A DNA stretch of 64,000 nt, taken from the NCBI GenBank assembly GCA_963808125.1, contig CAWEEP010000007.1, positions 12,820 through 76,819 of the forward strand. Reading direction: 5' to 3'. The stretch is from Candidatus Dormiibacterota bacterium (GTDB lineage Bacteria; Chloroflexota; Dormibacteria; Aeolococcales; Aeolococcaceae). Of the stretch, positions 1 through 64,000 are shown one piece after another. The notes under the pieces are model-generated. The model had not been told where the DNA came from. It made no database searches and saw only the letters and a program-made list of their open reading frames with translations. Each line of letters starts with the position of its first letter. The first letter of the stretch is position 1. The translations under genes were made by a program, and so were the position numbers.

Positions 1-1
1 G

Positions 2-91
2 GATCTGACCGAGGCGATGCATCGCCTCGGCGAGGACGAGGCCTTCCGCTACCACCACCCCTTCACCTTCGCCGAGGCCTTCCGTCTCTGA
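2..91 (+). CDS. 3' end of an unidentified CDS entering from the left edge
   Basis: Frame open from nt 2 to TGA 89-91 (..DLTEAMHRLGEDEAFRYHHPFTFAEAFRL*). GC-rich third positions match neighbouring genes. No family recognisable from 29 residues. Confidence 0.25.
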   Translation, partial: DLTEAMHRLGEDEAFRYHHPFTFAEAFRL

Positions 92-180
92 TCGACGGCC
101 AGGTAGCGGCTGCCCAAGCCCCCGGGCGGCGGGCACCCGTGGTGCCGCCGGCGGCGTCAGGGCGGGGAGGCGGCGGCGGG

Positions 181-2268
181 TCAGGGCGTGGGGGCCGCGT
201 GCTCCTTGGCGTGGGCTTCGATCAGATGCTGGGCCACCTGCCCCGGCACCTCCTCGTAATGGGAGAACTCCATGGAGTAGCGGCCCCTGCCCTGGGTGAG
301 GGCGCGGAGGTCGATGGGGAAGGTGAACATCTCCGCCTGGGGCACCTGGGCGGTGACCTCGGAGCGGCCGTCGCCGAGCGGGTTCATCCCCGCCACGCGC
401 CCACGCCGGGTGTTGAAGAGGCCGATGACGTCCCCGGTGAAGCGCTCGGGGACGACCACCTTGACGGTGGTCACCGGCTCCAGCAGGACCGGCGACGCCT
501 TGGCCACGGCCTCGCGCATGGCCATGGACCCGGCGATCTGGAAGGCGATGTCCTTGCCGTCCACGGGGTGGGTGGAGCCGTCCACCAGCCTGACCTTCAC
601 GTCCACCACCGGGTGGCCGCTGATGGCGCCCTGCTCGATGCACTGGCGGACCCCCTTCTCCACCGAGGGCCGGAACTGCTGCGGGATGGAGCCGCCGAAG
701 ATCTTGTCCTCCCACACGTAGCCGCCGCCCCGGGGAAGGGGCTCGATCTCGATGGTGCAGTCGCCGTAGAGGCCGGCGCCCCCCGACTGCTTCTTGTAGC
801 GGTGCTGCACCCGGGCGGTGCCGTTGATGGTCTCCCGATAGGGGATCTTCGGCGCCTGAAGGGTGGCCTCGACCCCGTATTTGCGCTTCATCTTCTCCAC
901 GACGACGTCGAGGTGGATGTCACCTAGGCCGTGGGCGATGACCTCCTGGGTGACGGGGTCCCGATCCACGGTGAAGGTGATCTCCTCTTCCGTCAGCCGC
1001 GCCAGCGACTGCATGATCTTGTCCTCGTCGCCCTTGCTCTTGGCGGTGATGGCGGCCGAGTAGGCCGCGGTGGGGGTGGAGATGGAGGGCAGGACCACCT
1101 GCGCCGCGCGATCGCAGAGGGTGTCGCCGGTGGCGGCGGCCTGGAGCTTGGTCACAACGGCGATGTCGCCGGCTCCGACGTCGCCCGCCGTGACGACCTG
1201 CTTGCCGAGGGGCCGGCCGAGCTGGGCGAAGCGCTCCTCGACCTTGCGGTTGGCATTGAACGGGTGCGTGTCGGCGCGCAGCGAGCCCCGCAGGATGCGC
1301 AGGTAGGAGACCTTGCCGAAGTTGTCGACCGAGGTGCGGAAGACGCGGGCCACCAGGGGTCCGTCCGGCGAGCAGAGGATCTCCACCTCCTTGCCGGAGG
1401 GGTCCACCCCGCGATGCACCCTCTCCTTCGGCGAGGGGAGGTATCGGACGATGCTGTCGAGGAGAAGGGCAGCGCCCCGACCGTCGGCCGCGGCGGCGCA
1501 GATGATCGGCGCCAGGGTGCCAGTGAAGGCGGCCCGGTGGACGGCGTCGCGGACCTCGTCGTCCGACAACTCCGTCCCTTCGAGGTACTTCTCGATCAGG
1601 GCGTCGTCGGTCTCCGCGGCGGCGTCGGTCAGCGAGCTGTGGGCCCGGGCCACCGCCTCGGAGAGGTCGCCGGGCAGTTCGGTCTCCACCGCCTCCCCGT
1701 CACCCCGGAACTCGTGGGCCGTCCCGTTGACGAGGTCGACGTAACCCCGGAAGCTCTCGGCGGCTCCGATGGGGACGGTCACCGCGATGGGCTTGCGGCC
1801 GAAGGCCTCGCGCAGAGCGTCGACGGTGGCCTCGAACGCGGCGTTCTCCCGATCCATCCGGTTGACCACGATGAGGCAGGGGAGGCCGGCCTCGGTGAGC
1901 ATTTCCCAGGCCAGCTCCGCGCCCACGGGCACGTTCCCGGTGGCGCTGACGACAAGGACGGCGGCGTCGGCGCCGGCGAGCGCCGAGGCGACCTCTCCGG
2001 CGAAGTCCTGGAAGCCGGGGGCGTCGATGAGGTTGACCCGGGTCCCCTTCCAATCGCAGTGGGCGACGGCGGCGCTGATCGAGATCGACCGGCGCTGCTC
2101 CTCCGGCTCGGAGTCGAAGATCGAGGTCCCCTGATCGGTCGAACCCAGTCTCTGGGTCGCCCCCGCCGTGTGCAGCAACGCCTCGCACAGGGTCGTCTTG
2201 CCGTCGTGGCTGTGGCCGACGATGGCCACGGTGCGAATGCGATCCGGTGCGGGCGTGGGCATGGACAC
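181..2268 (-). CDS. Elongation factor G-like translational GTPase (EF-G paralogue)
   Basis: 695-aa ORF. G1 AIVGHSHDGKTT, G3 DAPGFQDF, G4 NRMD, then EF-G domain II-V hallmarks (GDIAVVTKL, HLDVVVEKMKRKYGVE, YSMEFSHYEEVP). GGAGG precedes ATG 2268. Not next to rpsL/rpsG/tuf, so called a paralogue rather than canonical fusA. Confidence 0.9.
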   Translation of the reverse strand: MSMPTPAPDRIRTVAIVGHSHDGKTTLCEALLHTAGATQRLGSTDQGTSIFDSEPEEQRRSISISAAVAHCDWKGTRVNLIDAPGFQDFAGEVASALAGADAAVLVVSATGNVPVGAELAWEMLTEAGLPCLIVVNRMDRENAAFEATVDALREAFGRKPIAVTVPIGAAESFRGYVDLVNGTAHEFRGDGEAVETELPGDLSEAVARAHSSLTDAAAETDDALIEKYLEGTELSDDEVRDAVHRAAFTGTLAPIICAAAADGRGAALLLDSIVRYLPSPKERVHRGVDPSGKEVEILCSPDGPLVARVFRTSVDNFGKVSYLRILRGSLRADTHPFNANRKVEERFAQLGRPLGKQVVTAGDVGAGDIAVVTKLQAAATGDTLCDRAAQVVLPSISTPTAAYSAAITAKSKGDEDKIMQSLARLTEEEITFTVDRDPVTQEVIAHGLGDIHLDVVVEKMKRKYGVEATLQAPKIPYRETINGTARVQHRYKKQSGGAGLYGDCTIEIEPLPRGGGYVWEDKIFGGSIPQQFRPSVEKGVRQCIEQGAISGHPVVDVKVRLVDGSTHPVDGKDIAFQIAGSMAMREAVAKASPVLLEPVTTVKVVVPERFTGDVIGLFNTRRGRVAGMNPLGDGRSEVTAQVPQAEMFTFPIDLRALTQGRGRYSMEFSHYEEVPGQVAQHLIEAHAKEHAAPTP

Positions 2269-2364
2269 GACCTCCTGCGAGGGCGGGAATCGAAGGCCGA
2301 TGGTGAGCGGCAGCCAATGGTACGGCGCCGCCTCGGCCTCGCATCCCGGGCGAATGCGCCGCCG

Positions 2365-3306
2365 TCAGCGGGGGGCCTCCTCCACTCGTTGGGCGACCAC
2401 CAGCACGCTGTCGCAGAGCGGGTTGCCCGGGTGGCGCGTCCAGCCGTCGTAGATGCGCCGCAGCCGCAGCCCGGCCCGGTCGAGGACGCCGGGGATCTCG
2501 TCGAAGCCCAGCAGGCGGCTGGTCGTCTGCTGAACCCCGACGCTCCCGTCGGCGAAGACGGCGACCTCCCGGAGCACGAACAGGTTGCGTCGCCGGTCGT
2601 AGACGGTGTCGGTGAGGAGCAGCTGGCGGCGGTCGCCGAGCAGCGAGGTGTCGGCCACCTCCCACGCGGAGATCCGGCCGGGAAGCTGGTCGGGCCGCAA
2701 GCGGATCTCGGCGATCAGGCGTCCTCCCGGCCGCAGGCACCGGCCGAGGCGGCGGAGCACCGCCACCTGGGAACGGACGGGAAGGTTCTCCAGGACGTAG
2801 TAGATGAGGACGGCGGCGTCGTAGCGGGGCGACACCGGCAACGAGCGCAGGTCGGCGACGTCGAACTGGACCTGGCGGTCGAGGCCGGTGGCGCGCGCGG
2901 TGGCGCGCGCGTGGCGGATAACGGCCGGCCCGACGTCGACACCGTGCACCCGATAGCCCATGGTGCCGAGGCGGACGGCGTAGAGGCCGGGCCCGCAGCC
3001 GGCGTCGAGAATCGTGGCCGGAGGCGGGGGGAGCAGGCGGCCGAGGCGGCGCACATGCCCGTCCACCAGGAGCTCACGGCGGCTGGCACCGTCGTGGGCC
3101 TGGTCGAGATGTTCACGGAGGAGTCGCCGGCTGAAGGCCGGATCGGACCAGTCGAGTTCGCTGGCACGGTCGAACGGGCGCGGCCAAGGGTCCAGTGCGG
3201 CGACGCGCGATGGGCGGGGGTGACGACCCACGCGGCGAAGCGTGACACGCCCGGGGTGGTGAGCGGACAGCCAAGCCGCCCGCCCGTGGAGGCGGTCCGC
3301 CCGCAT
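2365..3306 (-). CDS. Class I SAM-dependent methyltransferase
   Basis: Start placed at ATG 3306; the upstream part of the 490-aa ORF is low-complexity. Motif I ILDAGCGPGLY, acidic post-I HGVDVG, LRPGGRLIAE. Confidence 0.8.
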   Translation of the reverse strand: MRADRLHGRAAWLSAHHPGRVTLRRVGRHPRPSRVAALDPWPRPFDRASELDWSDPAFSRRLLREHLDQAHDGASRRELLVDGHVRRLGRLLPPPPATILDAGCGPGLYAVRLGTMGYRVHGVDVGPAVIRHARATARATGLDRQVQFDVADLRSLPVSPRYDAAVLIYYVLENLPVRSQVAVLRRLGRCLRPGGRLIAEIRLRPDQLPGRISAWEVADTSLLGDRRQLLLTDTVYDRRRNLFVLREVAVFADGSVGVQQTTSRLLGFDEIPGVLDRAGLRLRRIYDGWTRHPGNPLCDSVLVVAQRVEEAPR

Positions 3307-3348
3307 CGCAGCCGGCGAACCGGCGCGCGCGGGCACTAGTCTCGTGGC

Positions 3349-3993
3349 GTGATCGCCACCCCTGCCGGCGCCAGCGTCGCCTTCGCCGCCGGATACGCCG
3401 TCGGCGCCCTCCCCATTGCGTGGCTTCTGGTGCGGGGCGAACGCGGCATCGATCTCCGGCGCGAGGGGGGCGGCGGGACCGGCGCCGTCGATGCCCTCAG
3501 GGTGGCAGGGCCGGCCACCGCCTGCCTTGCCGTCGTCGCGGAATGCCTCAAGGGCGGCGCCGTCGGCCTGGGCGCCGGGCTGGTGAGCGGAACGGGCTGG
3601 TTCGTTGCCAGCGCCATCGCGGGCTGCGTCGTCGGCGACGCCTTCCCCGTGGGCTTCCGGCGGGGGGGACGCGGCCTGGTCCCGCTGGTCTCTGGCCTGG
3701 TCATCGCGCTCCCCTACGCCGGTCTCCTCTGCGGCATCATCGCCATCCCCGTGGCACTGCTCACGCGGATGCGCGGGGGCGTGTTCGACGCGTCGGTGAC
3801 GGTTGCCGTGCCTCTGGGGCTGTGGTTGGGAACCCACGACTGGCGCAGCCTGGCGCCGGCCGCGGTGATGGTCGTCGCCATGGTCACCCGTTCCCGGTTG
3901 CGGCAGCAGTCCCGGGCACGGACCGCACTGACGGACCGTCGAGGTGCGACCATCGTCGACCAGCCGTCACCTCACACGGAGAGCCCCGAATGA
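3349..3993 (+). CDS. PlsY-family (glycerol-3-phosphate acyltransferase-like) membrane protein, divergent
   Basis: 214 aa with ~5-6 TM helices. Collinear with PlsY, but motifs are degenerate: GGGGTGAVD for GSGNxGATN, ECLKG for DxLKG, VGDAFPVGFRRGGRGL for GHxxPxxxxFKGGKGV. GTG start. TGA overlaps the next ATG (ATGA). Confidence 0.55.
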   Translation: MIATPAGASVAFAAGYAVGALPIAWLLVRGERGIDLRREGGGGTGAVDALRVAGPATACLAVVAECLKGGAVGLGAGLVSGTGWFVASAIAGCVVGDAFPVGFRRGGRGLVPLVSGLVIALPYAGLLCGIIAIPVALLTRMRGGVFDASVTVAVPLGLWLGTHDWRSLAPAAVMVVAMVTRSRLRQQSRARTALTDRRGATIVDQPSPHTESPE

Positions 3994-4640
3994 TCGCCCT
4001 CGCCAGCCTCAGCGGCACCGTCCAGCACTGGGTGGAGACGGGCGGGATCGTGGCCATCTTCCTGCTCATGACGGCGCAGTGCGTCGGCGTCCCCTTCCCC
4101 AGCGAGGTGATCATGCCCTTCGCCGGCTACTTCGCCGCCACGGGGCACCTCAACCTGGTCGCCGCCATCGCCGTCGGCACGCTGGGCAACCTGGTGGGCT
4201 CATGGCTCGCGTACGGTCTGGCGGCCTGGCTCGGCGAGCCCGTCCTGCTCGGACCGGGGCGGTACATCGGCATCCGGCGGCACCACGTCGAACTCGCCGA
4301 CGGGTGGTTCCGGCGGCACGGCGCGAGCGCCGTCTTCTTCGGCCGGTTCCTCCCCGTGGTGCGGACCTACATCTCCTTTCCGGCCGGGCTCGCCCGCATG
4401 CCCCTTCTCCCCTTCACGGCCTACACGGTGCTGGGGACCCTCCCCTGGTGCGCGGCGCTTGGAGTGGCCGGCTACGAGGTGGGCCGGAACTGGAACCGCA
4501 TCGCCGGCCCGATCGGCCTCGCCGGCGTGATCCTCGCCGTGGTGCTGGTGATCGCGGTGGTGGCCTGGTTCGTCAGGGGTCGCAGGACAGAGACGCCGTC
4601 CGGCCGGACGGTGTCGCCGGGGGAGAAGGAGGCCTCCTGA
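3990..4640 (+). CDS. DedA/SNARE-associated family membrane protein
   Basis: GVPFPSEVIMPFAGY and FFGRFLPVVRTYISFPAGLARM signatures; 4-5 TM helices; translationally coupled to the upstream gene. Confidence 0.85.
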   Translation: MIALASLSGTVQHWVETGGIVAIFLLMTAQCVGVPFPSEVIMPFAGYFAATGHLNLVAAIAVGTLGNLVGSWLAYGLAAWLGEPVLLGPGRYIGIRRHHVELADGWFRRHGASAVFFGRFLPVVRTYISFPAGLARMPLLPFTAYTVLGTLPWCAALGVAGYEVGRNWNRIAGPIGLAGVILAVVLVIAVVAWFVRGRRTETPSGRTVSPGEKEAS

Positions 4641-4643
4641 GCC

Positions 4644-5480
4644 GTGATCGGGCTCATCGACATCGGTGGAACCAAGACCCTGGCCAGCGTCACAGACGAT
4701 GACGGCAGACCCGGCCCGCCGACCGTGCGCCCCACCCCGAGACGCGGCGACGCGGGGTCCTTCCTCGCCGACCTGCTCGACGAGGTGCGGCGCGGCCACC
4801 CTCTGGAGGCGATCGCGGTGGCCACGCCCGGCCCGTTCGACCGCCAAAGCCGCACCCTGATCAACCCGCCCGGGCTCTCCAGCGACTGGCACGGCCTCGA
4901 CCTTCAAGCAGCGCTCGGCGACCGCTTTCACTGTCAGGTCCACGCCGAGAACGACGCCAACTGCGCGGCGCTGGCCGAGGCCCATTTCGGAGCCGGGCAG
5001 GGGTTCGGCACGGTCGTCTACTACACGGTGAGCACCGGGGTGGGGTCGGGCGTCGTGCGCGACGGCGACCTGCTCATATCGAGGCACGACACCGAGGGGG
5101 GGCATCAGGTGCTCTGGCCCGAGCACCTCGGGGGCCCCGCCTGCCATTGCGGCGGTCACGGATGCCTCGAGGCGCTGGTGAGCGGCGCCGCCATCGTGCG
5201 GCGCTTCGGCTGCCGGGCCGAGGTTCTGGACGACCCATCGGCCTGGGCGGACATCGGCCGCTGGTTGGGCCTGGCCGTGGTCAACAGCGCTGCCCTGCTC
5301 GATTGCGACGTCGTCGTATTCGGCGGCGGCGTGATCGGCGCCTGGACGAAGTTCGAGGCCGCCCTGCGCGCCACGGTCCGGGAGTATCTCTTCCTTCAGC
5401 CCGAACCGGAGATCCGCCTGGCCGAGCTCGGGATCGACCGCAACGTGTGGGGGGCGCTGACCCTGGTCCCCGGCCGCTGA
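4644..5480 (+). CDS. ROK-family sugar kinase (glucokinase-like)
   Basis: LIDIGGTKT phosphate-1 motif, ENDANCAALAEAHFG, ROK zinc motif CHCGGHGCLE. Confidence 0.85.
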   Translation: MIGLIDIGGTKTLASVTDDDGRPGPPTVRPTPRRGDAGSFLADLLDEVRRGHPLEAIAVATPGPFDRQSRTLINPPGLSSDWHGLDLQAALGDRFHCQVHAENDANCAALAEAHFGAGQGFGTVVYYTVSTGVGSGVVRDGDLLISRHDTEGGHQVLWPEHLGGPACHCGGHGCLEALVSGAAIVRRFGCRAEVLDDPSAWADIGRWLGLAVVNSAALLDCDVVVFGGGVIGAWTKFEAALRATVREYLFLQPEPEIRLAELGIDRNVWGALTLVPGR

Positions 5481-5527
5481 GGCGGCGCCGCGTTTGGCGG
5501 CGGGGGGATGGCTGGTACAGTAGGGCC

Positions 5528-5746
5528 GTGTCCAAGCGTGTCACCTCCGTGAGCATCGACGACGTCATCTCCGCCATCGAGACGGCGCGCGACAAGGTCA
5601 TGGCCGACGAGGTCAAGTCCCTCGTCAAGCTCGGACTGCCGAAGAGCGTCGCCTACAAGATGGTGGCGGAGCGCTACCGCCAGCGCAGTGAGGCCGAAGA
5701 GGGCGAGGAGGCCGCCGCCGGCACCCCCTGGCCCGACATGTCCTGA
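5528..5746 (+). CDS. Small hypothetical protein (72 aa, helical, acidic tail)
   Basis: GTG-initiated frame VSKRVTSVSIDDVISAIETARDKVMADEVKSLVKLGLPKSVAYKMVAERYRQRSEAEEGEE.. with good codon bias. No family recognised. Confidence 0.35.
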   Translation: MSKRVTSVSIDDVISAIETARDKVMADEVKSLVKLGLPKSVAYKMVAERYRQRSEAEEGEEAAAGTPWPDMS

Positions 5747-5826
5747 CCGTTTCGCGGGGCGGCGCGGCGCGAACCCGGGCGGGGCGAGCCCGGCACGTCG
5801 TGTGCTCTCCGCATACTGTCGGGTCG

Positions 5827-7155
5827 ATGGCCTACCTTCCAAACGGAGCCGGCGAACGCCGCGAGATGCTCGACGCCGTTGGCGTGGCGTCGGTGGACGA
5901 CCTCTTCGCGGCCATCCCCGGCCGGCTGCGCAATCCCCACCTCGACCTGCCCGCGCCCCTGGCCGAGCAGGACCTGGTCGACGAGCTGGAGCGTCTGGCG
6001 GAGCGAAACCACCCCCTGGGCAGCGTCGACGCCTTCCTCGGGGCGGGGGTGTACCGGCGCTACGTCCCCGCCATCGTCCGGGCCAGCATCGCTCGTCCCG
6101 AGTTCTACACCGCGTACACCCCCTACCAGGCCGAGGCCTCGCAGGGAACGCTGCAGACCATCTTCGAGTTCCAGTCGATGATCTGCGGCCTGACCGGGCT
6201 GGAAGTCGCCAACGCCTCGCTGTACGACGGAGCCACCGCCAGTGCCGAGGCCGTCATGATGGCCGTGTCCCAGACGGGCAGATCCCGGGCAGTCGTCGCC
6301 GCCGACGTCCACCCCGAGATCCTCTCGGTGATCCGGACCTTCGTCGCCGGCCGCGGCGTCGAGATGGTCCTTTCAGACGACGTGACCGCCGCGGTCGGCG
6401 ACCGCGACGCCTGCGTCGTGGTGGCGCAGCCCGGTTCCTGGGGACGCTCTCGGAGCTGACCCCGATCGCGCCGCCGCACGGGCGGCCGGGGCCCTCTCGA
6501 TCTGCGTCGCCGACCCGATCGCCTGCGCCCTCGTCGAGCCGCCTGGAGATGCGGGCTTCGACATGGCCGTCGGCGATGGCCAACCGCTGGGCATCCCCCC
6601 TCTTTCGGCGGCCCCCACGTCGGCTTCATGGCGGTGCGGCAGGAGCTTATGCGCCGCCTCCCCGGCCGCCTCGTGGGTGAGGCCCGCGACCATCACGGAC
6701 GCCGCGCCTACACCCTCACCCTGCAGGCGCGCGAACAGCACATCCGCCGCGAGAAGGCGACCTCCAACATCTGCACCAACCACGCCCTCATGGCGCTGGC
6801 GGCCACCGTGTACATGGCGAAGATGGGGGCAGGAGGGCTGCGGCGGGTGGCCGAGGTCAGCGTCCAGCGCGCCCACCACCTGTTCGGCCGTCTCGTCGAG
6901 CTCGAGGGCATCTCGGCGGCGCTGCCTGACCGGCCCTTCCTGTGGGAGTTCGCTCTCCGCGTCCCGGGCGACGCCGCGAGTTTCGCGGCGGAGATGCGCC
7001 GCCAGGACATCATCGCCGGTCTGCCGCTGGGCATCGTCGACCGGAGCCGCCGCGATCAGATCCTTGTCTGCTGCACGGAGACGACGGCGCCGGCGGCGAT
7101 CGACCGCTACGTGGCCGCGGCGGCCCGCTTCACCGCGGCCGGAGCGGCGGCATGA
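5827..7155 (+). CDS. gcvPA: Glycine dehydrogenase (decarboxylating) subunit 1, interrupted by three 1-bp frameshifts
   Basis: MAYLPNGAGERREMLDAVG.., PYQAEASQGTLQ, LQAREQHIRREKATSNICTN. The reading frame hops near 6435 (TT run), 6470 and 6595-6600 (C6 run). The joined translation ..VVAQPGFLGTLSELTPIA/AAARAAGALSICVADP..GDGQPLGIP/PSFGGPHVGFMAV.. is collinear with GcvPA. Confidence 0.85.
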
Positions 7156-8633
7156 CTCTCGCACCGCCGCCGGCGGAGTGGTCCGGCGAGGAGCCCCTCG
7201 TCTTCGAGCTGAGCACCGACTACGAGGGAGGGCCTCGGGAGGTGGCGAGCGGGGTCCCCGAGCGCCCGCTCGCCGAACTGCTGCCGGGAGTGCGGCTGCG
7301 CTCTGCGCCGGCGGCGATCCCCGCGGTGGCCGAGCCGGTGCTGGCCCGCCACCTCGGCCGGCTGGCGCGACGCAACCACCACCTGCACCACGGCATCTAC
7401 CCGCTGGGCAGCTGCACCATGAAGTACAACCCCGTGATCGACGAGCAGCTCGCCGGGCTGCCGGGCTTCGCCGACATCCACCCCTACCAGGACGCCGACG
7501 ACGTCCAGGGGGCGCTCGAGCTGATGTGGGATCTGGAACAGCTGCTCAGGGAGATCACCGGCATGGCAAGGGTCTCGCTCCAGCCGGCGGCGGGTGCCCA
7601 CGGCGAGTGGACCGGGCTGCGCATGATCCAGGCGTATCACGCCTCCCGGGGGACACCGGCCGGACCGTGTCCTCATCCCGACTCCGCCCACGGCACCAAC
7701 CCGGCCTCGGCCGCGCTGGCCGGCCTGGAGGTGGTCACGGTGCGCAGCAACGCCGCCGGCACCGTGGATGTGGACGATCTGCGCAGTCACCTGGACGCCT
7801 CCGTGGCGGCCATCATGATGACCAATCCCAACACGCTGGGGGTCTTCGAGAAGGACGATCCTGGAGATCGCGGAGGCGGCCCACGACAAGGGCGTCCTCC
7901 TCTACTACGACGGCGCCAACCTCAACGCCCTGGTGGGGATGGCCCGGCCCGGGGACATGGGTTTCGACGTCGTTCACCTCAACCTCCACAAGACCTTCTC
8001 GACGCCGCACGGCGGCGGCGGCCCGGGCAGCGGCCCGGTGGGGGTCACCGCCGCGCTCGCCGCCTTCCTCCCCGTGCCCACCGTGGAGCGCGACGGCGAC
8101 CGCTTCCGCCTCGAGAGCGACCGCCCTTTCTCGATCGGCAAGGTGCGGTCCTTCTACGGCAACTTCGGCATGCTGGTGCGCGCCTACGCCTACCTGCGAA
8201 CGTACGGGTCCTCGATCTCCGATGTGGCGCGCGACGCGGTCCTCAACGCCCGCTACCTGCGTTCGCAGCTCCAGGACCTCTTCCCCATGGCCGTGCCCAC
8301 CGCATCGATGCACGAGTTCGTGGCCACCACCAAGGGGTGCCGGGTACCCGGTCTGCGCGCCATCGACATCTCCAAGCGCCTCCTCGACTTCGGCGTCTAC
8401 GCCCCCACCGCGTACTTCCCCACCACGGTCCCCGAGGCGCTGATGTTCGAGCCGACCGAGACCGAGTCGAAGCGAAGTCTCGATCTCCTTGCCGCCATCT
8501 GCGCCACCATCGTCGGCGAGGCGGAGACCGACCTCGGCTTCGTGCAGGCGGCGCCCATCTGACCCCGGTGAGCCGGGTCGACGAGGTGGAGGCGGCGCGG
8601 AAGCCGGTCCTGCGCTGGCGGGCACCGGCGTGA
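7152..8633 (+). CDS. gcvPB: Glycine dehydrogenase (decarboxylating) subunit 2, with several frameshifts
   Basis: GSCTMKYNP, PDSAHGTNPASA, HLNLHKTFSTPHGGGGPG (PLP-Lys region). ATG 7152 overlaps the gcvPA stop. Frame changes at ~7648-7680 (three compensating shifts), ~7856 and ~8553. The C-terminus ..TPVSRVDEVEAARKPVLRW lies in a different frame from the body. Confidence 0.85.
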   Translation: MTLAPPPAEWSGEEPLVFELSTDYEGGPREVASGVPERPLAELLPGVRLRSAPAAIPAVAEPVLARHLGRLARRNHHLHHGIYPLGSCTMKYNPVIDEQLAGLPGFADIHPYQDADDVQGALELMWDLEQLLREITGMARVSLQPAAGAHGEWTGLRMIQAYHASRGTPAGPCPHPDSAHGTNPASAALAGLEVVTVRSNAAGTVDVDDLRSHLDASVAAIMMTNPNTLGVFEKDDPGDRGGGPRQGRPPLLRRRQPQRPGGDGPARGHGFRRRSPQPPQDLLDAARRRRPGQRPGGGHRRARRLPPRAHRGARRRPLPPRERPPFLDRQGAVLLRQLRHAGARLRLPANVRVLDLRCGARRGPQRPLPAFAAPGPLPHGRAHRIDARVRGHHQGVPGTRSARHRHLQAPPRLRRLRPHRVLPHHGPRGADVRADRDRVEAKSRSPCRHLRHHRRRGGDRPRLRAGGAHLTPVSRVDEVEAARKPVLRWRAPA

Positions 8634-8697
8634 GCGCGGGCCCCCGCCGCCAGGACCGGCAGCGGAGGACGCCGACGACCGCGCCGAACTGCACCGG

Positions 8698-9216
8698 ATG
8701 CTGGCCGAGCGCGCCTTCCGGTGGGACTTCGTCCTCTCCAGCGGCCGGCGGAGCGACTACTTCTTCGACGCCAAACAGGTGACCCTGGACGGCCGGGGTC
8801 TCGTCCTGGTGGCCTCGATGATGCTGTCCCGCTGCCGTCGACTGGATGTCACCGCCGTCGCCGGCGACGACGGTGTCGGCCCCCTGCTCGGAGCGGTGAC
8901 AGCGCTGAGCGCCAGGGACGGCGGCGCTCCGCTCCACGCCCTCATGGTGCGCAAGACCGCCAAGGAGCACGGCATCGCTGCGAAGGTGGCGGGGCCGGCC
9001 CCAGCGCAGGCGGAGCGGGTGGTCCTCATCGAGGACGTCGTCACCAGCGGGGAGTCGCTGATCCGCGCCGCGCTGGCGCTGGCGCCGTCCGGCGTCGAGG
9101 TGGTCGAGGCGGTGGTCGTCGTCGACCGCGAGGAGGGCGGGGAGGCGGCCCTGCGCGAGCACGGCCTGCCGCTGCACGCCCTCTTCCGGCGTAGCCAGTT
9201 CTCAGCCCCCGCCTGA
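8698..9216 (+). CDS. pyrE: Orotate phosphoribosyltransferase
   Basis: FVLSSGRRSDYFFD, PRPP-binding loop VVLIEDVVTSGES. The N-terminus may start slightly upstream. Confidence 0.85.
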   Translation: MLAERAFRWDFVLSSGRRSDYFFDAKQVTLDGRGLVLVASMMLSRCRRLDVTAVAGDDGVGPLLGAVTALSARDGGAPLHALMVRKTAKEHGIAAKVAGPAPAQAERVVLIEDVVTSGESLIRAALALAPSGVEVVEAVVVVDREEGGEAALREHGLPLHALFRRSQFSAPA

Positions 9217-9228
9217 GCCGGCACCGAG

Positions 9229-9976
9229 ATGGCATCCCGCCCCCCGGCGCAGGTGAGAGCCGCGGCGATCTGCGCCGCCGCCCTGATGCTCATGGCCTGC
9301 GGAGAACTCCAGCCACGCCGCAGGTGCCCGTCCCACCCCGACGCCGGCGCCCACCTCGGCGACTTCGACCTCGAGCCCCACCGCGGACGACGAGACCCTC
9401 CAGGTGTTCGCCTCCGGTCTGGGTGGCTTCGAGCTGGACACCAACCCGGTCGCAGTGCTGCACAACCTCGCCGCGGACCACACCGCGACCGGGGTCGTGG
9501 TCACCTTCACCGTCCACTTCCCCGGCGGCACGTACTCCATCAGTTCCTCCCCGGACGTGTCGCTCTTCCCCGGCCAGACCCTCGCGGTGGCCACCACCTG
9601 CAACCGAGCCTGCGACGACAGCAAAGCCACCAGCACCGACGTCGCGGTGGCCGTCGGCTCCTGGGTGTCAGGCGGAGGAACGCCCCTCACCGTGACGACG
9701 TCGCCCACCTACGCATGCGTGTCGCAGGACGACCTGAGTGGATGCTCGAATGCCGTCGACAGCTCCCAGGGCAGCGTCTCGGCGACCGTCCACGGCACGC
9801 TCCAGGCGCTGGCCGAGGTCGTGCTGACCGCCGTCTGCGACAGCGCCTCCGGCGCCATCGTGGACAGCGGGTTCACCCCCGCTTTCTGGCCGGGAGGGAC
9901 GTCGAGATCGATGTCGGTGGCGGTGCTGGGCAACCCGCGGCCGGCCACCTGCCAGCTGTACGCCGTGGCGGTCTGA
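9229..9976 (+). CDS. Secreted lipoprotein, hypothetical (one frameshift after the lipobox)
   Basis: Signal peptide and lipobox AAALMLMAC at 9229-9300. The mature part continues in the next frame (ENSSHAAGARPTPTPAPTSATSTSSPTADDETLQVFASGLGG..) to 9976. Thr/Pro linker followed by a beta-rich domain. Confidence 0.6.
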
Positions 9977-10003
9977 CGCTCCGGCGCCGAACGTCCTCGC
10001 CCG

Positions 10004-10672
10004 TCAGCGGAGAGAGCAGACCGGCCAGGCTGAGGAATCCCCGCCGGCGAACATGCTGGCGGCGATCTCCGACTGCTGGACCGGGTCCCAGATGTCGGTG
10101 CCGCCGTGGGCAGCGAACGTCGAGGGGAGGAACTGGAAGATCCCCACGTAGGGACCGGACGGGTTGTACGCGTCGGGTCGGAGGTTCGACTCGCAGGTCG
10201 CCGTGCTGATCATCCAGCTCGCGCTGACGCCATACGTCTCCGCGGCGGAGGTGATGATGGCCGCGACCTCCGCCGTCGTGTAGGTGGGCGCGGGGGTCGG
10301 GGTGACCGGCCGGTACATGACCTGCGGCGGCGCGGTCGGGTCGTCGGCCTGGGGCACGGGCGTGGGCGTGGACGCGGTCACGTCCAGGTGGGCGGGCGCG
10401 ATGGTCGGAACGTGAACCTCGGGCACGCTGAGGGCGGGGACGGGGGCGGACGCCTTCACCGTGCCCCCTCCGCTCGCACCGGTGGCGAGGGTCACCGCCG
10501 CCGCCGGTCCAACCACGAGGATGGTCAGGCCAAATACCAAGTCCCGCAGGCGCCGAGAAACCCGCCAGCCCCGAAGGGGGGCGCGGCGCAGCCTCGGCCG
10601 CTGGCGCACCAGGCGAAGCACTCGCGACGTGATCGACGTCAATCGGGGAATCCGCACAGGGTCACTCTCCAT
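10004..10672 (-). CDS. Membrane-anchored lysozyme-like transglycosylase (Rpf/SLT-type C-terminal domain)
   Basis: N-terminal TM helix (LVFGLTILVVGPAAAV), Pro/Thr-rich linker, then C-terminal CESNLRPDAYNPSGPYVGIFQFLPSTF..QQSEIAASMFAGG..AWPVC. Confidence 0.65.
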   Translation of the reverse strand: MESDPVRIPRLTSITSRVLRLVRQRPRLRRAPLRGWRVSRRLRDLVFGLTILVVGPAAAVTLATGASGGGTVKASAPVPALSVPEVHVPTIAPAHLDVTASTPTPVPQADDPTAPPQVMYRPVTPTPAPTYTTAEVAAIITSAAETYGVSASWMISTATCESNLRPDAYNPSGPYVGIFQFLPSTFAAHGGTDIWDPVQQSEIAASMFAGGDSSAWPVCSLR

Positions 10673-10905
10673 ACATCACCCCCCTCCAGGGTTCCCAACT
10701 CGACGGCTCGCCGCACCGGCGAACGACGAGGATTCTGGTATCCGTTCCACCGAGGTTCGGGTGGTGGGCCGCGAAGGTGGCTGGGCAGCTCCCGGCCAGC
10801 GCTTGACGTGATCGGAACGCTTCGCGACCTGCACACCCTACCACAGCGGCCCCGCGACTGTCCCGACCCGGGCGCCTCCCGGGCGCAATCGGGCAAACTC
10901 CGCCC

Positions 10906-11463
10906 ATGGCCGACGAGGAACTGCGCGAACGACCGGTTGATCGGCGGACGGTGTTCGAAGGCCGTCTTCTGACCGTCCACGCCGACCAGGTGGCCACCGC
11001 CGGCGGCCAGCTCGCCACTCGGGAGATCGTCGACCACCCGGGCGCCGTCGCCATCGTCGCCACCGACCTGGACGGGAGGGTCGTCCTGGTCCGCCAGTGG
11101 CGGCATGCGGTGGGCGCGGCCCTCTGGGAGATCCCGGCGGGGACACTGACCCCGGGCGAGCCGCCCGAGGCGGCGGCGCGGCGGGAGCTGGCCGAAGAGA
11201 CGGGCTACACCGCCGGCGAGTGGCGGCGCCTCGGCTCGGGACCGGTGGCGCCCGGCTACAGCAGCGAGATCCTCCACGTCTTCTCCGCCAAGGACCTCCA
11301 CCCCGGCTTGCCCCACACGGATCCCGACGAGCACGTCGTCGCCCGCCTCTTCAGCCCGGAGGAGATCGTCCGCCTTGTCGCCGAGGATGGCGTGGACATC
11401 AAGACCGTGGCCGGTCTGGCCCTTGCCGGCATCCCGGTCGGCGGCCCGCTGGAGAGGGCGTGA
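10906..11463 (+). CDS. NUDIX hydrolase, ADP-ribose pyrophosphatase-like
   Basis: Nudix box GTLTPGEPPEAAARRELAEETGY. The N-terminal ..TVFEGRLLTVHADQV.. is typical of NudF-type enzymes. Confidence 0.85.
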   Translation: MADEELRERPVDRRTVFEGRLLTVHADQVATAGGQLATREIVDHPGAVAIVATDLDGRVVLVRQWRHAVGAALWEIPAGTLTPGEPPEAAARRELAEETGYTAGEWRRLGSGPVAPGYSSEILHVFSAKDLHPGLPHTDPDEHVVARLFSPEEIVRLVAEDGVDIKTVAGLALAGIPVGGPLERA

Positions 11464-11840
11464 CGGACAACGGGCCGCCGTCCGGCGGCGACCTCGTGGC
11501 CCGGGCGATCCGGGAGCTGACCCACGCCGTCCCCGGTGACGTCGACGAGGCTCCGGTGCCCGCCGAATCCACGACCTCCCAGCCCTGGGCGGAGACGGCG
11601 TCGCCCTCCACCAAGAACAAGCGCCCTCTCGAAGCCCTGCTCGCCGAGTACGCGGCCCGGGTGGAGGAGACGCCGGACGCCCGTGCGGCGCTGCCTGCCG
11701 ACGCCCATCCCTCGACGACGTTCTACGACCGTTTCGGGCGGGGGTCGGAGAAGGGCGGGGAGGGCCAGCGGCGCCGCAAGCGGAGGCGGTTCGGGGGACG
11801 GAGGGGGCGGGGTGGTACCGCTCGCGGGCGGACGGGCTGA
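11460..11840 (+). CDS. Hypothetical protein with Arg/Gly-rich basic tail
   Basis: GTG 11460 overlaps the upstream stop (GTGA). Sequence VTDNGPPSGGDLVARAIRELTHAV...GQRRRKRRRFGGRRGRGG. No family recognised. Confidence 0.4.
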   Translation: MTDNGPPSGGDLVARAIRELTHAVPGDVDEAPVPAESTTSQPWAETASPSTKNKRPLEALLAEYAARVEETPDARAALPADAHPSTTFYDRFGRGSEKGGEGQRRRKRRRFGGRRGRGGTARGRTG

Positions 11841-12615
11841 GGGACCGAGGCGCCCCTGGAGACCCGGCCCCGGCCTGGGTGACCGGCCGATCCGAGCCCT
11901 GCTCTTCGACTACGGGCTCACCCTGGTGACGTTCGAACGGCCGGAAGGTGCTCTGCTGGCCGCCTACGATGCCATCGCCCGGCGCCTCGAGGCCTCCGGT
12001 CTGAAGCCGGTCCACGCCGCGGAGAGCCTCCTGCACGGGGTTCACGACCGCGTCGAGCAAGCGGTGGCGCGGCACGAGCGGGCCGGCCTCCTGGACGAGA
12101 TCGACCTGATGGCGGAGGAGAGGGACGCCTACGCGGCCTGCGGCCTGCGCCTGCCCGACCCCCTCCTGGAGGAGGCGGGCGACATGGTGCAGCGGGCCTG
12201 GTGGGAGGGCATCCGCGTGGCGGGCGACGCCGTCCCGGTGCTGACCGAGCTGAGACGGGCCGGCCTGCGAATCGGCCTCTGCTCGAACGCGCCCTACAGC
12301 TCTCGCAGCCTCCACGCGCAGCTCGAGCATGTCGGTCTCCTCCATCTCTTCGACAGCATCACCTTCTCCGGCGAGGTGGGCCGGCGAAAGCCGGCGCCCG
12401 AGATCTTCGACGCCGCGCTCGCCGCGCTGGGCGCCGGCGCGGCGACGTGCGCCATGGTGGGAGACCGCCGTCGCGAGGACGTCGGCGGAGCCCGGGCGGT
12501 GGGGATGGCGACCATCCGGACGCGTGAGCACCACGACGACCGCGGCCCGGGTAACGCCGACGCCGTCATCGACCGGCTCGGGGACCTCCCCACCCTGCTT
12601 CGCGACCGCCACTGA
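11812..12615 (+). CDS. HAD-superfamily hydrolase
   Basis: Motif I LLFDYGLTLV, motif II LCSNA, motif III RRKPAPEIF, motif IV MVGDRRREDV. The start (GTG 11812) is uncertain. Confidence 0.75.
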   Translation: MVPLAGGRAEGPRRPWRPGPGLGDRPIRALLFDYGLTLVTFERPEGALLAAYDAIARRLEASGLKPVHAAESLLHGVHDRVEQAVARHERAGLLDEIDLMAEERDAYAACGLRLPDPLLEEAGDMVQRAWWEGIRVAGDAVPVLTELRRAGLRIGLCSNAPYSSRSLHAQLEHVGLLHLFDSITFSGEVGRRKPAPEIFDAALAALGAGAATCAMVGDRRREDVGGARAVGMATIRTREHHDDRGPGNADAVIDRLGDLPTLLRDRH

Positions 12616-12653
12616 GGCCGGTGGCGTGATAGCGTCGGCACGGCAACGCGCCA

Positions 12654-12941
12654 TTGCCCTTGCCGGACGTGATGATGGCTGTCGACTTCCGTGACTATCT
12701 GAGGGATCGCTGTCGGGAGCGCGGCGTGTCCCTACACCGTCTCGCCTTGCTCTGCGATCTCAACCAGATCTACTTCTACCAGGCGGTCAACAAGAACAAG
12801 GACAACCCGCCTCCCTGGGTGCTGCGCCGCGCCGCGCCCCACCTGGGCGTCACCTACGTCGAGCTTCTTATCGCCGCCGGCTATCTCACCGAGGGCGAGA
12901 TGCAGGAGTGGACGTCGAGGGGTCCGGCGGGGGGGGCCTGA
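12654..12941 (+). CDS. Small helix-turn-helix DNA-binding protein (XRE-like)
   Basis: FRDYLRDRCRERGVSLHRLALLCDLNQIYFYQAVNKNK fits an HTH_3-type fold. The start could be ATG 12672/12675. Confidence 0.5.
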   Translation: MPLPDVMMAVDFRDYLRDRCRERGVSLHRLALLCDLNQIYFYQAVNKNKDNPPPWVLRRAAPHLGVTYVELLIAAGYLTEGEMQEWTSRGPAGGA

Positions 12942-12957
12942 GCCGCAAACTCGTGGC

Positions 12958-14103
12958 ATGGCCTGGGGCGGCGCGCGGGCGATCATCCATCTCGACCTCG
13001 ACGCCTTCTACGCGTCGGTCGAACAGCTCCGTCACCCGGAGCTGCGGGGGAGGCCGGTCATCGTGGGCGGCGGCGGACCGGAGCACACGGCCCGCAGCGT
13101 CGTCTCCGCCGCCTCATACGAGGCGCGCGTCTACGGGGTGCGCTCGGCGATGCCGCTCTCCCGCGCCATGCGCCTCTGCCCCGCCGCGGCGGTGCTGCCC
13201 GTCGACTTCACGGCATACCGGCACGCGTCGACGGAGATCTTCGCCCTGGCGCGGCAGGTCACCCCGCTGGTGGAGCCCCTGTCACTGGACGAGGCGTACC
13301 TGGACGTCACCGCCACACCCGGCGAGCCCGAGGGCATGGCCGCGGGCCTGCGCGACCGCATCCTCACCGCCACCGGTCTGCACGCCAGCTTCGGCGTCGC
13401 CACGACGAAGACGGTGGCCAAGGTCGCGTCCGACCTGCGCAAGCCGCGCGGCTTCGTCGTCGTCCCGCCGGGGGATGAGGCGGCCTTCCTCAGACCGCTG
13501 CCCCTGCGCGTCCTGCCCGGCCTCGGCCCGGCAACCGAGCGCGTGCTGACGGGCCTGGGGCTGCGCACCCTGGGCGAGCTCGCCGCCCACCCCCAGGGGC
13601 TTCTGGAGAGGCGACTGGGCCGGGCAGCCGCCCTCTCCCTCCACCTCCGCAGCCAGGGGGTCGACAGCTCGCCGGTGACACCTCCGTCGGCCCCCAGGTC
13701 CATCTCGCGGGAGGAGACGTTCGAGCAGGACATCACCGACCCCGCCGCCCTCCGCGAACATCTGCGCCGCCTCTGCGCCGACGTCGGCCGCAGCCTGCGC
13801 GCCGCCGGGCTCTCCGCCAGGACCGTCGACGTCAAACTCCGCCACGCCGATTTCACGACCGTCATCCGCCAGCGCAGCATCGATGCCGGGAGTGACACCG
13901 ACGCTGCCATCGTCGCCGCCGCCCTGGCGCTGCTGGCCGAGACCCACCGGCCGGGCGAGCCGATCCGCCTCCTCGGCGTGGGGGTCCACAAGCTCGAGCG
14001 GACGGCTCAGCTCGACCTCTTCGCCGGCGCCGGCGGAACGCGCGACCGGCGCATCAACTCGGCGCTGGACTCGCTCCGGCAGCGTTTGGGCCCGGCGCGC
14101 TGA
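12958..14103 (+). CDS. dinB: DNA polymerase IV (Y-family)
   Basis: IIHLDLDAFYASVEQL (catalytic Asp), SLDEAYLDVT, and a little-finger region ..VDVKLRHADFTT.. Confidence 0.92.
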   Translation: MAWGGARAIIHLDLDAFYASVEQLRHPELRGRPVIVGGGGPEHTARSVVSAASYEARVYGVRSAMPLSRAMRLCPAAAVLPVDFTAYRHASTEIFALARQVTPLVEPLSLDEAYLDVTATPGEPEGMAAGLRDRILTATGLHASFGVATTKTVAKVASDLRKPRGFVVVPPGDEAAFLRPLPLRVLPGLGPATERVLTGLGLRTLGELAAHPQGLLERRLGRAAALSLHLRSQGVDSSPVTPPSAPRSISREETFEQDITDPAALREHLRRLCADVGRSLRAAGLSARTVDVKLRHADFTTVIRQRSIDAGSDTDAAIVAAALALLAETHRPGEPIRLLGVGVHKLERTAQLDLFAGAGGTRDRRINSALDSLRQRLGPAR

Positions 14104-14201
14104 GCCGGGGCGTCACGGGAAAGGAGCCCGACCGCCTCTGGTACGACCACGCGGACCTCCGCGAGCCCAACGACGGGGGGAGCTCCTGAGCCGACCTGGC
14201 C

Positions 14202-14801
14202 TCAGTCGGCGCCGTCCTCGTCCGGATCGACGTCGTCGAGGTACAGGGCGATCTCGGAGTCGTGCAGCTCGCGCGCGGTTCCCAGCATCCGGTCCACCAG
14301 TTCGACCCGGTCGAGGTCCCAGTGCAGGACGGCCGCGAGCTCGGCCAGGGTCGGATCGCGACCGAGCCGGTCCCGAAGCGTCAGCTGCGCCGCCTCGAGC
14401 AGCTCGGTGCCGTGGATCGCGGCGGCCGCCGCCCGAGCGGCCTCGACCTCCCGTTCCACCACCTGGTCGAGGTGGCCGTCGACGGCGCGCCGGACGTGGC
14501 CTGCGAGCCCCGCGATGCCCCCGTCGCTGACCAGGTACTCGTCCAGCGCGGCGACGGCGGCCACGGAACCCTCCTGGAAGAGCTCCATGACCTCGAGACC
14601 GTGATCACGGCGGGCCAGGGCCGCCTCAAAGGCGATGCGGAGGCCGTGGTCGACGAGTTCCTCCCGAGCCCTCGCGCCCCCCCCGCGCGCCGCTGCGAGC
14701 ACTGCGCCGGCGTCGCCGGCGGGCAGCCCGCCACGCCCGTGGAAGCGGGCGGCGAGAGCGTCCAGCTCGGTGTCGTCGTCGCGAGCGCCCATCGGCGGCA
14801 T
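14202..14801 (-). CDS. Sigma-70-like protein with regions 1.2-3 only (no region 4), acidic C-terminus
   Basis: LVDHGLRIAFEAALARRDHGLEVMELFQEGSVAAVAALDEY aligns to sigma70 region 2. LGRDPTLAELAAVLHWDLDRVELV aligns to region 3. The protein ends in DDVDPDEDGAD with no HTH of region 4. Its ATG shares one nt with the stop of the upstream SRPBCC gene. Confidence 0.55.
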   Translation of the reverse strand: MPPMGARDDDTELDALAARFHGRGGLPAGDAGAVLAAARGGGARAREELVDHGLRIAFEAALARRDHGLEVMELFQEGSVAAVAALDEYLVSDGGIAGLAGHVRRAVDGHLDQVVEREVEAARAAAAAIHGTELLEAAQLTLRDRLGRDPTLAELAAVLHWDLDRVELVDRMLGTARELHDSEIALYLDDVDPDEDGAD

Positions 14802-15256
14802 CAGGCGGGAGAGCTGCCCGACGCCTTGCGGCCGAACTGGGCGGCGAACTGCTCCACCGCCCTGGCCACCTCCCGGCGGGCGGCGCCCACGCTGGCGTGC
14901 TCGACGGCGGCCCCGGTCAGACCGGTCCCCACCGTGTAGCGGGCGGTGAGCGAGACGCGGCAGCCGCCCTTGGTGGGAGCCACCACGGCGGTCACTGTCA
15001 GTTCGAGGCCCTCCTCGAGGGTCACCACCGTGCGCTTGGGGCTGGTCGCCTCGGTGCAGACGAGCACGCCGCGCAGATGGCGGCCGATGAGGCCGGCCTC
15101 GACCTCGAAGCGGGCGCCCACCCCCTGGCGGGGGCCGCCGATGTGGCGGAGCCCGCGGATGGCGGGGAGCCAGGCGGCGTGCTCCAGGTCGAGGAGAGCC
15201 GCGTAGGCATCCGCCGGCGTGGCGGGCACGGTGACGTCGGCACTGACCTCGATCAT
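14801..15256 (-). CDS. SRPBCC (START/polyketide cyclase-dehydrase-like) ligand-binding protein
   Basis: 151 aa starting MIEVSADVTVPATPADAYAALLDLEHAAWLP..., a beta-grip pattern typical of Polyketide_cyc2. Start placed at ATG 15256; the rest of the 782-aa ORF is antisense noise. Confidence 0.7.
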   Translation of the reverse strand: MIEVSADVTVPATPADAYAALLDLEHAAWLPAIRGLRHIGGPRQGVGARFEVEAGLIGRHLRGVLVCTEATSPKRTVVTLEEGLELTVTAVVAPTKGGCRVSLTARYTVGTGLTGAAVEHASVGAARREVARAVEQFAAQFGRKASGSSPA

Positions 15257-15364
15257 TGGCGCCTCACCGTACCACCGCGCGCACTGGCGGGTCCGGCCGC
15301 ACCCCATCGACTCTCCGTCGCTCCGTGACGCCTTCGTCGCCGGTGGCGGGGAGGCGGTCCCGTA

Positions 15365-17395
15365 GTGTGTGAGGGCCACCCGGCAGCCGCCACGATGAAG
15401 TCGAATCCCCATCCCCACGCGCCCTCCGGAACAGTCCGCGCCCGCGAAGGGTTTGTCCGCGTTCCCAGGCCGGTGATGCTGGGGGCGGCCGCGTTCCTGG
15501 TCGCCGCCGTCGTCACCGGCGCGGCCACACTCCTTCCGGCGGGCTTCCTCCGGCTCGGCCTCGACCTCGCCGCCGCCCTGCTGGTGGCGCTGCTCGTCGG
15601 ATTCCTCCTCGTCCAGATGGACGCCGGACGGCGCCGCCTGGCCGGTGCGGACGTCGCGCTCCGCTCCGCCGAGGCGCGCCTGCGGGCGGTCATCGGCGAC
15701 GTCACCCAGGCGATCCTCCTGGTCGGCGAGGACGGCATCGTCACCGCCGCCAACCCCGCCGCCGGCCGCCTGTTCGGCAGCGCGGGCGCGGAGCTGGCCG
15801 GGCGGCACGTCGAGCAGCTCCTCCCCTCGTACCGGCTCTCCGCCACCGCCGCCGACCAACGCGAGGCCACGCGGGTCAGCCAGCCGGAGATGGCCGCCTT
15901 CCGTCGCGACGGCACGTGCTTCGTCGCGCACGTCGACACCAGCGTCAGCGCCGGTGAGGACGGGGTCACCCGCATCCTCGTGGTGCGCGACGCGCCGGAG
16001 GGCAGCCAGCCCGCCGCGGCGACCCGGCCGGTCCTCCATGACAGCCTGACCGGCCTTCCCAACCGCGACCAGTTCACCGAGAGGCTGCTCGCCCGGATCC
16101 AGCAGGGGGCGCAGCGGTCGACCCCCTTCAGCGTCTTCATGATGGATCTCGACCGGCTTGCCGAGGTGAACCGGAACTTGGGCCATGGGGCGGGCGATCA
16201 GCTGCTGCGCGCCGTCGGCGAACGTCTCCGCCAGACGATGCGCGCCTCGGACCTGGTGGCCCGCCTCGGCAGCGACGAGTTCGCCGTGATCCTCGGCGGC
16301 AGCGCCACCCCGGCGACCAGCGCCCGCATCGCCCGGCAAGTCCTGGGAGCCTTCCGGGAGCCGCTGATCGTCGACGGCCGGCCGGTGGAGCCGGCGGTCA
16401 GCATCGGCATCGCCAACTTCCCCGAGCACGGCGCGGACACCGGCACCCTGATGCTCCACGCCGAGGCGGCGATGTACTCGGCCAAGGAGGCCCGGCGGGG
16501 CTGGATGGTCTACTCCCAGGCCGACGACACCGCCGAGGTCGAGGACCGCGTCGTCCGGCTCGCCGAGCTGCGCAAGGCGCTCGACAACCAGGAGCTGGAG
16601 CTGTTTTACCAGCCGGTCGTCCGCGTCGCCGACGCGGCGCTGGTCTCGGTCGAGGCCACGGTGCGATGGCGCCATCACCGCCGCGGACTGCTCGAACCCG
16701 ACCAGTTCATCCCGGCAGCCGAGCAGACGGAGCTCATCCGGCCGCTGACGCGGACGCTGCTCGGCATGGCGGTCGGCCAGCAATCGCGGTGGCGCGAGCA
16801 GGGATACGCGCTGCGCGTGGGCGTGAAGATCGCCGGGCGCAACGCCCAGGACCGCCAGTTCCCCAAGGCGGTGGGCGCCCTCCTTCGCCGCTGGGCGGTG
16901 CCGCCGACTGCGTTGGTCATCCACATCGACGAGAGCACCACCCTGTCGCTCGACGTCGAGACCCTCAACTCCCTGGCCGGTGCGGGGGTCAGCCTCGCCG
17001 TGGACAACTTCGGGTCGGGCCCGACCTCGCTGCTCCGGCTTCGCGGCCTCCCCTTCACCGAACTGTGCCTCGACGCCTCGATGGTCGCCGCGCTGCGGGG
17101 TTCCGGAGCCCAGAGCGCCGCCGTCCGCGAGATCGTCGACATCGCCCACACACTCAACCTCACCGTCACCGCCCAGGGCGTCGACGACGGAGCGACGCTG
17201 GCGGCTCTCCAGCAGGTGGGCTGCGACGCTGCGCAGGGACGGCTGTGGAGCGAACCCGTGCCCGCCGGTGCGGTCATCCCCCTGCTCCGCCTCCTCGCCC
17301 GCCAGTCGCGCTTCCCCGGCCTGGGCAAGTTCCGTTCGGGGGAAGCCGTGCCCCCCGCGTCACCTCAATCCGGCGCCGAGTCGCTCTCTGGATGA
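15365..17395 (+). CDS. Membrane PAS-GGDEF-EAL c-di-GMP turnover protein
   Basis: Two N-terminal TM helices and a PAS domain (ILLVGEDGIVTAANPAAGRLFG). GGDEF domain (LTGLPNR.., GSDEF variant site). EAL domain (ELFYQPVV, VEATVRW, DNFGSGPTSL, VTAQGVDD). The start may be ATG 15395. Confidence 0.88.
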   Translation: MCEGHPAAATMKSNPHPHAPSGTVRAREGFVRVPRPVMLGAAAFLVAAVVTGAATLLPAGFLRLGLDLAAALLVALLVGFLLVQMDAGRRRLAGADVALRSAEARLRAVIGDVTQAILLVGEDGIVTAANPAAGRLFGSAGAELAGRHVEQLLPSYRLSATAADQREATRVSQPEMAAFRRDGTCFVAHVDTSVSAGEDGVTRILVVRDAPEGSQPAAATRPVLHDSLTGLPNRDQFTERLLARIQQGAQRSTPFSVFMMDLDRLAEVNRNLGHGAGDQLLRAVGERLRQTMRASDLVARLGSDEFAVILGGSATPATSARIARQVLGAFREPLIVDGRPVEPAVSIGIANFPEHGADTGTLMLHAEAAMYSAKEARRGWMVYSQADDTAEVEDRVVRLAELRKALDNQELELFYQPVVRVADAALVSVEATVRWRHHRRGLLEPDQFIPAAEQTELIRPLTRTLLGMAVGQQSRWREQGYALRVGVKIAGRNAQDRQFPKAVGALLRRWAVPPTALVIHIDESTTLSLDVETLNSLAGAGVSLAVDNFGSGPTSLLRLRGLPFTELCLDASMVAALRGSGAQSAAVREIVDIAHTLNLTVTAQGVDDGATLAALQQVGCDAAQGRLWSEPVPAGAVIPLLRLLARQSRFPGLGKFRSGEAVPPASPQSGAESLSG

Positions 17396-17501
17396 GGCCG
17401 TCCGGGGTCTCACCCCGGCGCCGCGGGCGCCTCTCCACCGGCGATCGCGACGGGGACCTTCAACGGGCCGCACGCCGCGGACACTAGAACTCGCCCGCCT
17501 A

Positions 17502-18782
17502 GTGGCAACTCCTCTCGGCATCGCCCTGCTGGGCGCGGGAACGGTCGGATCGGCGGTCGCCCGCGAGCTGACGGTCCACGCCGACATGCTCGCCGAGCGC
17601 AGCGGCGGTCCGCTGCTCCTCCGCTGCGTGGCCGACCGCGATCCCGGGCGCCTGCGTCCCTTCCTCCTCACCGGGGTGGCCCTCGTCGACGACGGCGCCC
17701 TGGCCATCTCGCGGCGGGGCGTGGACATCGCCGTCGAGCTCATCGGGGGGCTGGAGCCCGCCGGCACGCTCATCCACCAGGCGGTGGAATCGGGGCTTGG
17801 CACGGTGACCGCCAACAAGGCCGTCATCGCCCGCGCCGGGCAAGAGCTCGCCGCATTGGTCCGTCCGGGCAGCGGAGGGCTCGCCTTCGAAGCCGCCGTC
17901 GGCGCGGCGATGCCGGTGCTGGCCGTGCTCCGCAACTCGCTGCGAGCCGACACCGTGCAGAGCATCACCGCGGTCATCAACGGCACGACCAACTACATCC
18001 TGGAGCGCCTCCGAGGGGGGGAGAGCCTCGACGACGCGGTGGCGGAGGCGCAGAGGCGGGGCTACGCAGAATCCGACCCGAGCGCTGACCTCGACGGTCA
18101 TGACGCCGCCGCCAAGCTCTGCATCCTCGCCTGGTTCGGTCTGGGGGTGGCCGTCCACCCAGACGAGGTCGATCGTCGGGGTATCCGCGATCTCGGCCCG
18201 GCCGACGCCGCCGCAGCCGCGAAGCTCGGGCTGGCCCTCCGGCTGGTGGCGCGGGCGGAGCTCACGCCGGGCGGCCTCGGGCTCAGCGTCCGTCCGGCCA
18301 TGGTGCCGGCCTCCGACCACCCCCTCGGCGTGGTGGCGGGAGCCGACAACGTCGTCATCGTGGAGACCGACCTGGCCGGAGAGCTGGTGCTCCGCGGTCG
18401 CGGAGCCGGGGCGGACGCCGCCGCCAGCGCCGTCCTCAGTGACATCGTGGCGGTGGCCCGCGCCCGCCGGGAGGGGCGCAACGTCCCCCTGCCCTCCGCC
18501 ATCCCGGCGCGCATCCTCGACCCGCGCGAGGCGGAGACGGCGTCGGCGCTGCGGCTGCGTGTGCGCGCCGGGGCCGACGTCCCCGGTATCGTCACGCGGA
18601 TGTTCGAGGACCGAGGCATCCCGGTGGAGCGGGTCATCGCCGGCGACGCTGAGCTGCTTGTGCTGACCGGGCCGGCCGCCCGCGACACGTTCGACGGCGC
18701 CCTGGAGGCGCTGCGCGCCCTGACGGCGGTGAAGGCGGTGGCGCAGACGCTGGACCGCCTGGTCGCCCGGGGCGCCGGATGA
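17502..18782 (+). CDS. hom: Homoserine dehydrogenase
   Basis: GTG start. LLGAGTVGSAV Rossmann motif, NGTTNYIL, DLDGHDAAAKL, C-terminal ACT domain. Confidence 0.92.
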   Translation: MATPLGIALLGAGTVGSAVARELTVHADMLAERSGGPLLLRCVADRDPGRLRPFLLTGVALVDDGALAISRRGVDIAVELIGGLEPAGTLIHQAVESGLGTVTANKAVIARAGQELAALVRPGSGGLAFEAAVGAAMPVLAVLRNSLRADTVQSITAVINGTTNYILERLRGGESLDDAVAEAQRRGYAESDPSADLDGHDAAAKLCILAWFGLGVAVHPDEVDRRGIRDLGPADAAAAAKLGLALRLVARAELTPGGLGLSVRPAMVPASDHPLGVVAGADNVVIVETDLAGELVLRGRGAGADAAASAVLSDIVAVARARREGRNVPLPSAIPARILDPREAETASALRLRVRAGADVPGIVTRMFEDRGIPVERVIAGDAELLVLTGPAARDTFDGALEALRALTAVKAVAQTLDRLVARGAG

Positions 18783-19864
18783 CGCACGAGGGTGTGCTGG
18801 TGGAGGGCAACCACCGCAGCGGCGGTGTCATCAACCGCTATGCGGACCGTCTCCCGCTCACCGACGCCACCCCCCGGATCACCCTCGGCGAGGGCGACAC
18901 GCCACTGATCGAGTCGCGCGCCATCGGCGCCTCCCTGGGGCTGGCCTCGCTGCATTTCAAGTTCGAGGGGCTCAACCCCACCGGGTCCTTCAAGGACCGG
19001 GGCATGGTGCTGGCCGTGGCCAAGGCCATGGAGGCGGGCAGCCGGGCGATCATCTGCGCCTCCACCGGCAACACCAGCGCCTCCGCCGCCGCCTACGGCG
19101 CGCAATTCGGCCTGCGCACCGTGGTCGTGGTGCCGGCGGGGAAGATCGCCCTCGGCAAGCTCATCCAGGCCCAGGTCTTCGGGGCCACAGTGCTGATCAT
19201 CGAGGGCAACTTCGACGCCGCGCTGGCATCGGTCCGGCAGCTGGCGGAGACGCACCCGGTGACCCTCGTCAACAGCATCAACCCCTACCGCATCGAGGGG
19301 CAGAAGACGGCGGCGTTCGAGATCGTCGACCGGCTCGGCGACGCTCCCGACGTCCTCGCCATCCCGGTGGGCAACGCCGGCAACATCACCGCCTACTGGC
19401 GGGGTTTCCGGGAGTACAGGGCGGCCGGCCTCTGCACCCAGCTGCCCCGGATGGTCGGCGGGCAGGCGGCGGGGGCCGCCCCCCTCGTGCTCGGGCACCC
19501 GGTGGACAGCCCGCAGACCTTCGCCACGGCCATCCGCATCGGCAACCCGGCCTCGTGGGCGTCCGCAGTGGCGGCGCGCGACGAGTCGGAGGGGCTCATC
19601 AACTCGGTCAGCGACCTCGAGATCGCCACCGCCCAGCGCGACCTGGCCGCCCGCGAGGGGATCTTCTGCGAGCCGGCGTCGGCGGCGTCGCTCGCCGTGC
19701 TGCGCAAGGCGGTCGCCGACGGCGCGGTCGCCAAGGGGGCGAGCGCCGTCTGCGTCCTCACCGGCAACGGTCTCAAGGACCTGCCGGCGGTGAGCGACGG
19801 CCTGGCCCCGCCGCGTTCGGTCATCGGCACGCCGGCGAGCATCGCCGACGCCATCGGCCTGTAG
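18779..19864 (+). CDS. thrC: Threonine synthase
   Basis: FEGLNPTGSFKDRG (PLP-Lys), STGNTSASAAAY. ATGA overlap with hom. Confidence 0.93.
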   Translation: MTHEGVLVEGNHRSGGVINRYADRLPLTDATPRITLGEGDTPLIESRAIGASLGLASLHFKFEGLNPTGSFKDRGMVLAVAKAMEAGSRAIICASTGNTSASAAAYGAQFGLRTVVVVPAGKIALGKLIQAQVFGATVLIIEGNFDAALASVRQLAETHPVTLVNSINPYRIEGQKTAAFEIVDRLGDAPDVLAIPVGNAGNITAYWRGFREYRAAGLCTQLPRMVGGQAAGAAPLVLGHPVDSPQTFATAIRIGNPASWASAVAARDESEGLINSVSDLEIATAQRDLAAREGIFCEPASAASLAVLRKAVADGAVAKGASAVCVLTGNGLKDLPAVSDGLAPPRSVIGTPASIADAIGL

Positions 19865-20767
19865 ATGCGAGTCGCCGTCCGCGCCCCCGCCAGCATCGCC
19901 AACCTCGGCCCCGGCTTCGACATCCTGGCACTCGCGATCGATCTGGAGAACGAGCTCGAAGCGTCGATGGGTGCCGGGGAAGGCCTCACCATCGACCCCG
20001 GCTCGGGTGCGCCCGATGAGCTGCGCGACCCGGAGAAGAACCTGATCTGCCGCGCCTTCGTCTCGACATGCGTGGCGGCCGGCGCGGACGTCCCCGGCGG
20101 AGTCCATTTCGACTGCCGGAACGTGATCCCCTTCGGCCGCGGGCTCGGTTCCAGTGCCGCCGCCACCCTCGCCGGCGTCCTCGCCGCCAACGCCCTCGCC
20201 GAGCTCGGCTGGGACGAGGACCGGATCATCCGTCACGCGGCGAGGATCGAGGGGCATCCCGACAACGTCGCCGCGGCCCTCTTCGGCGGCCTGGTCATCT
20301 GTGCCGGCGACGTCTCGGCCGTCCGGATTCCGGTGCCCGAGCGGCTGCACGCCGTCGTCTTCGTCCCCGACACGGAGATGAGCACCGAGGTCGCCCGCGA
20401 GCTGGTCCCACTCGCCTTCTCGCGAGAGGACGCCATCCACAACGCCGCCCGCTGCGCCCTGCTGGTGGCGGCGATGCTGACGGGCGATCTTCCCCTTCTC
20501 GGCGAGGCGATGCGCGACCGGTGGCACCAGGCGGCGCGGAGTGAGGTGATGCCCCACGTCCCCCTGGCCATCGAAGCCGCCGTCGCCGCGGGAGCCCACG
20601 GCGCCTGCCTGGCGGGGGCCGGCCCGGCGGTGCTCGCCCTGTGCAGCGGCGACGACAGCGAGGTCGGCCCGGCCATGGTGGCGGCGGCCAGGGTCGCATC
20701 CGTCAGCGGCCAGGTCCAGACCTTCGGAATCCGCAACGCGGGAGCCCAGGTGGAGGTCGCGCCGTGA
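19865..20767 (+). CDS. thrB: Homoserine kinase
   Basis: PASIANLGPGFD; GHMP motif PFGRGLGSSAAA. Confidence 0.92.
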   Translation: MRVAVRAPASIANLGPGFDILALAIDLENELEASMGAGEGLTIDPGSGAPDELRDPEKNLICRAFVSTCVAAGADVPGGVHFDCRNVIPFGRGLGSSAAATLAGVLAANALAELGWDEDRIIRHAARIEGHPDNVAAALFGGLVICAGDVSAVRIPVPERLHAVVFVPDTEMSTEVARELVPLAFSREDAIHNAARCALLVAAMLTGDLPLLGEAMRDRWHQAARSEVMPHVPLAIEAAVAAGAHGACLAGAGPAVLALCSGDDSEVGPAMVAAARVASVSGQVQTFGIRNAGAQVEVAP

Positions 20768-22032
20768 CCGGGGTGGGGACGCCAGATCCGCCGGCACCGG
20801 CAAAGCCGGATGCCACCGCCTGCATCGTTCAGAAGTTCGGCGGCAGCAGCGTGGCCAGCGCCGAGCTGATCCAGCGGGTCGCCACACGCATCGCCGCCAC
20901 GCGCCGCGAGACGGGCCGGGTGGTCGTCGTGGTCAGCGCCATGGGCGACAGCACCGACGAGTTGCTCCATCTGGCCCACAAGGTCAACCCCGACGCGCCG
21001 CTGCGGGAGATGGACCAACTGCTCTCCACCGGCGAGACCATCACCGCCCCGCTGATGGCCATGGCCCTGGAGGGGTTGGGGGTCCCCGCCATCTCCCTGA
21101 CCGGCCTGCAGGCGGGGATCCGGACCAGCGACGCGTTCCGCACCGCCCGGATCGTGGACATCGTGCCGCAACGCATCCTCGACGAGCTGGACCGGGGCAG
21201 GGTGGTGGTGGTGGCCGGCTTCCAGGGGGCGACCGCCGACCTCGACATCACCACCCTGGGCCGGGGAGGATCGGACACCACCGCCGTGGCCCTGGCCGTG
21301 GAGCTCGGCGCCGTACGGTGCGAGATCTACACCGACGTCGCCGGCGTCTACACCGCCGATCCCCGGGTCGAGCCCAGAGCGCGACCGATGGCCGAGATCA
21401 ATTACGCGGAGATGCTAGAATTCGCCGCCGTCGGTGCCAAGGTGATGCACCCGCGCGCCGTCGAGATCGGCGAAGCCTACTCGATGCCGATCGTGGTGCG
21501 GTCGACCTTCGAGGATCACCCAGGCACCCTCATCTGCACGAAGGCCTCCATGGAAGATCGTCAGAAGATCCGCGGCATCGCCCACGACACCGGCGTGGCC
21601 AAGGTGATCATGACCAGGGTCCCGGACCGGCCCGGGATCGCCGCCACCGTGTTCTCCGCCATCGGTGCGGCCGGGATCAATGTAGACATCATTGTCCAAA
21701 ACGTGAGCCACGATGGTTTCACCGACCTCTCCTTCACCATCTCCGAAGAGGATCTGCCCCGCGCCCGCCCCATCCTCGAGGAGGTGGCCCGCTCCGTCGA
21801 CGCGTCGGCGATGACGGCGGACTCGACGATCGCCACCGTGTCAGTGGTGGGCACCGCCTTCCTGGGGGTGCCCGGGATGTTCGCCCGGATCTTCCGCGCC
21901 CTGGCGGCCCAGGGCATCAACGTCGAGCAGATCACCACCAGCGAGATCCACGTGACCGTGATCATCGCCCGTGACCGGGTGACGGACGCGGTGCGCGCCC
22001 TGCACGCGGAGTTCGAGCTGGAGCGGGACTAG
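20764..22032 (+). CDS. ask: Aspartate kinase
   Basis: GTG 20764 overlaps the thrB stop. KFGGSSV, VVVVSAMGDSTDEL, two C-terminal ACT domains. Confidence 0.92.
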   Translation: MTGVGTPDPPAPAKPDATACIVQKFGGSSVASAELIQRVATRIAATRRETGRVVVVVSAMGDSTDELLHLAHKVNPDAPLREMDQLLSTGETITAPLMAMALEGLGVPAISLTGLQAGIRTSDAFRTARIVDIVPQRILDELDRGRVVVVAGFQGATADLDITTLGRGGSDTTAVALAVELGAVRCEIYTDVAGVYTADPRVEPRARPMAEINYAEMLEFAAVGAKVMHPRAVEIGEAYSMPIVVRSTFEDHPGTLICTKASMEDRQKIRGIAHDTGVAKVIMTRVPDRPGIAATVFSAIGAAGINVDIIVQNVSHDGFTDLSFTISEEDLPRARPILEEVARSVDASAMTADSTIATVSVVGTAFLGVPGMFARIFRALAAQGINVEQITTSEIHVTVIIARDRVTDAVRALHAEFELERD

Positions 22033-22039
22033 GACCGCG

Positions 22040-23128
22040 ATGAGCCTGAGCGTGGGCATCGTCGGCCTGCCCAATGCCGGCAAGTCGACGCTCTTCAACG
22101 CCCTGACCCGGGCGGGGGCGACGGTGGGCAACTATCCCTTCACCACCATCGAGCCCAACACGGGCATCGTCCCCGTCCCCGACGAGCGCCTGGAGAGGCT
22201 GGCGGCCGTCTTCTCGCCTCCGAAGATCATCCCCGCCACGGTGACCTTCACCGACATCGCCGGCCTGGTCCGCGGTGCCAGCCGCGGCGAGGGGCTGGGC
22301 AACCAGTTCCTCGGCCACGTCCGCGAGTGCGACGCCATCGCCCTGGTGGTGCGCGCCTTCGAGGATGCCGACGTCGTCCACGTCGAAGGGGGCCTCGATC
22401 CACTGCGGGATCTCGAGGTCGTCGAGCTGGAGCTGCAGCTCGCCGACCTGGAGACGGTGACGCGCCGCCTGGAGAAGTTGGAGAAGACCGCGCGCGTCGC
22501 CAAGGAGAAGGCCGCCGAGACCATCGAGGCGATGCGGCGCGTGCGCGACCACCTCGACCAGGGGCGTCCGGTGCGGACCCTGTCCCTGTCGGAGGAGGAG
22601 CGGTCCCTGGTCGCCGACCTGTTCCTACTCACCTCGCATCCCCTCATCGCGGTCGTCAACGTCGACGAGTCGAAGGCGGGTGACCCTCCTCCCGCGGGTC
22701 TCGTGTCGCTGGCCCGCGACCACGGGGGCGACGCCCTGGCCATCTCCGCCCGCATCGAGTCGGAGATCGTGGAGCTTCCGGCCGCCGACCGCCGCGAGTT
22801 CCTCAACTCCCTCGGCCTGCCCGAGCCCGGCCTGGACCGGCTGGCCCGCGAGGCGTACTCCCTCCTCGACCTCGTCACCTTCTTCACGGCCGGGGAGAAG
22901 GAGGTCCGCGCCTGGACGCTGCGGCGCGGGGGCACGGCGGTTGACGCGGCGGGGACGATCCACACCGACTTCGCGCGGGGATTCATCCGGGCCGAGGTGG
23001 TCGACACCGAGGACCTCATCGCCGCCGGGTCGTACCCGGCGGTGAGGGACCAGGGCAAGCAGCGTCTCGAGGGCAGGGACTACGTGGTGCGAGACGGCGA
23101 CGTCGTCCATTTCCGATTCAACGTGTGA
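22040..23128 (+). CDS. ychF: Ribosome-binding ATPase YchF
   Basis: GIVGLPNAGKSTLFNALT; C-terminal TGS-like VRAWT..IHTDFARGFIRAEV. Confidence 0.93.
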   Translation: MSLSVGIVGLPNAGKSTLFNALTRAGATVGNYPFTTIEPNTGIVPVPDERLERLAAVFSPPKIIPATVTFTDIAGLVRGASRGEGLGNQFLGHVRECDAIALVVRAFEDADVVHVEGGLDPLRDLEVVELELQLADLETVTRRLEKLEKTARVAKEKAAETIEAMRRVRDHLDQGRPVRTLSLSEEERSLVADLFLLTSHPLIAVVNVDESKAGDPPPAGLVSLARDHGGDALAISARIESEIVELPAADRREFLNSLGLPEPGLDRLAREAYSLLDLVTFFTAGEKEVRAWTLRRGGTAVDAAGTIHTDFARGFIRAEVVDTEDLIAAGSYPAVRDQGKQRLEGRDYVVRDGDVVHFRFNV

Positions 23129-24210
23129 GCGCGCGGCGGACAATGCCCACCATGCCAGGCACTCTCGGGATCGTCGGCGTCGGCCTGATCGGCGGCTCCA
23201 TCGGCATGGCGGCGCGTCGGGCGGGTTGGGAGGTGCTGGGCTGCGACCAGCCGAACGTCGTCGAGGTCGCCGTCGAGGTCGGCGCCATCGACCGGGGGGC
23301 GGCGCTCGACGAGGTGCGCGGCGCCGGCTTCGTCGTGCTGGCCGCGCCGGTGTCGAAGATCGGAGAGCTTCTCGCCGATCTCGCGCCGACCGACGCCCTG
23401 GTCACCGACGTCGGCAGCGCCAAGGCGGCGATCGTCCGCGAGGCCGCGCGCGCCGGGCTGCGGCGGTTCGTCGGCGGCCATCCGATGGCGGGGGGCGAGC
23501 TGTCCGGTGTCGCCAATGCGAACGCCGACCTCTTCCGGGGCGCCCGCTACCTGCTGACGCCAACCGAGGAGACGCTGCCCGACGCGTACGCCCAGCTCGC
23601 CCAGTTCGTCCGCGACGACTTGGGAGCGGTGCCCAGCGCCGTCGACCCCGACCGGCACGACCTGCTGGTGGCGGCGATGTCCCACCTCCCCCACCTCCTC
23701 GCCGTGGCCCTTCTCCAGGTGACCTCCGCCATCTCGCCGGAGGCGCTGACCTTCGCCGGGCCGTCCTTCCGCGATCTGACCCGCGTCGGCGCCTCCAGCC
23801 CCGGCCTGTGGTCGGACATCCTCGCCGAGAACGCCGGCGCGGTCCGCGAGGTGCTGGAGGCGTTCACCGCGGCCATGCGCCGTCTGGAGGACGACCTCGG
23901 CGACGGTCCGGCCATCAAGCGCCACTTCGTCGAGGCCGGGACCGCGTACCGGGCCGTCGGCGGCATCCTCATCCGCGGCAGCGGTCGCAACGTGGACATC
24001 GCCGTCCCCATCGAGAACCGGCTGAGGGTCCTGGCCGAGGTGACGACGCTCATGGGATCGAACGACATCAGCATCCAGGACCTTTCCATGCAGCACAGCG
24101 ACACCCGGCACGCCGCCCTGGTGCTGACGCTGGACGCGGACGCGGCCGAGGCGGCGCTCCAGCTGCTGCACGGCGCCGGTTTCCGCGCCGAGCGCGTGGC
24201 CGAAGGCTGA
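23125..24210 (+). CDS. tyrA: Prephenate dehydrogenase with C-terminal ACT domain
   Basis: IVGVGLIGGSIG Rossmann motif, GGHPMAG, ACT-like tail NVDIAVPIENRLRVLAEV... The start could be ATG 23143/23152. Confidence 0.85.
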   Translation: MSARRTMPTMPGTLGIVGVGLIGGSIGMAARRAGWEVLGCDQPNVVEVAVEVGAIDRGAALDEVRGAGFVVLAAPVSKIGELLADLAPTDALVTDVGSAKAAIVREAARAGLRRFVGGHPMAGGELSGVANANADLFRGARYLLTPTEETLPDAYAQLAQFVRDDLGAVPSAVDPDRHDLLVAAMSHLPHLLAVALLQVTSAISPEALTFAGPSFRDLTRVGASSPGLWSDILAENAGAVREVLEAFTAAMRRLEDDLGDGPAIKRHFVEAGTAYRAVGGILIRGSGRNVDIAVPIENRLRVLAEVTTLMGSNDISIQDLSMQHSDTRHAALVLTLDADAAEAALQLLHGAGFRAERVAEG

Positions 24211-24222
24211 GCGGAGAGGCCG

Positions 24223-25245
24223 CTACTCCGAGCCGTTGCCGGGGTCGACGCGGAGGAGGCGAGGCCGAGGGGCTTTCACCACGTCCCGCCGCATCAGGAG
24301 GTTCAGGCTGGTCACCGCGACGATGAGGAGCAGGGCGCCCAGCACCTCCAGGGGCTGCAGCGGCGCGCCATATCCGACGGGCTTGGGGAGCGAGAAGATC
24401 AGGAAGAGAGCGGCCGGATAGCCGAGCTCGGCGAAGCTCGACACCGATGCGGGGGTGCTGGAGAGGGCGCGGTAGTAGAGCGTCATGGCGATGACGCCGG
24501 GGATGAGGGCGATGCCGAGGAAGCTCGGCAGCTGGCCCGCGGAGTACTGACTGAGCCCTGCGGTGCCTCGGTCGGTGAGCATCAGCACGAGCAGGATCGG
24601 CAGGGCCAGCATGAAGCGCGCCGCCGAGGTGCTGGTGAAGGAGACGTCGGCGAGGGCATAGCGTCCCATCACCGTGCCCGCCCCCCAGAGGGCGACCGCG
24701 CCGAGGACGAAGAGGGCGGCCTGGAGCTGAGCCTGCGGCGCCACCGCGTTCGTCGAGAAGACGATGAGAGCGGCTCCGGCCAGGGCGAGGGCGGCGAGCG
24801 GCCAGAACGTCCGCCGGCGACGCTCGCGGAGGACAAGCCACGCCAGCGTCGCTCCGAAGATGGGCTGGAGCAGGTAGAGGAGGTAGACCTCGGAGAGCAC
24901 GCCGGCGCTCTGTGCGGCGGGGACGCCGTACGCGTAGCCGATCGAACGGGTGAAGAGGACGGTGGCGATCGCCTGCGGGCCGGCGGCGATGACAGCGAGC
25001 ACCAACCATGTCCGCCACGAGGCCCTGCGCAGCTCCCGCCACGCCCGCCGCGCCAGGGGGACCAGGCAGAGGCTGATCAGCAGGTCCTCGACGAGCACGA
25101 TCTGGCTGGCCGACAAGCCCTGCTGGACCAGTTCCGGGCGGAAGAACGCGTCGGCGGCCCAGAGCGCAGACGCCACGGTGATGACGAGGGCGGAGTAGCG
25201 GTCGAGGATGCCGGGGTGATCCCGCAACTGAAGCTGCGCAGCCAT
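24223..25245 (-). CDS. EamA/DMT-family transporter
   Basis: ~10 TM helices forming two EamA repeats. Start placed at ATG 25245 (MAAQLQLRDHPG..). Confidence 0.75.
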   Translation of the reverse strand: MAAQLQLRDHPGILDRYSALVITVASALWAADAFFRPELVQQGLSASQIVLVEDLLISLCLVPLARRAWRELRRASWRTWLVLAVIAAGPQAIATVLFTRSIGYAYGVPAAQSAGVLSEVYLLYLLQPIFGATLAWLVLRERRRRTFWPLAALALAGAALIVFSTNAVAPQAQLQAALFVLGAVALWGAGTVMGRYALADVSFTSTSAARFMLALPILLVLMLTDRGTAGLSQYSAGQLPSFLGIALIPGVIAMTLYYRALSSTPASVSSFAELGYPAALFLIFSLPKPVGYGAPLQPLEVLGALLLIVAVTSLNLLMRRDVVKAPRPRLLRVDPGNGSE

Positions 25246-25611
25246 CCGCTCAGCCCTCGACGGGTGCCCGGGGCGTGACGCTCCCCGCCGGCGGTGTTGG
25301 CGATCCGACCATGGCCTCTCCTTGCTCATGAGGGCAGGGAGCTGCTCCTGGAGCGCACCTCCAGTTGCGTCCTCTCCCATCCAAACTCGAAGGGCGGACC
25401 ACCGGGTCCGTCGCTTCTGACTGTCGGCCCCGGAATCGCACCGGGTCCTGCTCGGCCGGGAAAAGCTCCTGGCTCCGCTCGCGGGCTGTCACCGCCGGTC
25501 GGGAATCTCACCCTGCCCCGAAGACGCGGTCAGGATAGCACCGAGGATCCGACGCCCAGCGTGGTCGGGCAAGGTCGGCCCTCCCTCCGCCTGCTACGCT
25601 TCGCGCTCGGT

Positions 25612-26070
25612 ATGGCGAAGAAGAACCGCAAGCAGAAGCAGCGCGCGACACGCCGCCCCGCCCCGCAGCCGGGACCGCGGCCGATCGCGACTGCCCCGCG
25701 CGCCGCACCGGGCATCTCGCCCAGCACTGCCGCCTCCGAGGTCGACGCCGAGGAGGATCTCGAACCCGTCCGCGCCGCGGCCCCGATCCGGCCGGTGGCG
25801 GGCGACTCGTTCCGGCGCCGCGTCGAGCGAGTGGCGCCGGCCGGTCCCAGCGCCGAGGCTCTTCGGCAGCAACGCCAGGCCGCCCGGGCCTCCCGGTACT
25901 CCAGCAGCTCGGCGGCCAGCATCGCGATGCTGGAGAGCGACGACCCGGGCATCCCCTTCGACCACGTCCCCTACGTCCCGGCCGATCTGCGGCGCGTCGC
26001 CCTGATCGCCTCGGTGATGGTGGTCCTGATCCTCATCGCCTGGGGTGTCGTCTCCCACTTCGTGCACTAA
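25612..26070 (+). CDS. Hypothetical tail-anchored membrane protein
   Basis: MAKKNRKQKQ.. basic, disordered N-terminal ~125 aa. A single C-terminal TM helix (VALIASVMVVLILIAWGVV) is followed by only 5 residues. Lies 12 nt upstream of the ArsA/Get3-type ATPase. Confidence 0.5.
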   Translation: MAKKNRKQKQRATRRPAPQPGPRPIATAPRAAPGISPSTAASEVDAEEDLEPVRAAAPIRPVAGDSFRRRVERVAPAGPSAEALRQQRQAARASRYSSSSAASIAMLESDDPGIPFDHVPYVPADLRRVALIASVMVVLILIAWGVVSHFVH

Positions 26071-26082
26071 GGTTTCACCACC

Positions 26083-27255
26083 ATGAGGGTGATCCTCTAC
26101 ACGGGGAAGGGCGGGGTCGGGAAGACGACGGTCGCGGCGGCAACCGCCGTGCGTTGCGCCAAGCGCGGCCTGCGGACGCTGGTGATCAGCACCGACGCGG
26201 CCCACAGCCTCGGCAACTCCCTCGACCGCGAGATCGGCGAGGTGCCCACTCCGGTCGCCCCCAACCTCTGGGCACAGGAGGTCAATGCACTCCACGAGAT
26301 GGAGAGCCACTGGGACAGCATCCACAAGTACCTGAGCACCCTGTTCGCCTCCCAGGGTGTCGACGACATCATCGCCGAGGAGCTGTCATCGCCTCCGGGA
26401 ATGGAGGAGGTGGCCTCCCTGATGCAGATCAGGAACCACAAGGCGAGCGGCAAGTACGACGTGCTGGTCGTCGACTGCGCCCCCACCGGCGAGACCCTCC
26501 AACTGCTCGCCTTTCCCGATGTTGCGCGGTGGTACCTGAAGCGGATCTTCCCCGTCGAGCGCACGATCATGAGGGTGGCGCGGCCGGTGGTTCAGCCCTT
26601 CGTCTCCCTTCCCCTGCCAAGTGACGAAATCTTCGGCCATGTCAAGCACCTGCTCCTCGACCTGGAGAGCATGAAGAGCATCCTCGGCGACCCGGAAACC
26701 TGCACGGTGCGCATCGTCCTCAACCTGGAGAAGATGGTGCTGAAGGAGGCGCAGCGGGCCTTCACCTACCTGAGCCTCTACGACTATCTCACCGACCTGG
26801 TGGTGGTGAACCGCATGCTGCCGCCCGAGGTGACGGACAGCTACTTCGCCTCGTGGCGGCGAACCCAGTCCCGCTACGACGGGATGGTGGGCGCAGCCTT
26901 CGACCCCATCCCCATCCGCAGGACCAAGCTCTTCAGCCATGAGATCGTCGGCCTCGACCGTCTGGAGGAGATGGCCGAGGCGCTGTTCGGCGACGAGGAC
27001 CCGGCGCAGATCTTCTATCACGTGGTTCCCCAGAAGCTGCGCAAGGTGCGGGACCACTACGAACTGTTGCTGCAACTCCCCTTCGTCAGCAAGGACGAGG
27101 TTGAACTCACCCACAACGATGGGGAGCTGTTCGTCACCGTCGGCGCCTACAAGCGGGAGATCTCTCTCCCGCGCGTGCTGAACGGGAAGCGGATCCGATC
27201 GGCGAAGCTCGAAGAGGGCACGCTTCGCATCACCTTCACAGGGAGCACAGCATGA
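26083..27255 (+). CDS. ArsA/Get3-family ATPase with C-terminal HSP20-like domain
   Basis: Deviant Walker A GKGGVGKTT, switch STDAAHSLG. C-terminal YELLLQLPFVSKDEVELTHNDGELFVTVGAYKREISLPRVL..AKLEEGTLRITF matches the ArsA_HSP20 beta-sandwich pattern. Confidence 0.88.
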   Translation: MRVILYTGKGGVGKTTVAAATAVRCAKRGLRTLVISTDAAHSLGNSLDREIGEVPTPVAPNLWAQEVNALHEMESHWDSIHKYLSTLFASQGVDDIIAEELSSPPGMEEVASLMQIRNHKASGKYDVLVVDCAPTGETLQLLAFPDVARWYLKRIFPVERTIMRVARPVVQPFVSLPLPSDEIFGHVKHLLLDLESMKSILGDPETCTVRIVLNLEKMVLKEAQRAFTYLSLYDYLTDLVVVNRMLPPEVTDSYFASWRRTQSRYDGMVGAAFDPIPIRRTKLFSHEIVGLDRLEEMAEALFGDEDPAQIFYHVVPQKLRKVRDHYELLLQLPFVSKDEVELTHNDGELFVTVGAYKREISLPRVLNGKRIRSAKLEEGTLRITFTGSTA

Positions 27256-27491
27256 GCGAGGAATCCGGCTCCATGGCATTTCGCCTTCTCGAGGAGGCCG
27301 CCCACCTGGTCGGTGAGGTGATCCCCCCGGAGGCTCAGCGCCACTTCCTCATCGCCCAGCGCGAGCTGATTCTGGGCATCACGGCGGTGATCGAGCACAA
27401 GAGCCAGCGGGCGGCACCGACGTCAGCGAAGCGCAGGGCCCCGGCAAGGTCGGCGAAGACGACCCGGCCGCGCCGTGTCGCCGTCACCTGA
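27252..27491 (+). CDS. Small hypothetical protein (helical core, basic tail)
   Basis: ATGA-coupled to the ATPase gene. MSEESGSMAFRLLEEAAHLVGEVIPPEAQRHFLIAQRELILGITAVIEH.. followed by a K/R-rich tail. Confidence 0.45.
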   Translation: MSEESGSMAFRLLEEAAHLVGEVIPPEAQRHFLIAQRELILGITAVIEHKSQRAAPTSAKRRAPARSAKTTRPRRVAVT

Positions 27492-28104
27492 CGCGGGCGG
27501 GCATCCCATCCCCGTGACGTTCCGGGGCCTGGTCCGAAGAGCACCCCGCAGACGACCGGGCCGGCTCGCGCCGGCGTCGGTGGAGATCGACGGCCGGGCC
27601 TGGCCGGTGCAGGGCTCGCAGCTCGTGCTCGTCGATCACGACCGGGTTCTCATCCAGTTCCGTCCCTGGCCCCCCGGATGGGAATTGCCCGGAGGGCACT
27701 GCGGGCGGGGCGAGGACCCAGCCGAGGCCGCCCTCCGCGAGACCGAGGAGGAGACGGGACTGCGCGCCCGCATCCTCGGCCTGGTCGGCGTCTACACCTG
27801 GGATGGGCTGCGCTCCGCCGGTGACGCCGTCTACCTTGGCGAGGTCACCGGTGGGAGGCGGAGGCGGAGCGTCGAGTCCCTGGCGGTGCGCTTCGTCGCT
27901 CGCGACGAGCTGCCGAAGACCCTCTTTCCCTGGTGCCGCGAGCGCATCCTCGACGCGCTGGCGCGCGGCGACGGCGCGGCGCCCGTCCACCGCGTCCAAC
28001 CGGTGACCATGTACCACGTGTGGCTGTTCGGCACCAGGTGGTTGAACCAGCCGGTGGACGCCGCGCTCACCTGGTGGCGCGGTGAGCGGCGGCACGGCGC
28101 GTGA
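27475..28104 (+). CDS. NUDIX hydrolase
   Basis: Nudix box GGHCGRGEDPAEAALRETEEETGL. Start uncertain (GTG 27475 or 27514). Confidence 0.75.
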   Translation: MSPSPDAGGHPIPVTFRGLVRRAPRRRPGRLAPASVEIDGRAWPVQGSQLVLVDHDRVLIQFRPWPPGWELPGGHCGRGEDPAEAALRETEEETGLRARILGLVGVYTWDGLRSAGDAVYLGEVTGGRRRRSVESLAVRFVARDELPKTLFPWCRERILDALARGDGAAPVHRVQPVTMYHVWLFGTRWLNQPVDAALTWWRGERRHGA

Positions 28105-29084
28105 CGGCACTCCTCTTCGCCGGCGGTCTCATCGTGATCGCGGCTGCCAGCGAGCTGTTCACCAACGCTGTCGAGTGGGCCGGCCACCTGATGCGCCTGG
28201 GCACCGGCCCCACCGGCAGTCTCCTGGCCGCCTTCGGGACCGCCCTGCCCGAGACAATCGTCGCCATCGTGGCCCTGGTGAGCGGAGGCAACGACGCTCA
28301 GCGCATCGCCATCGGGGCGGTCCTCGGCTCCTCGTTCCTGCTCCTCACGCTGGGGGGAGCCATCACCGGGGTGGCGGTGCTCGCCCGGGGAGGGAGGCGG
28401 GAACTGAGGGTGGCCCCGGCCCAGGCGCGACGGGACCTGGGCGTGTTCCTCGTCGCCTTCGCCTTGGCGATCGGATCCGCTGCCATCCCCCGGCCGGCGC
28501 GGATCGGCATCGGGGTCATCCTGCTCCTCATCTACGCAGGGCATGTGACCATGACCGTGCGCGGCGGTGGGAAGGACGACAAGGAGGCGCCGGAGCCGCT
28601 CCACATCGTCCGCTGGCGCCAGAGACCGCCGGCAGCGGCGGTGGCGGTTCAGCTCGTCGGAGCGGTGGCTCTGATCATCATCGGTTCCCAGCTCTTCGTC
28701 GCCGCCGTCCACCAGACAGCCCAGAGCCTGGGCATCGACCCACTCGTCCTGGCGGTGATCGTCATCCCCTTCGTGACGGAGCTTCCGGAGACGTTCAACA
28801 GCGTGCTCTGGATCCGCAGCGGCGACGACGAGCTCGCCATCGGCAACGTGGCGGGCTCGGCCGCCTTCCAAGCGTGCGTGCTCGGCTTCCTGGGTGTGAC
28901 CTTCACCACCTGGAATCTGGGCACCGCCGGTCTGCTCACCGCCGCCTGCGCCTTCGCCACGGGCGTGTACCTCCTCGCCCTCCTCCACGATGGGCGGGCC
29001 CACGGCCGTCTCGTCCTCCTCGCCGCGCTTCCGTGGCTCGCCTACGTGGTCGCCGAATTCGCCACGGGAGGCCATCTTGGATGA
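28101..29084 (+). CDS. CaCA-family cation/Ca2+ exchanger
   Basis: ~10 TM helices. Two alpha-repeat motifs, GTALPET and VTELPET, with SELFTNAVEW at the N-terminus. Confidence 0.8.
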   Translation: MTALLFAGGLIVIAAASELFTNAVEWAGHLMRLGTGPTGSLLAAFGTALPETIVAIVALVSGGNDAQRIAIGAVLGSSFLLLTLGGAITGVAVLARGGRRELRVAPAQARRDLGVFLVAFALAIGSAAIPRPARIGIGVILLLIYAGHVTMTVRGGGKDDKEAPEPLHIVRWRQRPPAAAVAVQLVGAVALIIIGSQLFVAAVHQTAQSLGIDPLVLAVIVIPFVTELPETFNSVLWIRSGDDELAIGNVAGSAAFQACVLGFLGVTFTTWNLGTAGLLTAACAFATGVYLLALLHDGRAHGRLVLLAALPWLAYVVAEFATGGHLG

Positions 29085-29142
29085 GGCCGGGAGCCCTCGC
29101 CGGAGGGGGCCGCGCGGAGCGACCCCATGGCATGATGCCGCC

Positions 29143-29952
29143 GTGACCACCGAAGCCGACACCGACACCCATGGCCACCACGAGGCGGTGCTGCGCTCGC
29201 ATCGATGGCGCACGGGCGCCAACTCCGCCGCCTACCTCCTGCCCAACCTGCGTCCCGGGATGAGCCTCCTCGACGTCGGCTGCGGGCCCGGCACGCTGAC
29301 GACGGACCTGGCCCGCAAGGTCGCCCCCGGCCGGGTGGTCGGCATCGACCTGTCAGCCGACGTCGTGGCCCAGGCCCAGGCCCACGCCCGCGACCAAGGC
29401 GTCGCCAACGCATCGTTCCGGGTGGGCGACTTCCGCTCCGCTGACCTGGCCCCGGCGTCGTTCGACGTCGTCCACGCTCACCAGCTGCTGCAGCACCTCC
29501 GCGATCCGGTGGGGGCGCTGCGGACGATGGCGAAGCTCGCCCGCCCTGGCGGCGTCGTGGCGGCGCGGGACGGAGACTACTCCGCGATGGCGTGGTCTCC
29601 ACCCGATCCCCGTCTGGACCGCTGGCGCGAGATCTATCTGGCCGTGACCCGGCGCAACGGCGCCGAGGCGAACGCCGCCCGGTGGCTGCCGCGGTGGGCA
29701 AGCGCCGCCGGTCTCGCCGACACCGTCTACACCACCTCGACCTGGACCTTCGCCACACCCCATGACCGGAGTTGGTGGTCGGCCCTGTGGGCGGAGCGCA
29801 CCACGTCCTCGTCACTTGCCCATCAGGCCGTGGAGTACGGGATCGCCACCCAGGCGGAGCTGGAGGAGGCGGCCGAGGGATGGCGCGCGTGGGGCGAGGT
29901 CCCCGACGCCGTCTTCATCGTCGTTCTCGGGGAGATCATCGCCCGGACGTGA
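29143..29952 (+). CDS. Class I SAM-dependent methyltransferase (Methyltransf_11-like)
   Basis: GTG start. LLDVGCGPGTLTTDLA, VVGIDLS, LARPGGVVAARD. Confidence 0.8.
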   Translation: MTTEADTDTHGHHEAVLRSHRWRTGANSAAYLLPNLRPGMSLLDVGCGPGTLTTDLARKVAPGRVVGIDLSADVVAQAQAHARDQGVANASFRVGDFRSADLAPASFDVVHAHQLLQHLRDPVGALRTMAKLARPGGVVAARDGDYSAMAWSPPDPRLDRWREIYLAVTRRNGAEANAARWLPRWASAAGLADTVYTTSTWTFATPHDRSWWSALWAERTTSSSLAHQAVEYGIATQAELEEAAEGWRAWGEVPDAVFIVVLGEIIART

Positions 29953-30195
29953 CCGGCCGCGGCTGCCCGCCGCCGCCACCACCGTCGTCGATCCGCCCTT
30001 TCTGGGTGGTGTGCGATGCCCGTTCCGCTTCCCCCGGCGCCGGCAGGGCCGCCCGGTCGATGGGGCCGTCGACCCCGAGGACGGCATGCCCCTGGGGACA
30101 ACAGGCGGGCAGACGCCAGAGGCCGCCGACCCCTACACGCCCTCGCCCGGTGCCGCGGAGGCCGGAGGCGTGGCCGGCGTGCTGCGGCGGGCGGC

Positions 30196-30816
30196 ATGGG
30201 TCCGAGACTGGCCCGCTGGCGATCGATCGCTTCTCTGCTGCCCGTCGGCGGCCGCGCCGCCGTGGCCGCGTCCATCCTCGTCAACCTCCTCATCGTCCAG
30301 GACTTCACTCAGATCGAACTCACGCGTGGCGAGAGCGTCGGCCTCGGCGAGGTGGCCGAGATCGGCGACCGCATGCGCGTGACCACGGCCCTCTCCGCAG
30401 CCCGTGGGGAGCGCATCCTCGCCACCGTCCCCGACGGCCTGGACGGGTACATCGGTCGCGCCTATCACGACGGCGTCGACCTCTCCGGCGGCCAGTGGCA
30501 GACGGTCGGACTGGGGCGCTGCCTGATGCGGGAGAGGCCCCTGCTGCTCGCCCTCGACGAGCCGGCGGCGGCGCTGGATGCCGCGGCGGAGCACGCGCAC
30601 TTCGAGCGCTACGCCTCCTCCGCCGCCTCCGCCGGCGTGCGCGTGGGCAGCGTCACCGTCCTCGTCTCCCACCGCTTCAGCACCGTGCTGATGGCGGACA
30701 GGATCGCCGTGCTGAAGGGGGGAAGGCTCATCGAATCCGGCTCCCACGCCGAGCTGATGGCGCGGGGCGGCCTCTACGCCGAGCTCTTCCAGCTGCAGGC
30801 GCGCGCCTACCGCTGA
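30196..30816 (+). pseudogene. Remnant of an ABC exporter (TMD-NBD fusion) with large internal deletions
   Basis: Retains only the first TMD residues (WRSIASLLPVGGRAAVAASILVNLL), a piece before Walker A (..IELTRGESVGL) and the NBD C-half (LSGGQWQ, Walker B LLLALDEPAAALD, H-loop VSHR, ..LYAELFQLQ). Walker A and six TM helices are missing. Confidence 0.7.
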
Positions 30817-31706
30817 AGCCGCCGCGCGTGGCGCCCCGGCCGGAGGCCGCCGCCGTCCCCGCCCCCGTCGCCGTTCACTCGCCTCAGCAGCGGCAGCCCC
30901 TCGTGACCGGCGACGGCGATGATAACGAGCGCGGCCCCCAGCCCCTGGACGGCGTTGATGGTCTCGCCTGTGAGCACCACCGCGAAGAAGAGGGCCCAGG
31001 CGGGCTCCATGGCCAGGATCAGGGCGGCGCGGGTGGCGCTGAGGTGCTTCTGGGCCCACGCCTGGAGAAAGAAGGCGAGGGCGCTGGCGAAGACGCCGGT
31101 GATGACGACGGCGAACCAGACGATCCCCGAGGGCGGGCGGAAGGTCGTCGACCCGGCGGCCGAGAAGATGACGAAGCACACGGCCATCTGGACGGCGGCG
31201 AGGTCGGCGGCGGAGAGGCCGGGGCCGAGACGGGAGAGCAGCACGATCTGCAGGGCGAAGAACAGAGCGCTGGCGAGGATGAGCAGATCCCCGACGCTGA
31301 CGACGGTCCCACCCCCGGTCCCGGCGAGGAGGGCGGTCCCGACCAGGGCGACGGCGACGGCGACGACGGTGCGCGGCGGGATGCGGGTGCCGAAGAAGTG
31401 GTCGATCACCGGAGTGAAGACGACGAAGAGGCCGGTGATGAGGCCGGCGACACCCGGCGACGTGTCCTGCATGCCGTACGTCTGCAGCGCGTAGCCGAGG
31501 GCGACGGCGATCCCGATGACACCGCCGGCGCGCAGCGCCCGCCGGCCGGGGAGCCGCCGCGCGATGGGCAGCATGACGACGACGGCGAGGGCGAAGCGGA
31601 GGGAGAGGAACGGTGCCACCGGGTACTGGGAGATGGCCTCCTTGACGAGGACGAAGGTCCACCCCCAGACGGCGGTGACGGCGGTGAGCACGAGGACGTA
31701 GATCAC
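30807..31706 (-). CDS. EamA/DMT-family transporter
   Basis: 299 aa, 10 TM helices, TAVWGWTFVLVKEAI.. EamA repeats. Confidence 0.8.
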   Translation of the reverse strand: MIYVLVLTAVTAVWGWTFVLVKEAISQYPVAPFLSLRFALAVVVMLPIARRLPGRRALRAGGVIGIAVALGYALQTYGMQDTSPGVAGLITGLFVVFTPVIDHFFGTRIPPRTVVAVAVALVGTALLAGTGGGTVVSVGDLLILASALFFALQIVLLSRLGPGLSAADLAAVQMAVCFVIFSAAGSTTFRPPSGIVWFAVVITGVFASALAFFLQAWAQKHLSATRAALILAMEPAWALFFAVVLTGETINAVQGLGAALVIIAVAGHEGLPLLRRVNGDGGGDGGGLRPGRHARRLQR

Positions 31707-31763
31707 AGAACGGAGTGCACGGTACCCACCGAGGGCCCCCTCCGGCTCGGGAAGTGCCCCGGC

Positions 31764-32499
31764 TCAGTCGAGGGGGCTGATGGGGACGGCGGCGGGATTG
31801 GAGGGGCCCCGACCGGCCGCCGTCGGCGCCGCGGGCTGGCCCGAGAGCTCGTCAAGGCGGTATCCGACGCCGCGCAGCGTGGTGATGCGGACCCTGGCCG
31901 CCTGGGGGAGCTTCTGCCGGATCCACGAGACGTGCACGTCCACCGTGCTCGCGCCCCCGGTGAAGCGGGGGCCCCACACGAGGTCCAGGAGTTCGTGACG
32001 GCGAAAGGCCCGACCCGGCGATCGCATCAGCGCGATCAGGAGGTCGAACTCCCGGGGGCGGAACTCCAGGGGCGCACCGTCGACCTCCGCCTCTCGCGAC
32101 GCCGGATCGAGGGTCAGGCCGCCGAGGTCGGAGGCGGCCCATCTCCCCCATCGCCTTGGCCTCCCGGCGACGCAGCAGGGCCAGCAGGTGGGCCTCGATG
32201 ACGGAGTCCGCCTCAGTCGCGGCGAGGCAGACGTCGGCGCCGCAGCTCAGCGCGGCGACCCGGTTCGCCATCCCGTCGTCGGTGATGATCACAAGGGGGG
32301 CCGCACTCATCCGCCGCACCGCCAGGGCCAGGGCGGCGGGGTTGGAGGTCTCGGCGAGGAGCGCGTCCGCGCCCGTGGCCATCCCCGGATCGTCCGGCCA
32401 GCCCACGACGCGGCGCACCCGGCATCCGGCCCGGGTGAGTCGCTGTTCGATGCTCAGGGCGCGCCCACCGGGCACGCCGATGAGCAGCACCTCAGGCAC
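31764..32499 (-). CDS. OmpR/PhoB-type regulator with atypical (pseudo-)receiver domain; one frameshift
   Basis: C-terminal winged helix RPREFDLLIALMRSPGRAFRRHELLDLVWG..VDVHVSWIRQKL..LRGVGYRL. The N-terminal receiver fold lacks the DD pocket (VLLIGVPGG), the phospho-Asp (..ALLAETS) and the conserved Lys. -1 shift near 32,135-32,140. Confidence 0.75.
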
Positions 32500-32508
32500 T
32501 CAGCGGCC

Positions 32509-33180
32509 TCAGTAGTTGGATACGTTGAGGTCTTCGATCCGACCGGTCATGAGGTAGACGGTGCGCTCGCAGAGGTTGGTGACGCGGTCGGCGATCCTCT
32601 CCAGATTGTGCGTGGCCCACAGCTGGTAGGTGCAGGGGACGACCGCCGATGGCTCGGCGGTCATGGTGGCGAGGAGCTCGCCGTAGATGTCGTCGTAGAG
32701 CCGATCGACGGCGTCGTCCTCGCGGACCAGCGTCCGGGCGGCGGGGGCGTCCCGGTCGCGCAGCGCCCTGACCCCGGCGGAGAGCATGGCGCGCACCCGG
32801 TCGCCCATGGTCAGGACGCTCGCCGGGAGAGGTCGCATCGGCGGGCGCCCCAGCATGAGCGCCACCTTGGCGATGCCCTCGGCGTGGTCGCCGATCCGTT
32901 CCAGATCGCTGATGACGTACAGGACGGCGATGAGCAGGCGGAGGCGCTCCGAGCCGGGGCCCTGGGACAGCTCGGCGGTGACCAGGTCCTCGACGGCGTA
33001 TCGCCTGCGGTTGACCTCCGAGTCGCCGCGCACCACCGCGTCGGCGCCCTCCAGGTCGGAGACGGCCAACGTGCGCAGGGCCCTGGCGAGCTGGGCCTCC
33101 ACCATGTCGGCGAGCTCCCAGAGGCCCGCCGAGATCGGATCCGGGGCGGCACCTTCGGCTTGATCGATCGTTAAGGGCAC
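32509..33180 (-). CDS. phoU: Phosphate-signalling regulator PhoU
   Basis: Two PhoU repeats with ERIGDHAEGIAK and ERIADRVTNLCE, plus DDAVDRLYDDIYGEL. Start taken at GTG 33180; the ORF extends to 33243. Confidence 0.85.
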   Translation of the reverse strand: MPLTIDQAEGAAPDPISAGLWELADMVEAQLARALRTLAVSDLEGADAVVRGDSEVNRRRYAVEDLVTAELSQGPGSERLRLLIAVLYVISDLERIGDHAEGIAKVALMLGRPPMRPLPASVLTMGDRVRAMLSAGVRALRDRDAPAARTLVREDDAVDRLYDDIYGELLATMTAEPSAVVPCTYQLWATHNLERIADRVTNLCERTVYLMTGRIEDLNVSNY

Positions 33181-33231
33181 CTTAACCCTTACAGGAGCAA
33201 GTCTCCACACCGACAGTTCAACCTGCGCAGT

Positions 33232-34734
33232 ATGGAGCAGCAAGTGGACACAGGCGGCGTCGGTTCAGCGGCCACCCCGGGGCAGACAATCGGGGAGGCG
33301 CTCGACGAGGCGCCTCTGAGCCTCTTCCACCTCAAGGCGGCGGTCACCTCGGCCATGGGCTTCTTCACCGATGCCTATGACCTTTTCATCATCGGGGTGG
33401 CCATCACTCTGGTTAAGAGCGAGTGGCACCTCAGCGCAGTGCAGACCAGCTTCCTCGGCAGCGCCACCCTGATCGCCACCCTGGTAGGGGCCGTCGTCTG
33501 CGGGCGGCTGGCCGACATCTTCGGCCGGAAGAGCGTCTACGGCCTCGTCGCCATGATCATGGCGGGGGGGGCGATCGCCACCGCCCTGGCTCCCAACTAC
33601 GTCTGGCTCGTTATCTTCCGCTTCGTGCTGGGCATCGGCATCGGCGGCGACTACCCGGTGAGCGCCGTGCTGATCAGCGAGTATGCCAACAAGGCGCGGC
33701 GCGGTCTGCTGGTCTCCCTGGTCTTCTCTGCCCAGGCCGCCGGGCTTGTCCTGGGCCCGGTCGTCGCCCTCTGCCTGCTCGCCTCCGGGGTGAACCACGA
33801 CATCGCCTGGCGGCTGATGCTCGGTCTCGGCGCTCTCCCGGCCCTCAGCGTGATCTACCTCCGCCGCAGCATGCCGGAGTCGCCCCGCTTCGCCGCGGCG
33901 GTTCAGGGGCGCGAGGCCGAGGCCCGGGCCAACCTGGAGAGGTACAGCCAGGGCGTGGTGCGGTCGTCCGAAGGTCCCACCCAGCGGGTGCGCTCCAGCC
34001 TGCGCGACTTCCTCACCAACCGCCGCAGCCTGCGCCTGATCCTCGGCACGGCTGGATCGTGGTTCCTCCTCGACTACGTCTACTACGGGAACACGATCTC
34101 GGCCCCGCAGGTCCTCCGGGCGGTGGCGCCGTCGACCGACCTCCTTCACACGACGGCGTGGACGCTGATGATCTTCGCCCTCTTCGCCGTGCCCGGGTAT
34201 GTCCTCGCCTTCCTGCGCATCGACCACATCGGCCACCGCCGCCTGCAGTGGGTCGGCTTCCTGGGCATGGCGGCGTGCTTCGCATGCATCGGCCTGGTCC
34301 CCGGGCTGACCACCGCGGTCGTCCCCTTCCTCCTCCTCTACGGCATCAGCTACTTCTTCACCGAGTTCGGGCCCAACGTGACCACCTTCGTCATCCCCAC
34401 CGAGGTCTTTGGCGTCGGCGAGCGGAGCACGGGCCACGGCATTGCCGCCGGGATTGGCAAGCTGGGCGCCTTCATCGGGGTCTTCGTGTTTCCCCTGGAG
34501 GCGGCCGCGTTCGGCCTTGGGGGGACGCTGCTGCTCTGCGCAGTCCTGGGGCTGGCCGGCGCCCTCCTGACGCAGATCCTGCCCGAGCCCGGCGGTCTCA
34601 GCCTGGACGTCCTCTCAAAGCCGCGGACGCCCGTGCCCCTCTCCTGGGAGCCCGTTCTCGGTGAGCCGATCGCCTCTGGGCCGCACAACGGCGAGCACGC
34701 CACCAAGGAACTGGTCACCGGGCCGGTCCTGTAG
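33232..34734 (+). CDS. MFS inorganic phosphate:H+ symporter (PHS/Pho84-PiPT-like)
   Basis: 500 aa, 12 TM helices. LFHLKAAVTSAMGFFTDAYDLFIIG and GGDYPVSAVLISEYANKARRG are PHS-family hallmarks. Divergent from phoU. Confidence 0.8.
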   Translation: MEQQVDTGGVGSAATPGQTIGEALDEAPLSLFHLKAAVTSAMGFFTDAYDLFIIGVAITLVKSEWHLSAVQTSFLGSATLIATLVGAVVCGRLADIFGRKSVYGLVAMIMAGGAIATALAPNYVWLVIFRFVLGIGIGGDYPVSAVLISEYANKARRGLLVSLVFSAQAAGLVLGPVVALCLLASGVNHDIAWRLMLGLGALPALSVIYLRRSMPESPRFAAAVQGREAEARANLERYSQGVVRSSEGPTQRVRSSLRDFLTNRRSLRLILGTAGSWFLLDYVYYGNTISAPQVLRAVAPSTDLLHTTAWTLMIFALFAVPGYVLAFLRIDHIGHRRLQWVGFLGMAACFACIGLVPGLTTAVVPFLLLYGISYFFTEFGPNVTTFVIPTEVFGVGERSTGHGIAAGIGKLGAFIGVFVFPLEAAAFGLGGTLLLCAVLGLAGALLTQILPEPGGLSLDVLSKPRTPVPLSWEPVLGEPIASGPHNGEHATKELVTGPVL

Positions 34735-34744
34735 CGGCCGCCGG

Positions 34745-34775
34745 GTGCGGCCCCTCGGCCCGGGACGGGCCGCAC
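34745..34775 (+). terminator. GC-rich hairpin downstream of the phosphate transporter
   Basis: GTGCGGCCC-(13 nt)-GGGCCGCAC, a 9-bp perfect stem starting 11 nt after the stop. No U-tract. Confidence 0.35.
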
Positions 34776-34814
34776 GCCGACAATACGAGCCGTGAACCGC
34801 CGCCGCGACGCGCC

Positions 34815-35561
34815 GTGACCGGGCTCCAGCTCGGTGTCGTCGCCGCGGCCGGCTTCGTCGCTGGCGCCGTCAACACCGTCGCCGGGGGCGGGTCCCTGCT
34901 CAGCTTCCCGGCGCTCCTTGGTGCCGGCCTCACCCCCCTCGTCGCCAACATCACCAACACCGTCGGCCTCATCCCCGGCCAGGCCGCCGGCGCCCAGGGG
35001 TACCGGACCGAGTTGCGCGGACAGCGGGTCAGGCTGATCCGGCTGGCCATACCGATGGCCGTGGGCGGCGTCATCGGGGCGACGCTCCTCCTCACCACAC
35101 CGCCCGGCGTCTTCAAGCACGTAGTGCCGTGGCTGATCCTGGCCAGCTGCCTCGCCCTGCTGCTGCAGCGGCGGCTCCTGCGCATCATGGGTGAGCACCG
35201 CGGGGACCAATCAGCTCCGCTTCGCGCCGGCCTCCTCCTCGGCGGCGTGTACGGCGGCTACTTCGGGGCCGCGCTCGGCATCATGCTGCTCGCCCTGCTG
35301 GCCCTCTTCATCCAAGATCGCCTGCAGCGTCTCAACGCCGCCAAGGTGGTGCTGAGCGGCATGGTCAACGTCATCGCCGCCGTCGCCTTCGTGATCTTCG
35401 GTCCCGTGAACTGGCTGTGCGCCCTGGTGCTCGGCTGCGGCTCGCTGATGGGGGGGAGGCTGGGCGCCCACCTCGGCCGGCGCATCCCCGCCGAGGCGCT
35501 GCGCGTCGGCGTCGCCGTGGTCGGTGCCGGCGTGGCGGTGAAGCTGCTCGTCTTCCCCTGA
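34815..35561 (+). CDS. TauE/SafE (TSUP, DUF81) family anion exporter
   Basis: AGAVNTVAGGGSLLSFPALL; 7-8 TM helices; internal repeat. Confidence 0.8.
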   Translation: MTGLQLGVVAAAGFVAGAVNTVAGGGSLLSFPALLGAGLTPLVANITNTVGLIPGQAAGAQGYRTELRGQRVRLIRLAIPMAVGGVIGATLLLTTPPGVFKHVVPWLILASCLALLLQRRLLRIMGEHRGDQSAPLRAGLLLGGVYGGYFGAALGIMLLALLALFIQDRLQRLNAAKVVLSGMVNVIAAVAFVIFGPVNWLCALVLGCGSLMGGRLGAHLGRRIPAEALRVGVAVVGAGVAVKLLVFP

Positions 35562-35656
35562 CGCGGCCGCCCGGAAGCGGCCACATCTGGGAAAATGACG
35601 CGCTGGAGCGGGTTCCGGGGAGACCGCCCCACGCCATTGGGAAGAGGAGATTTCTG

Positions 35657-36159
35657 CTAGATCCGTCCGAACGGCGCCGAGGCGAGAGCGAACGATTTCA
35701 GGTCGACGCCCGCCGGGGCGAGCAGGCTGATACCGCCGTTCGCATCGACCAGTGCCAGGTAACCGTCGATCTCGATCATGAAGCTGGCGCCGGTCGGCGC
35801 CGCCACCGCATCGACTCCGACGGCGTCGGGGATCACCACGCTGCGGACCACGCGCCCTGCGCATCGACAAGCTCGAGCGTCGTCTGCGTGGCATCTGCGT
35901 TGTCATCGCCGATGAGGATCCGCGTCCCGTCAGCGCTCAGCGCCGGGACGGTGGGGCAGGACAGGGGCATTGACACCGGGACCGGCTCACCCAACACCGT
36001 CTGGAGGATCGAAACGCCCCCGCAGCCGGGAACCTTGAGATCCCAGAAGTACTCCGTGGCGAGGCTGCCATCCTCCGAACCCACTGACCACGGCTGTCCG
36101 CCGTCCGGGCGGGCCGGCTGCTGCCGGTAGAGGACCTTGCCGGTGGAGAGCTGGATGGC
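35657..36159 (-). CDS. Beta-propeller-like extracytoplasmic segment, contiguous in frame with the anti-sigma ORF after a TGA; one frameshift near 35,845
   Basis: ..AIQLSTGKVLYRQQ..SEDGSLATEYFWD..ALSADGTRILIGDD.. then (shifted) ..FMIEIDGYLALVDANGG... The S[PA]DGTR motif also occurs in the upstream ORF. Confidence 0.4.
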
Positions 36160-37197
36160 TCAGACGACTTCGGCGTCGTCGAGCTGTGGTTGGGAGACCT
36201 GGACCCCCGAGGCCTTGGCGGATGGCGTGGCGCCAGCGGAGGCCGATTCACTGGCAGACGCCGAAGCCGTCGCGGACGGCGACGGCGTGGCGGAGGGCGC
36301 ACCCGAGGCGTGGTAGACGACGGCCGTGTCGGTGGCGGGATCGCAGGCGTCCACCGAGGTGGATCCGAGGGCGGCCATGTCGGTGGAAGGCTCGCCGGTG
36401 GCGATGGTCGCGGTTATTGTCTTCTCGCCGTTCAGCTTCACCACCTCGAGCGTGAGGCTCGCGTCACTCTGGTTGGGCGTCTCCCCCGGAATGCTTTCGT
36501 TCAGAACCTGGGTCGGCCCGGCGACGCAGACCCCCGTGTCATTGCTCAGCCACTGAACCTCCACCATCAATATGCCTCCCACACCGACGGGGCTGAGCGA
36601 CGAGAGCGTAGTCACCGTGTGCCCGGTCTCATCGATGACCGTCCCGTCGTCGAGCGGGGCCCGGGTGCCGTCCGGACTGATAGCCTCGATGGCGGCCGGA
36701 AGGCGCTGTCCGATGATCGTCGACCTCTCCGGCAATTGGAACTGGTAACGGAGGGTGCCGGTCCAGTCCAGGACGTCGACCCGCTCGGTGACGGTCTGGC
36801 ACGGCGTCGTTGTGGGAGTGGCGAGGGCCGGAAAGGCCGGGGCGGAGTAGGTGCAGCTGCCCATGGTCGGCGCCACCGTCGTGCTCGTCATCCAGACGTC
36901 GTTCGTGCTGCCCTTCGCCACCGGCACGGCGGAGACGCCGGCGGTCAGGGCGGCACCGACGGCCGCGTGCTCGTTCGACGACGGCGTGCCGTGCAGGAAG
37001 AGGAAGCCCCCCGCGAGTGCCACCACCAGGGCAATCGAGAGGGCGCCGCTGAGCACGGCTGAACGCACCCGGCGGGAGTGCCAGGAGTGCTGCCGCAGCC
37101 GCACCTCGACACGCGGCTCGAAACCGACGGAGGCGGCCAGAGGGCCGAGCGCCTCGCGCAGCCGCGCCCGGACATCCTCGTCGTTGTGCAAGCTCAT
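36160..37197 (-). CDS. Anti-sigma factor, single-pass membrane protein with extracytoplasmic domain
   Basis: ATG 37197 overlaps the ECF sigma stop (ATGA). Short cytoplasmic N-terminus, TM helix AVLSGALSIALVVALAGGFLFL, then a ~260-aa external region with ISPDGTRAPLDDG and a Ser/Ala/Thr-rich tail. Confidence 0.65.
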   Translation of the reverse strand: MSLHNDEDVRARLREALGPLAASVGFEPRVEVRLRQHSWHSRRVRSAVLSGALSIALVVALAGGFLFLHGTPSSNEHAAVGAALTAGVSAVPVAKGSTNDVWMTSTTVAPTMGSCTYSAPAFPALATPTTTPCQTVTERVDVLDWTGTLRYQFQLPERSTIIGQRLPAAIEAISPDGTRAPLDDGTVIDETGHTVTTLSSLSPVGVGGILMVEVQWLSNDTGVCVAGPTQVLNESIPGETPNQSDASLTLEVVKLNGEKTITATIATGEPSTDMAALGSTSVDACDPATDTAVVYHASGAPSATPSPSATASASASESASAGATPSAKASGVQVSQPQLDDAEVV

Positions 37198-37743
37198 CTC
37201 GGCACCTCCGCAGCATCGAGCGCCGCCCTGAGGGCGGCGGTGGCACGGGAAACCCGCACTTGGCGGCGCTCTCCGAGCAGCCGAGTGAATCGGCCACAGC
37301 GGCGAACGGCAGATCGAGGTAGAAGCGCAGCGCCAGCGCCGACCGATACCCGTCCGGCAGCCCACGCAGGGCTCGGCGCACGTCCATGCCCGTGGCAAGG
37401 TCCACCTCCGCTGCGGAAGGGTCGCCGCGCGGCTCCCCCAGCCGGAAGACGCGGGCCCACCGACGGCGCCGGCCTACCCTGCATCGGTTGACGACGATGC
37501 CGAAGAACCATGGGCCCATCTCCGTGCCGGGCCGGCGGTTCCCCGGAGGTCCCCGGCGCGGAGCGCCGCCTCCTGGACGGCGTCCTCGGCGAGCGCCGGA
37601 TCCATGAGCATGGCGACCGCCAACCGGTGGGCGGGGAGAAGAAGCGGCGCCAGCTCCCGCTCGAAGGTGGTGGCCTCGGCACAGCCCGAGGAGCCGGCGA
37701 GGGCTGACGGCATCGCCTTATCCAGCTCTGCGGAGGTGCTCAT
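37194..37743 (-). CDS. ECF (group 4) sigma-70 factor, two frameshifts
   Basis: Region 2 ..LAEDAVQEAALRA.. and PWFFGIVVNRCR. Region 4 LRGLPDGYRSALALRFYLDLPFAAVADSLGCSESAAK/(shift)VSRATAALRAAL. Assembled from three overlapping ORF pieces. Confidence 0.75.
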
Positions 37744-37798
37744 GCCCGTATGCGGAATTCAGGGGCGGAAAGTCTCGCCGCCGGCGGAGGGGACCCGC

Positions 37799-38449
37799 TC
37801 AGGCGTCCGGAGCGGGCGTGGCCTCGGCGGCCGCCGGCTCGAACGGATCCTCGATCGGCGCCAGCGCCTGCCGCACCAACTCCGGGACCGGAGCGGCCAG
37901 GTTGGCCAGCGCCACCACCACGAGGAGCGCGCCCACCCACCAGAACCCGGGGTCCGGGGCGCTCGAGACGAGACCACCGGGAATGCCGAAGTGCGCCTCG
38001 AGAACGCCGGCCATGCGCATGCTGTTGAAGAAGAGAAGGGCGGCCGCCAGCAGGCAGAAGCCGGTCGTCATCCCCCTATACCACCGCCGCCCCCAGGCGC
38101 TGGCCGCCGCGGCGCCAGAATGGCGATCGCCGCCAGGACCACCCGGGGCTGCCATCCACGTCGCCTCCGGCAGCGTCACAACGTCGGTGAGGCAGCCGTG
38201 GTTGACGGATGGGGCTCCGCCCAGGGCGAGGACGATGCCGGTGTAACCAGCGATGCCCCCGTTGACGCAGCCGGCGGGGAGTCCACCCGAGCCCGGGAGT
38301 TGTTGCAGCTCCTTGATCAGCGCCGGGTCGAAACCGATGCGGACCATGCTGACGCCGAAGGCGCCGAGGGCCGCGATGAGGAGCAGGACCGAGGCGGCGC
38401 GGAGCACTCGGAACCGGCGGGAGGTTGCCATGGTCACGGGCGACACCAT
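37799..38449 (-). CDS. Hypothetical integral membrane protein
   Basis: 4 predicted TM helices (VLLLIAALGAFGV, GIAGYTGIVLALGG, FCLLAAALLFF, WWVGALLVVVALANL). Start uncertain (38431/38449/38494). Confidence 0.45.
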   Translation of the reverse strand: MVSPVTMATSRRFRVLRAASVLLLIAALGAFGVSMVRIGFDPALIKELQQLPGSGGLPAGCVNGGIAGYTGIVLALGGAPSVNHGCLTDVVTLPEATWMAAPGGPGGDRHSGAAAASAWGRRWYRGMTTGFCLLAAALLFFNSMRMAGVLEAHFGIPGGLVSSAPDPGFWWVGALLVVVALANLAAPVPELVRQALAPIEDPFEPAAAEATPAPDA

Positions 38450-38582
38450 ACAGCCCGGCGGGGCGGGGTCATGGAGGTTGGCGAGCGGCGGCATCGGGCC
38501 TCCCCCGTGTAATCTCGGCGTGCCCACGCCCGCAAGGAGCAGGACACCCCAGGTCGGGTGATGACAGGAGTGGAGGACGGCC

Positions 38583-39278
38583 GTGAAGGGGTGGCAGCGT
38601 CTCGTCCTGGTCGCCTCGCTGGTGGCCGTATCCGGCTGCGGCCTCGCCGGGCAGGGCACGCCGAAGCCGACCGCCACGGCACCACCGGGTTCGATCTACT
38701 CAGACAACTTCACCAACCCCAAGAGCGGCTGGCCGGTGACCTCCACCTCGGGCTATTCGACCCGCTACCTCTCCGGACCCGGCGGTTCCAGCTACGAGAT
38801 GAAGGTGAGCGGTCAGACCGCCATCCTCGCGCCGGCTCCGACATCCTCCACGCTGCCGCAATCGGTGCGAGTGACCGTGGGCGTCGCCGAGACGGGGGCT
38901 GGCACGGACAGCCATCTCGGTCTGGACTGCGATTACGGCGGCACCGACTACGTTCTCCAGGTGGGCGGTGAGGGGTACTTCGGCATCATCAAGCTGAGCG
39001 ATGGCGTCCTCGTCGCCGACCTGGCCAACTCCCTTGCGCTGGGGCCGAGCCAGGCGGTGATGAGCCCGCCCGCCATCAACCAGCTCAGCGCCAGTTGCAT
39101 CGACGCCGCGGGGTCGATCTCCCTCACCCTGAGCGTCAACGGCACCCAGGTCGCCGCCGCCACGGACAGCAACGCGCAGGCCGCCACCGCCAAGCTGCTG
39201 GTCAAGCTCCGCGACGAGCCCGGGAGCCAGGCGTCGCAGGCGCTGTTCTCGGACTTCACCATCTACGGGGCCGGCTGA
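38583..39278 (+). CDS. Hypothetical lipoprotein
   Basis: GTG start. Signal peptide with lipobox LVAVSGC. Beta-rich mature domain, no family recognised. Confidence 0.6.
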   Translation: MKGWQRLVLVASLVAVSGCGLAGQGTPKPTATAPPGSIYSDNFTNPKSGWPVTSTSGYSTRYLSGPGGSSYEMKVSGQTAILAPAPTSSTLPQSVRVTVGVAETGAGTDSHLGLDCDYGGTDYVLQVGGEGYFGIIKLSDGVLVADLANSLALGPSQAVMSPPAINQLSASCIDAAGSISLTLSVNGTQVAAATDSNAQAATAKLLVKLRDEPGSQASQALFSDFTIYGAG

Positions 39279-39287
39279 GGCACGCGG

Positions 39288-39971
39288 ATGAACGGTCGCC
39301 TCCCCCTCGGGTTCGCAACCGCGGCCGTCCTGCTCGTCGCGGCCTGCGGCTACACCGGCCCGCCCGCGTCGACGCTCCTGCAGCGGGCGGCCACGACCTT
39401 CGACGGCACGCAGTCCTTCCACGTCGTCCTCAGCAGCGAAAACGTGGCCGGGAGCGGCACGCTGCTGACCGGCGCCGTCGGCGACGCGGCACGCCCGGAC
39501 GGCTTCGCCGGCACGCTGGACGTGACCGAGTCCGGGCTGCCGCTCCAGATTGGCGTCGTCTCCGCCAGCGGCAGCTTCTACGCCCGCCTCCCCTTCGCCA
39601 CCGTCTACGTGAAGGCCGATCCGACACAGTACGGGTTCGCCGACCCGGGGCGCCTGCTCGATCCCACTACGGGGATCTCCACCCTGATCACCGGGGCACG
39701 CCACGCCAGCGTGTCCGGCGAGGTGCGACAGGACGGCGAGACCCTGGTGCAGGTGAACGCCCAGGTGCCGGGGACGCTCGTGGCGGCTTTGCTCACCGAC
39801 GCCGATCCCAGTCATGGCGTCGCCATCACCTTCAGCATCGACCCCGGCACCGACCAGGTCCGCCAGGTCGACCTCACTGGCCCCCTCTTCGAGAAGGGGG
39901 ACCAGAGCACCTATCACCTGGTTCTCGACAAGTATGGCGAGAACATGAGCATCACCCCGCCCCCAACGTGA
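39288..39971 (+). CDS. lprG: LppX/LprAFG-family lipoprotein (LprG-like)
   Basis: Lipobox LLVAAC. LLQRAATTFDGTQSFHVVL...GAVGDAARPDGFAGTLDV...SGSFYARLPF..DPGRLLDPTTGISTLI.. is collinear with LprG/LppX. Stop overlaps the start of the MFS pump. Confidence 0.75.
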   Translation: MNGRLPLGFATAAVLLVAACGYTGPPASTLLQRAATTFDGTQSFHVVLSSENVAGSGTLLTGAVGDAARPDGFAGTLDVTESGLPLQIGVVSASGSFYARLPFATVYVKADPTQYGFADPGRLLDPTTGISTLITGARHASVSGEVRQDGETLVQVNAQVPGTLVAALLTDADPSHGVAITFSIDPGTDQVRQVDLTGPLFEKGDQSTYHLVLDKYGENMSITPPPT

Positions 39972-41802
39972 GCACGGACCGACCCGGGACCGCCGAGGCG
40001 GGCGTCCCACCCCGTTCGGGATGGCGGCTCGGCTTCGCCGCGGCACTGGTGATGTTGGCGGCGGCCGACACGTACGTGGTCGTCCTTGCTCTGCCGTCGA
40101 TCATGGCCGGGATCGGCCTGAGCCTCGATCATCTGGAGGCGGCCACCCCCATCGTCAGCGGCTTCCTGCTCGGCTACGTGGCCCTCCTGCCCCTCCTCGG
40201 ACGGCTCTCCGACCGGGTGGGCCGGGCGCCCGTCTTCGCCGGCTGCCTGGTCGTGTTCGCCTTCGGTTCACTGGTCACGGCTTCGGCGCAGGACCTGACC
40301 GGAGCCGTGGTGGGCAGGGCCCTGCAGGGCGCCGGCGGCGGCGGCCTCGTGCCCGTGACCCTGGCCATCGTCGCCGACCTCTGGCCTGCCGGCCGCCGGG
40401 GCGTCCCCCTCGGCGTGGTCGGCGCCGTCCAGGAACTGGGCTCGGTGCTCGGCCCCCTCTACGGAGCGGCCATCCTCACCATCTCGACCTGGCGGCTGAT
40501 CTTCTCGCTCAATCTACCCCTGGCGGCCATCCTCGGCGCCGGCTTCCTCCTGGCCCGGCCGCTTCCGCCCCCAGGAGCGGCGGCGGGACAGCGCCGCCAG
40601 CCGGACGCCGCCGGCGCCCTGCTCCTCGGCATCGCCCTCTGCGCCGGAGCGCTCGCCATCGCCGCGCCGGGGGTCCTTGCCGAGAGCCTCGTCTGGGGGA
40701 GTCCTGTACTCCCCGCTGCTGGGGGGTTCGGCCTGGACGACCCCAATGGCCCTGGCCGCCCTCACCGCCACCGCCCTCTTCTGCGGGTGGGAGGCCACCG
40801 GCAACGCCGCTGCGACGAGGCTCCTCCCCATGCGGCGGCTCCCCGCCCTGTGGCAGCAGCTCGACGGGCTCGGCGGGCTCCTCCTCGCCACGCTGCTGGG
40901 CTGCATCGTCGTCAGCTTCTCCACTGCCGACCCCCGCCAGGCTCTTGTCTCGCCCGCCGCCATCTTCCTCCTGCCCGTCGGGGCGCTCGTTCTCGCCGCC
41001 TTCGTGGTCCGGGAGCGCCGCTCCGCGCGGGCGCTGGTGCCGCTGCGGGAGATCGGCCACCCCGGCCGCCCTGGGGGCCCTGCTCACCAACCTAGCGATC
41101 GGCGCCGCGCTGATGGCCGCCCTGGTGGACGTACCCATCTTCGCCAGGGCCACCGCGGACCCCAACTCACAGTTGGCGGCCGCCCTGGTCCTCGTCCGCC
41201 TCCTGGTCGCGATCCCGGTCGGGGCACTGGCCGGCGGCCTTCTGTGCGAGCGCTTCGGCTACCGCCTCACGACGGCGGCGGGGATGGCCCTGTCCACGGC
41301 GATGTTCGTCCTCATGGCGAGATGGGGGACGACCTCGATCGGCTCGGGGTTCCGTCCCAGCGACCCGGTGCTGGTCGGCTGCGGGCTGGGCTTCGGGCTC
41401 GCCATCGCCCCCATCAACGCGGCCATCCTCGGCGCCGTGTCCCAGGCGCGGCACGGGCTGGCCGCCGCCCTCGTGGTGGTGGCCCGCATGATGGGCATGC
41501 TGGTGGGTGTGTCGCTGCTGACGGCGATCGGGCTGCACGCCTTCTACCAGGACATCGCCACCGTCCCCTCCCCGGCCGCCCTCTGCCCGGACCACCCGCT
41601 CAGCTGTTCCTCCTACAACACGCTGTTGCAGTCCGCGCTCCTCAACGATTTGCGCACGGTGTTCCTCGCCGCGGCGGTGTGCACCGCCCTGGCCGGCGTG
41701 GTCGGCGGGTTGATGCTCCGGCGGTGCGGCGACCGCCGGGCCAACGCGATGGAGGCGGCGCTCGGGAGCGTAGGGCGGGCACCGCCTCTGATTCGGACAT
41801 AG
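39968..41802 (+). CDS. MFS (DHA2-type, 14-TM) efflux transporter, P55/Rv1410c-like; two frameshifts
   Basis: GTG 39968. DTYVVVLALPSI, LGRLSDRVGRAP (motif A), GRALQGAGGGGL. The frame changes near ~40,690 and ~41,060, and the three pieces are collinear with one transporter. Confidence 0.8.
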
Positions 41803-41833
41803 ACTTCGGCTCCATGCCGGCACGTCTCCGACC

Positions 41834-43204
41834 GTGCCTCCCCGTCTCGACATCGATCGCGTGCTCGAGCTGCTCCGGCTTACCGCCGGGGAGCTGGGGA
41901 TCGAGGCCTATCTGGTGGGCGGCTTCGTCCGCGACCGGCTGCTCGGCCGCGAGGGCAAGGACATCGACCTGGTGGTCGTCGGCGGCAGCGGGCTGCGCCT
42001 GCTGGAAGAGGTGGCCGCCAAGCTCGGTTGGCCCCGGCCGGCCGTCTTCGAGCGCTTCGGCACCGCCCAAGTGCGTGGCGGCGACATCGTCGTGGAGGTG
42101 GTCCAGGCCCGCGCCGAACGGTACGACCCCGAGTCGCGCAAGCCCGACGTCCGGCCCGGAAGCCTGGAGGACGACATCCGGCGGCGCGACTTCACCGTCA
42201 ACGCCCTGGCGCAGAGCCTGGACGGGCGGGTCCTCGACCTGACAGGACAAGGGCTCGACGACCTCCGCGACGGTGTCCTCCGCACTCCGCTGGACCCGGC
42301 GGACACCTTCTCCGAAGACCCCCTCCGGATGTTCCGCGCCGCCAGGTTCGTTGCGCAGCTCGGCTTCCGCCTCGCCGGCGGCCTCCCCGAGGCGATGCGG
42401 GCCATGGCCCACCGTGCCACCATCCTCTCGTCCGAGCGGGTTCGCGACGAGGTGTGCCGCCTCCTTGTCTCGCCGCATCCCCGTGAGGGCATGGACACGC
42501 TCCTGGACACCGGCCTGATCGGTGTCGCCATCCCCGAGCTGCTCCCCATGGTGGGGCTGGAGCAGGGGGGATGGCATCTCTACGACGTCTGGGGGCACAC
42601 GGTGCGGGCCGTCGAGCTCGCGCCGCCCGATCTGGTCACGCGCCTCGGCTGCCTCTTCCACGATGCCGGCAAGCTGGAGACGCATGCCATCGCCCCCGAC
42701 GGGAGGCACACCTTCTATGACCACCCCCGTGCCGGAGCAGGGATGGCGCAGGCGGTCATGACCCGCCTGCGCTTCAGCACCGACGAGATTTCCCAGGTGT
42801 CGAGCCTTGTGCTCCACCACATGTGGCCGATCCAATACCGCCCCGACCAGGTCGGCGACGGGGCGGTGCGGCGCTTCATCCGCACGATCGGTCCGCTGCG
42901 GTCGCGGCTCCTGGAGGTGGCCCGTGCCGACACCCGCGCCTCCGCCTTCGAGGACGTCGGGGCGATTGACGAGCTGGAGGAGAGGATGGCCCGGCTCGAA
43001 CTCGGACAACCGGGTGACCCGCCTCAAGCCGCCGCTCGGCGGGCGCGAGCTGATGAGGATGGCGGGGAGGCACGGCGGTCCGTGGGTGGGCAAGGCGCAG
43101 CGGGCTTCGGTGGAGGCAGTCCTCGATGGCGACTCCCCGGCGACGATCCCGAGGCGGCCCGTGCCTGGCTGACCGCCCATCCGGACCTTCTTGCCGGCGT
43201 CTGA
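41834..43204 (+). CDS. cca: CCA-adding tRNA nucleotidyltransferase with HD domain
   Basis: LVGGFVRDRLLGREGKDIDLVV, RRDFTVNALA, and an HD region HLYDVWGHT..FHDAGK. Confidence 0.88.
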   Translation: MPPRLDIDRVLELLRLTAGELGIEAYLVGGFVRDRLLGREGKDIDLVVVGGSGLRLLEEVAAKLGWPRPAVFERFGTAQVRGGDIVVEVVQARAERYDPESRKPDVRPGSLEDDIRRRDFTVNALAQSLDGRVLDLTGQGLDDLRDGVLRTPLDPADTFSEDPLRMFRAARFVAQLGFRLAGGLPEAMRAMAHRATILSSERVRDEVCRLLVSPHPREGMDTLLDTGLIGVAIPELLPMVGLEQGGWHLYDVWGHTVRAVELAPPDLVTRLGCLFHDAGKLETHAIAPDGRHTFYDHPRAGAGMAQAVMTRLRFSTDEISQVSSLVLHHMWPIQYRPDQVGDGAVRRFIRTIGPLRSRLLEVARADTRASAFEDVGAIDELEERMARLELGQPGDPPQAAARRARADEDGGEARRSVGGQGAAGFGGGSPRWRLPGDDPEAARAWLTAHPDLLAGV

Positions 43205-43249
43205 GGCCGCGGCCCGGGGCTTCATGGGTCCGCGTAGAATCGGTCGTCC

Positions 43250-43711
43250 ATGTTCCACCGGGTGCGCTGGTTCAAGCGCCTGGTCCGCGACCTGCCGCAG
43301 CAGCTGAGGCTCGCCTACTGCCTCTTCCGCGACCCGCGCGTGCCCCTCGCGGCAAAGGCCGGGGTCGCCGCCGCCCTCGGGCTCATCCTCACCCCGGTCA
43401 TCGACATCCCCGAGGACGTGCCCCTGCTCGGCGAGCTGGACGTGGTTGCCCTGACCCTGCTGACACTGAGGCTCTTCATCGTGATCAGCCCGCCCGAGGT
43501 CGTGGCCGAGCAGGAGCAACTCATCATCGAGCAGCGCAGCCGCTTCGATGAGGACCTCCAGGCCGGGGGCAGGCTGGCCACGGCGATATGGCGCCGGCTG
43601 CGCCCCCCGAAGGCGGACGAGCCCGGCGACGGGTGGTGGATCGACGCAAGCGGTAACGGAGCGGAAGGTGGCGCCGACCGGGCGCCCGAGAGGAGCGGCG
43701 TGCACGCATGA
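43250..43711 (+). CDS. DUF1232 (YkvA-like) membrane protein
   Basis: FRDPRVPLAAKAGVAAALGLILTPVIDIPEDVPLLGELDVVAL matches the DUF1232 core. Confidence 0.7.
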   Translation: MFHRVRWFKRLVRDLPQQLRLAYCLFRDPRVPLAAKAGVAAALGLILTPVIDIPEDVPLLGELDVVALTLLTLRLFIVISPPEVVAEQEQLIIEQRSRFDEDLQAGGRLATAIWRRLRPPKADEPGDGWWIDASGNGAEGGADRAPERSGVHA

Positions 43712-44154
43712 AGGTCTATTTCCTGAAAGAGGTTCCGGGAACCGCGCACGCCGGGGAGGTCAAGGAGGTCGCGCCAGGCCACGCTCGCAACTTCCTGTTC
43801 CCCAACAAGGTGGCGGTGGCCGCCGACGACAAGATGGTGGAGCAGATCCGCCAGCGCGAGGAGGCGACGCGCCGCCGCGCCGAGAAGGCGCTCACCGACG
43901 CCAGGGAGCTGAGCGTCCGGCTGCGCAAGCTGACCGTCACCATTTACGCCAAGACGGGTGAGGCGGGCCGGTTGTTCGGCTCGGTCACCAACGCCGACAT
44001 CGCCCAGCAGCTGAAGCGCGAGGCCGGTGTCGAGATCGACAAGCGCAAGATCGCCGTCGACCCGCCGATCAAGTCCCTCGGACCTCACGAGGTGGAGATC
44101 GAGCTGCATCCGGAGGTCACGGAAACACTCCGCATCGTCGTCGCCGCGAGGTGA
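43708..44154 (+). CDS. rplI: 50S ribosomal protein L9
   Basis: MKVYFLKEVPGTAHAGEVKEVAPGHARNFLFPNK.. Confidence 0.93.
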   Translation: MKVYFLKEVPGTAHAGEVKEVAPGHARNFLFPNKVAVAADDKMVEQIRQREEATRRRAEKALTDARELSVRLRKLTVTIYAKTGEAGRLFGSVTNADIAQQLKREAGVEIDKRKIAVDPPIKSLGPHEVEIELHPEVTETLRIVVAAR

Positions 44155-45470
44155 GCACGCCGCCGCAGGAGCTGCGGGGGCCGGCACTAGCGGTTTCCAG
44201 CGTGCCGGCGGGACGGGTGCTTCCCCATGACCTCGACGCCGAGCAGGCGGTGCTTGGCTGCCTTCTCATCGACGCCAACGCCATCGTCGAGATCCGCGAC
44301 CTCCTCGGGCCAGGCGACTTCTACGCTGAGAAGCACGCCGCCATCTGGCGCGCCGCCATCGCCCTTTCAGATCGCGGCGAGCCGGTGGACGTCCTCACCC
44401 TCAAGGTGCAGATGGAGCACGACGGCTCGCTGTCGCGGAGCGGCGGCCTCGAGTACCTCGCCGAGCTGAGCCAGAAGATGCCGACCGCGGTCTCGGTGCG
44501 CCACTACGCCCAGATCCTCGTCGACGCCTCCCTGCGCCGACGCCTCATCTCCGCCGGCGGCGAGCTGACCCAGCTCGCCTTCGACGCCCGCGCGACGACG
44601 GCCGACATCCTCGACGCCGCCGAACAGCGCGTGTTCGGCATCGCCAACTCCCGGCGAGGCCTCGAGGTCACCCACATCGCCCAACTGCTGACCGAGACCT
44701 GGGAGCTGATGGACAAGCGCGCCCGAGCCGCCAGATCGTCCACGGCGTCCCCACGAACTACACCAAGCTCGACGCGGTCACCCAGGGCTTCCAACCCGGC
44801 GAGCTCATCGTCCTCGCCGCACGCCCATCCGTGGGCAAGACCTCGCTCGCCCTCAATATCACCCGCAACGCGGCGGTGCTGGCACAGCGCTCCGTGGCCG
44901 TGTTCAGCCTGGAGATCAGCAAGCAGGCCCTGGTGCAGCGCCTGATCTGCAGCGAGGCCAAGGTGGACGCCTTCCTCATCAGCACCGGACAGGCGGATTC
45001 GCAGTCCTACCAGCGCATCGCCCACGCCATGGACCGCCTGACCCAGGCCAACATCTGGATCGACGACACGCCGGCCCTGCCCATCTCCGAGCTGCGCGCC
45101 CGCGCCCGCCGCATGAAGGCGCAGCACAACATCGACATGGTGGTGGTCGACTACCTGCAGCTGATGCGCGGCGGCCGGCAGGAGTCGCGGGTGGCGGAGG
45201 TCTCCGACATCTCCAGCGGTCTCAAGTCCATCGCCAAGGAGCTGAACATCCCGGTGCTCGCCCTCTCCCAGCTCTCCCGCGAATCGGAGCGCCGCGAGAA
45301 CCGCAAGCCACAGCTGAGCGACCTGAGAGATTCGGGGAGCATTGAGCAGGACGCAGACGTCGTGCTCTTCCTCTACCGTCCAGGCATGCACAAGGACGAC
45401 GTCGATCGTTCGGTCACCGAGCTGCTCGTGGAGAAGAACCGCAACGGCCCGACGACGAAGATCGGGGGGC
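44151..45470 (+). CDS. dnaB: Replicative DNA helicase DnaB: one frameshift (~44,725) and 3'-truncated at a sequence junction
   Basis: PHDLDAEQAVLGCLL.., Walker A ARPSVGKTSLALN, DYLQLM, LSQLSRESE, SGSIEQDADVV, EKNRNGPT... The conserved last ~25 aa and the stop are absent. Confidence 0.88.
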
Positions 45471-45479
45471 CAATCGCCC

Positions 45480-45845
45480 TGAAACAGTCGGTGAACGCGC
45501 TCGCCGCCGAGGACCTCGTCGCCAAGCGCGATCGCATCCGCAAGGCGAGGAACAGCCGGCTCACCTCGAGGATCGTCGAAGGCCTGGAGCACGATCTGCA
45601 TGTCGACACGGTGCTGAAATGTCAAAATCGAGCAGTTGCGCGACGCGATCCGGCGCAGCCAGCTTCCGCTGGTCGCCGCCACCCACGAGACCTTCAAGCG
45701 TTATCGGGACGCAAGGGGAATGACCACGCTGCTGGCCGAACATGAAGCGGTGTTCGAGCATTTGATCGACGGTCGATGGGACGAGACGGTACCGGCGCGC
45801 TGGAGGGTCACCTTCGCCGGTCCGTCGCGCCGAGCATGGCGCTGA
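45480..45845 (+). pseudogene. Unassigned coding fragment (helical, possibly the ligand-binding tail of a transcription regulator)
   Basis: ..IEQLRDAIRRSQLPLVAATHETFKRYRDARGMTTLLAEHEAVFEHLIDGRWDE.. ends at TGA 45843-45845. Codon usage differs from the first 45 kb. Family not securely recognised. Confidence 0.25.
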
Positions 45846-46031
45846 TGAACCGGTTCGATCCGCTGCCCGCCGATCGACGCGTCCCCCTTCCTGGTCAAGG
45901 TCGGATAGAGGGATCGGGCGCCGCGCGTCGTCGAAGCGCCGCGGCGCGCGCGCAGGGATTGCGCGGCCGTCGAACCGGCGGGCGACGACCGCCTCCCGCC
46001 GCGTCCCGACTCGGCGCTATGGTTCGCCGCC

Positions 46032-46635
46032 ATGAACGAAATCGAACTGGCCGGGCTCGCGTCGATGATCGCCGAGGCTGAGACTCGAGGGGCCCGGCGG
46101 AGACTGCGCTGGTCCGGGGTTCTGCGAGCGGGCGGTCGCCGCCGGCCTGCCGCTCGCCCGCGCGCTCGTGTTCATCGACACCTTGCATCCGGTCTATGAG
46201 GGCCGGTTGTTTCGCTGGGAGCGCAGCCAGCCCGAGGCGACGGTTTCGCCGTACGGCCGCAGCGCCGAGGGCGAGGCGGCCGAGCGCTGGCGCGCCAGCC
46301 CGTCTACCGGCTGCTGGCGAGCGGCAAATCGCTGCTGCGCCGGCGCATCACCGCCGACAACCAAACCGAGTTCGACAATTTTCCCGAGCTGCGCGCCGCC
46401 TCGATCACCGAATATGTGGCGATCATCAGCCGCTTCGCCGCCGACCGGGCGATCGGCGGGAATGGATTGCGTCTATTCCTCATGGATGACCGACCGCGCC
46501 GACGGCTTCGACGACGGCGACATCGCGGCGCTCGAGCGGCTGATGCCGTTCTTCGCCCTGGCGGTGAAATGCGCCTCGCTCGGCCGCATCGCCGAGACCC
46601 TGGTCGAGACCTATCTCGGCCGCGACGCCGGGTGT
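46032..46635 (+). pseudogene. N-terminal regulatory region of a class III adenylate cyclase (alphaproteobacterial type), frameshifted and lacking the cyclase domain
   Basis: MNEIELAGLASMIAEA..; shifted frames give AVAAGLPLARALVFIDTLHPVYEGRLFRWERSQPE.., ..ITEYVAIISRFA.., SSWMTDRADGFDDGDIAALERLMPFFALAVKCASLGRIAETLVETYLGRDAG. This is the region that normally precedes ..IWxSDLRGFT, which is absent here. Confidence 0.55.
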
Positions 46636-46895
46636 CCGTGTCGCACCCCTCTACTGCCGTTTTTCGCCGGCAGAGGAGGGCTACCGCCTCGATCTGAACG
46701 CCGTAGCGATTATCTGGGCTGCGGGCGTATCGTCGGCACTCGGAAAGTGGCCGGAAACCGCGCTGGAGGAGATCGCGATTGCCACAGGTGTCGCCAGTTT
46801 GTGCGCTTCCCCCCAACGCGACTTCGCGGTCCTTTGCCCGCTTTTGCGGCTTAGGTGTTTGACGGCCGGGTGGCGGAACCACTAGCGTCGGACCT

Positions 46896-48517
46896 TCACC
46901 GACTGCTGGACGCCGTTCCGTCCTCACACTCGGCGTCGCTTGGTGCCGAAGCCGCAAAGTATATAGGCGTCAAGGACTCCAGCAACCCATCCGCCGTCAT
47001 GCATTCGAGGCTTGCAACAAACTTGGGCTGCCTCGCCTGTAACCGCTTATAGGTTTCCTCTGGCGCCCACACAATCAGCAATTCCCTTGAGCGTGTAACG
47101 GCGACGTAGGCGATTCGCCTCTCCTCACGATCCTTATCCGCGGATGACCACCAGATCCCCGATGGGCAAGATTTTCCGGTTGTCGGAGGGCAGACGAAGA
47201 TCGTGACGTCGTGTGTCTCGCCCTTAACGCCGTGCACCGTCCGGACGGGCACCCTTCCCAGCATTGAGAGGGGGGCCGCGGTACCGGGAATGTATTCGCT
47301 TGAGGGCCTGTTCCAGTCCGTCCTCTTCTGGGGCTTCAGCTTGCCGGGAATAAGTCTTAACGAGGTGGGCAGGCCGAACTTGCCGACCTCCTCATTGGCG
47401 ATTGCGCCGATCTGGTTTTGGAGGTCATAAGAGATTTCCGGTGATCGGGAGTTGATTGGCTCGTAAGAGACAGTCCACCGCGAGCCTCTTCCATCGGTTC
47501 GGTTCTACTCCGGCGACCTCCAAGGTCGTGTCCAGTACTCCTTCGTGCCCGAAGATTACAAGGTCTAGGGCTGCCCGGGCTGTTGCCAGCGCTGCACCGT
47601 TGTTCTCCCTGACGGAACAGTACAACTGCACGACTCAGGTGCGAGAGTGGAAGGCAATGGAGCTTTGGGATCGCTTTTGCCATTCTTCCAGTTAATGTCT
47701 CAACGGTAGCGTTTTGTCGTGCAACCACCTTGATGTTCGCTTCGGGCTTGGCACCGCGGATCGCTTCCACCAACCGATTCACTTCGCTGGTCATCTCGTT
47801 GCCAATAACGAGAACTGCCCGTCCTGTTTCTCCAGTAGACCCCAACGAGCCCCCGGACTCCTTTAAATGTGTGGCTACCGATGCGACCGCTGAAGGGCAA
47901 CGACGACTAGTACGGAGCGGTACACGGACCGCGCCGAAATGGATTCGAAGCGATCAAAAAGGTCAGGGCAAGCGCCGTTGAACTCAAAGATGGACTGATC
48001 CGGGTCTCCCGCCAGAACGCCCTGTGCCATCGGCGCAGAGAGTATCGTCAGTATGGCCTTGCCGAGGAAGTAGCCAGTGTCCTGCAGCTCATCAATAATG
48101 AGAAAGGGAACCGCCGAATAAGCTGGTAACAATTCGGGGGCCGTGGATTTGGTGACATGCGATCCTGCTTGCCCAGAACGCCGCGTCCGAATGTGTGAGA
48201 CATCCTGACCGTTTCCACATTTCCCACTTAGCCTTCTTAACGTCTTTCAATTCCTCCCCTGCCAGTGGTTGCAGTGGATGGGCGGGGTGTGGCTTGTAGG
48301 CCAGGGTCGCGCCCTGGTTGTTTTCGCCAATGAACACGCAATCGAAGAGGTTGATCCCCTTATGGCCAACTGTGGCGTTTTGGTCCTTGGCGAACTTGCT
48401 CCAATGACGTGCCCCCCATTCCCCCGCGATCAGCCGCGGCGCTGGAAAGCCTTGTGAACAGAGAACAAAGAACGGGCGAACCAAATAGCGGAACAGGAAT
48501 GAGTCGATTGTTCCCAC
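46896..48517 (-). pseudogene. UvrD/PcrA-like superfamily-1 helicase fragment (N-terminal ~90 aa with Walker A missing; at least 4 frameshifts)
   Basis: GTIDSFLFRYLVRPF (TxHSF-like), FLIIDELQDTG (motif II), GDPDQSIFEFNGA (motif III), TVHGVKGETHDVTIFV and YVAVTRSRELLIV (motifs V/VI), spread over ORFs 48092.., 47875.., 47357.., 47425.., 46896... Confidence 0.7.
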
Positions 48518-48954
48518 GAAGTGTCCATGACCCGTGTCGCCGCCGTGAACAATATGCCCTCCCGGCGCATCCGCCGCTGCGCGCAGACGTTTTTCATCCC
48601 GGCCGGCAGTGGCACACGACCGCGCGATTACCCGCTGATGGTACACGCGGGCGTACGTTCTGGCCGCGGGCAGATCGGCAAAGGTGACTTCCGGGCCAGG
48701 CACCTCGGGCCGCGAATCAATTGCCAAGTAGTGCAGCAATAGAATACGCCAGACAGGGCCGACTTCGCGGCCGGCCGATGTAGTAACGCGTCTGGCCGAT
48801 AAATCCACTGTCAGCAAATCGTTCAAGACGGGAATCCGCGAGCTCCCGTATTCAAGCTGACCCGAGCCATAGCAACTGTTCGGAGCTTCTGATTGCACAC
48901 GGCATTGAAGGCCAATTCGGCCGCACGCCGGAGGTTGTCTTGGAATTCGGGCAT
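48518..48954 (-). pseudogene. DUF3786-family protein, N-terminal two-thirds only
   Basis: ATG 48954. MPEFQDNLRRAAELAF.., GPVWRILLLHYLAIDSRPEVPGPEVTFADLPAARTYARVYHQRVI..LRAAADAPGG fits the DUF3786 core. Runs directly into helicase sequence with no C-terminus. Confidence 0.55.
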
Positions 48955-48981
48955 CCGCGACGGTCCTTGATTTGCTCTGGG

Positions 48982-49037
48982 TAGGGTGCGTGAAACGCAC
49001 CGCCTCCTACAAATTGTGGTGCGTTTCACGCACCCTA
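48982..49037. repeat. Perfect 20-bp inverted repeat; each arm is itself a small hairpin
   Basis: TAGGGTGCGTGAAACGCACC (48982-49001), a 16-nt spacer, then GGTGCGTTTCACGCACCCTA (49018-49037). Each arm contains GTGCG-N5-CGCAC. Lies between the HD-hydrolase stop and the DUF3786 start. Confidence 0.9.
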
Positions 49038-49054
49038 CAAAAATCCACCACCTC

Positions 49055-49791
49055 TTAGGTGTGGAACAGGCTGCGGGCCAGGGTACGCTTGCCGCCTCCG
49101 TACGCAGGCTGCTGCTTTAAATCAGGTTTTCCCATTCGCCGGAACTGCCTGCGAAGGCGTTTCGGCCGCCATCCGGCGAGCGTCTGCGAGTCGCAAACTA
49201 TCTGGAACTCGATTGTATTCGGTGTTTTCGGCCTTTTCGACAGTTCTCCAGGATCTGGCAGACCCGCCGGGCCGTATCCGGGTCCAATCTGATGTGCTTA
49301 AGCGCCTGGTCCACTGTTGCCGTGGCTTTGGGCAGGCTGGCTAAATTGCTCAGACGGATTTTCGATGAGGCCGGAATTATACACTTCGCTTGCCATCAGC
49401 AATGCCGCGTTTGGCGCTACACGCAGGATCCCCGCCCTCTTTTCGGGCGAGTTCTTTGGCAAATTGAAAAACCCTCAGTGCATGGGCTATGCAAGCCGGG
49501 TCGCTTTTAATTCCTGTTCCAGCCACTGAATCAATCGGGCGGCACGCAGGTTTCCATACCGCGCCCTCCGGTTGCCGCTGTGGGGCATATCCCAGGCACT
49601 CAGTTCGCCAGCGAGCACCACTGGGCACAGCCGAAGTCGGTGGGGGAGTTGAGAAACTTATGGCCGCATCGCCGGCAGCGGCCCGCGTTTTCGTCCCTGA
49701 AAATTTCGACGGGGTTGCCACACTGGGGACACGGCACCTCGACGACCGCGTTGCCCAACCAGTATCGTCTGTCTTGACCCGGACATTTCAT
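49055..49791 (-). CDS. Zinc-ribbon + HD-domain phosphohydrolase-like protein (frameshifted)
   Basis: N-terminus MKCPGQDRRYW..VPCPQCGNPVEIFRDENAGRCRRCGHKF..DFGCAQWC. Downstream pieces in other frames are HALRVFQFAKELARKEGGDP.., ..RRVCQILENC.., ..EFQIVCDS.., ..GGGKRTLARSLFHT*. Confidence 0.55.
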
Positions 49792-50580
49792 GGCGATTTA
49801 ACCCTCTTAGGTTATTATACGTAACCGAACTAAATGGGATTTATGAATTGTTGGGCTGGGCGAGAAGTTGGTCATAAAAAGGCAAGTATAACAGACGGCC
49901 AAAAAGTTGGCTTTAGATTTGGAGTTAGGGCGATTATAATGCGGTGAAATTACTGGGCATCGAAAAGGCACGTGAGAAATTAAATGTTAATAAATATTTT
50001 TAAGTCCATATAGGATAGAGGATTGCGGCGAAATGGAGGAGAGACGAAAATTGTGCCAAATGTGAATTGAGAGTTAGGCCGATGACGGGAGAATATAAGT
50101 CGGCGAAATTTGTTTTGGGCAGGATGTTAGTATGTCGGAATGCAATATGGCGTGGATGTGAAGTCGGAGTTTGCCGATGGCAATTGTCGTCGCGCTACGG
50201 TGCAATTGCTATGATGTAAAGTTGGAGATTAACAATTAAAACTAACTCAGTGCCCATTTCATATCCGTTTCTTACTCCCTAAACGTAATCCGACCCCTTC
50301 TAACCCCCGCTGCAGCATGGATTTCAGCAAAATTGATGACAATTTCGTGCGGAATGGTAGACTGACTTTATCGTCTTTCATCTCTTTAAGGCCCAACAAA
50401 TAGAGGCAGCGTTCGTACCTCATAGCCTGACGCTCTGAAAAGAGAGGCTTCGGGTGCGTTTGACACGGCTCATAGCGAACCGACCCCTTGAAGCAAATGC
50501 CGGAGATATCTGGCTTTTGACCTTCGTTTTCATTCTTACTTCATATCTTAAAATCCTGTAACTACTGGGGAGATTTTACA
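49792..50580. other. 789-bp ORF-free, AT-rich divergent intergenic region with degenerate direct repeats
   Basis: No ORF of 60 aa or more on either strand. C content is only ~12% on the + strand over ~49,840-50,230. Imperfect repeats occur at ~49,917-49,968 and ~50,064-50,122 (TTGGAGTTAGGGCGAT..GCGGTGAAATT..TGGGCA versus TTGAGAGTTAGGCCGAT..GTCGGCGAAATT..TGGGCA). Confidence 0.6.
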
Positions 50581-51653
50581 ATGAACCGAAAATTATTTTT
50601 TCTGGCCGTGCTAATTTTGTGTTTTTTTGATTTGTGGTACTGCTCAAGCGATTGTCCAATATACGGTCACCAACCTGGGCACACTGGGCGGGACTGGGAT
50701 AGCTGTGCCTTTGGCATCAACGACAGCGGGCAGATCCTGGCGCAAGGGAAGACACCACCACCGCTTATCATGCTTTTCTTACAGCAGCTCGACAATATGA
50801 CCGATATTGGAACACTCGGCGGAATGTACAGTGAAGCCAAGGCCATCAACACCAGTGGGCAGGTCGTGGGCTGGGCCTATACTACTGGAATTCAGCATGC
50901 CTTCATCTACAGCAATGGAACGATGTGTGACCTTGGCTCACTTGGCCGGCAGAGTTGTGCCTGTGGCATCAACGCCAGTGGAAAGGTCGTGGGCTATTCC
51001 CTCACCTATCAGTACGATGATCATGCCTTTCTCTACAGTAATGGGACAATGACCGACTTGGGCGTACTTGGTGGAGATTACAGCTATGCCTATGGCATAA
51101 ACGACAGCGGGCAAATCGTGGGCTATTCCGATGGTCATGCCTTCCTTTACAGCGGCTCGACGATGAAAGACCTGGGAACACTCGGCGGGACGACTAGCAG
51201 GGCCTATGGCATTAACGCCAGTGGTCAGGCGTGGGATATTCCGATAACAGCGTCGTGTTTCGCACGCCTTCATCTACAGCGACTCGAAGATAGAAAGACC
51301 TGGGCACCCAGGCCGGATCGTATAGCTATGCATATAGCGTTAATGATAGCGGGCAGGTCGTGGGCTATGCCTTGGCCAGCGGCTTTGCCGATCCTCATGC
51401 CTTTGTACTATAATGCTCGAAGATAATCGACTTAAACGCCCTAATCGATTCGCTCTCCGGCTGGACATTGAATGTTGCATATGGCATTAACAACGCCGGG
51501 CAAATCGTGGGGCAAGGCGTTAAGGGCAGTGGGTATCCTCATGCCTTCTTGTTAACACCCGTGCCAGAACCTTCCACGTTCCTGCTTCTAGGTTCCGCAC
51601 TGCTGGGACTTGGCAGGGTTGGGTTAATTCGTCGTGGTGTAATGAAGAAGTGA
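50581..51653 (+). CDS. HAF-repeat extracellular protein with PEP-CTERM sorting signal (several frameshifts)
   Basis: Signal peptide MNRKLFFLAVLILCF... At least 7 repeats of GIN[DA]SGQ[IV]VG....HAF[LI]YS.G.M.DLG[TS]LGG. C-terminal VPEPSTFLLLGSALLGLGRVGLIRR. Confidence 0.8.
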
Positions 51654-51748
51654 GAAGGAAAGAATTAAAGGGCTACGTAGTCTTTGTCTTCACACAGATA
51701 GATAACTGAAGGCGTGTTAGACATAGAGATTATCCTAAAACCTCCGCT

Positions 51749-51990
51749 GTCATCCTGAGCGAAGCGAAGGATCTCTGTGGAAGTGGCATTTTGTCTGCAT
51801 TTTACCTGCAAAACCTTCCGGATTCTCACTGCGCTCGAATGACGACTATAATCTTCGCCGGCATCAGAATAACGTGAACAAGATTCTTCGCCGCGCACGG
51901 TCTGGTTTGACAGAGATTCTTCGCTGTGCTCAGAATGACATGACTAGATTCTTCGCTGTGCTCAGAATGACATGGCAGTTCAGAATGACA
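51749..51990. repeat. Cluster of ~25-29-nt GTCATYCTGAGCGAAGCGAAGRATC-type repeats in both orientations
   Basis: GTCATCCTGAGCGAAGCGAAGGATCTC at 51749-51775. Reverse-orientation copies at 51821-51843, 51851-51872 and 51881-51900 (degenerate). Two identical 29-mers AGATTCTTCGCTGTGCTCAGAATGACATG at 51914-51942 and 51946-51974. Partial copy at 51980-51991. Confidence 0.85.
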
Positions 51991-52028
51991 TTACTGTTTT
52001 AGGATAGAATCATAGACTACCAACCCGT

Positions 52029-53440
52029 CTAGCCCTTTGACTTTTTTGAGAAGAGAAACTTGGTCGCGTGCAGAGTTTTGGCAAGGAATCCATGGCGTGC
52101 GGCGATTAACAAGACTTTCCCACACAGTCGCCAGGCGGTCATCGGGCGAGCCAGGCGGGTTTTTGGGAGATGCGTTGGCGGAATCGCAGCAGTTCGTTGC
52201 GAACGGCCTGAAAAAACGCCGATTCCCGGCGGGCGAGGAGCAGATCTGTTTCCCCGGACGACGGAGGACAGATGGCCAGGCGTTTTTTCGGCACATAATC
52301 CGAGCGTTTCGGCCGCAAATTGGCAACGGGCCGCCATTAGGCCCCTTCGCCGGTTGAGCACCCCGATTTGGCTCTGCTCGGATCCGTCCGGCGGCGATGC
52401 CGCCGCCTTCGCATTCGCCCGAGGTGAACAACGTCGAGCAGGATGCGGCTGATTTCTTCGCTGCGTGAAATCACGAGGCTGGTCCCTCGCTTATCCGCTT
52501 GATATTCGGGCAGCCAGGCATCCATGAACGTTGCATCGGCCAGTTTCGGCAAACACATCGTCGCAGAACAGGCAGCTTCGGCAGCATGCCGACCTCGTTG
52601 ATCCACAAATAACCGAACAGGCCGAGCATCCTCACGGAGCGCACGGATTGGTCCGTTTTCAATTCCGCCCGATAATCGCGGCCGGTGTGCGAGTAACGCT
52701 TGGAACGATATCGCAAGACGCCCTGGGAGCGGCCCATCAAGGCCGTCAACAGATCGGCAAAAAGCAGGCTGCGATAGCCGCTGCAGGTGAGCCCGAGGAT
52801 ATAGCGGATCCGGCGCCGCAAGGCCGGCAGGCGTTTTTGCGCCAGCCGAAGGGCCTTGGCCGCGCAGGGAAGCGCGACAACGGCGTATGAGCGATCCGGC
52901 CCGGCCAGGACGTCGGAAATCGCCTTGTCGAAAGGAGCGACGTGATAGACCGAACCCCGGGAACCAGAACCTGCGATTCGCTCTCGGGCGACTGACCGAA
53001 TGAAACCATGGGCGTCGGTCCAGCGGTTGAAGCACGATTGCCGCGTCGATGCGCTTGAGTTTCAGCAGTTGGCACAAGACCGCCGTGGTCAAGGCCGCCG
53101 GAGGGGGCTTCCAGTCGCCGGGCCTCATCGGCGACGCCGCCCACGAAAGCGTCGCGGACCCAGCCCATCGACGCATGATGCACGCAGGCCGGATCCGAGC
53201 CGAACAATTCCTTGCCGAGGCTGTCTTCGTCCCGCCGTGTTCGTTGGAAAACGGGCAGACCTGCAGGCACAAGCGGCACGACTCGGCGCACTGTCCCGTG
53301 GCCGCGGGATGATACTCGCCCAACTGGGTTTCCTTCATCTGCAATTGACGGCGCGGACAAACGGCGGCGCACATGCCGCAGTTGCAGCAGTAGTCCTGCC
53401 GGACCACGGTATCCAAGATGTTCATCGGAGGCAAAGTCAA
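52029..53440 (-). CDS. FrhB/FdhB-like (coenzyme F420 hydrogenase beta-type) Fe-S flavoprotein of polysaccharide-modification clusters; multiple frameshifts
   Basis: N-terminal ferredoxin motifs CCNCGMCAAVCP and CRLCLQVCP. Internal ..SGGL.T.., ..ESESQVL.., ..RIRYILGLTCSGY.., ..ADATFMDAWLPEYQADKRGTSLVISRS... ATG 53440 overlaps the pyruvyl transferase stop. The 3' end is uncertain. Confidence 0.6.
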
Positions 53441-54693
53441 TTCGAGGCCCCTCGTTCCCGGAGGAGTTGTTGCAGGAATTCGCCGTTTTTCCAGGCGGTT
53501 TGGGAATAATCCGGGATAAACGACTGCAAATATTCGCGCACCGCGGCTTCTTCCTCCAACAGCGATTGAACCCGCTCGGCCGCTTGTCCGGCGTCAAGCT
53601 GGGCGACGTGGACCACCCAGTTCTCATGTCCGAAAATATCGCGAAAGATTCCCCGGGATTTGATGCTGTGTCCGATGCAGAACGCGGGGACGCACGACGA
53701 CAGGGCGGCGATGATGGAATGCAGGCGCGAGCCGACAAAAACCTTCAGCCGGGAGATTACCCATTTGATTTGCTTGCTGGAGTGGCGCCGGGCGTCGTAA
53801 AGAAAAATGTCCTTTTTCTTCTCCGGCGGCAGCGCATCGAGCAGGGTTCGCATGAATTGGTAATCGTCGTTGTCGGGAAAGATCTGCGGCGGCATCATGA
53901 CATGGGGTATCAAGACGATGGGAAGATCGGTTATCCTCCGAATCGCGGCCAACATGTCCAACGCCTGCCGCATCCACGCGCGCGAGGAAAGGTTGTTGTA
54001 TCTTTTCATCAGCGGCGCCAGGTTGACGCCCAGCGCCCCGGCCTGCAATGCCTGCTCGATTTCGTGCGGCAATTCCACGGGGCAGGCGGGCAAAAGAAAT
54101 GCCGGATCGGCCGCCCGGCGGATATTGTCGCGCACCCCAAGCCCCTCCAAATACTCTTGCGTGATCGGTTCCCGAACGGTAATTAAATCGACCCGGCGGA
54201 GCAGATCGGCGAATCGGCTTTCCCATCCTGGTCTTTTGGAAAAGGGGCCGATTGATGCTCCCCAGACGACTGTTGGGACGCCTTTGCGGACCGCGGCCTG
54301 AAGCGGGCTGAAAAACAAGAGCGTGGCCAGAAAACCGTAATCGTAAGACAGATTATCTCCGCCCAGCGCCAGCAGAGCCGCCGCGTTGTCCAGGGCACGG
54401 TGCGCTTTCATTGCCGGAAACCGGCCCAAAAAGCGGGAACAAACGATCCGCGTGCCCCAGAGATAAAAGGCCGGCGTGCCCTGCCGGCGTGTTTCCCATA
54501 TTTGTCCCGCCGATTTAGCGTCCGGCTCGTTGGTAACGAATTGAGGATCGTCGTTGCAAAAAATGTTGGCATACAATCGCGGATAATCGGGCAAGTAACG
54601 ATCCAAAATCATTTGCGTGCTCAACCGCAGGGCCTGGCAGCCGCGGTTGCTGTCGAAGTTGTTGCCGTGCAGTACAATATAGGGATGGTTCAT
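53437..54693 (-). CDS. Polysaccharide pyruvyl transferase (WcaK/CsaB family)
   Basis: Intact 418-aa ORF. HGNNFDSNRGCQAL, LALGGDNLSYDYG, ITVREPITQEYL, FVGSRLHSIIAALS. Confidence 0.8.
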   Translation of the reverse strand: MNHPYIVLHGNNFDSNRGCQALRLSTQMILDRYLPDYPRLYANIFCNDDPQFVTNEPDAKSAGQIWETRRQGTPAFYLWGTRIVCSRFLGRFPAMKAHRALDNAAALLALGGDNLSYDYGFLATLLFFSPLQAAVRKGVPTVVWGASIGPFSKRPGWESRFADLLRRVDLITVREPITQEYLEGLGVRDNIRRAADPAFLLPACPVELPHEIEQALQAGALGVNLAPLMKRYNNLSSRAWMRQALDMLAAIRRITDLPIVLIPHVMMPPQIFPDNDDYQFMRTLLDALPPEKKKDIFLYDARRHSSKQIKWVISRLKVFVGSRLHSIIAALSSCVPAFCIGHSIKSRGIFRDIFGHENWVVHVAQLDAGQAAERVQSLLEEEAAVREYLQSFIPDYSQTAWKNGEFLQQLLRERGASN

Positions 54694-54944
54694 GGTATTT
54701 TATTTTTTATTGGCGGCATTCTCAGTATACAGTTCTTACTAAAGACTGCAACCTCTTGGCGCATCACGACCGACTGAATATACTTTTTCCGATCCTTGAT
54801 ATAGTTTACACAGCATTGTTAGCAGAATAATCGATCGTAAATTGGAAAATCTATGACCGGATTCAGTATTAGTATAAGTTTTGATTCTCGTTGCTTTAGC
54901 GATAATCTCAAGGATTTCTCGCGATTGCCTTTATCCGGGCGATC
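54694..54944. promoter_or_regulatory. AT-rich divergent promoter region
   Basis: 251 bp at ~38% GC between divergently oriented starts (54693 minus, 54945 plus). Several TATAnT-like hexamers (GATATAGT, GAATATACT). Confidence 0.4.
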
Positions 54945-56115
54945 ATGCGTTTTCGTCAGGGACTGGCCCGCGATCCCACTTCTCCACGGACGGCGGTCGT
55001 CTTGTGTCTGCGAGGCCGCGACCCGTTCCTGGAGAAGTGCCTGGAATCGCTGCTTAAGCAGGATTATCCCGACTACCAGTTGCACGTGGTCGTCGACAAT
55101 CGGCAGGACCCGGCGTGGCAAGTCGCCGAGTCGCTGGCCAACCGCTACGGCGCGGACCGGGTGTGCATCGAGGCGCTCGACGAGCGCCAGGACACGTGCA
55201 GTCTGAAGTGCAGCGCCGTGACCCAGGCGATCGGAGCGTCTCGACGAGTCGTTTCAAGCGGCGGCCCTGGTCGACGCCGACACGATGCCGCATCCGTCGT
55301 GGCTCGGCGAACTGACGGCTCCCCTGGCGGATGAGCACATCGGCGCCGCCACCGGCAATCGCTGGTACATGCCCGGGGCCGGTTCCTGGGGCGCGATGGT
55401 GCGTTATCTCTGGAATGCCGCGGCCATGGTGCAGATGTATTGGTACGAGATACCCTGGGGCGGAACGCTGGCCGTCAAACGCAAGGTGATCGACGAACTG
55501 GGGCTGCTCGACCGCTGGCGCAACGCCTTCTGCGAAGACACCATGCTCTTCCGGCAGCTCGGCAAGCGCGGGCTGCGCGTGAAGTTCGTTCCCTCGTTGA
55601 TGATGGTCAACCGGGAGGATTGCGGGCTTGGGGCCTGCCTTTCTTGGATCCGCCGGCAACTCCTCACGGCGCGGCTCTATCATCCGCTATGGCCGCTGGT
55701 CTTGTTGCACGGATTGGGCACCACGCTGGTCCTGGCCGCCGCCGTGGCGCGGCGGCGATTGCCGCGCTGCGGGGCGATTGGTCGGCGGTCCTGTGGTGCG
55801 CAGGCGGCCTGCTGATTTATGAGACAATCATGGTTTCCCTGCTGATTCCCATGGAAATCGCGTGTCCGCCGGATCGTGCGGTCGCAGGGCGGGCCGACAG
55901 GGTGGCTTTCGGCGAAAACTCTCCTTCGCCTGGTTCCGGCCATCGTGCTCACGCAGTTGGTTTACACGCTCGCCTTGCTCGGGGCCCAGTTTGCGCGGAA
56001 GGTCGACTGGCGTGGAGTCTGTTACCACATCGGCGGTCCTTGGGACATTCGGCGGCTGGACGATCCGCCCTATGATTCAGAATTGCCATGCGTCGCGGAT
56101 GGGCATTCGCTCTGA
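54945..56115 (+). CDS. Membrane GT2-family glycosyltransferase (GT21/ceramide-glucosyltransferase-like architecture); at least 3 frameshifts
   Basis: VVLCLRGRDPFLEKCLESLLKQDYPDYQLHVVVDN, LVDADT (DxD), WGGTLAVKRKVIDELG, FCEDTMLF, then TM helices (LWPLVLLHGLGTTLVLAAA..). The tail ..VDWRGVCYHIGGPWDIRRL ends at 56115. Confidence 0.7.
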
Positions 56116-56137
56116 AAAGCTGAATCGGTTGGGTGCC

Positions 56138-56162
56138 ATGCCCACGCTTGGCGTGGGCATGT
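56138..56162. terminator. Perfect 11-bp stem hairpin between convergent genes
   Basis: CATGCCCACGC-TTG-GCGTGGGCATG. Confidence 0.5.
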
Positions 56163-56237
56163 TGAGAACGCGTGAGAAAACTGCGCCAAGACCCACGCAA
56201 GCGTGGTGCATGGCACCAGGCACCCCTTGCCCGTAAA

Positions 56238-57576
56238 TCACTATCGAATGCGGCAATCGAGGCGTGGATCCGCCGCACGAAGGTTTCCAGCAGGTCGGTC
56301 GCCTGTTGTTCCGTCAGGGGCCGGGGGTCGTAATGCAGGGTGATGCCCAGCCTGTGGGCGTACAGCGCAACGACAATCGTCACGCACGAGTAAGGGCGCA
56401 CGGGCGCCACGAATATCCGTGTCCTCAAGCGTCACGTTGCCGGCCACAATGACATTCGTCGCGGCGGGGCAAGGGCACATGTGCCAGAAGGTTTCCCACA
56501 TTCGTGAAGATGCAGGATATGGTGCATTTGTCCGCGCGAACCTTCTTCTCCAATCCGCCCAGGAATCGCCGGCAGATGGCCGTGGAAAAAATGAAGGTAA
56601 AACCCAGTTGCAAACGCTTGATCAGGTCCATCTCCTCGTGGATGCCGCGGAGCAACCGGTCGGGATCGGCGAAATCCGGCCCGCGACGGTCGAGGAACAC
56701 GCTGCTGACCATGTTGGCGGCCGGCATCGAGTCGATCGTCTGTCGAGCGCAGATTCATGGGAATCATCATCCGCAACCAACTGCCGTCGTCGTCGATATT
56801 CTGCCGCACGCGCCATTCGGCCAATCGCCAGGAACAGGTCGCGGGCCAACAGGTCGTTGGAGGTCACTCCCTGGCGCATCGCCGCCTTTCGCATGCCGGC
56901 AGTGGCCTCCCGATCGAAGAGGTAATGCACCATCGCCGGGTAGGTTTTCGGCAACGGGGAGTCGTCGGGACAGGCGCGATGGGGAATCAGCGGGGCGGGC
57001 TTGCGCATCAGGAATTGCCGGGCGCCGAGAAGGCCCACGAGCTGCTTGCGGCGCCATGCGGAGCAGCTTTCTCAGAGTCAAACCGAATCGGCCGCGACCG
57101 GCCAATTTGCCGGGATCGAGCGTCGGCAAGCCGGGCCCGGTTCGGCGCAGTGCCATAGGCCATGGCATAGGCGACCAACAGCTCCCTGAGGAACAAGGCG
57201 AATCCCGCCCCGTCGCAGCAGGAGTGGTGAAACTGGATGGTCAGGTCGGAGTCCGTCGCCTCGGTGCGGACGTGGAAACGAATGCCGATCTCCCGCCGCA
57301 GATCCAATCGCGTGGCCGGGGGCAACGGGCCGCCGACCGGAGCGATTCCCACTTGATCGCGGGTGCGGGATTATCCACAGTGGACCATCGCAGCCGGCCG
57401 CCGGCCGCATGTTTCGATCTTTGGCGGCCAACAAGAGGATGACGCGCCAGGACTGTGCGCACGGCCGACTCGAACGCCGCCCGATCCAGACATCCCGAAA
57501 ACCGCAGGCGGACAAAACAACTCCAAGGATAGGCGGGCCGGTCCTCCCAGTAAATAAACTCCTCCATGGTCGTCAA
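56238..57576 (-). CDS. Stand-alone condensation-domain acyltransferase (HHxxxDG family: NRPS C / PapA5 / WS-DGAT-like); at least 4 frameshifts
   Basis: MTTMEEFIYWEDRPAYPWSCFVRLRFSGCLDRAAFESAV.. and the catalytic motif IQFHHSCCDGAGFALFL. Downstream pieces are ..GVTSNDLLARDLFLAIG.., ..MMIPMNLR.., ..NMVSSVFLDR.., ..LGITLHYDPRPLTEQQATDLLETF... No adjacent A or T domains. Confidence 0.65.
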
Positions 57577-57591
57577 GTGGCAAAGACAAAC

Positions 57592-58435
57592 TCATGGCGG
57601 ATTCTCCTGTTTTTCCGCGTTTCCCCTTTTAAAAAGCCTCTGCAAAATGCCGCGGTGCATCATCCAAGTAATCACCCGGTGCGAGAAAAAGCTCTTCAAA
57701 GTGTAGAATTCCCGGAAATGTTGCGAAGATCTTTCGTCCTGCCCGATTTTTTGAAAGAGGATCATATTTTTCACCGGGCAGCGCATTTTCCGATAGTCTT
57801 TGCGGTTCCGCCGTATGAACGAACCGACCAATTGCGTGCCTCGCATCCAGGCGTCGTGAAAAAGTACGTAGCCTTGATCCGCAAGAAGCAAGTCGACGTA
57901 AAAAGAAATCGACAAAAATCGAATCGTAGCGGTGGTTGCCGTCAATAAAGGCGAAATCAAAACTCCGCTGGGCGGTAAGCAGTTGAGGTAGCACTATGTA
58001 GGAATAATCCGGATGGAAATCCAGCCGCCCGCTATATCCCAACGAGGCGATGTTCTCCAAGCCCAGGTTGCCATATTGATCTTGAAAGGGATCCATACAC
58101 GTATGTGTGCCATGGTGCGCCGACATGATCGAGCAGGCCGAGGCCCCGTGGGCCAGTCCGATTTCCAGGGTCCGGCTCAGATTATGTTCCTTTACCCAAC
58201 GGTGCATGAATTCTCCTTCCACCGGGCGGACGGAAATATAGCGCTTTGCCTCCGGAATGCGAATCCGCCCAAGCAATTCTATAATATCCACATTGGCATT
58301 ATCAGGTGCGGGCGAAGCGATATTATCGTGATACATGACAGGCCTCTTTCGCCGGATTATTTTCAGATAAATTGTCGCCTGTTCAAGCATTTCCAAGAAA
58401 GTCTCCCGGCTTGAATGCTGAAATTGAAATCCCAA
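57592..58435 (-). CDS. Class I SAM-dependent methyltransferase (Methyltransf_24 / O-MT family 3-like); one frameshift ~57,915
   Basis: LEIGLAHGASACSI, FAFIDGNHRYDSIFVDF then (shifted) FYVDLLLADQGYVLFHDAW. The alternative start ATG 58390 removes most of the overlap with the upstream gene. Confidence 0.7.
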
Positions 58436-59312
58436 CTCGCTGAACCAACCGGTTGGAGGCCACGAGCCAGGGATAGCGGAGAAAGTAGAGGAAACCCGGC
58501 GGATATTTGTGGGGCGGAAAATGCGTCTTCCACGCCATCCAGGCCAAGAGCCGTCCCAGCCAAAACGGCGCGCTCATCCGCCGCCGACCGGTCAGCTCTC
58601 CGAGCTCCGAGATAGAGATGGTATCGGGCGGAGCGAGATTGTAGGCTCCCGTTCCCTGTCGAACCAGAATCCGGTGAATCGCCGCCGAGACGTCGTCCTC
58701 GTGCACCAATTGAATCGCCGAATCGACGCCATCCAGCAAGACGATAATCGGCATCTCAAAGAGCAGATGCCGCAAATAATTGTCCATGCGGGGACCGCCC
58801 ACAATGCACGGCCGCACACAACTCACGGCAATTTGCGGATGTTCTTCGGCGAACCGGACGAGCATCGCTTCCAGTTCGACCTTGTGGGCCGCGTAAGAGA
58901 ACTGGGGTCCTGCCCGACCCGGCCAGGAGTCGTCCAGCGGCACCGGGTTGTCCGGCCAGGCGCCCAGGGCCGTGGCGCTGGAAGTGACCAATAGGCGTTC
59001 CGCCCCGCTGCCGCTGTCGCCTCTAAAACATTCCGGCTGCCCTCCAAGTTAATCGCGTGCATCTTCCGCTCATCGTGCATCGGCGGCACGACAAAGGCCA
59101 TGTGGACCACCGTGTCGGGCTGGAAGATCTTCAGCGCTTCCACAAGCTCCGGGCGGCGCATGTCGAGTTGGAGGAACTCGTGACCGCCGGGATCCCGAGG
59201 CGGCACGATGTCCAAGCCCAAGATCTTCAACTTCGGGTTCGTGCCAGGCGAAGTATCGAATCAGACTACTTCCCAAATAGCCCGAACTGCCTGTGATAGC
59301 AATGCGTTTCAT
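58383..59312 (-). CDS. NAD-dependent epimerase/dehydratase (extended SDR); two frameshifts
   Basis: MKRIAITGSSGYLGSSLI (GxxGxxG), ..DTVVHMAF.., catalytic YAAHK, ..VRPCIVGGP.. Confidence 0.75.
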
Positions 59313-59366
59313 CCAATGTGCCGGCCAGAAGTGTGCTGTTCTGCGGGATCAAAGATCGATGGGGTA

Positions 59367-60859
59367 TTATAATGACGGTTCGACGAGCCGAGCAATTCCA
59401 CGAACCGCGGCGGCCTGGAGTATCGCGGCTAGGAGCACTCGGCTCCAATCCGTTCCCCTCGATGACCACGCGGCCGATTCGCACTGCCTCGGCAGCCGCC
59501 AGATCGCTATCGCCCAAAGCCCGAAAAGTATGTGCATCGAGTTGGAAAACCGCCGAACACTGCGGACCAAGTCCGTCTTCGACCTCCGTCAACCGGCCGT
59601 TGTGCAACATAAGCTTCCACTGTCCTCCGGCAGGCCCGCTTATGTCCAATCCGAGGCAGTGATTTCCCCAAAGGTTCGGAACCATGCGGCATGTGGTGGC
59701 GGGGCAATTTGTGCATGTGATCGTGGATATCAAAGTCCGGCCGGATCCTTCGGCGCTGAGTTCTTGCCGAAATTGCTTTGGATGGCGTAGCGCACAGATT
59801 CAGAAGCATTGCCGCGTCCATCTCCGGACATGCCAGCGGTGCACGCAGCCGCCCGTTGAGTATCGTCGAATTGCGGATCGTCGCGCCAGATAGGCCCGGT
59901 AAATTTCCATCTGCTGGCGGAAATTATCGAGGAACCAGTCCCCGTTGCAGAGTAAAAGATCCTTTTCGTCGGCCAGGGTGGAATACTCTTCCACGGCATG
60001 TTGTATTACATTGGCTATCAGCGTAAGCGTGGGCGGCCGTTGTGTAACCAAATGGTAGGTTCGGCCATGCAAGGCTTTTGGGAAAAAATGTGCGTAAGCA
60101 CCGCCGAGACCCAATCGACAGGCACAAGATTCTTGCATTCCTTGCCTGTCAGTCCCAAACCTTCCACCAGGTAATGCCCGGCCGTGGAGCCGCGCACCAT
60201 CCGGCTGACCAGAGTGTGCACAACTTCACCATCACGTAAAAACCGTGAAATGTCGCCGTATAGCCCGTCTGGGAATCGCCCACGATGATTGACGGGCGAT
60301 AGATCGTGGGCGGATCGATCCAGGGACTGGCCAAGACCAGCTTCTCGGCCTCAATTTTGCTGTGTTCGTAAGCGTTTCCGGGCGTTTGGCCGACGTCTAA
60401 CTCGGTCTCCAGCACTCGACCCTGGCGCAGCCCGCACACATATGCAGTGGAAACATAATGTAATTGGCGGATCCCCGCAGTGCGGCAAAGATCGAGGATC
60501 CGCCGCGTGCCCTCGAGGTTGCTGAGCCAAGGTTCGCCATCTCGTCCGTTGCTATGGAATGTCAGGTTGGCGGCATTATGAATCACGGAGCGGCAATGTC
60601 GCGAGATCCACCGCAGGTCGCCGCCGTCCAGACCAAGATCCACCTCGGTCAACTCGCCCTCGATCACCACGGGCCGAGGCAAGGGTGTCCGAAGTTCGGC
60701 TTCAAAACGAGATAAGATCGATTCGATCCGTCGCCGAGCCGATTCGCGTTTGGACGGACGCACAAGCACGGCCAGACGATGTCCCTCTCGGAGACTATCT
60801 CGCAATAAATATGATCCCAGCAGCCCAGTGGCGCCGGTGAGCAAATGGTATGTCATCAC
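59367..60859 (-). CDS. Thioester/fatty acyl reductase (NAD_binding_4, 'male sterility' type) fused to a C-terminal SCP2 lipid-binding domain; several frameshifts
   Basis: LLTGATGLLGSYLL, VIHNAANLTF, HYVSTAYVCG, NAYEHSKIEAEKLV (YxxxK), IYRPSIIVGDSQTG. C-terminal GLDISGPAGGQWKLMLHNGRLTEVEDGLGPQCSAVFQLDAHTFRAL..GRVVIEGNG. Confidence 0.7.
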
Positions 60860-61051
60860 TAGACCTTTGGCAGACTTAATAGATTAAACAAAATTTGCTT
60901 TCCACCGCTAATCAAAACGACACAAACTGCCGATGAGCACATCACGTCGTGCTCTTGATTACTGCTTTAAGGGATGCATAGCCCCCAATGCCGCATTAGT
61001 GGAGATTACCTAATATCATCTTCATGATGGAAGGGATCGTCAAGCGGGTCA

Positions 61052-61533
61052 TTGACCATAAAATCTAACCTGGTCCATCTTTTTTCCCCGAGAGTTACTA
61101 CTACCCCGAGACGGATCGACATGGCTATGTGTTCAAACTGGACGTGTTGCCCCCCGCGTCGGGGAAATCCTAGCCAAGATCGGCAAGAAGGCGGGGGTGG
61201 TGGTCAACAAGGCCGATGGGAAGTTTGCAACAACCCATGACCTACGCCGATCTTTCGGCCAAATGGGCAAAGAAGGTAATGCCGGCCGTCTTGCAACGGC
61301 TTATGAGACACGCGAACATTGCCACCACGATGAAATACTATGTCACCCTGGACGCCTACGATCTGGCCGCCGAACTTTGGGCGGGATTCGGTCCAAGAGC
61401 GGGCAACGAATTGAAAAACGGCAACACTTGCGGCAACACTCAGCCCGAAACGGCTGAAAATGATATAACGGGCCCCGCCGAAACATCGACGGAACCCGTT
61501 ATAAGCGAACATCTTGGGGATTTGCTATCTTAG
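61052..61533 (+). mobile_element. Tyrosine recombinase (phage integrase) C-terminal remnant, frameshifted, N-terminal ~200 aa missing
   Basis: ..KFATTHDLRRSFG.. (box I/II region) and (shifted) ..VLQRLMRHANIATTMKYYV (HxxxxxT..Y catalytic Tyr). Confidence 0.75.
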
Positions 61534-61557
61534 TGGACAGGGCCGGGATTGAACCAA
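61534..61557 (-). other. tRNA 3'-end-like fragment (T-loop plus acceptor strand), candidate att site
   Basis: The minus strand reads TTGGTTCAATCCCGGCCCTGTCCA, i.e. GGTTCAATCC followed by a 7-nt acceptor-like strand and a discriminator A. No matching 5' half or anticodon arm nearby. Immediately abuts the integrase stop. Confidence 0.45.
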
Positions 61558-61603
61558 AATGTCGTAAGTGTTGCTATTAAAGGAGTTACGAAAACAGCCA
61601 TTT

Positions 61604-61639
61604 CCTTATCTGACACCTTATCTGACACCTTATCTGACA
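61604..61639. repeat. Perfect 12-nt tandem repeat x3
   Basis: CCTTATCTGACA CCTTATCTGACA CCTTATCTGACA. Confidence 0.95.
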
Positions 61640-61862
61640 ATTGAAGCTCCCAAAATCATGTGGTTATGCCTGCCAGTCTCCCGCTGGTTTTTTGTCCCTT
61701 ATATAGATGGCCTTCGCTAGGACAATGACCTCTGACCATGTACCCTGCCCTTTTGGCCCGGACCAGCCATTCCTAATGGCCGAATGAGCCACTGGCCACG
61801 GCCTCTCGCTTCAGTGGTGGACCGCACCCAGTTGCTAAGAAGAACCCAAAACGGAGACCAAC

Positions 61863-62394
61863 ATGATTCACTTTATTTGTTGTGGTTGTGGTGCAGCACT
61901 AAATATCGGCGACAAATGGGCCGGGCTTCTCGGTCGCTGCCCGCACTGTGGTACGAACACACGACTCCCCGGTTACCCAAAACGCACTTCGAAGTTGCTT
62001 ATCTTGTTTCGCATTGGTTGTATCCCTTTTGCGATAGTGTTTTTTTGGGCCTTGATGTTATCGATTGCTGATGCAGATCTAGCTTTCCACTTCATTCTGG
62101 GTGCAGTAATTGCGTTTGCTGTAATCATGCTTTTCCTATGGGGAGTGTACAAATCTTCTCACGTTCCTTTCTGGACCAAGAGAATATCTTTTGTGGAAAA
62201 GGGGTGGAGGAGATCCATTTTTTGATACGATCGATGGACCGTTAAATAATGACCCTCCAGAGGTCAGATTTCAAGAATTATTTCGTGAGAAGGCACGACA
62301 GGAGTGGGAGGCTAATTTTGGCCCACTACCGATGCCTAATTCTACGCCTCCTTCAGATTCCACAAAAGGTATCGACGACCCGGACGTAATTTAG
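61863..62394 (+). CDS. Zinc-ribbon membrane protein, paralogue 1 (one frameshift ~62,165)
   Basis: MIHFICCGCGAALNIGDKWAGLLGRCPHCGTNTRLP (CxxC..CxxC), then 2-3 TM helices. The tail (shifted) is LWKRGGGDPFFDTIDGPLNNDPPEVRFQELFREKARQEWEANFGPLPMP..DSTKGIDDPDVI. GGAGA Shine-Dalgarno. Confidence 0.65.
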
Positions 62395-62403
62395 GAGAAC
62401 AAT

Positions 62404-62907
62404 ATGATTAACTTTAACTGTGCTAGTTGCCATAAATCATTGTACATTCGTGATGCAATGGTTGGGAATCTAGCCGCTTGTCCGTATTGTTGGGCGGAGA
62501 CTGTGGTACCGAATAGTCCGATGCGAACTTCAAAGCTGACAATCATAGGACGTATGGTAGCTATACCGATGATAGTGGTGTGTGCCGTCGGTGCTTTGTT
62601 AGGAGCACCGGTGATTATTGGAGGTGCAATTGGTCTTGCTCTTATGCTTGGATTCTGGTGGGCTTTCACCAACATTGGCACATTTTTGATGAATCCAGGG
62701 TATTACCGGCTTTGGAAAAGGGGCGGGGGAGATCCTTGGTATGACTCAATAGATCCCACCGTTTAATAATGACCCGCCATCTGTTCGTTATCAAGAAATG
62801 TTCGGGAAAAGGCGAGGCAGGAGTGGGAAGCGAGTTTTGGCCCATTACCAATCCCGTCTCTTCCTCCCGATTCGACAAAATGGATCGACGATCCGAACGT
62901 GATTTGA
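62404..62907 (+). CDS. Zinc-ribbon membrane protein, paralogue 2 (two frameshifts ~62,760 and ~62,805)
   Basis: MINFNCASCHKSLYIRDAMVGNLAACPYCWAETVVP, then TM helices. The tail is LWKRGGGDPWYDSIDPT/(shift)NNDPPSVRYQEMF/(shift)EKARQEWEASFGPLPIP..DSTKWIDDPNVI. AGGAG Shine-Dalgarno. Confidence 0.65.
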
Positions 62908-62916
62908 GGTGATTTT

Positions 62917-63036
62917 ATGGGAATAGGTATTTTCTTGTTTATCGTCGCACTCATCGTGTTGGCTTCATTGCAATATCACACCGATATGAATCGTCTCCAC
63001 GATGATTATGAGAAGTGGAAAAACAATAGAAGATGA
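62917..63036 (+). CDS. 39-aa single-TM peptide
   Basis: GAGGTGA Shine-Dalgarno 5 nt upstream. MGIGIFLFIVALIVLASLQYHTDMNRLHDDYEKWKNNRR. The stop overlaps the next ATG (ATGA). Not in the supplied ORF track because it is under 60 aa. Confidence 0.45.
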   Translation: MGIGIFLFIVALIVLASLQYHTDMNRLHDDYEKWKNNRR

Positions 63037-63385
63037 TCACCCGCTTCGTCTGTATTCGATGCGAGGGCAAAAAGTGTCTCCGCTGCATGGGCCGAGGTTG
63101 GGTCGGTGAGACTCTCGTGCGAATTGAACGGCAGAACAAGCTCGCCGAAGTCGTCGCCACGAAACTAGTGCAAAAAAGATCGCTGAAGTGGGGCAGGAGG
63201 AATGGGTGAGGCGGGCGGTTGAGAAGAATCTGACCGACGATCAGTTCACCGAAATCGAGATTTGGTCAGCCACCGGACCCATCAAGTACCAACTGATGTG
63301 CCTGACCAACGAAGTTCTTGATGCTCTCGCAGACCTGGCTGGGATTGAGATGCCGCCAGTCTTTGTGGCGGACCAGCCGAGTTGA
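63033..63385 (+). CDS. Small protein with DnaJ-type CxxCxGxxCxxCxGxG zinc finger (frameshift in an A6 run ~63,170)
   Basis: MITRFVCIRCEGKKCLRCMGRGWVGETLVRIERQNKLAEVVATKLV then (shifted) KKIAEVGQEEWVRRAVEKNLTDDQFTEIEIWSATGPIKYQLMCLTNEVL.. Confidence 0.5.
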
Positions 63386-63948
63386 ATGTGGATTGGATGA
63401 GGAGTAACAACGTGGAAGACCAACACAAAATCAGAAAATGGATAAGATTCGCCTGTGAACGCAACGAAGTCCCAGAATTGGCTCAGATGTTCTTGGTCGA
63501 ATGGAATACCAGATTCACTTGTCGCCTTGGGGATGCAATCTACAACCGGATCACGATGGGAGCAAGGATACGGCTTAGCGTGCCTCTCTGGCCCCGATCC
63601 TCGGAAAATGATCGCGAGAGAGACGGTCATTCACGAAACGTGCCATCGTAATCGTTGGCTTCAAACACGGGTATGTCCCTCGCCCTCACGGCTGCCGAAT
63701 GGCAAAATGCGATGCAAAAATGCGGTTTGAAACCCCATCGTCTCCACAGCATTGACCGCACTGGACTGGCTCGACGGCGACGATTGTTTATGCTGTGCAA
63801 TTGCCCCAAAGAGCAAAAATGTCGAATCCTTGTTAGGCAGTTCAATCTGGTGCGTCGGGGAGAGGAATTCTGGTGCAAGGTCTGCGGCTTGCATCTCAAT
63901 CGGGAGTCGGCCATCGAAGAGGATCTGACGGCCAGTGCAACGGTATAA
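63382..63948 (+). CDS. SprT-like zinc metalloprotease with C-terminal zinc ribbon (two frameshifts)
   Basis: FLVEWNTRFTCRLGDAIYN..IRLSVPLW, (shifted) ETVIHETCH (HExxH), (shifted) EWQNAMQKCGLKPHRLHS..CNCPKEQKCRILVRQFNLVRRGEEFWCKVCGLHL. Collinear with E. coli SprT. Confidence 0.7.
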
Positions 63949-64000
63949 ATAATTCTGACGTTCATATCCATTGCCTTGCAAAATTTGCAATATTCCCTGC

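Follow-up and report, generated by a model that had tools for sequence, protein, structure and literature searches.

Does this locus encode a dedicated bacterial pathway for tail-anchored membrane proteins, with a client gene lying directly beside the gene of its chaperone? The question is raised by three genes on the same strand, which encode a 152-aa tail-anchored (TA) protein, a 390-aa Get3/ArsA ATPase and a 79-aa protein (p79), within the 64,000-nucleotide stretch of DNA analysed here (the window). The source names show the genome to be a MAG of Dormibacteria (GTDB phylum Chloroflexota), an uncultured soil bacterium; an actinobacterial origin was rejected on the same names. The gene structure given by a first-pass annotation of the window was borne out. 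The TA gene ends in TAA at 26068-26070 and is followed, after 12 nt, by the ATG of the ATPase gene at 26083, and the open reading frame coordinates agree that p79 is coupled to the ATPase stop through a 4-nt ATGA overlap (Table 1). The surrounding genes encode or are annotated as ychF, tyrA, EamA, NUDIX, a Na/Ca exchanger, a methyltransferase, a further EamA and PhoU. The NUDIX gene keeps its downstream position in families f1 and f2. The EamA gene that forms the putative upstream boundary of a putative operon was found in some f1 loci only. The + strand between 25200 and 29300 holds no terminator-like site, in DNA of 70% GC in which promoter and terminator scans are uninformative. All three genes are kept in relatives, and thus none of them is a chance open reading frame.

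Table 1. Features of the TA-Get3-p79 locus and its flanks, in window coordinates.
Feature	Position	Strand	Basis
EamA-family transporter gene, divergent from the three-gene string	24223..25380	-	Pfam EamA, E 5e-17
Tail-anchored membrane protein gene, 152 aa	25612..26070	+	ORF, hydropathy, homologues
N-terminal basic motif MAKK(T/N)RKQKQRAxxRR, residues 1-15	25612..25656	+	Conservation, 20 homologues
RRRVER motif, residues 68-73, within disordered linker	25813..25830	+	Conservation
Juxtamembrane motif IPFDHVPYVPADLRRV, residues 114-129	25951..25998	+	Conservation
Single predicted TM helix, ~residues 129-148	25996..26055	+	Hydropathy scan, one segment
Single-domain Get3/TRC40-type ATPase gene, 390 aa	26083..27255	+	Pfam, NCBIfam, PDB, AF2
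ATPase and client-binding part, residues 1-302	26083..26988	+	Motifs, alignment, AF2
Alpha-crystallin (HSP20-like) beta-sandwich, residues ~316-386	27028..27240	+	PF17886, AF2
79-aa helical protein p79, cofactor candidate	27252..27491	+	ORF, ATGA overlap, homologues
p79 C-terminal RRVAVT, local form of family motif [KR]-[IV]-x-[IVL]-(D/E)	27471..27488	+	Conservation
NUDIX hydrolase gene, context	27475..28104	+	Pfam NUDIX, E 7e-16

What kind of ATPase is encoded? Pfam matches ArsA_ATPase over residues 1-302 (E 5e-88) and ArsA_HSP20 (PF17886) over residues 324-385 (E 3e-22), in keeping with the earlier description of a single-domain ArsA/Get3 protein with a C-terminal crystallin domain. The score against TIGR00345 GET3_arsA_TRC40 (252 bits; cut-off 135) places it in that superfamily. 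The nucleotide-binding motifs are a P-loop GKGGVGKT (residues 8-15), switch I STDAAHS (36-42) and switch II DCAPTGET (131-138). G8-T15, D38 and D131 were invariant or nearly so in 56 homologues, and the enzyme is predicted to be catalytically intact. A helical subdomain spans about residues 69-201; the stretch aligned with the TRC40 insert falls inside it. Archaeal Get3 aligns without gaps through residues 148-205, and the AlphaFold2 (AF2) model of the monomer (pLDDT 85.6, pTM 0.84) places helices at 69-90, 107-122, 144-170 and 181-201, at a lower pLDDT of 63-76 within this subdomain. Alignment, model and fold matches thus agree on a client-binding subdomain with the TRC40 insert, which is absent from ArsA. 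The crystallin domain was modelled as seven strands between residues 317 and 386, with conserved positions R358, P363, A374 and L381.

PDB sequence matches were led by archaeal Get3 (3ZQ6, 1e-48; 3UG6, 1e-39) and included 3IGF (4e-24). All top Foldseek matches of the model were Get3 proteins, among them NosGet3d (8EGK), which was matched over its full length (TMq 0.71). Over its full length, the ATPase finds its counterparts in sequence and in fold among the Get3 proteins of archaea and eukaryotes and in Get3d, and is thus of the Get3 type and not an arsenite pump. The Pfam family name ArsA_ATPase is the sole point in favour of a subunit of an ArsA-type pump. That identity was rejected and is almost certainly wrong: the protein has a single domain in 390 aa where ArsA has two homologous halves, scores 89.9 bits against the TIGR04291 cut-off of 650, aligns with E. 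coli ArsA at residues 4-147 only and lacks the metalloid-binding cysteine triad. The annotated neighbours also include no arsB, arsC, arsD or arsR within about 6 kb of the ATPase gene, as the first-pass annotation had remarked of arsenic genes. The equivalog models of BagA and BagB, a mycobacterial Get3-like pair, were likewise not reached (51.8 and 47.4 bits; cut-offs 521 and 400).

One of the closest known systems is the "group 6" of Farkas 2019, to which the ATPase belongs by its sequence features and which is related to Get3d. As defined in Table 1 of that study (PMC6593721), the features are a single Get3 domain with the TRC40 insert, a C-terminal alpha-crystallin domain (aCD), a nucleotide site and no CxC or CxxC. 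The protein encoded here has all of them. Its cysteines lie at residues 25, 132 and 207 only, so that no CxxC zinc-dimerisation motif can be formed; group 6 and certain Get3 proteins of archaea likewise lack CxxC (PMC6593721). Group 6 proteins are described as having a hydrophobic groove and as occurring in non-photosynthetic phyla (PMC6593721). They share with the ATPase studied here the domain makeup, an intact nucleotide-binding site and non-photosynthetic bacterial hosts. The group 6 paper treats the ATPase only and describes no gene neighbourhood, small partner, TA neighbour or Dormibacteria (PMC6593721). The Get3d proteins of Nostoc (All4481; 3IGF and 8EGK) and Arabidopsis (At1g26090; 8ELF) have the same architecture of a Get3 domain followed by an aCD. 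However, identity to the ATPase is only about 22%, and the NF050088 NosAFP equivalog was not reached (153 bits; cut-off 325). Get3d also has an incomplete active site and phototroph hosts, whereas the present ATPase has a canonical P-loop and switches in a non-phototroph host. The aCD of Get3d is reported to be without typical oligomerisation features of small heat shock proteins (sHSPs; Barlow et al., 2023, PMC10248533), which counts against the reading favoured below. In sequence as in fold (TMt 0.82-0.85), the ATPase domain is matched best by the archaeal Get3/TRC40 proteins of M. thermautotrophicus (3ZQ6) and M. jannaschii (3UG6). The solved archaeal structures (324-349 residues) match only residues 1-308 and therefore have no counterpart of the crystallin domain. 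To our knowledge, no coupled small protein has been described for archaeal Get3/TRC40.

The upstream gene encodes a protein with the topology of a tail anchor, as had been claimed from the sequence alone. Its sole hydrophobic segment, VALIASVMVVLILIAWGVVS, occupies about residues 129-148 of 152 (Kyte-Doolittle ~2.9, 19-residue window) and is followed by the four-residue C-terminal tail HFVH. The single TM segment thus lies within the usual limit of about 30 residues or less from the C-terminus; there is no signal peptide and no other TM segment. In family f1 the maximum 17-residue Kyte-Doolittle mean ranges from 2.9 to 3.4. The N-terminus (MAKKNRKQKQR) is highly basic and non-hydrophobic, the body is rich in Pro and Ala and of low complexity, and the RR pair on the N-terminal side of the TM helix would fit an N-in orientation. 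The same topology is predicted for all TA homologues. No Pfam or NCBIfam model matched the protein. Its cytosolic part has no folded domain; a linker of variable sequence carries three short motifs that are invariant. Across 20 homologues, the invariant positions are M1, A2, K3, R6, Q8, K9, Q10 and R11 in the basic motif, R68, R69, R70 and R73 in the RRRVER motif, and I114, P115, F116, D117, V119, P120, Y121, V122, P123, D125, L126, R127, R128 and V129 beside the membrane. The invariant M1-A2-K3 supports ATG 25612 as the true start, and homologues were found in 135 of the 151 genomes of the class. The upstream protein is real and conserved.

Which of the two small genes is the general partner of the ATPase? 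The widely conserved partner of Get3-aCD is p79, not the TA protein. By precomputed annotation p79 belongs to Pfam PF27253, and it is DUF5304-like. The AF2 model (pLDDT 83) has helices at residues 4-23 and 26-54 and a disordered tail at 55-79. The Dormibacteria p79 profile matched open reading frames directly 3' of Get3-aCD in Solirubrobacterales, Actinomycetes, other Chloroflexota, Verrucomicrobiia, Acidobacteriota and others, and the 4-nt overlap with the ATPase gene is retained in most Dormibacteria loci. An adjoining small open reading frame ending in [IV]x[IVL] was present in 39 of 80 loci, compared with 6% of background reading frames; these loci come from many bacterial phyla and from three archaeal lineages (Ferroplasmaceae, Thermoplasmatota and Methanomassiliicoccales). 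Many of the terminal motifs in the p79 family read IPI or IPV, and in Nocardioides-type DUF5304-like partners the same element occurs internally, as EHI[DP][LV]D. Chloroflexota orthologues of Get3-aCD at 46-53% identity have the small partner, Chloroflexus-type paralogues at 41-42% identity are without it, and so, among the loci compared, are the phototroph Get3d genes, which have no adjoining IxI-tailed small reading frame. Dormibacteria Get3 clusters with the p79-bearing orthologues of non-phototrophs. A literature search found no mention of DUF5304 or PF27253 and no description of an operon partner of bacterial Get3-aCD.

In sHSPs, the C-terminal IxI/V motif docks in the beta4/beta8 groove of alpha-crystallin domains, and the IPV motifs of BAG3 are comparable. 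The p79 tail is predicted to be an unstructured segment ending in I/V-x-I/V, as expected of such a ligand. Like sHSP tails, the p79 family ends in [KR]-I/V-x-I/V/L, and the TA juxtamembrane motif carries an invariant IP[FLI]D element (IPLD, IPID or IDID in the TA proteins of other families) that resembles crystallin-bound IxI/IPV peptides. Unlike in sHSPs, the motif would here act in trans: a separate small protein would supply it, and the crystallin domain that receives it is part of an ATPase. Within that domain, column statistics, and these only, show hydrophobic residues at positions 350 and 371 where homologues have the partner and N/P where they come from phototrophs, and group differences between partner-bearing and partner-less clades are weak.

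How far does the TA gene accompany the ATPase? TA, Get3 and p79 keep this gene order in each of the 20 loci examined from the window's own family and also in the Dormibacteria families f2, f4 and f5, which makes four families. In several f4 genomes a DUF1003 gene lies between the TA gene and Get3. An exhaustive HMMER search with the TA protein returned 127 representative clusters among 1.84 billion proteins, every match reaching the C-terminus, and gave no convincing homologue outside Dormibacteria. A TA profile run over 80 named loci likewise matched in Dormibacteria loci only. On these searches the TA protein is a Dormibacteria-specific family. The synteny that had been proposed for testing was thus found in four families of this class and did not extend beyond it: among about 80 loci, TA neighbours of Get3-aCD were not enriched in other phyla, and the sole other case was a convergent zinc-ribbon TA gene in two Leptolyngbyaceae. 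The expectation of synteny across Actinobacteria failed, as the gene upstream of Get3-aCD there encodes an SRPBCC-type protein and not a TA protein, and the window itself comes from Dormibacteria. Within the class, the whole region ychF-TA-Get3-p79-M50-selA/nudix is syntenic as a block. By itself, then, synteny says little for a functional link, and the adjacency may be inherited rather than selected. The TA protein of family f3 has all of the conserved motifs (IPLD...RVPYF and a related N-terminal basic motif, MA(K/R)KNKR) in genomes that have neither Get3-aCD nor p79, and the gene order is ychF-(lplA-like)-TA-bactofilin-M50-selA. Therefore, the TA protein does not need this ATPase, and its motifs serve something besides, or instead of, it.

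These observations bear on several readings of the locus. The one first proposed holds that the TA protein depends on Get3 for capture and for delivery to the membrane, probably to YidC, which is encoded in the genome. The Get3-type ATPase, the conserved TA protein and their colinearity all stand. The genes lie on one strand, 12 nt apart in the window, and are colinear in every Get3-bearing Dormibacteria family, the TM segment is highly hydrophobic, the modelled Get3-like fold includes a client-binding subdomain, and Get3d captures TA proteins in vitro (PMC10248533). The dependence itself did not hold up as well and is now judged unlikely, because f3 retains the TA protein without any Get3-aCD, Get3-aCD and p79 occur in many phyla without a TA neighbour, and the adjacency arose once, in one lineage where the whole block is syntenic. 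TM hydrophobicity also shows no trend with the presence of Get3. Somewhat better placed, though still doubtful, is a purely historical adjacency, in which the TA protein works with neighbours of the ancestral block, such as the small M50 site-2-type protease or bactofilin, and Get3-aCD and p79, with no relation to it, serve as a holdase of general range for lipids or hydrophobic proteins. The f3 gene order points in this direction, as does the M50 gene 3' of p79 in f2, f4 and f5. A TA protein with an external tail of 1-8 residues may resemble a site-1-trimmed S2P substrate, and a role with lipids would be consistent with the SRPBCC gene of actinobacterial loci and with the lipid that co-purifies with Get3d (PMC10248533). 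However, in the window's own family M50 and bactofilin lie outside the locus and TA-Get3-p79 is still tight. Chance placement of a TA gene beside a homologue of a TA chaperone is also improbable a priori, with TA-like reading frames at <1% of genes in this genome by a rough GC3-based census that is unreliable, as it calls too few genes and did not pick up even the TA gene of this locus (at least eight other TA-like reading frames were seen).

Could the TA protein instead be a receptor or tether for Get3-p79? Get2 binds Get3 through a basic RERR motif (PDB 3ZS9), and the TA protein resembles Get2/CAML as a membrane tether with a basic motif. Its disordered arm (MAKKTRKQKQR, RRRVER and IPxD) would then recruit the ATPase to the membrane near an insertase. 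A cytosolic part with no folded domain, in which short invariant motifs are spaced along a variable linker, is typical of tethers, and the IP[FLI]D element agrees with IP[IVL]D variants in which proteins of the p79 family end. The same motifs are nonetheless conserved in f3, where there is no Get3-aCD, and other phyla have no equivalent tether, which leaves this reading rather improbable. No homology in sequence underlies the likeness to Get2/CAML and Get4. The TA protein has a single TM helix, and the locus has no Get1-like insertase.

The reading that we favour, by a modest degree of confidence, is that Get3-aCD and p79 form a functional unit, for which the TA protein is plausible as a client or as a partner at the membrane, though not an obligate one. 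It builds on the observed gene structure, family membership, fold, conservation pattern and terminal motif. The three genes form an operon-like string in this Dormibacteria genome. The helical subdomain of the ATPase would bind clients, as the corresponding part shields hydrophobic TM segments in archaeal, eukaryotic and Get3d relatives. The conserved and translationally coupled partner, p79, is modelled as a two-helix hairpin with a basic disordered tail that ends in V-x-V. This tail most likely docks on the crystallin domain in the manner of sHSP IxI/V tails, and docking could regulate or adapt the ATPase cycle. In this connection, the aCD of Get3d packs on the site at which Get3 is bound by its regulator Get4 (Barlow et al., 2023, PMC10248533), an overlap that may bear on the role of p79. 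The class-specific TA protein is probably co-transcribed and may be captured by the ATPase as a client. Its tie to the ATPase is facultative, because relatives keep it without the ATPase. A bolder extension is speculative and has the odds against it: the aCD-bearing Get3 proteins of bacteria and archaea would run a minimal GET-like pathway for which adjacent genes supply the missing parts, with the crystallin domain as an I/V-x-I/V receptor, the p79 tail as a gate on the ATPase cycle and the Dormibacteria TA protein as a Get2-like tether (IPxD and basic arm) or as a privileged client destined for YidC.

Although Get3d is able to bind TA proteins in vitro, its study explicitly left open what the crystallin domain does in ATPases of the Get3d class and which partners they have in bacteria and chloroplasts (Barlow et al., 2023, PMC10248533). 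A coupled small protein with an IxI/V-type tail beside non-phototroph members, from Acidobacteriota to Thermoplasmatota, offers a concrete and cheap hypothesis. For a first assay of TA capture in bacteria, the TA neighbour in Dormibacteria is a natural choice as candidate client or tether. Since the partnership is not obligate, any claim that bacteria have a dedicated module for TA targeting needs tempering. Separately from this locus, an adjoining pair of ArsA-like genes was observed on contig C17.

The ATPase of the locus has been placed in the Get3 family by sequence and by predicted structure. Residues 1-302 match Pfam ArsA_ATPase (E 5e-88), residues 324-385 match ArsA_HSP20 (E 3e-22), and the score for TIGR00345 (GET3_arsA_TRC40), 252 bits, exceeds its cut-off of 135. 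The closest solved proteins by sequence are M. thermautotrophicus TRC40 (3ZQ6, E 1e-48), M. jannaschii Get3 (3UG6, E 1e-39), Nostoc Get3d (3IGF, E 4e-24) and Arabidopsis Get3d (8ELF, E 1e-11). Alignment with archaeal Get3/TRC40 spans residues 3-308, including the TRC40 insert region; that with E. coli ArsA is limited to residues 4-147. The AF2 model, built with 56 homologues as input (pLDDT 85.6, pTM 0.84), has a helical subdomain of lower confidence and a seven-strand beta-sandwich at residues 317-386. The top 50 Foldseek matches to this model were all Get3 proteins; 3ZQ6 gave a TMt of 0.82-0.85, and NosGet3d (8EGK) aligned over the full length with a TMq of 0.71. The first-pass annotation of a Get3/ArsA-family ATPase with an HSP20-like domain was thus borne out. 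Elsewhere in genome G000, beyond the window, two further ArsA-like genes lie side by side and probably represent a BagA/BagB-type pair.

The ATPase class is already published. In domain make-up the protein fits group 6, whose members are single-domain proteins with the TRC40 insert, an alpha-crystallin domain (aCD) and a nucleotide site that is intact, and which also occurs in non-photosynthetic phyla (Farkas 2019, PMC6593721). It differs from Get3d in scoring below the NosAFP/Get3d equivalog cut-off (153 bits against 325), and its sequence contains neither a CxxC motif nor the ArsA cysteine triad. Get3d was shown to bind tail-anchored (TA) proteins in vitro, in a study that names the function of its aCD, and the proteins it works with, as unknowns (Barlow 2023, PMC10248533). 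A literature search found no paper on operon partners of this ATPase class, on DUF5304 or on PF27253.

Positions of the genes discussed (window positions unless a contig or locus is named; C17, contig of genome G000; L, compared loci; G, compared genomes)
Feature	Location	Strand	Remarks
TA gene	25612-26070	+	152 aa, ORF scan
Get3-aCD ATPase gene	start ATG 26083	+	390 aa; 12 nt past TA stop TAA
p79 gene	27252-27491	+	79 aa; start within ATPase stop (ATGA)
NUDIX longest ORF	start GTG 27475		shares 27475-27491 (17 nt) with p79 end
ArsA-like gene pair	C17:20045-21885	-	outside window
Zinc-ribbon TA genes, Leptolyngbyaceae	L097:4347-4709; L108:4281-4640	-	120 aa
Actinomycetota genes 5' of Get3-aCD	L103, L113, L128, L129, L133, L134, L138, L140, L144, L151, L156
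f3 TA loci	L158-L165		G056, G164, G317, G400, G225, G436, G173, G287
f4 loci with DUF1003	L059, L060, L061, L063, L065
p79 homologues	L013, L017, L018, L022, L026, L027
Archaeal small ORFs	L105, L112, L114		Ferroplasmaceae, Methanomassiliicoccales, Thermoplasmatota

The three ORFs described earlier, with their spacing and coupling, were confirmed, as was the absence of ars genes nearby (within about 6 kb). The neighbours are ychF, tyrA, a divergent EamA gene, NUDIX, a Na/Ca exchanger, a methyltransferase, a second EamA gene and phoU. The real NUDIX start may lie further downstream than that of its longest ORF. The host genome is a 2.35 Mb MAG of class Dormibacteria of GTDB Chloroflexota, not Actinobacteria.

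The upstream protein has a basic N-terminus (MAKKNRKQKQRATRR), a body rich in Pro/Ala, and one hydrophobic helix at about residues 129-148 followed by HFVH, in keeping with the tail-anchor topology first assigned to it. A Pfam/NCBIfam scan matched no family. Common to its homologues are MAKKTRKQKQR at the N-terminus, where it is invariant, the motif RRRVER, the juxtamembrane motif IP[FLI]DRVPY(V/F)xxDLRR(V/I), and a terminal TM helix with a tail of 1-8 residues. A profile search run exhaustively against 1.84 billion representatives returned only 127 clusters, all with matches reaching the C-terminus and, where the source is named, Dormibacteria throughout. The gene is present in 135 of 151 Dormibacteria genomes, so the ORF is conserved.

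The adjacency of the TA and ATPase genes was compared across five Dormibacteria families (f1-f5), with gene calls from our own ORF scans. In f1, the window's own family, TA, Get3 and p79 (the small downstream gene) are colinear in 20/20 loci. Families f2, f4 and f5 share the order ychF-TA-(DUF1003)-Get3-p79-M50-(selA or nudix), with TA directly 5' of Get3 in f2 (gaps of 33-55 nt), directly 5' or separated by one DUF1003 gene in f4, and at a larger distance in f5. The gene splitting TA and Get3 in five f4 loci encodes a DUF1003 membrane protein (Pfam E 4e-25). In f3 the TA gene holds the same place but the ATPase gene is absent, the order being ychF-(lplA-like)-TA-bactofilin-M50-selA; no Get3-aCD was found at E <= 1e-5 in the 7 f3 genomes checked, one of which has only a BagAB-like pair (27% identity). 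The f3 TA proteins are still basic at the N-terminus and still have the motif IPLDRVPYF..DLRR, and a single distant metagenomic homologue has the same bactofilin/M50/selA context. In eight f3 loci the string continues to selB, and Get3-aCD and p79 are both absent genome-wide. The TA protein there has an external tail of 1-6 residues, and its gene adjoins that of a small site-2-type protease, of which it might be a substrate.

Outside Dormibacteria, a same-strand TA neighbour of Get3-aCD was found at none of 80 named loci, which come from many phyla, nor at any of 30 Chloroflexota loci. The lone other TA case is convergent: in two related Leptolyngbyaceae a conserved 120-aa protein that combines Cys-rich, zinc-ribbon-like motifs with a TM helix at its C-terminus (two copies, 71% identical) is encoded tail-to-tail with cyanobacterial Get3d, and it was not found in the remaining cyanobacterial loci. 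In eleven Actinomycetota loci the gene 5' of Get3-aCD encodes a product with the conserved ending ...TEVTYRLALDVSIPLIGMLKRKGEKILIDTALKGLKKRVE. The proposed synteny therefore holds in f1, f2, f4 and f5, but not in f3 or beyond the class. Because of the block synteny of the whole region throughout the class, the f3 absence and the lack of recurrence elsewhere, the adjacency is one evolutionary event, conserved yet separable.

The core unit would be a dimer of the Get3-type ATPase, with hydrophobic segments shielded by its helical subdomain. The TA gene is probably co-transcribed with the ATPase gene, and it is reasonable to regard its highly hydrophobic product, encoded immediately 5' in Dormibacteria, as a client or membrane partner of Get3-aCD, with YidC, which is encoded in the genome, as a possible insertase. 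Family f3 keeps the TA motifs without the ATPase, and any relationship is therefore facultative. Alternatively, the TA protein could be a Get2-like tether or, in line with the f3 gene order, might serve the M50 protease or bactofilin as substrate or partner. The adjacency could also be purely historical, since under block synteny unrelated genes too hold their places.

The small protein p79 is the conserved partner of Get3-aCD. Its precomputed annotation is PF27253, and AF2 predicts helices at residues 4-23 and 26-54, after which 25 residues form a free tail. Dormibacteria copies still overlap the ATPase gene by 4 nt and share the core VPPEAQxHLLNAQRELLLA...IEH, followed by a basic tail that ends in [RK][VI]x[VIL][DE]. 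Profile matches lie directly 3' of Get3-aCD in Solirubrobacterales, Actinomycetes, other Chloroflexota, Verrucomicrobiia, Limnocylindria, Acidobacteriota and Scalindua. When any adjacent 40-200-aa ORF ending [IV]x[IVL]x{0,2} is counted, 39/80 loci have one, against 6% of same-size ORFs in the same DNA; typical endings are KIEVE, RIDIE, DIPID, HIPVS and KVEIK, and the loci include Ferroplasmaceae, Thermoplasmatota and Methanomassiliicoccales. The small gene lies 5' in two Lachnospiraceae loci and one Propionibacteriaceae locus. Among Chloroflexota, Get3-aCD orthologues of 46-53% identity have the partner; Chloroflexus-type paralogues (41-42%) lack it, and it is likewise missing from the Get3d loci of cyanobacteria and Chlorobi. 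In the loci examined, Nocardioides-type partners (3' of Get3-aCD) match DUF5304 below cut-off and contain CxxCPxC; the element that is terminal in the other small partners is internal here, as EHI[DP][LV]D (EHIDLD, EHIPVD), with an acidic tail after it.

Alpha-crystallin domains of sHSPs bind IxI/V and IPV peptides in their beta4/beta8 groove. The p79 tail motif is of the same kind, and by analogy we infer that the tail may dock on the fused crystallin domain, toward which the column statistics of that domain give a weak hint. Docked in this way, the hairpin protein would regulate or adapt the ATPase dimer. In three archaeal Get3-aCD loci the adjacent small ORF ends KIEIK, RIEID or KVEIK. Many p79 homologues in six other Dormibacteria loci begin with C-x-x-C-P (e.g., CRGCPVKL, CQLCPARL), a motif lost from the N-terminus of the window copy (MAFRLLEE).

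Follow-up and report, generated by a model that had tools for sequence, protein, structure and literature searches.

A thioester reductase (TR), a free-standing condensation-type acyltransferase (C-like) and a membrane GT2 glycosyltransferase form the conserved core of a gene set, and in the 64,000-nucleotide stretch of DNA analysed here (the window) the reductase is genuinely fused to an SCP2 lipid-binding domain. Judging from the enzyme types encoded, we give an even chance to the proposal that this triad operon makes an envelope lipid, glycosylated and esterified, from a fatty-acyl thioester. No description of such a pathway was found in the literature searched, in agreement with the first-pass annotation, which knew of no described pathway with the exact architecture.

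Organization and intactness of the operon

The minus strand of the window carries, between positions 56238 and 60859, four tightly packed genes encoding TR-SCP2, an extended SDR, a Methyltransf_24 enzyme (MT) and the C-like acyltransferase. The features of the locus are as follows:

61015..61043, minus strand: sigma-70-like promoter match (consensus scan, 9/12 matches; pattern match only)
59735..60856, minus strand: thioester-reductase domain (NAD_binding_4) of TR-SCP2 (Pfam 8.5e-44; 6 frameshifts repaired)
59367..59734, minus strand: SCP2 lipid-binding domain of TR-SCP2, stop codon included (Pfam in orthologues, AF2 and Foldseek)
58323..59312, minus strand: extended SDR, epimerase/3-beta-HSD-like, 327-329 aa (motifs TGSSGYLGS and YAAHK; 4 frameshifts)
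57592..58336, minus strand: class I SAM-dependent methyltransferase, Methyltransf_24/O-methyltransferase-like, 247-248 aa (Pfam; 1 frameshift)
56238..57595, minus strand: C-like condensation-superfamily acyltransferase, about 443-445 aa (10 frameshifts, no stops)
56181..56200, minus strand: terminator-like hairpin and T run (consensus scan; pattern match only)
54853..56115, plus strand: membrane GT2 glycosyltransferase, HpnI/GT21-like, convergent with the operon (Pfam, NCBIfam, hydropathy)
53437..54693, minus strand: polysaccharide pyruvyl transferase, 418 aa, intact (Pfam PS_pyruv_trans 6e-32)
51991..53440, minus strand: FrhB/FdhB-like 4Fe-4S flavoprotein, about 476 aa; gene overlaps the stop of the pyruvyl transferase gene (9 frameshifts)

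The four co-directional genes had been recognised in the first-pass annotation, and all five of its domain assignments proved right. In the raw ORF fragments, Pfam detected NAD_binding_4 (8.5e-44), Epimerase (5e-5 and 3e-6, in two fragments), Methyltransf_24 (6.9e-11) and Condensation (4e-4), and the motifs quoted earlier were recovered, namely the Rossmann motif TGATGLLGS and the catalytic YEHSK in the reductase and FHHSCCDGAG in the C-like protein. The junctions are operon-like: the C-like start codon overlaps the MT stop in the sequence ATGA, the SDR stop overlaps the MT start by 14 nt, and 54 nt separate TR-SCP2 from the SDR gene. The promoter-like match precedes the TR-SCP2 start by ~160 nt, and the terminator-like hairpin sits in the convergent intergenic gap 3' of the C-like gene.

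Reading frames were repaired by frameshift-aware alignment against intact orthologues. This revealed 23 frameshifts of 1 or 2 bases each (8 in TR-SCP2, 4 in the SDR, 1 in MT and 10 in the C-like gene), and no in-frame stop was left in any of the four genes. The repaired genes cover 60856..59370 (TR-SCP2, 492 aa), 59312..58326 (SDR, 327 aa), 58339..57598 (MT, 247 aa) and 57595..56255 (C-like, 443 aa). All four are intact in a relative assembled from short reads (91-92% identity), and dN/dS values of 0.14-0.31 across all seven genes of the locus indicate purifying selection. Given these three observations, the broken frames are assembly indels and not signs of decay. The indels of the window are mostly single-base insertions spread over all genes, the pattern that consensus errors would produce; the pyruvyl transferase gene has none in its 1254 nt. 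The contig that carries the locus is probably a chimera of Dormibacteria and Thermoguttaceae.

The many frameshifts could also suggest that the C domain and the reductase are left over from an NRPS/PKS megasynthase that has decayed, an origin that the first-pass annotation had itself put forward against its reading. Intact orthologues in short-read assemblies, the lack of in-frame stops, the purifying selection and the error-like indels all argue against it. Moreover, a six-frame scan of the whole 64 kb for adenylation, carrier and ketosynthase signature motifs was empty, which also bears out the earlier remark that no A or carrier domains lie nearby, and the best 150 of 1498 C-like family representatives are all free-standing proteins of 326-507 aa that span the full profile. 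We therefore regard megasynthase debris as extremely improbable.

The reductase-SCP2 fusion protein

The whole TR-SCP2 protein measures about 492-495 aa. In the PDB, the sequence closest to its reductase is 4u7w, the terminal reductase of MxaA (E 1.8e-21), and the same kind of search gave 2e-14 against a type I PKS TR. For the reductase of orthologue L002, NCBIfam returned PRK07201 (1.9e-39, N-terminal part of the model), which we take to be a model of the fatty acyl-CoA reductase type, and TIGR01746 (9.8e-38). Sequence comparison does not separate MxaA-type, 2-electron and 4-electron reductases for this protein. The Rossmann motif and YxxxK are conserved with the MxaA-type PKS/NRPS terminal reductases, its best solved relatives, whereas the window reductase is stand-alone, follows no carrier domain and ends in SCP2.

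A single uninterrupted TR-SCP2 ORF of ~495 aa is present in eight independent genomes, as well as in L006, a short-read MAG (loci L006, L007, L008, L031, L032, L043, L046, L067 and L074). Pfam recognises SCP2 in the last 120 residues of 8 of 8 orthologues (best 1.1e-7), and the window copy alone scores 16.7 bits, under the 21.3 cutoff. The SCP2-region profile matched SCP2 and alkylsulfatase C-terminal domains in the PDB; the AF2 model of the region (pLDDT >90) gave Foldseek matches at E ≤ 1e-3 that were all SCP2 or SCP2-like. One of the alkylsulfatase structures matched by fold, 2cfz, was crystallised with 1-dodecanol. The fusion read from the window in the first place is thus confirmed by the single ORFs, the Pfam matches of the orthologues and the modelled fold. 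It occurs in ~10 of 26 reductase-bearing loci, and no description of a stand-alone TR with a C-terminal SCP2 domain was found in the literature searched.

A free-standing condensation-type acyltransferase

Where the C-like gene ends on its 3' side is uncertain, since indels around 56238-56249 leave the assembled frame open as far as 55949. The HHSCCDG motif occupies residues 121-127 (codons from 57229), and HHxCxDGxG is invariant in 22 homologues. The AF2 model (pLDDT 91) shows the full two-lobe C-domain fold, with Foldseek matches at E 1e-18 to 2e-22 to AzeD, SrfA-C C, PapA5, CDA-C1 and SgcC5. The best of these, AzeD, is deposited as a dehydratase; enzymes of the C-domain fold are frequently amide-forming and may even be dehydratases. 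The complete fold, the invariant motif and the free-standing family members corroborate the proposed free-standing HHxxxDG enzyme. The family comprises 1498 clusters at E ≤ 1e-30 and is found in 243 genome species, nearly all Planctomycetota.

Among known systems, PapA5/PapA of Mycobacterium (PDIM, sulfolipid, polyacyltrehalose) share the free-standing two-lobe condensation fold and HHxxxDG, and PapA5, a strong fold match, is also the best PDB sequence match of the C-like profile (E 2.7e-8). In mycobacteria, papA5 is located with mas/pps, and PapA1-3 acylate a sugar; the C-like gene adjoins a type I synthase in Novipirellula and Aporhodopirellula. However, the C-like protein is only ~15% identical to PapA5 and reaches 29 bits (4.4e-7) in the NCBIfam PapA5 model against a cutoff of 396, the window is without a PKS, and the phylum differs. 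Moreover, the mycobacterial systems are not known to include the stand-alone TR-SCP2 or the membrane GT2 that are partners here.

Linkage of the core genes across genomes

The GT2 gene is a core partner and the most faithful neighbour of the C-like gene, which it accompanies in 30 of 85 loci. Where C-like identity exceeds 46% and at least 5 kb is available on each side (n=16 loci), TR is present in 11, GT2 in 12 and both in 11. Locus L086 is a three-gene TR>C>GT2 operon, with TR and C overlapping and 33 nt between C and GT2. C-like homologues of ≤41% identity, ~40% of the sample, have none of the partners within 8-10 kb. The four minus-strand genes had been presented as the functional unit; this overlooked the convergent GT2 and included MT, which is missing from the close relatives L001 and L008.

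Loci L029, L034, L035 and L037 have the C-like gene flanked on one side by a divergent GT2 gene and on the other by a convergent gene for a 2607-aa KS-AT-DH-ER-KR-ACP-TR synthase; on the short contig L050, only the C-like gene and the ACP-TR end of the synthase are present. The reductase is the last domain of this synthase in cultured Novipirellula and Aporhodopirellula (cultured carriers include Novipirellula sp. SH528, N. rosea and Aporhodopirellula rubra); the adjacency indicates that a fatty-chain synthase can take on the reductase role. In 7 loci, an MMPL lipid exporter is encoded nearby. The PapA5 and MxaA matches (2.7e-8 and 1.8e-21), with the synthase beside C-like and GT2 in relatives, fit the earlier idea that reductase plus HHxxxDG enzyme follows the logic of lipid alcohol and ester formation.

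Such logic would also suit a plain wax ester or neutral storage lipid, made by the reductase (with or without the SDR) as a source of fatty alcohol and by the HHxxxDG protein as a divergent wax synthase, GT2 and its neighbours being unrelated. Reductase, aldehyde/alcohol SDR and acyltransferase would be a full enzyme set, the bacterial pathway likewise combines an NAD_binding_4 fatty acyl-CoA reductase with an HHxxxDG acyltransferase (WS/DGAT), and the C-like protein weakly matches TIGR02946 (1.8e-8) and WS_DGAT_C (0.0026). Yet it stays under every WS/DGAT threshold (33.7 bits against 309.95 for TIGR02946), and its PapA5 and NRPS C matches are equal or better. The most constant neighbour is GT2, which is not known to take part in wax synthesis and shares the L086 operon, and the MMPL exporters and dedicated synthase of relatives point to an exported envelope lipid. 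We consider a wax ester unlikely; with no curated wax-ester or PapA model reached, the match to a characterised wax-ester locus that had been envisaged as a counter-reading did not materialise.

Amide formation being typical of condensation domains, the reductase might instead stop at the aldehyde, and transamination would then give a fatty amine or amino lipid, which the C-like enzyme would N-acylate to a ceramide-like lipid for a GT21-like enzyme to glycosylate. DegT-type aminotransferase genes occur within 10 kb in 5 loci, and GT21 is by its Pfam name the ceramide glucosyltransferase family. An aminotransferase is, however, missing from the window, from its colinear relatives and from the minimal L086 operon, and a serine-palmitoyltransferase-like gene is found in no annotated locus, so that this route seems improbable.

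Membrane glycosyltransferase and tailoring genes

The GT2 protein has a VDAD motif, one N-terminal and three C-terminal hydrophobic helices, and Pfam matches to Glyco_tranf_2_3 (8e-19), Glycos_transf_2 (1e-11) and Glyco_transf_21 (9e-9). It resembles the HpnI/GT21 lipid glycosyltransferases in its GT2 catalytic domain, DxD and N-terminal plus several C-terminal membrane helices. HpnI is the bacteriohopanetetrol GlcNAc transferase, and GT21 enzymes are ceramide or diacylglycerol glucosyltransferases. HpnI is the best curated match (NCBIfam 1.2e-23), but at 83.6 bits against an equivalog cutoff of 310, and with no hopanoid genes nearby.

Sugar epimerases, 3-beta-HSD/NSDHL, OleD and HpnA all match the extended SDR about equally well. 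Its intact orthologue matches Epimerase (8e-26) and 3Beta_HSD (1e-10) in Pfam; PDB matches are UDP-Glc 4-epimerases (~1e-11) and NSDHL (1.6e-9), and NCBIfam gives HpnA (3e-11) and OleD (6e-8), all under cutoff. The enzyme could thus serve sugar or lipid metabolism, and calling SDR and MT sugar-modifying, as had been done, went beyond this evidence. The SDR gene is frequent but lies outside the conserved core. MT, whose orthologue matches Methyltransf_24 (2.9e-15) and Methyltransf_3 (5.5e-9), is found in L006, L007 and L031 and is an accessory gene.

Hopanoid or sterol tailoring, with SCP2 as carrier, SDR and reductase as modifying enzymes, the HpnI-like GT glycosylating and C-like esterifying, would accommodate the GT2 match, the weak HpnA matches of SDR and TR (6e-11 for the latter), the NSDHL and 3Beta_HSD matches and the sterol-carrier fold of SCP2. 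Nevertheless, hpn-model scores are far under their cutoffs (83.6 against 310, 42.7 against 368), a squalene cyclase or other hpn gene is found in no annotated neighbourhood, and the reductase belongs to the thioester type and, in relatives, forms part of a fatty-chain synthase. This possibility is highly improbable.

The pyruvyl transferase (CsaB 3e-18 in NCBIfam, under cutoff) is colinear in L006, L007 and L031 and limited to these closest relatives. The orthologue of its FrhB-like neighbour matches FrhB_FdhB_C (1e-18), FrhB_FdhB_N (7e-13) and Fer4_21 (6e-6). Since this pyruvyl transferase and its usual FrhB-like partner adjoin GT2 in the window and in those three loci, the triad might make the lipid that primes or anchors a pyruvylated surface glycan, with the glycolipid extended elsewhere instead of being the end product, analogous to the PKS-containing rkp/wcb capsule regions, a precedent for PKS genes in polysaccharide loci (PMC3908369). 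Against this, genes for a flippase, a polymerase, chain-length control or any other GT are absent from the annotated blocks of L089, L086 and L002, and the pair occurs in only 3-4 of 85 loci; both genes are accessory, and we find a glycan anchor quite unlikely.

Proposed pathway

The observations above establish the domain identities, the intactness of the genes, the fusion, the operon layout and the co-occurrence across genomes. For the glycosylated and esterified envelope lipid, the substrates, step order and product that we infer would be as follows. With NAD(P)H as reductant, TR-SCP2 would convert a long-chain acyl thioester into the aldehyde and then, probably, the primary alcohol, the fused SCP2 domain holding the hydrophobic chain. 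The substrate here would most likely be acyl-ACP or acyl-CoA out of primary metabolism, which is a guess, as no carrier protein or acyl-activating enzyme is encoded in the window; in Novipirellula-type relatives, the chain would be made on the dedicated KS-AT-DH-ER-KR-ACP-TR synthase. The extended SDR may complete the reduction of aldehyde to alcohol or prepare a nucleotide sugar. At the inner membrane, GT2 would transfer a sugar to the lipid hydroxyl, in the manner of HpnI on bacteriohopanetetrol and of GT21 enzymes on ceramide or diacylglycerol, and the HHxxxDG histidine of the C-like enzyme would allow a second acyl chain to be esterified to a remaining hydroxyl of aglycone or sugar. In this lineage, further decoration of the product may come from MT and from the pyruvyl transferase together with its FrhB-like partner.

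The heterocyte glycolipid (hgl) island of cyanobacteria follows the same logic: a thioester reductase releases a fatty or polyketide chain as a fatty alcohol, which a glycosyltransferase glycosylates, and the island also carries an epimerase-dehydratase SDR and exporters (PMC11804610). It differs in having multi-subunit PKS genes and no condensation-type acyltransferase, whereas the window adds the SCP2 fusion and the proposed esterification step. The gene set is an uncharacterised one that is common in Planctomycetota.

A four-gene operon on the minus strand

The first-pass annotation had drawn an operon of four same-direction genes on the minus strand at 56238-60859, and Pfam searches of the raw ORF fragments, together with motifs, bore this out. 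NAD_binding_4 (8.5e-44), Epimerase, Methyltransf_24 (6.9e-11) and Condensation (4e-4) were all matched, and the motifs TGATGLLGS and YEHSK, TGSSGYLGS and YAAHK, and FHHSCCDGAG were recovered, every motif that it had quoted being among them. The genes are broken over several reading frames in the window. Repair of the frames, which it had called for, was done by frameshift-aware alignment to intact orthologues and restored four full-length proteins with no in-frame stops.

Table. Operon genes after frame repair, and further members of the block
60856..59370, minus strand: TR-SCP2, thioester reductase (NAD_binding_4) fused to SCP2; 492 aa, 8 frameshifts, no in-frame stop
59312..58326, minus strand: SDR, extended short-chain dehydrogenase; 327 aa, 4 frameshifts, no in-frame stop
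58339..57598, minus strand: MT, Methyltransf_24 enzyme; 247 aa, 1 frameshift, no in-frame stop
57595..56255, minus strand: C-like, free-standing HHxxxDG acyltransferase; 443 aa, 10 frameshifts, no in-frame stop
54853-56115, convergent with the operon: GT2, HpnI/GT21-like membrane glycosyltransferase; four hydrophobic helices, VDAD motif
53437-54693: PvT, polysaccharide pyruvyl transferase
about 51991-53440: FrhB-like Fe-S flavoprotein

The junctions between the window genes are operon-like: the MT stop and the C-like start share ATGA, and the SDR stop and MT start overlap by 14 nt.

L006, a locus from a short-read MAG (Thermoguttaceae SPRUCE 80), matches window positions 52051-60596 colinearly at 91-92% nucleotide identity, and all genes of the colinear stretch are intact in it. 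Against this locus, window 52000-61200 carries 50 frame-breaking indels, mainly single-base insertions outside homopolymers; single-base insertions numbered 28 and single-base deletions 15, again mostly outside homopolymers. Homopolymer-type nanopore errors were rejected as their source, since only 7 of the 50 lie in runs of three or more. A second long-read relative (L001) is also frame-broken, at positions other than those of the window. For all seven block genes, dN/dS between the repaired window copies and L006/L007 was 0.14-0.31. The window frameshifts are best read as uncorrected consensus errors, not decay. The PvT gene has no indels over 1254 nt, the chance of which is well below 1% at the average rate.

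The C-like enzyme and the reductase might instead be remnants of a decayed NRPS/PKS megasynthase, a reading that we regard as having a negligible probability. Pseudogene or megasynthase debris is contradicted by the intact L006 orthologues, the lack of in-frame stops and the dN/dS values, as well as by the absence of any A, T or KS motif within 64 kb. Moreover, an exhaustive profile search at E <= 1e-30 gave 1498 C-like clusters (50% identity), and each of the top 150 is a free-standing protein of 326-507 aa.

Extent of the conserved unit

The four genes are present as described, but the unit had been drawn too narrowly: conservation extends over a block that spans 52030 to about 61180. At 85 loci we looked for partners up to 10 kb away from the C-like gene and found GT2 at 30, TR at 26, SDR at 19, SCP2 at 10, MT at 4 and PvT at 3. 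Of these, 16 have complete flanks and a C-like identity of more than 46%; in this subset, TR was present in 11, GT2 in 12 and both in 11. At one locus (L086), a bare TR-C-GT2 operon is set amid unrelated genes. Given this co-occurrence and the bare operon, the core therefore consists of the reductase, the C-like acyltransferase and GT2. SDR is frequent in the module, and SCP2, MT, PvT and FrhB are additions of particular lineages. C-like paralogues that are more distant (<=41% identity) have other neighbours, e.g., an alpha/beta hydrolase in 9 loci.

An MMPL-family transporter lies close by in 7 loci. A MacB/DevC-type exporter, as in the heterocyte-glycolipid style, was dismissed as a constant partner, being present in only 2-3 loci. 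PEP-CTERM genes adjoin the block in the window, L006 and L088; this PEP-CTERM/exosortase link was attributed to chance, the motif occurring at 0.0148 per kb within 4 kb of the C-like gene versus 0.0110 further off. The window example (50581-51653, plus strand) is a frameshift-split protein with a GINxxGQxVG repeat of about 42 aa and a C-terminal PEP-CTERM signal (Pfam 2.7e-6).

A thioester reductase fused to an SCP2 domain

The TR domain passes PF07993 with 150 bits (threshold 20.1) and contains the Rossmann motif TGATGLLGS and the catalytic YxxxK as YEHSK. It belongs to the thioester reductase/NAD_binding_4 family and is predicted to reduce acyl thioesters with NAD(P)H. The nearest solved relatives are two chain-releasing reductases, MxaA (1.8e-21) and the TR of a type I PKS (2e-14). 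The nearest curated models are PRK07201, which we take to be of the fatty acyl-CoA reductase type, and TIGR01746, whose thioester-reductase cutoff of 213.35 is missed by the orthologue in L002, a peat-metagenome relative (130.3 bits).

TR-SCP2 is a single ORF of about 495 aa in nine loci (L006, L007, L008, L031, L032, L043, L046, L067 and L074), and the reductase occurs without SCP2 in relatives such as L002 and L086. Pfam PF02036 was matched in the C-terminal domains of all eight orthologues searched (best E 1.1e-7), with 16.7 bits for the window copy and 19.3 for the closest orthologue against a gathering score of 21.3. In an SCP2-profile search of a large protein database, which yielded fragments only, a PF02036 match was precomputed for 12 of 28 fragments. 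In the PDB, a profile built from the eight C-terminal domains found SCP2 domains and the C-terminal domains of alkylsulfatases. The SCP2 fold was also recovered by AF2 modelling (pLDDT >90 over the domain), and all 44 Foldseek matches of this region at E <= 1e-3 were SCP2, UbiJ-SCP2 or alkylsulfatase SCP2-like structures (TMt 0.5-0.7). Such a natural thioester reductase-SCP2 fusion is relevant to engineered fatty alcohol production.

The condensation-type acyltransferase

The AF2 model of the C-like protein (pLDDT 91.2) has a complete two-lobe chloramphenicol-acetyltransferase-like (condensation) fold, and Foldseek matched it to C, E, Cy, PapA5, SgcC5 and TRI3 structures (E 2e-22 to 2e-17, TM 0.6-0.72). 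The window protein carries HHSCCDG; H122, H123, D127 and G130 do not vary among 22 homologues, and the motif HHxCxDGxG is invariant across C-like homologues. The gathering score of PF00668 (30.6 bits) was missed by the window fragment (19.6) and by the intact orthologue (26.1); the protein is placed in the condensation-domain superfamily because of its fold and HHxxxDG motif, this Pfam score being too low.

Model scores and fold matches were used to compare the C-like enzyme with the WS/DGAT, PapA and NRPS C clades. Among PDB sequences, PapA5 matched it best (2.7e-8). It missed the PapA5/PapA thresholds (NF006787, 29.2 bits versus 396; PF16911, 16.3 versus 30) and those of WS/DGAT (TIGR02946, 33.7 bits versus 309.95; WS_DGAT_C, 18.3 versus 20.7). 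Plain wax-ester synthesis is unlikely, as no WS/DGAT threshold was reached.

In a scan of one genome per species, the C-like family was found in 243 genomes, nearly all of Planctomycetota. Among the carriers are members of Pirellulales, Thermoguttaceae, Planctomycetaceae, Phycisphaerae and Sedimentisphaerales, and the cultured ones include Novipirellula, Aporhodopirellula and Bythopirellula, with strains such as Novipirellula sp. SH528, N. rosea JCM 17759 and Aporhodopirellula rubra CECT 8075. This is a large free-standing family of condensation-type acyltransferases outside NRPS, wax-synthase and mycobacterial settings. Its members are often misnamed in GenBank: the records for hits P0147, P0185, P0200 and P0233 are titled 'chromosome condensation protein', evidently a corruption of 'condensation domain-containing protein'.

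In L002, a second, more typical PapA5/WS-like acyltransferase is encoded just past GT2 (14164-15507, plus strand; PapA_C 1.6e-10, WS_DGAT_cat 8e-6); some versions of the module therefore have two acyltransferases.

The SDR, the methyltransferase and the glycosyltransferase

The SDR, with TGSSGYLGS and YAAHK, passes PF01370 (20.9 bits), scoring 91.3 for the orthologue and 23.2 and 27.4 for the window fragments, and reaches no equivalog model (GalE, 26 bits versus 262). It scores about level with sugar epimerases (~1e-11), HpnA (3e-11), NSDHL (1.6e-9) and OleD (6e-8). By these scores it is an extended SDR without decisive assignment, which sugar- and lipid-acting SDRs match about equally; the first-pass annotation had suggested a sugar-modifying role. 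MT passes PF13578 (26.3 bits) with 43.4 for the window ORF and 57.5 for the orthologue.

GT2 matches the generic models PF13641, PF00535 and PF13506 above threshold and misses the HpnI equivalog TIGR03472 (83.6 bits, cutoff 310). HpnA and NSDHL among the SDR matches would fit tailoring of hopanoids or sterols, which is very improbable with the HpnI cutoff missed. The block, with its PvT gene, could also supply a lipid primer for a pyruvylated glycan; with PvT at only 3 of the 85 loci, we consider this unlikely.

Synthase-linked versions in cultured relatives

No type I PKS is found in the window; one lies beside the C-like gene in L029, L034, L035, L037 and L050. A divergent GT2 on one side and a convergent gene for a 2607-aa protein on the other flank the C-like gene in Novipirellula sp. 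SH528 (L035), N. rosea (L029) and Aporhodopirellula (L034, L037); the Pfam order of this protein is KS, AT, DH, ER, KR, ACP, NAD_binding_4. The single-module synthase gene, at positions 11288-19111 (minus strand) of locus L035, which comes from about 1.416-1.437 Mb of NZ_CP197418, is convergent with the C-like gene with a 41-nt overlap, and has orthologues in N. rosea and two Aporhodopirellula species. The short Novipirellula contig L050 holds no more than the C-like gene and the ACP-TR end of the synthase. In L016 and L022 a PKS lies upstream of the C-like gene, with an SDR gene in between in L016.

NAD_binding_4 ends this KS-AT-DH-ER-KR-ACP synthase, and thus the reductase role can fall to a fully reducing fatty-chain synthase. 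The linkage ties the module to long saturated chains on a carrier protein, and with it the C-like enzyme would count as a 'PKS-associated protein' as the PapA enzymes do. In species papers, Pirellulaceae type I PKS clusters appear as antiSMASH counts only (PMC13190842).

Contig context and mobility

Window positions 1-46400 have 70-72% GC and housekeeping genes; from about 46.5 kb the GC content drops to 48-60%. The high-GC part includes the following genes.

41834-43204: CCA enzyme
43708-44154: L9
44151-45745: DnaB, frameshifted

The 90%-identity cluster that includes the window L9 bears the name Candidatus Dormibacteria, and the low-GC part with the lipid block shares 88-92% identity with MAGs of Thermoguttaceae and Pirellulales. 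All three window proteins looked up were placed on one 82,180-bp public contig. Given the GC break and the split taxonomic matches, the assembly has most likely joined two phyla in a chimeric host contig; a very recent transfer from Planctomycetota to Dormibacteria in place of a chimeric join is less likely. A UvrD_C helicase fragment (46896-47264) lies close to the break. At 48981-49038, adjoining a DUF3786 gene (48092-49000), there is a perfect 21-nt inverted repeat with a 16-nt spacer.

What surrounds the block is not the same in L001, L031, L007/L008 and the window. On a 2.6-Mb contig of Pirellulales MFD04408 (L089/L031), the seven-gene block is flanked by IS21 (rve and IstB), DDE_Tnp_1 and Tn5-type transposases (locus 1857-5936 and 15652-17070), which suggests that the block moves as a cassette within Pirellulales. 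Terminal repeats around the block were looked for and none were found, and a plasmid origin was rejected on finding no DNA or protein match in PLSDB.

Before the block, at about 61130-61533 (plus strand), the C-terminal remnant of a tyrosine recombinase is present in two frames (HDLRRSF ... LMRHANIATTMKYY). When joined, it matches Pfam Phage_integrase (1.4e-7) over profile positions 112-166 of 172; it is kept beside the operon in L008 and, more weakly, in L007 (76% identity). At the other edge of the conserved block, intergenic positions 51848-51974 hold four tandem 29-nt units spaced at 32-33 nt, two of them identical (AGATTCTTCGCTGTGCTCAGAATGACATG). At 61863-62394 and 62404-62900 (plus strand) lie two gene pairs that are tandem paralogues of each other (76-80% DNA identity), each opening with a small CxxC...CxxC zinc-ribbon protein with two hydrophobic helices; the pairs have no Pfam match.

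Discussion

From the parts list and gene linkage demonstrated here, we infer substrates, step order and product. The chances seem to us about even that the triad of TR, C-like enzyme and GT2 would form an alcohol from an acyl thioester, then glycosylate and esterify it. TR would reduce the acyl thioester while SCP2 holds the chain, the membrane GT2 would glycosylate the resulting alcohol and the C-like enzyme would esterify the alcohol-derived lipid. SDR may serve as an aldehyde reductase or work on the sugar donor, and in the window lineage MT and PvT/FrhB may add decorations. An amide or ceramide-like route via an aminotransferase appears improbable.

As to the product, we tentatively propose an envelope lipid undescribed in Planctomycetota: a glycerol-free, glycosylated long-chain fatty alcohol or diol, made from a reduced acyl thioester, that possibly bears a second, ester-linked acyl chain. 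O-methyl and pyruvyl groups might be added in the window lineage, and in some species a dedicated, iterative synthase might feed the pathway and MMPL transporters might export the lipid.

Closest to the module among known systems are the PapA acyltransferases of mycobacteria and the heterocyte-glycolipid island of cyanobacteria, in which PKS, thioester reductase, epimerase-dehydratase, GT and exporters are found together (PMC11804610). The comparison with the latter covered gene content (PKS, TR and GT): the window has TR and GT without PKS, and L035-type loci have all three. The TR/C-like/GT2 triad is absent from both systems, no curated threshold was reached for PapA5, WS/DGAT or HpnI, and a description of the module was sought in full-text literature searches without success. 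No principle would be overturned, as precedents exist for all of the chemistry.

By the scan of the C-like family, at least 243 genome species carry the module, several cultured ones among them, and every part is a tractable enzyme. Many species descriptions in Planctomycetota report 'unidentified glycolipids'. The envelope chemistry of this phylum is poorly known, and the three-enzyme module is a testable candidate for the synthesis of one such lipid.

Follow-up and report, generated by a model that had tools for sequence, protein, structure and literature searches.

At the end of the window, by which we mean the whole 64,000-nt stretch of DNA analysed here, five same-strand genes (A-B-C-D-E, 61863-63948) form a tightly coupled module, and the cassette to which they belong is a conserved unit that is accessory and was found in this analysis only in Planctomycetota. 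Its core consists of a membrane-hairpin protein of an unannotated family (A) and an SprT-like zinc metalloprotease (E), to which B, C and D are optional additions. As the best explanation overall, though a tentative one to which we give slightly less than even weight, we propose an accessory membrane-hairpin/SprT cassette that would operate by a tethered-protease mechanism and whose indels in the window are probably errors. A search of the literature on SprT operons, defence and Planctomycetes found no description of the module.

Gene layout and encoded proteins

ORF calls combined with frameshift correction place all five genes on the plus strand in tight succession, as the original prediction had it. 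Gene A (61863-62394) encodes a zinc ribbon (CxxC..CPHC), a transmembrane (TM) hairpin and a tail predicted to be cytoplasmic; gene B (62404-62907) is its paralogue; gene C (62917-63036) encodes an intact 39-aa single-pass membrane peptide; gene D (63033-63407) combines a zinc knuckle with a four-helix domain; and gene E (63412-63948) encodes the SprT-like protease, which is soluble. Nine nucleotides separate A from B (62395-62403) and likewise B from C (62908-62916), while the ATGA overlap between C and D (63033-63036) was confirmed and is also kept at other loci; C and D are translationally coupled. A second overlap had been proposed at a TTGA at 63382, but this proved to be an artefact of two indels: the corrected D stops at TAA 63405-63407, E likely starts at GTG 63412, which is preceded by AGGAG, and in intact homologues D also ends a few nucleotides before E. 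Intact homologues of the corrected proteins show 60-87% identity. The palindrome TTGCAAAATTTGCAA (63976-63990) lies 28 nt past the E stop, with the window ending 10 nt further on, and is common to locus L004 and, in part, to L001.

After indel correction A and B are 54% identical, and their duplication is visible in the DNA as direct repeats (D7-D9) with spacings of 519, 520 and 519 nt, which bears out the proposal that they are tandem paralogues. Corrected A is 176 aa long and is 80% identical to the intact homologue P0001 across 100% of its length, whereas B is a member of a distinct 'B-type' clade and shows 79-87% identity to the intact B genes of L003, L014 and L020. In all, 72 intact full-length A/B homologue proteins were found. 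The N-terminal 35 residues of each paralogue form the anticipated CxxC..CxxC zinc ribbon, which has four strands, and the AlphaFold model of A (pLDDT 84) combines this ribbon with a TM hairpin and with helices in the tail. Membrane segments do exist where two to three TM helices had been suggested, but their number was not right, since both the model and hydropathy describe a single two-helix hairpin (helices 44-69 and 71-103 in A). The tail motif that had been noticed in the two paralogues is kept family-wide as LWKxGGGDPFFD..NNDPP..VRYQE..REKARQE..DSTKxIDDPNVI, and reads GGGDPFFD..NNDPP..REKARQEWE..IDDPDVI in gene A. In the tail an amphipathic helix precedes the C-terminal IDDPNVI.

The view that this tail falls outside any named domain held up. 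Corrected A, B, C and D gave no significant match in Pfam, NCBIfam, PHROGs or PADLOC, a Foldseek search with the A model gave none at E ≤ 0.001 in the PDB or BFVD, and when ten distant relatives of the A core were searched in Pfam, three had zinc-ribbon matches, all below threshold, and the others had none. By exhaustive profile search, the A-type ribbon recurs in many other multi-ribbon proteins, and distant relatives of A carry their ribbons C-terminally; what defines the family is an RTSK-hairpin-GGDP..P.N.D core rather than the ribbon, and this core is without an annotated counterpart. The likeness of the A/B ribbon to TIGR04104 cxxc_20_cxxc zinc-ribbon proteins is weak (E = 0.046), and Foldseek aligned 38 residues of the A ribbon with LysW at a TM-score of 0.63 (E = 2). 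What A/B share with TIGR04104 and LysW/RpoP-like proteins is the ribbon; what sets them apart is the RTSK-hairpin-GGDP core. Identification of A/B as zinc-binding anti-sigma factors (ZAS) was rejected, as CxxC..CPxC is present but HxxxCxxC is absent, and a recurrent neighbour, G, was rejected as an ECF sigma partner of A after yielding no sigma-factor match in Pfam or the PDB.

Gene C is, as expected, an intact ORF for a 39-aa peptide with one TM segment, which hydropathy places at residues 1-22; tblastn recovered homologues with 50-82% identity that occupy the equivalent place in many of the other loci. Gene D encodes a soluble protein in which an N-terminal CxxCxGxxCxxCxGxG zinc knuckle is followed by the four-helix domain. 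Its 34 homologues in the database search are all at least 62% identical, and its AlphaFold model (pLDDT 77, falling to 52-67 in the zinc-knuckle segment) had no Foldseek match in the PDB at E ≤ 0.001. The original description of D as a DnaJ-type zinc finger did not survive: the resemblance is one of motif only, with CxxCxGxx plus CxxCxGxG in D as against the four CxxCxGxG repeats, with two zinc centres, of the DnaJ cysteine-rich domain (PF00684, DnaJ_CXXCXGXG), and D has no match to that family at E ≤ 1.

The assignment of E as an SprT-like HExxH protease was supported. Once its frameshifts are corrected, E matches PF10263 (SprT-like) with E = 3.9e-15 and 56.1 bits against a cut-off of 25.6, and it contains an HETCH motif, a downstream His (of PRPHG) and a C-terminal Cys4 zinc ribbon. 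Among the E homologues inspected, HE(T/A)CH, the third His and the Cys4 ribbon are kept; there are at least 139 homologues, and PF10263 was found in all 120 of the matches listed. E. coli SprT and the PF10263 family have the same HExxH, downstream His ligand and C-terminal Cys4 ribbon, but E is not an orthologue of E. coli SprT and differs from it in being linked to a dedicated membrane partner. Against the NCBIfam SprT model NF003421 it scores 47.3 bits over model positions 55-166 of 170, far below the 175-bit cut-off, and its treatment as an equivalog of E. coli SprT was rejected. We know of no established biochemical role of E. coli SprT that could be transferred. Longer SprT homologues were considered as Rosetta-stone fusions and dismissed, their N-terminal extensions being unconserved and resembling over-called starts.

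Distribution, architectures and genomic context

The cassette recurs far beyond chance, with some 70 homologous loci found. Every taxon-labelled match is from Planctomycetota, with the family placed in MAGs of Pirellulales, Planctomycetaceae and Thermoguttaceae, and one Pirellulales MAG (MFD04492.bin.2.107) holds two copies. An A/B gene is present at 66 loci, 54 of which are informative for neighbourhood, and SprT adjoins A/B in 44 of these 54. Homologues of the genes thus co-localise strongly in other genomes, and, as described above, the paralogue tail maps to no named family. Because architectures span A-E (15 loci), A-C-E (12), A-C-D-E (10) and A-B-C-D-E (5), A plus SprT is the core of the cassette and B, C and D are optional; an unannotated protein of 250-390 aa is a further optional part in some loci. 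Another 11 loci have A-C-D with no detected SprT; for 6 of the 11, downstream sequence of 1.5 kb or more is available, so the cassette does not absolutely require SprT. In a reciprocal check that started from SprT, A was adjacent in two of three further loci, the third having only a D-like fragment and no A. DNA homology between copies is confined to the cassette and a leader of ~100 nt, and the flanks differ in every locus.

The leader (61759-61862, plus strand) is non-coding and conserved in DNA in most loci, distant architectures included; homology to other loci begins only at ~61759. It contains two GGACC boxes ~70 nt apart and a core motif CCATTCCTAATGGCCGAATGAGCC, and the ATG is preceded by a GGAG Shine-Dalgarno sequence. 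The leader probably serves as a promoter/operator and may also be a target for recombination. In L011 a copy of the leader (~100 nt) stands on either side of a 5-kb integrase/IS91 insert; the window has no such flanking duplication. A riboswitch or other leader RNA was rejected, with RNAalifold detecting no conserved structure in 18 leaders and Rfam giving no match in 61000-64000.

Upstream of the leader lies the C-terminal remnant of a tyrosine integrase (61123-61533, plus strand, with one frameshift near 61258). It stops 330 nt 5′ of A, close to the ~300 bp originally given, and a NAD_binding_4 gene sits upstream of it on the minus strand. The merged translation matches PF00589 (E = 3.7e-7; 30.5 bits, cut-off 27.1) at profile positions 112-166 of 172 only, and matches the Tn1549 Int structure 6emz at residues 242-303 (E = 0.0095). 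The C-terminal part, HDLRR ... RHANIATTMKYY, is retained and the N-terminal two thirds are absent; judged from its translation, the integrase is a fragment and would not be functional as it reads. Between this remnant and the cassette, outside the region common to other copies, is a perfect tandem repeat of three 12-nt units, CCTTATCTGACA (61604-61639; TRF, 100% matches), with no second copy in 44-64 kb. The att-like site of the original prediction was not confirmed: ARAGORN detected no tRNA in the window, and 61534-61760 has no att-type partner repeat within 44-64 kb. The minus strand of 61534-61562 was also tried as a tRNA 3′ end, but the fit is superficial, and the homologous stretch of L070 codes for an integrase C-terminus.

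The suggestion that the module is borne by a mobile element is partly borne out. A tyrosine integrase lies upstream in four loci, directly so in the window, L053/L070 and L054 and at a distance of ~1.8 kb in L011; the phage terminase genes TerS and TerL adjoin the integrase in L070, an IMG/VR contig; one MAG has two copies; and the flanks are variable. Most loci, however, have no mobile genes nearby, and tblastn found the family in none of 50,697 phage and 72,556 plasmid records. It occurs in 1 of 2.9 million viral contigs, and a scan of viral contigs for the leader motif returned only that contig. All five proteins match 0 families in PADLOC-DB v2 at E ≤ 1. Given the absence from phages and plasmids, the single viral contig and the lack of a PADLOC match, the reading of the cassette as a conflict system is weak. 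The roles first suggested for the module, a membrane-to-DNA system or an anti-defence cassette, gained no support from any of the analyses.

Integrity of the window copy and proposed function

None of A, B, D and E is intact as an ORF in the window. A four-way DNA alignment with homologous loci identified nine window-specific 1-nt indels in 2.1 kb, comprising five insertions (near 62146 in A, 62751 in B, and 63616, 63647 and 63694 in E) and four deletions (near 62803/4 in B, and 63173/4, 63378/9 and 63392 in D). The original prediction had called for frameshift correction, and the correction did give intact models, but the extent of the damage had been only half seen. Programmed frameshifting was rejected, given that the indel positions vary between copies and that intact homologues exist. 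The nine indels are most probably errors in the consensus of a stretch with low coverage or poor polishing, and the organism itself therefore probably has intact cassette genes. The alternative is that the frameshifts are real, in which case the copy in the window would be a non-functional pseudogene relic, decaying inside a degraded integrated element. The density of indels would fit such a relic, as would the adjoining integrase, which is both truncated and itself frameshifted, the further split genes in the 47-61 kb tail (an epimerase, a UvrD-like helicase and NAD_binding_4), and the low GC content of that tail, very unlike the 72%-GC head of the window. We nonetheless regard decay as unlikely, because dN/dS between the window and L001, L003 and L004 is 0.18-0.20, as low as among those three copies themselves (0.18-0.24), there is no stop codon in ~670 codons, and all family-invariant residues are kept. 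In natural decay, deletions usually predominate and lesions vary in length; the lesions here are all of 1 nt, with insertions and deletions both represented. The same sort of damage is seen in the independent contig L001, while L002, from the same metagenome assembly (ERZ25039519), is clean, and all ten genes that were tested in the GC-rich head are full length. Sequence quality in the last 17 kb of the window is much poorer than in the first 46 kb, or else the two parts may differ in origin; gene-level calls in the last 17 kb need frameshift-aware handling.

By the positive-inside rule, the zinc ribbon and the tail of A would both be cytoplasmic, in which case all soluble domains of the module would come together at the cytoplasmic membrane, on its inner face. 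We propose, at low confidence, that the cassette encodes a protease module that is tethered to the membrane and travels as accessory or mobile cargo. The hairpin protein A may tether and gate the SprT protease E at the membrane, gene linkage being the sole pointer to contact between the two; the conserved tail of A could be a docking site for E, its substrate, or both; and C and D might serve as accessory or regulatory subunits. Such a module would perhaps act in stress signalling or inter-element conflict (exclusion or an abortive response), and DNA-protein crosslink repair is a less likely role than these. A bolder version holds that this is an undescribed, Planctomycetota-specific, membrane-anchored protease system in conflict or stress signalling, in which the GGGDP tail holds or activates the protease and the strongly conserved leader doubles as an attachment site for several integrase-bearing elements; we consider this version improbable. 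A possible analogy is offered by ImmA/IrrE with ImmR-type repressors and by ArdC antirestriction proteins, which contain an SprT-like domain; these are pairs of a zincin and a partner on mobile elements. The cassette would resemble them in coupling a small HExxH protease genetically to a specific partner, often near integrases, but their partner is an HTH repressor or an ssDNA-binding domain, whereas here it is a membrane hairpin protein, and the cassette proteins have no sequence match to the ImmA/IrrE or ArdC families in Pfam, PHROGs, PADLOC or NCBIfam.

Two other functions deserve weighing against a tethered protease, and we rate both as very unlikely. In one, the cassette would serve DNA-protein crosslink repair or form a 'membrane-to-DNA' system, as was originally suggested, with E attacking proteins trapped on DNA as SPRTN/Wss1 do and with the ribbons of A, B, D and E binding nucleic acid near the membrane. 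The SprT-like domain of E is indeed genuine and is accompanied by a zinc ribbon, E belongs to the same protease fold family as SPRTN and Wss1, and the cassette contains four further zinc-binding modules. The similarity to Spartan (structure 6mdw) is limited, however, to the catalytic core of the protease (E = 0.0055), Pfam finds no DNA-binding domain in E, and the ubiquitin- and SUMO-binding modules of SPRTN/Wss1 were likewise not detected. Unlike housekeeping repair genes, moreover, the cassette has a patchy, accessory distribution, can be present in more than one copy and lacks E at some loci, and the core partner of E is an acidic-tailed hairpin protein of the membrane. The other possibility is a phage-type lysis or superinfection-exclusion cassette, in which A and B would be a holin/antiholin-like pair of two-TM proteins, assisted in the membrane by the small C, and E would supply the effector activity. 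A and B are indeed tandem small TM-hairpin proteins with a charged, presumptively cytoplasmic C-terminus, the window copy adjoins an integrase remnant, and in one IMG/VR contig the cassette has an integrase and TerS/TerL as immediate neighbours. Against this, E has no hydrophobic signal or anchor segment by hydropathy and SprT-like is its sole family match, Foldseek against BFVD gave no viral structure, and most loci are on large chromosomal contigs without phage genes. With these results and the near-absence from phage records and viral contigs described above, a holin-endolysin lysis cassette in particular was rejected.

Bacterial SprT-family proteases are widespread and, to our knowledge, have almost no assigned biology. 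In the cassette, one SprT clade has a constant genetic companion from an unannotated membrane-protein family whose motif is highly distinctive, and the architectures are graded, running from two genes to five or six. It also makes the hypothesis of a tethered or gated protease testable, with the tail of the partner as the putative dock or substrate. For the poorly annotated accessory genome of the Planctomycetota, the gain is a defined protein family together with a candidate hot spot of integration.

Reading frames of the window cassette

Read in three frames, positions 61863-63948 (+) hold five coding units in succession: the zinc-ribbon transmembrane (TM) hairpin paralogues A (61863-62394) and B (62404-62907), the 39-aa TM peptide C (62917-63036), the zinc-knuckle protein D (63033-63407) and the SprT-like protease E (63412-63948). 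The same-strand five-gene module originally described is thus present; A, B, D and E are each frame-broken and only C is a single uninterrupted ORF. Aligned four ways with the DNA of homologous loci, the cassette shows nine window-specific single-base indels, five insertions and four deletions, which switch the frame once in A (near 62146), twice in B (near 62751 and 62803/4) and three times each in D (near 63173/4, 63378/9 and 63392) and E (near 63616, 63647 and 63694). The 9-nt spacers described between A and B and between B and C are real and kept in other loci, as is the ATGA at which C overlaps D; C and D are translationally coupled. The reported TTGA overlap of D and E, however, is created by two of the indels: after correction D ends at TAA 63405-63407 and E begins at GTG 63412, preceded by AGGAG, and in intact homologues D likewise stops a few bases short of E. 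Just 3' of the E stop lies a palindrome, TTGCAAAATTTGCAA (63976-63990), that is common to L004 and partly to L001, two other cassette loci; in L001 a convergent 83-aa gene follows the palindrome, and the window stops short of that position.

Frame breaks of this kind could mark a true pseudogene relic, a reading ranked lower than consensus error in a stretch that is chimeric, varies between strains or has low coverage, which we consider quite probable for all nine indels. The latter is favored because dN/dS between the window and loci L001, L003 and L004 is 0.18-0.20, indistinguishable from the 0.18-0.24 among those three copies, and because the corrected frames contain no stops in ∼670 codons, all family-invariant residues are retained and every lesion is of 1 nt. 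It is also favored because L001, from metagenome assembly ERZ25039519, is damaged likewise while another contig of that assembly is clean, and because genes in the head of the window are intact whereas those in the tail are split. Ten tested housekeeping genes of the head (EF-G-like, thr operon, aspartokinase, YchF and others) are intact with full-length domain matches; frameshifts are frequent at 47-64 kb, where epimerase, UvrD-like and reductase genes are split. GC content falls sharply from ∼72% in 1-46900 to 46-66% in 46900-64000, which together with the broken tail genes points to an island of low coverage, a mixture of strains or a chimeric join.

Other features of the window were recorded in passing. 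The head homoserine kinase (19865-20767) has an identical protein in the Logan ERR11523672 short-read assembly and in JGI metagenome 3300037092. In the tail, the ORF at 50581-51426 (+) has a weak DUF3466 match and six to eight internal ∼126-nt repeats, ∼42 aa each, of GINxSGQxVG-type units, and its product is probably a repeat-containing surface protein. An apparently non-coding tandem array of ∼33-nt units (AGATTCTTCGCTGTGCTCAGAATGACATG), two perfect and two degenerate, occupies 51848-51995. A strong hairpin, formed by perfect 21-nt inverted repeats on both sides of a 16-nt spacer (GTAGGGTGCGTGAAACGCACC / GGTGCGTTTCACGCACCCTAC, 48981-49038), lies at the upstream end of a minus-strand DUF3786 ORF.

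Proteins of the cassette and their distribution

Once corrected, A (176 aa) and B (167 aa) share 54% identity, in agreement with their description as tandem paralogues. An AlphaFold model of the intact A homologue P0001, built from a 36-sequence family alignment (pLDDT 84), opens with a four-strand zinc ribbon (residues 1-35), followed by a TM hairpin of two helices (44-69 and 71-103), by short helices flanking the invariant W-K-x-G-G-G-D-P-F-F-D motif and by an amphipathic helix (132-152); its end, which bears the conserved IDDPNVI, is of low confidence. Judged by hydropathy and by the distribution of charge, both ends would probably lie in the cytoplasm. By hydropathy C is a single-pass peptide, and sequence and AlphaFold model give D a CxxCxGxxCxxCxGxG knuckle followed by a four-helix domain. 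None of A-D has a significant match in Pfam, PHROGs, NCBIfam or PADLOC, and Foldseek matched neither the A and D models to the PDB nor the A model to BFVD; the paralogue tail thus lies outside named domains, as had been proposed, and the "DnaJ-type" label given to D reflects motif resemblance only. Corrected E is, as predicted, a SprT-like HExxH protease, matching PF10263 at E=3.9e-15 (NCBIfam NF003421, 47 bits, is under cut-off), with a HETCH motif, a third His, a Cys4 ribbon and a core like that of Spartan at E=0.0055. The catalytic motif is kept in the homologues inspected.

The corrected A query found 72 proteins, mostly full-length (best 80% identity across the entire length), D found 34 homologues and E at least 139; among the 120 E matches listed, all are annotated PF10263. 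All genome matches are Planctomycetota: the Pirellulales MAG MFD04492.bin.2.107, whose two cassette copies lie on separate contigs, together with two MAGs of Planctomycetaceae and one of Thermoguttaceae. A metagenome scan added 56 loci. An A/B gene occurs in 66 distinct loci; of the 54 that are informative, 44 have a SprT homologue adjoining A/B, bearing out the expectation that the genes co-localize elsewhere. The architectures are A-E (15 loci), A-C-E (12), A-C-D (11), A-C-D-E (10) and A-B-C-D-E (5), with permuted orders such as E-A-C-D-G in L073. Starting reciprocally from three further SprT homologues, A was adjacent in two, and the third had a D-like fragment only. A and SprT thus make up the recurring core, to which B, C and D are optional additions, and the cassette is genuine and conserved in Planctomycetota, the window copy being of low quality. 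No published description of it was found in the literature library searched.

The A family is small: 1.84 billion representatives, searched exhaustively with a profile, gave 27 clusters at E<1e-30, rising to 99 at E<1e-10. Distant relatives (P0199, P0212, P0238, P0250 and others) keep an RTSK-TM-TM-GGDPyfD..P.N.D core, but their zinc ribbons, one to three in number, are C-terminal rather than N-terminal; those tested against Pfam had no significant match. This shift is a permutation of domains inside a superfamily that has no annotation.

Two further groups of genes recur nearby. Gene G (250-390 aa) adjoins the cassette in ∼12 loci on either strand (L070 8960-9724; L073 1938-2693; L010 1585-2754 (-); L011 7970-9094 (-)), often 3' of D where SprT is not detected, and has no match in Pfam, PHROG or PDB. 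In several loci a set of four or five small genes (81-151 aa) lies a few kb away from the cassette (L001 10741-12664 (-); L002 13264-14628 (-); also L007, L012 and L067), with no match in Pfam or PHROG.

The leader and neighboring integrases

DNA similarity among copies ends at the cassette plus a ∼100-nt leader, and the flanks differ in every locus. The leader (61759-61862 in the window) carries a pair of GGACC boxes together with the motif CCATTCCTAATGGCCGAATGAGCC, and is kept across ∼30 loci, distant architectures included. As it has no conserved RNA structure and no Rfam match, it probably acts at the DNA level. Three loci have a tyrosine integrase immediately upstream of A and in the same orientation. 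That of the window is, as originally noted, a remnant (PF00589 positions 112-166 of 172 only), whereas that of L053/L070, an IMG/VR contig, has 481 aa and lies beside TerS, TerL and a ParB-methylase. In L054 (4300-5500), a full-length integrase is followed by a short C-terminal leftover of a different, L070-type integrase and, before A, by ∼470 nt of conserved non-coding DNA (84% identical to L070), a succession that suggests repeated insertions at one site. In L011, ∼100 nt of leader is duplicated (1870-2010 and 6830-7003) on both sides of a 5-kb insert carrying a tyrosine integrase and an IS91/Y2-type transposase; the duplication looks like attL/attR, so that the leader may serve as a hot spot for integration. 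The window itself does not bear out the proposed att-like site, having no tRNA and, at 44-64 kb, no att-type repeat pair; all that it has is a perfect 3x12-nt tandem repeat (61604-61639). No member of the family occurs among 50,697 phage records or 72,556 plasmid records.

Possible role of the cassette

The membrane hairpin protein and the SprT protease are genetically coupled, in an accessory cassette found in many contexts and twice in one MAG, and all its soluble parts would face the cytoplasm. The hairpin protein could tether or gate the protease through its conserved tail, which would serve as dock or substrate for E, with C and D as accessory subunits, and the whole might act in stress signaling or inter-element conflict. 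The cassette might instead serve DNA-protein crosslink repair, or it might be a lysis or exclusion cassette; both readings are judged less probable than a tethered or gated protease. The A/B proteins would be a new family of partners for a bacterial SprT protease, and the cassette also offers a possible integration hot spot.
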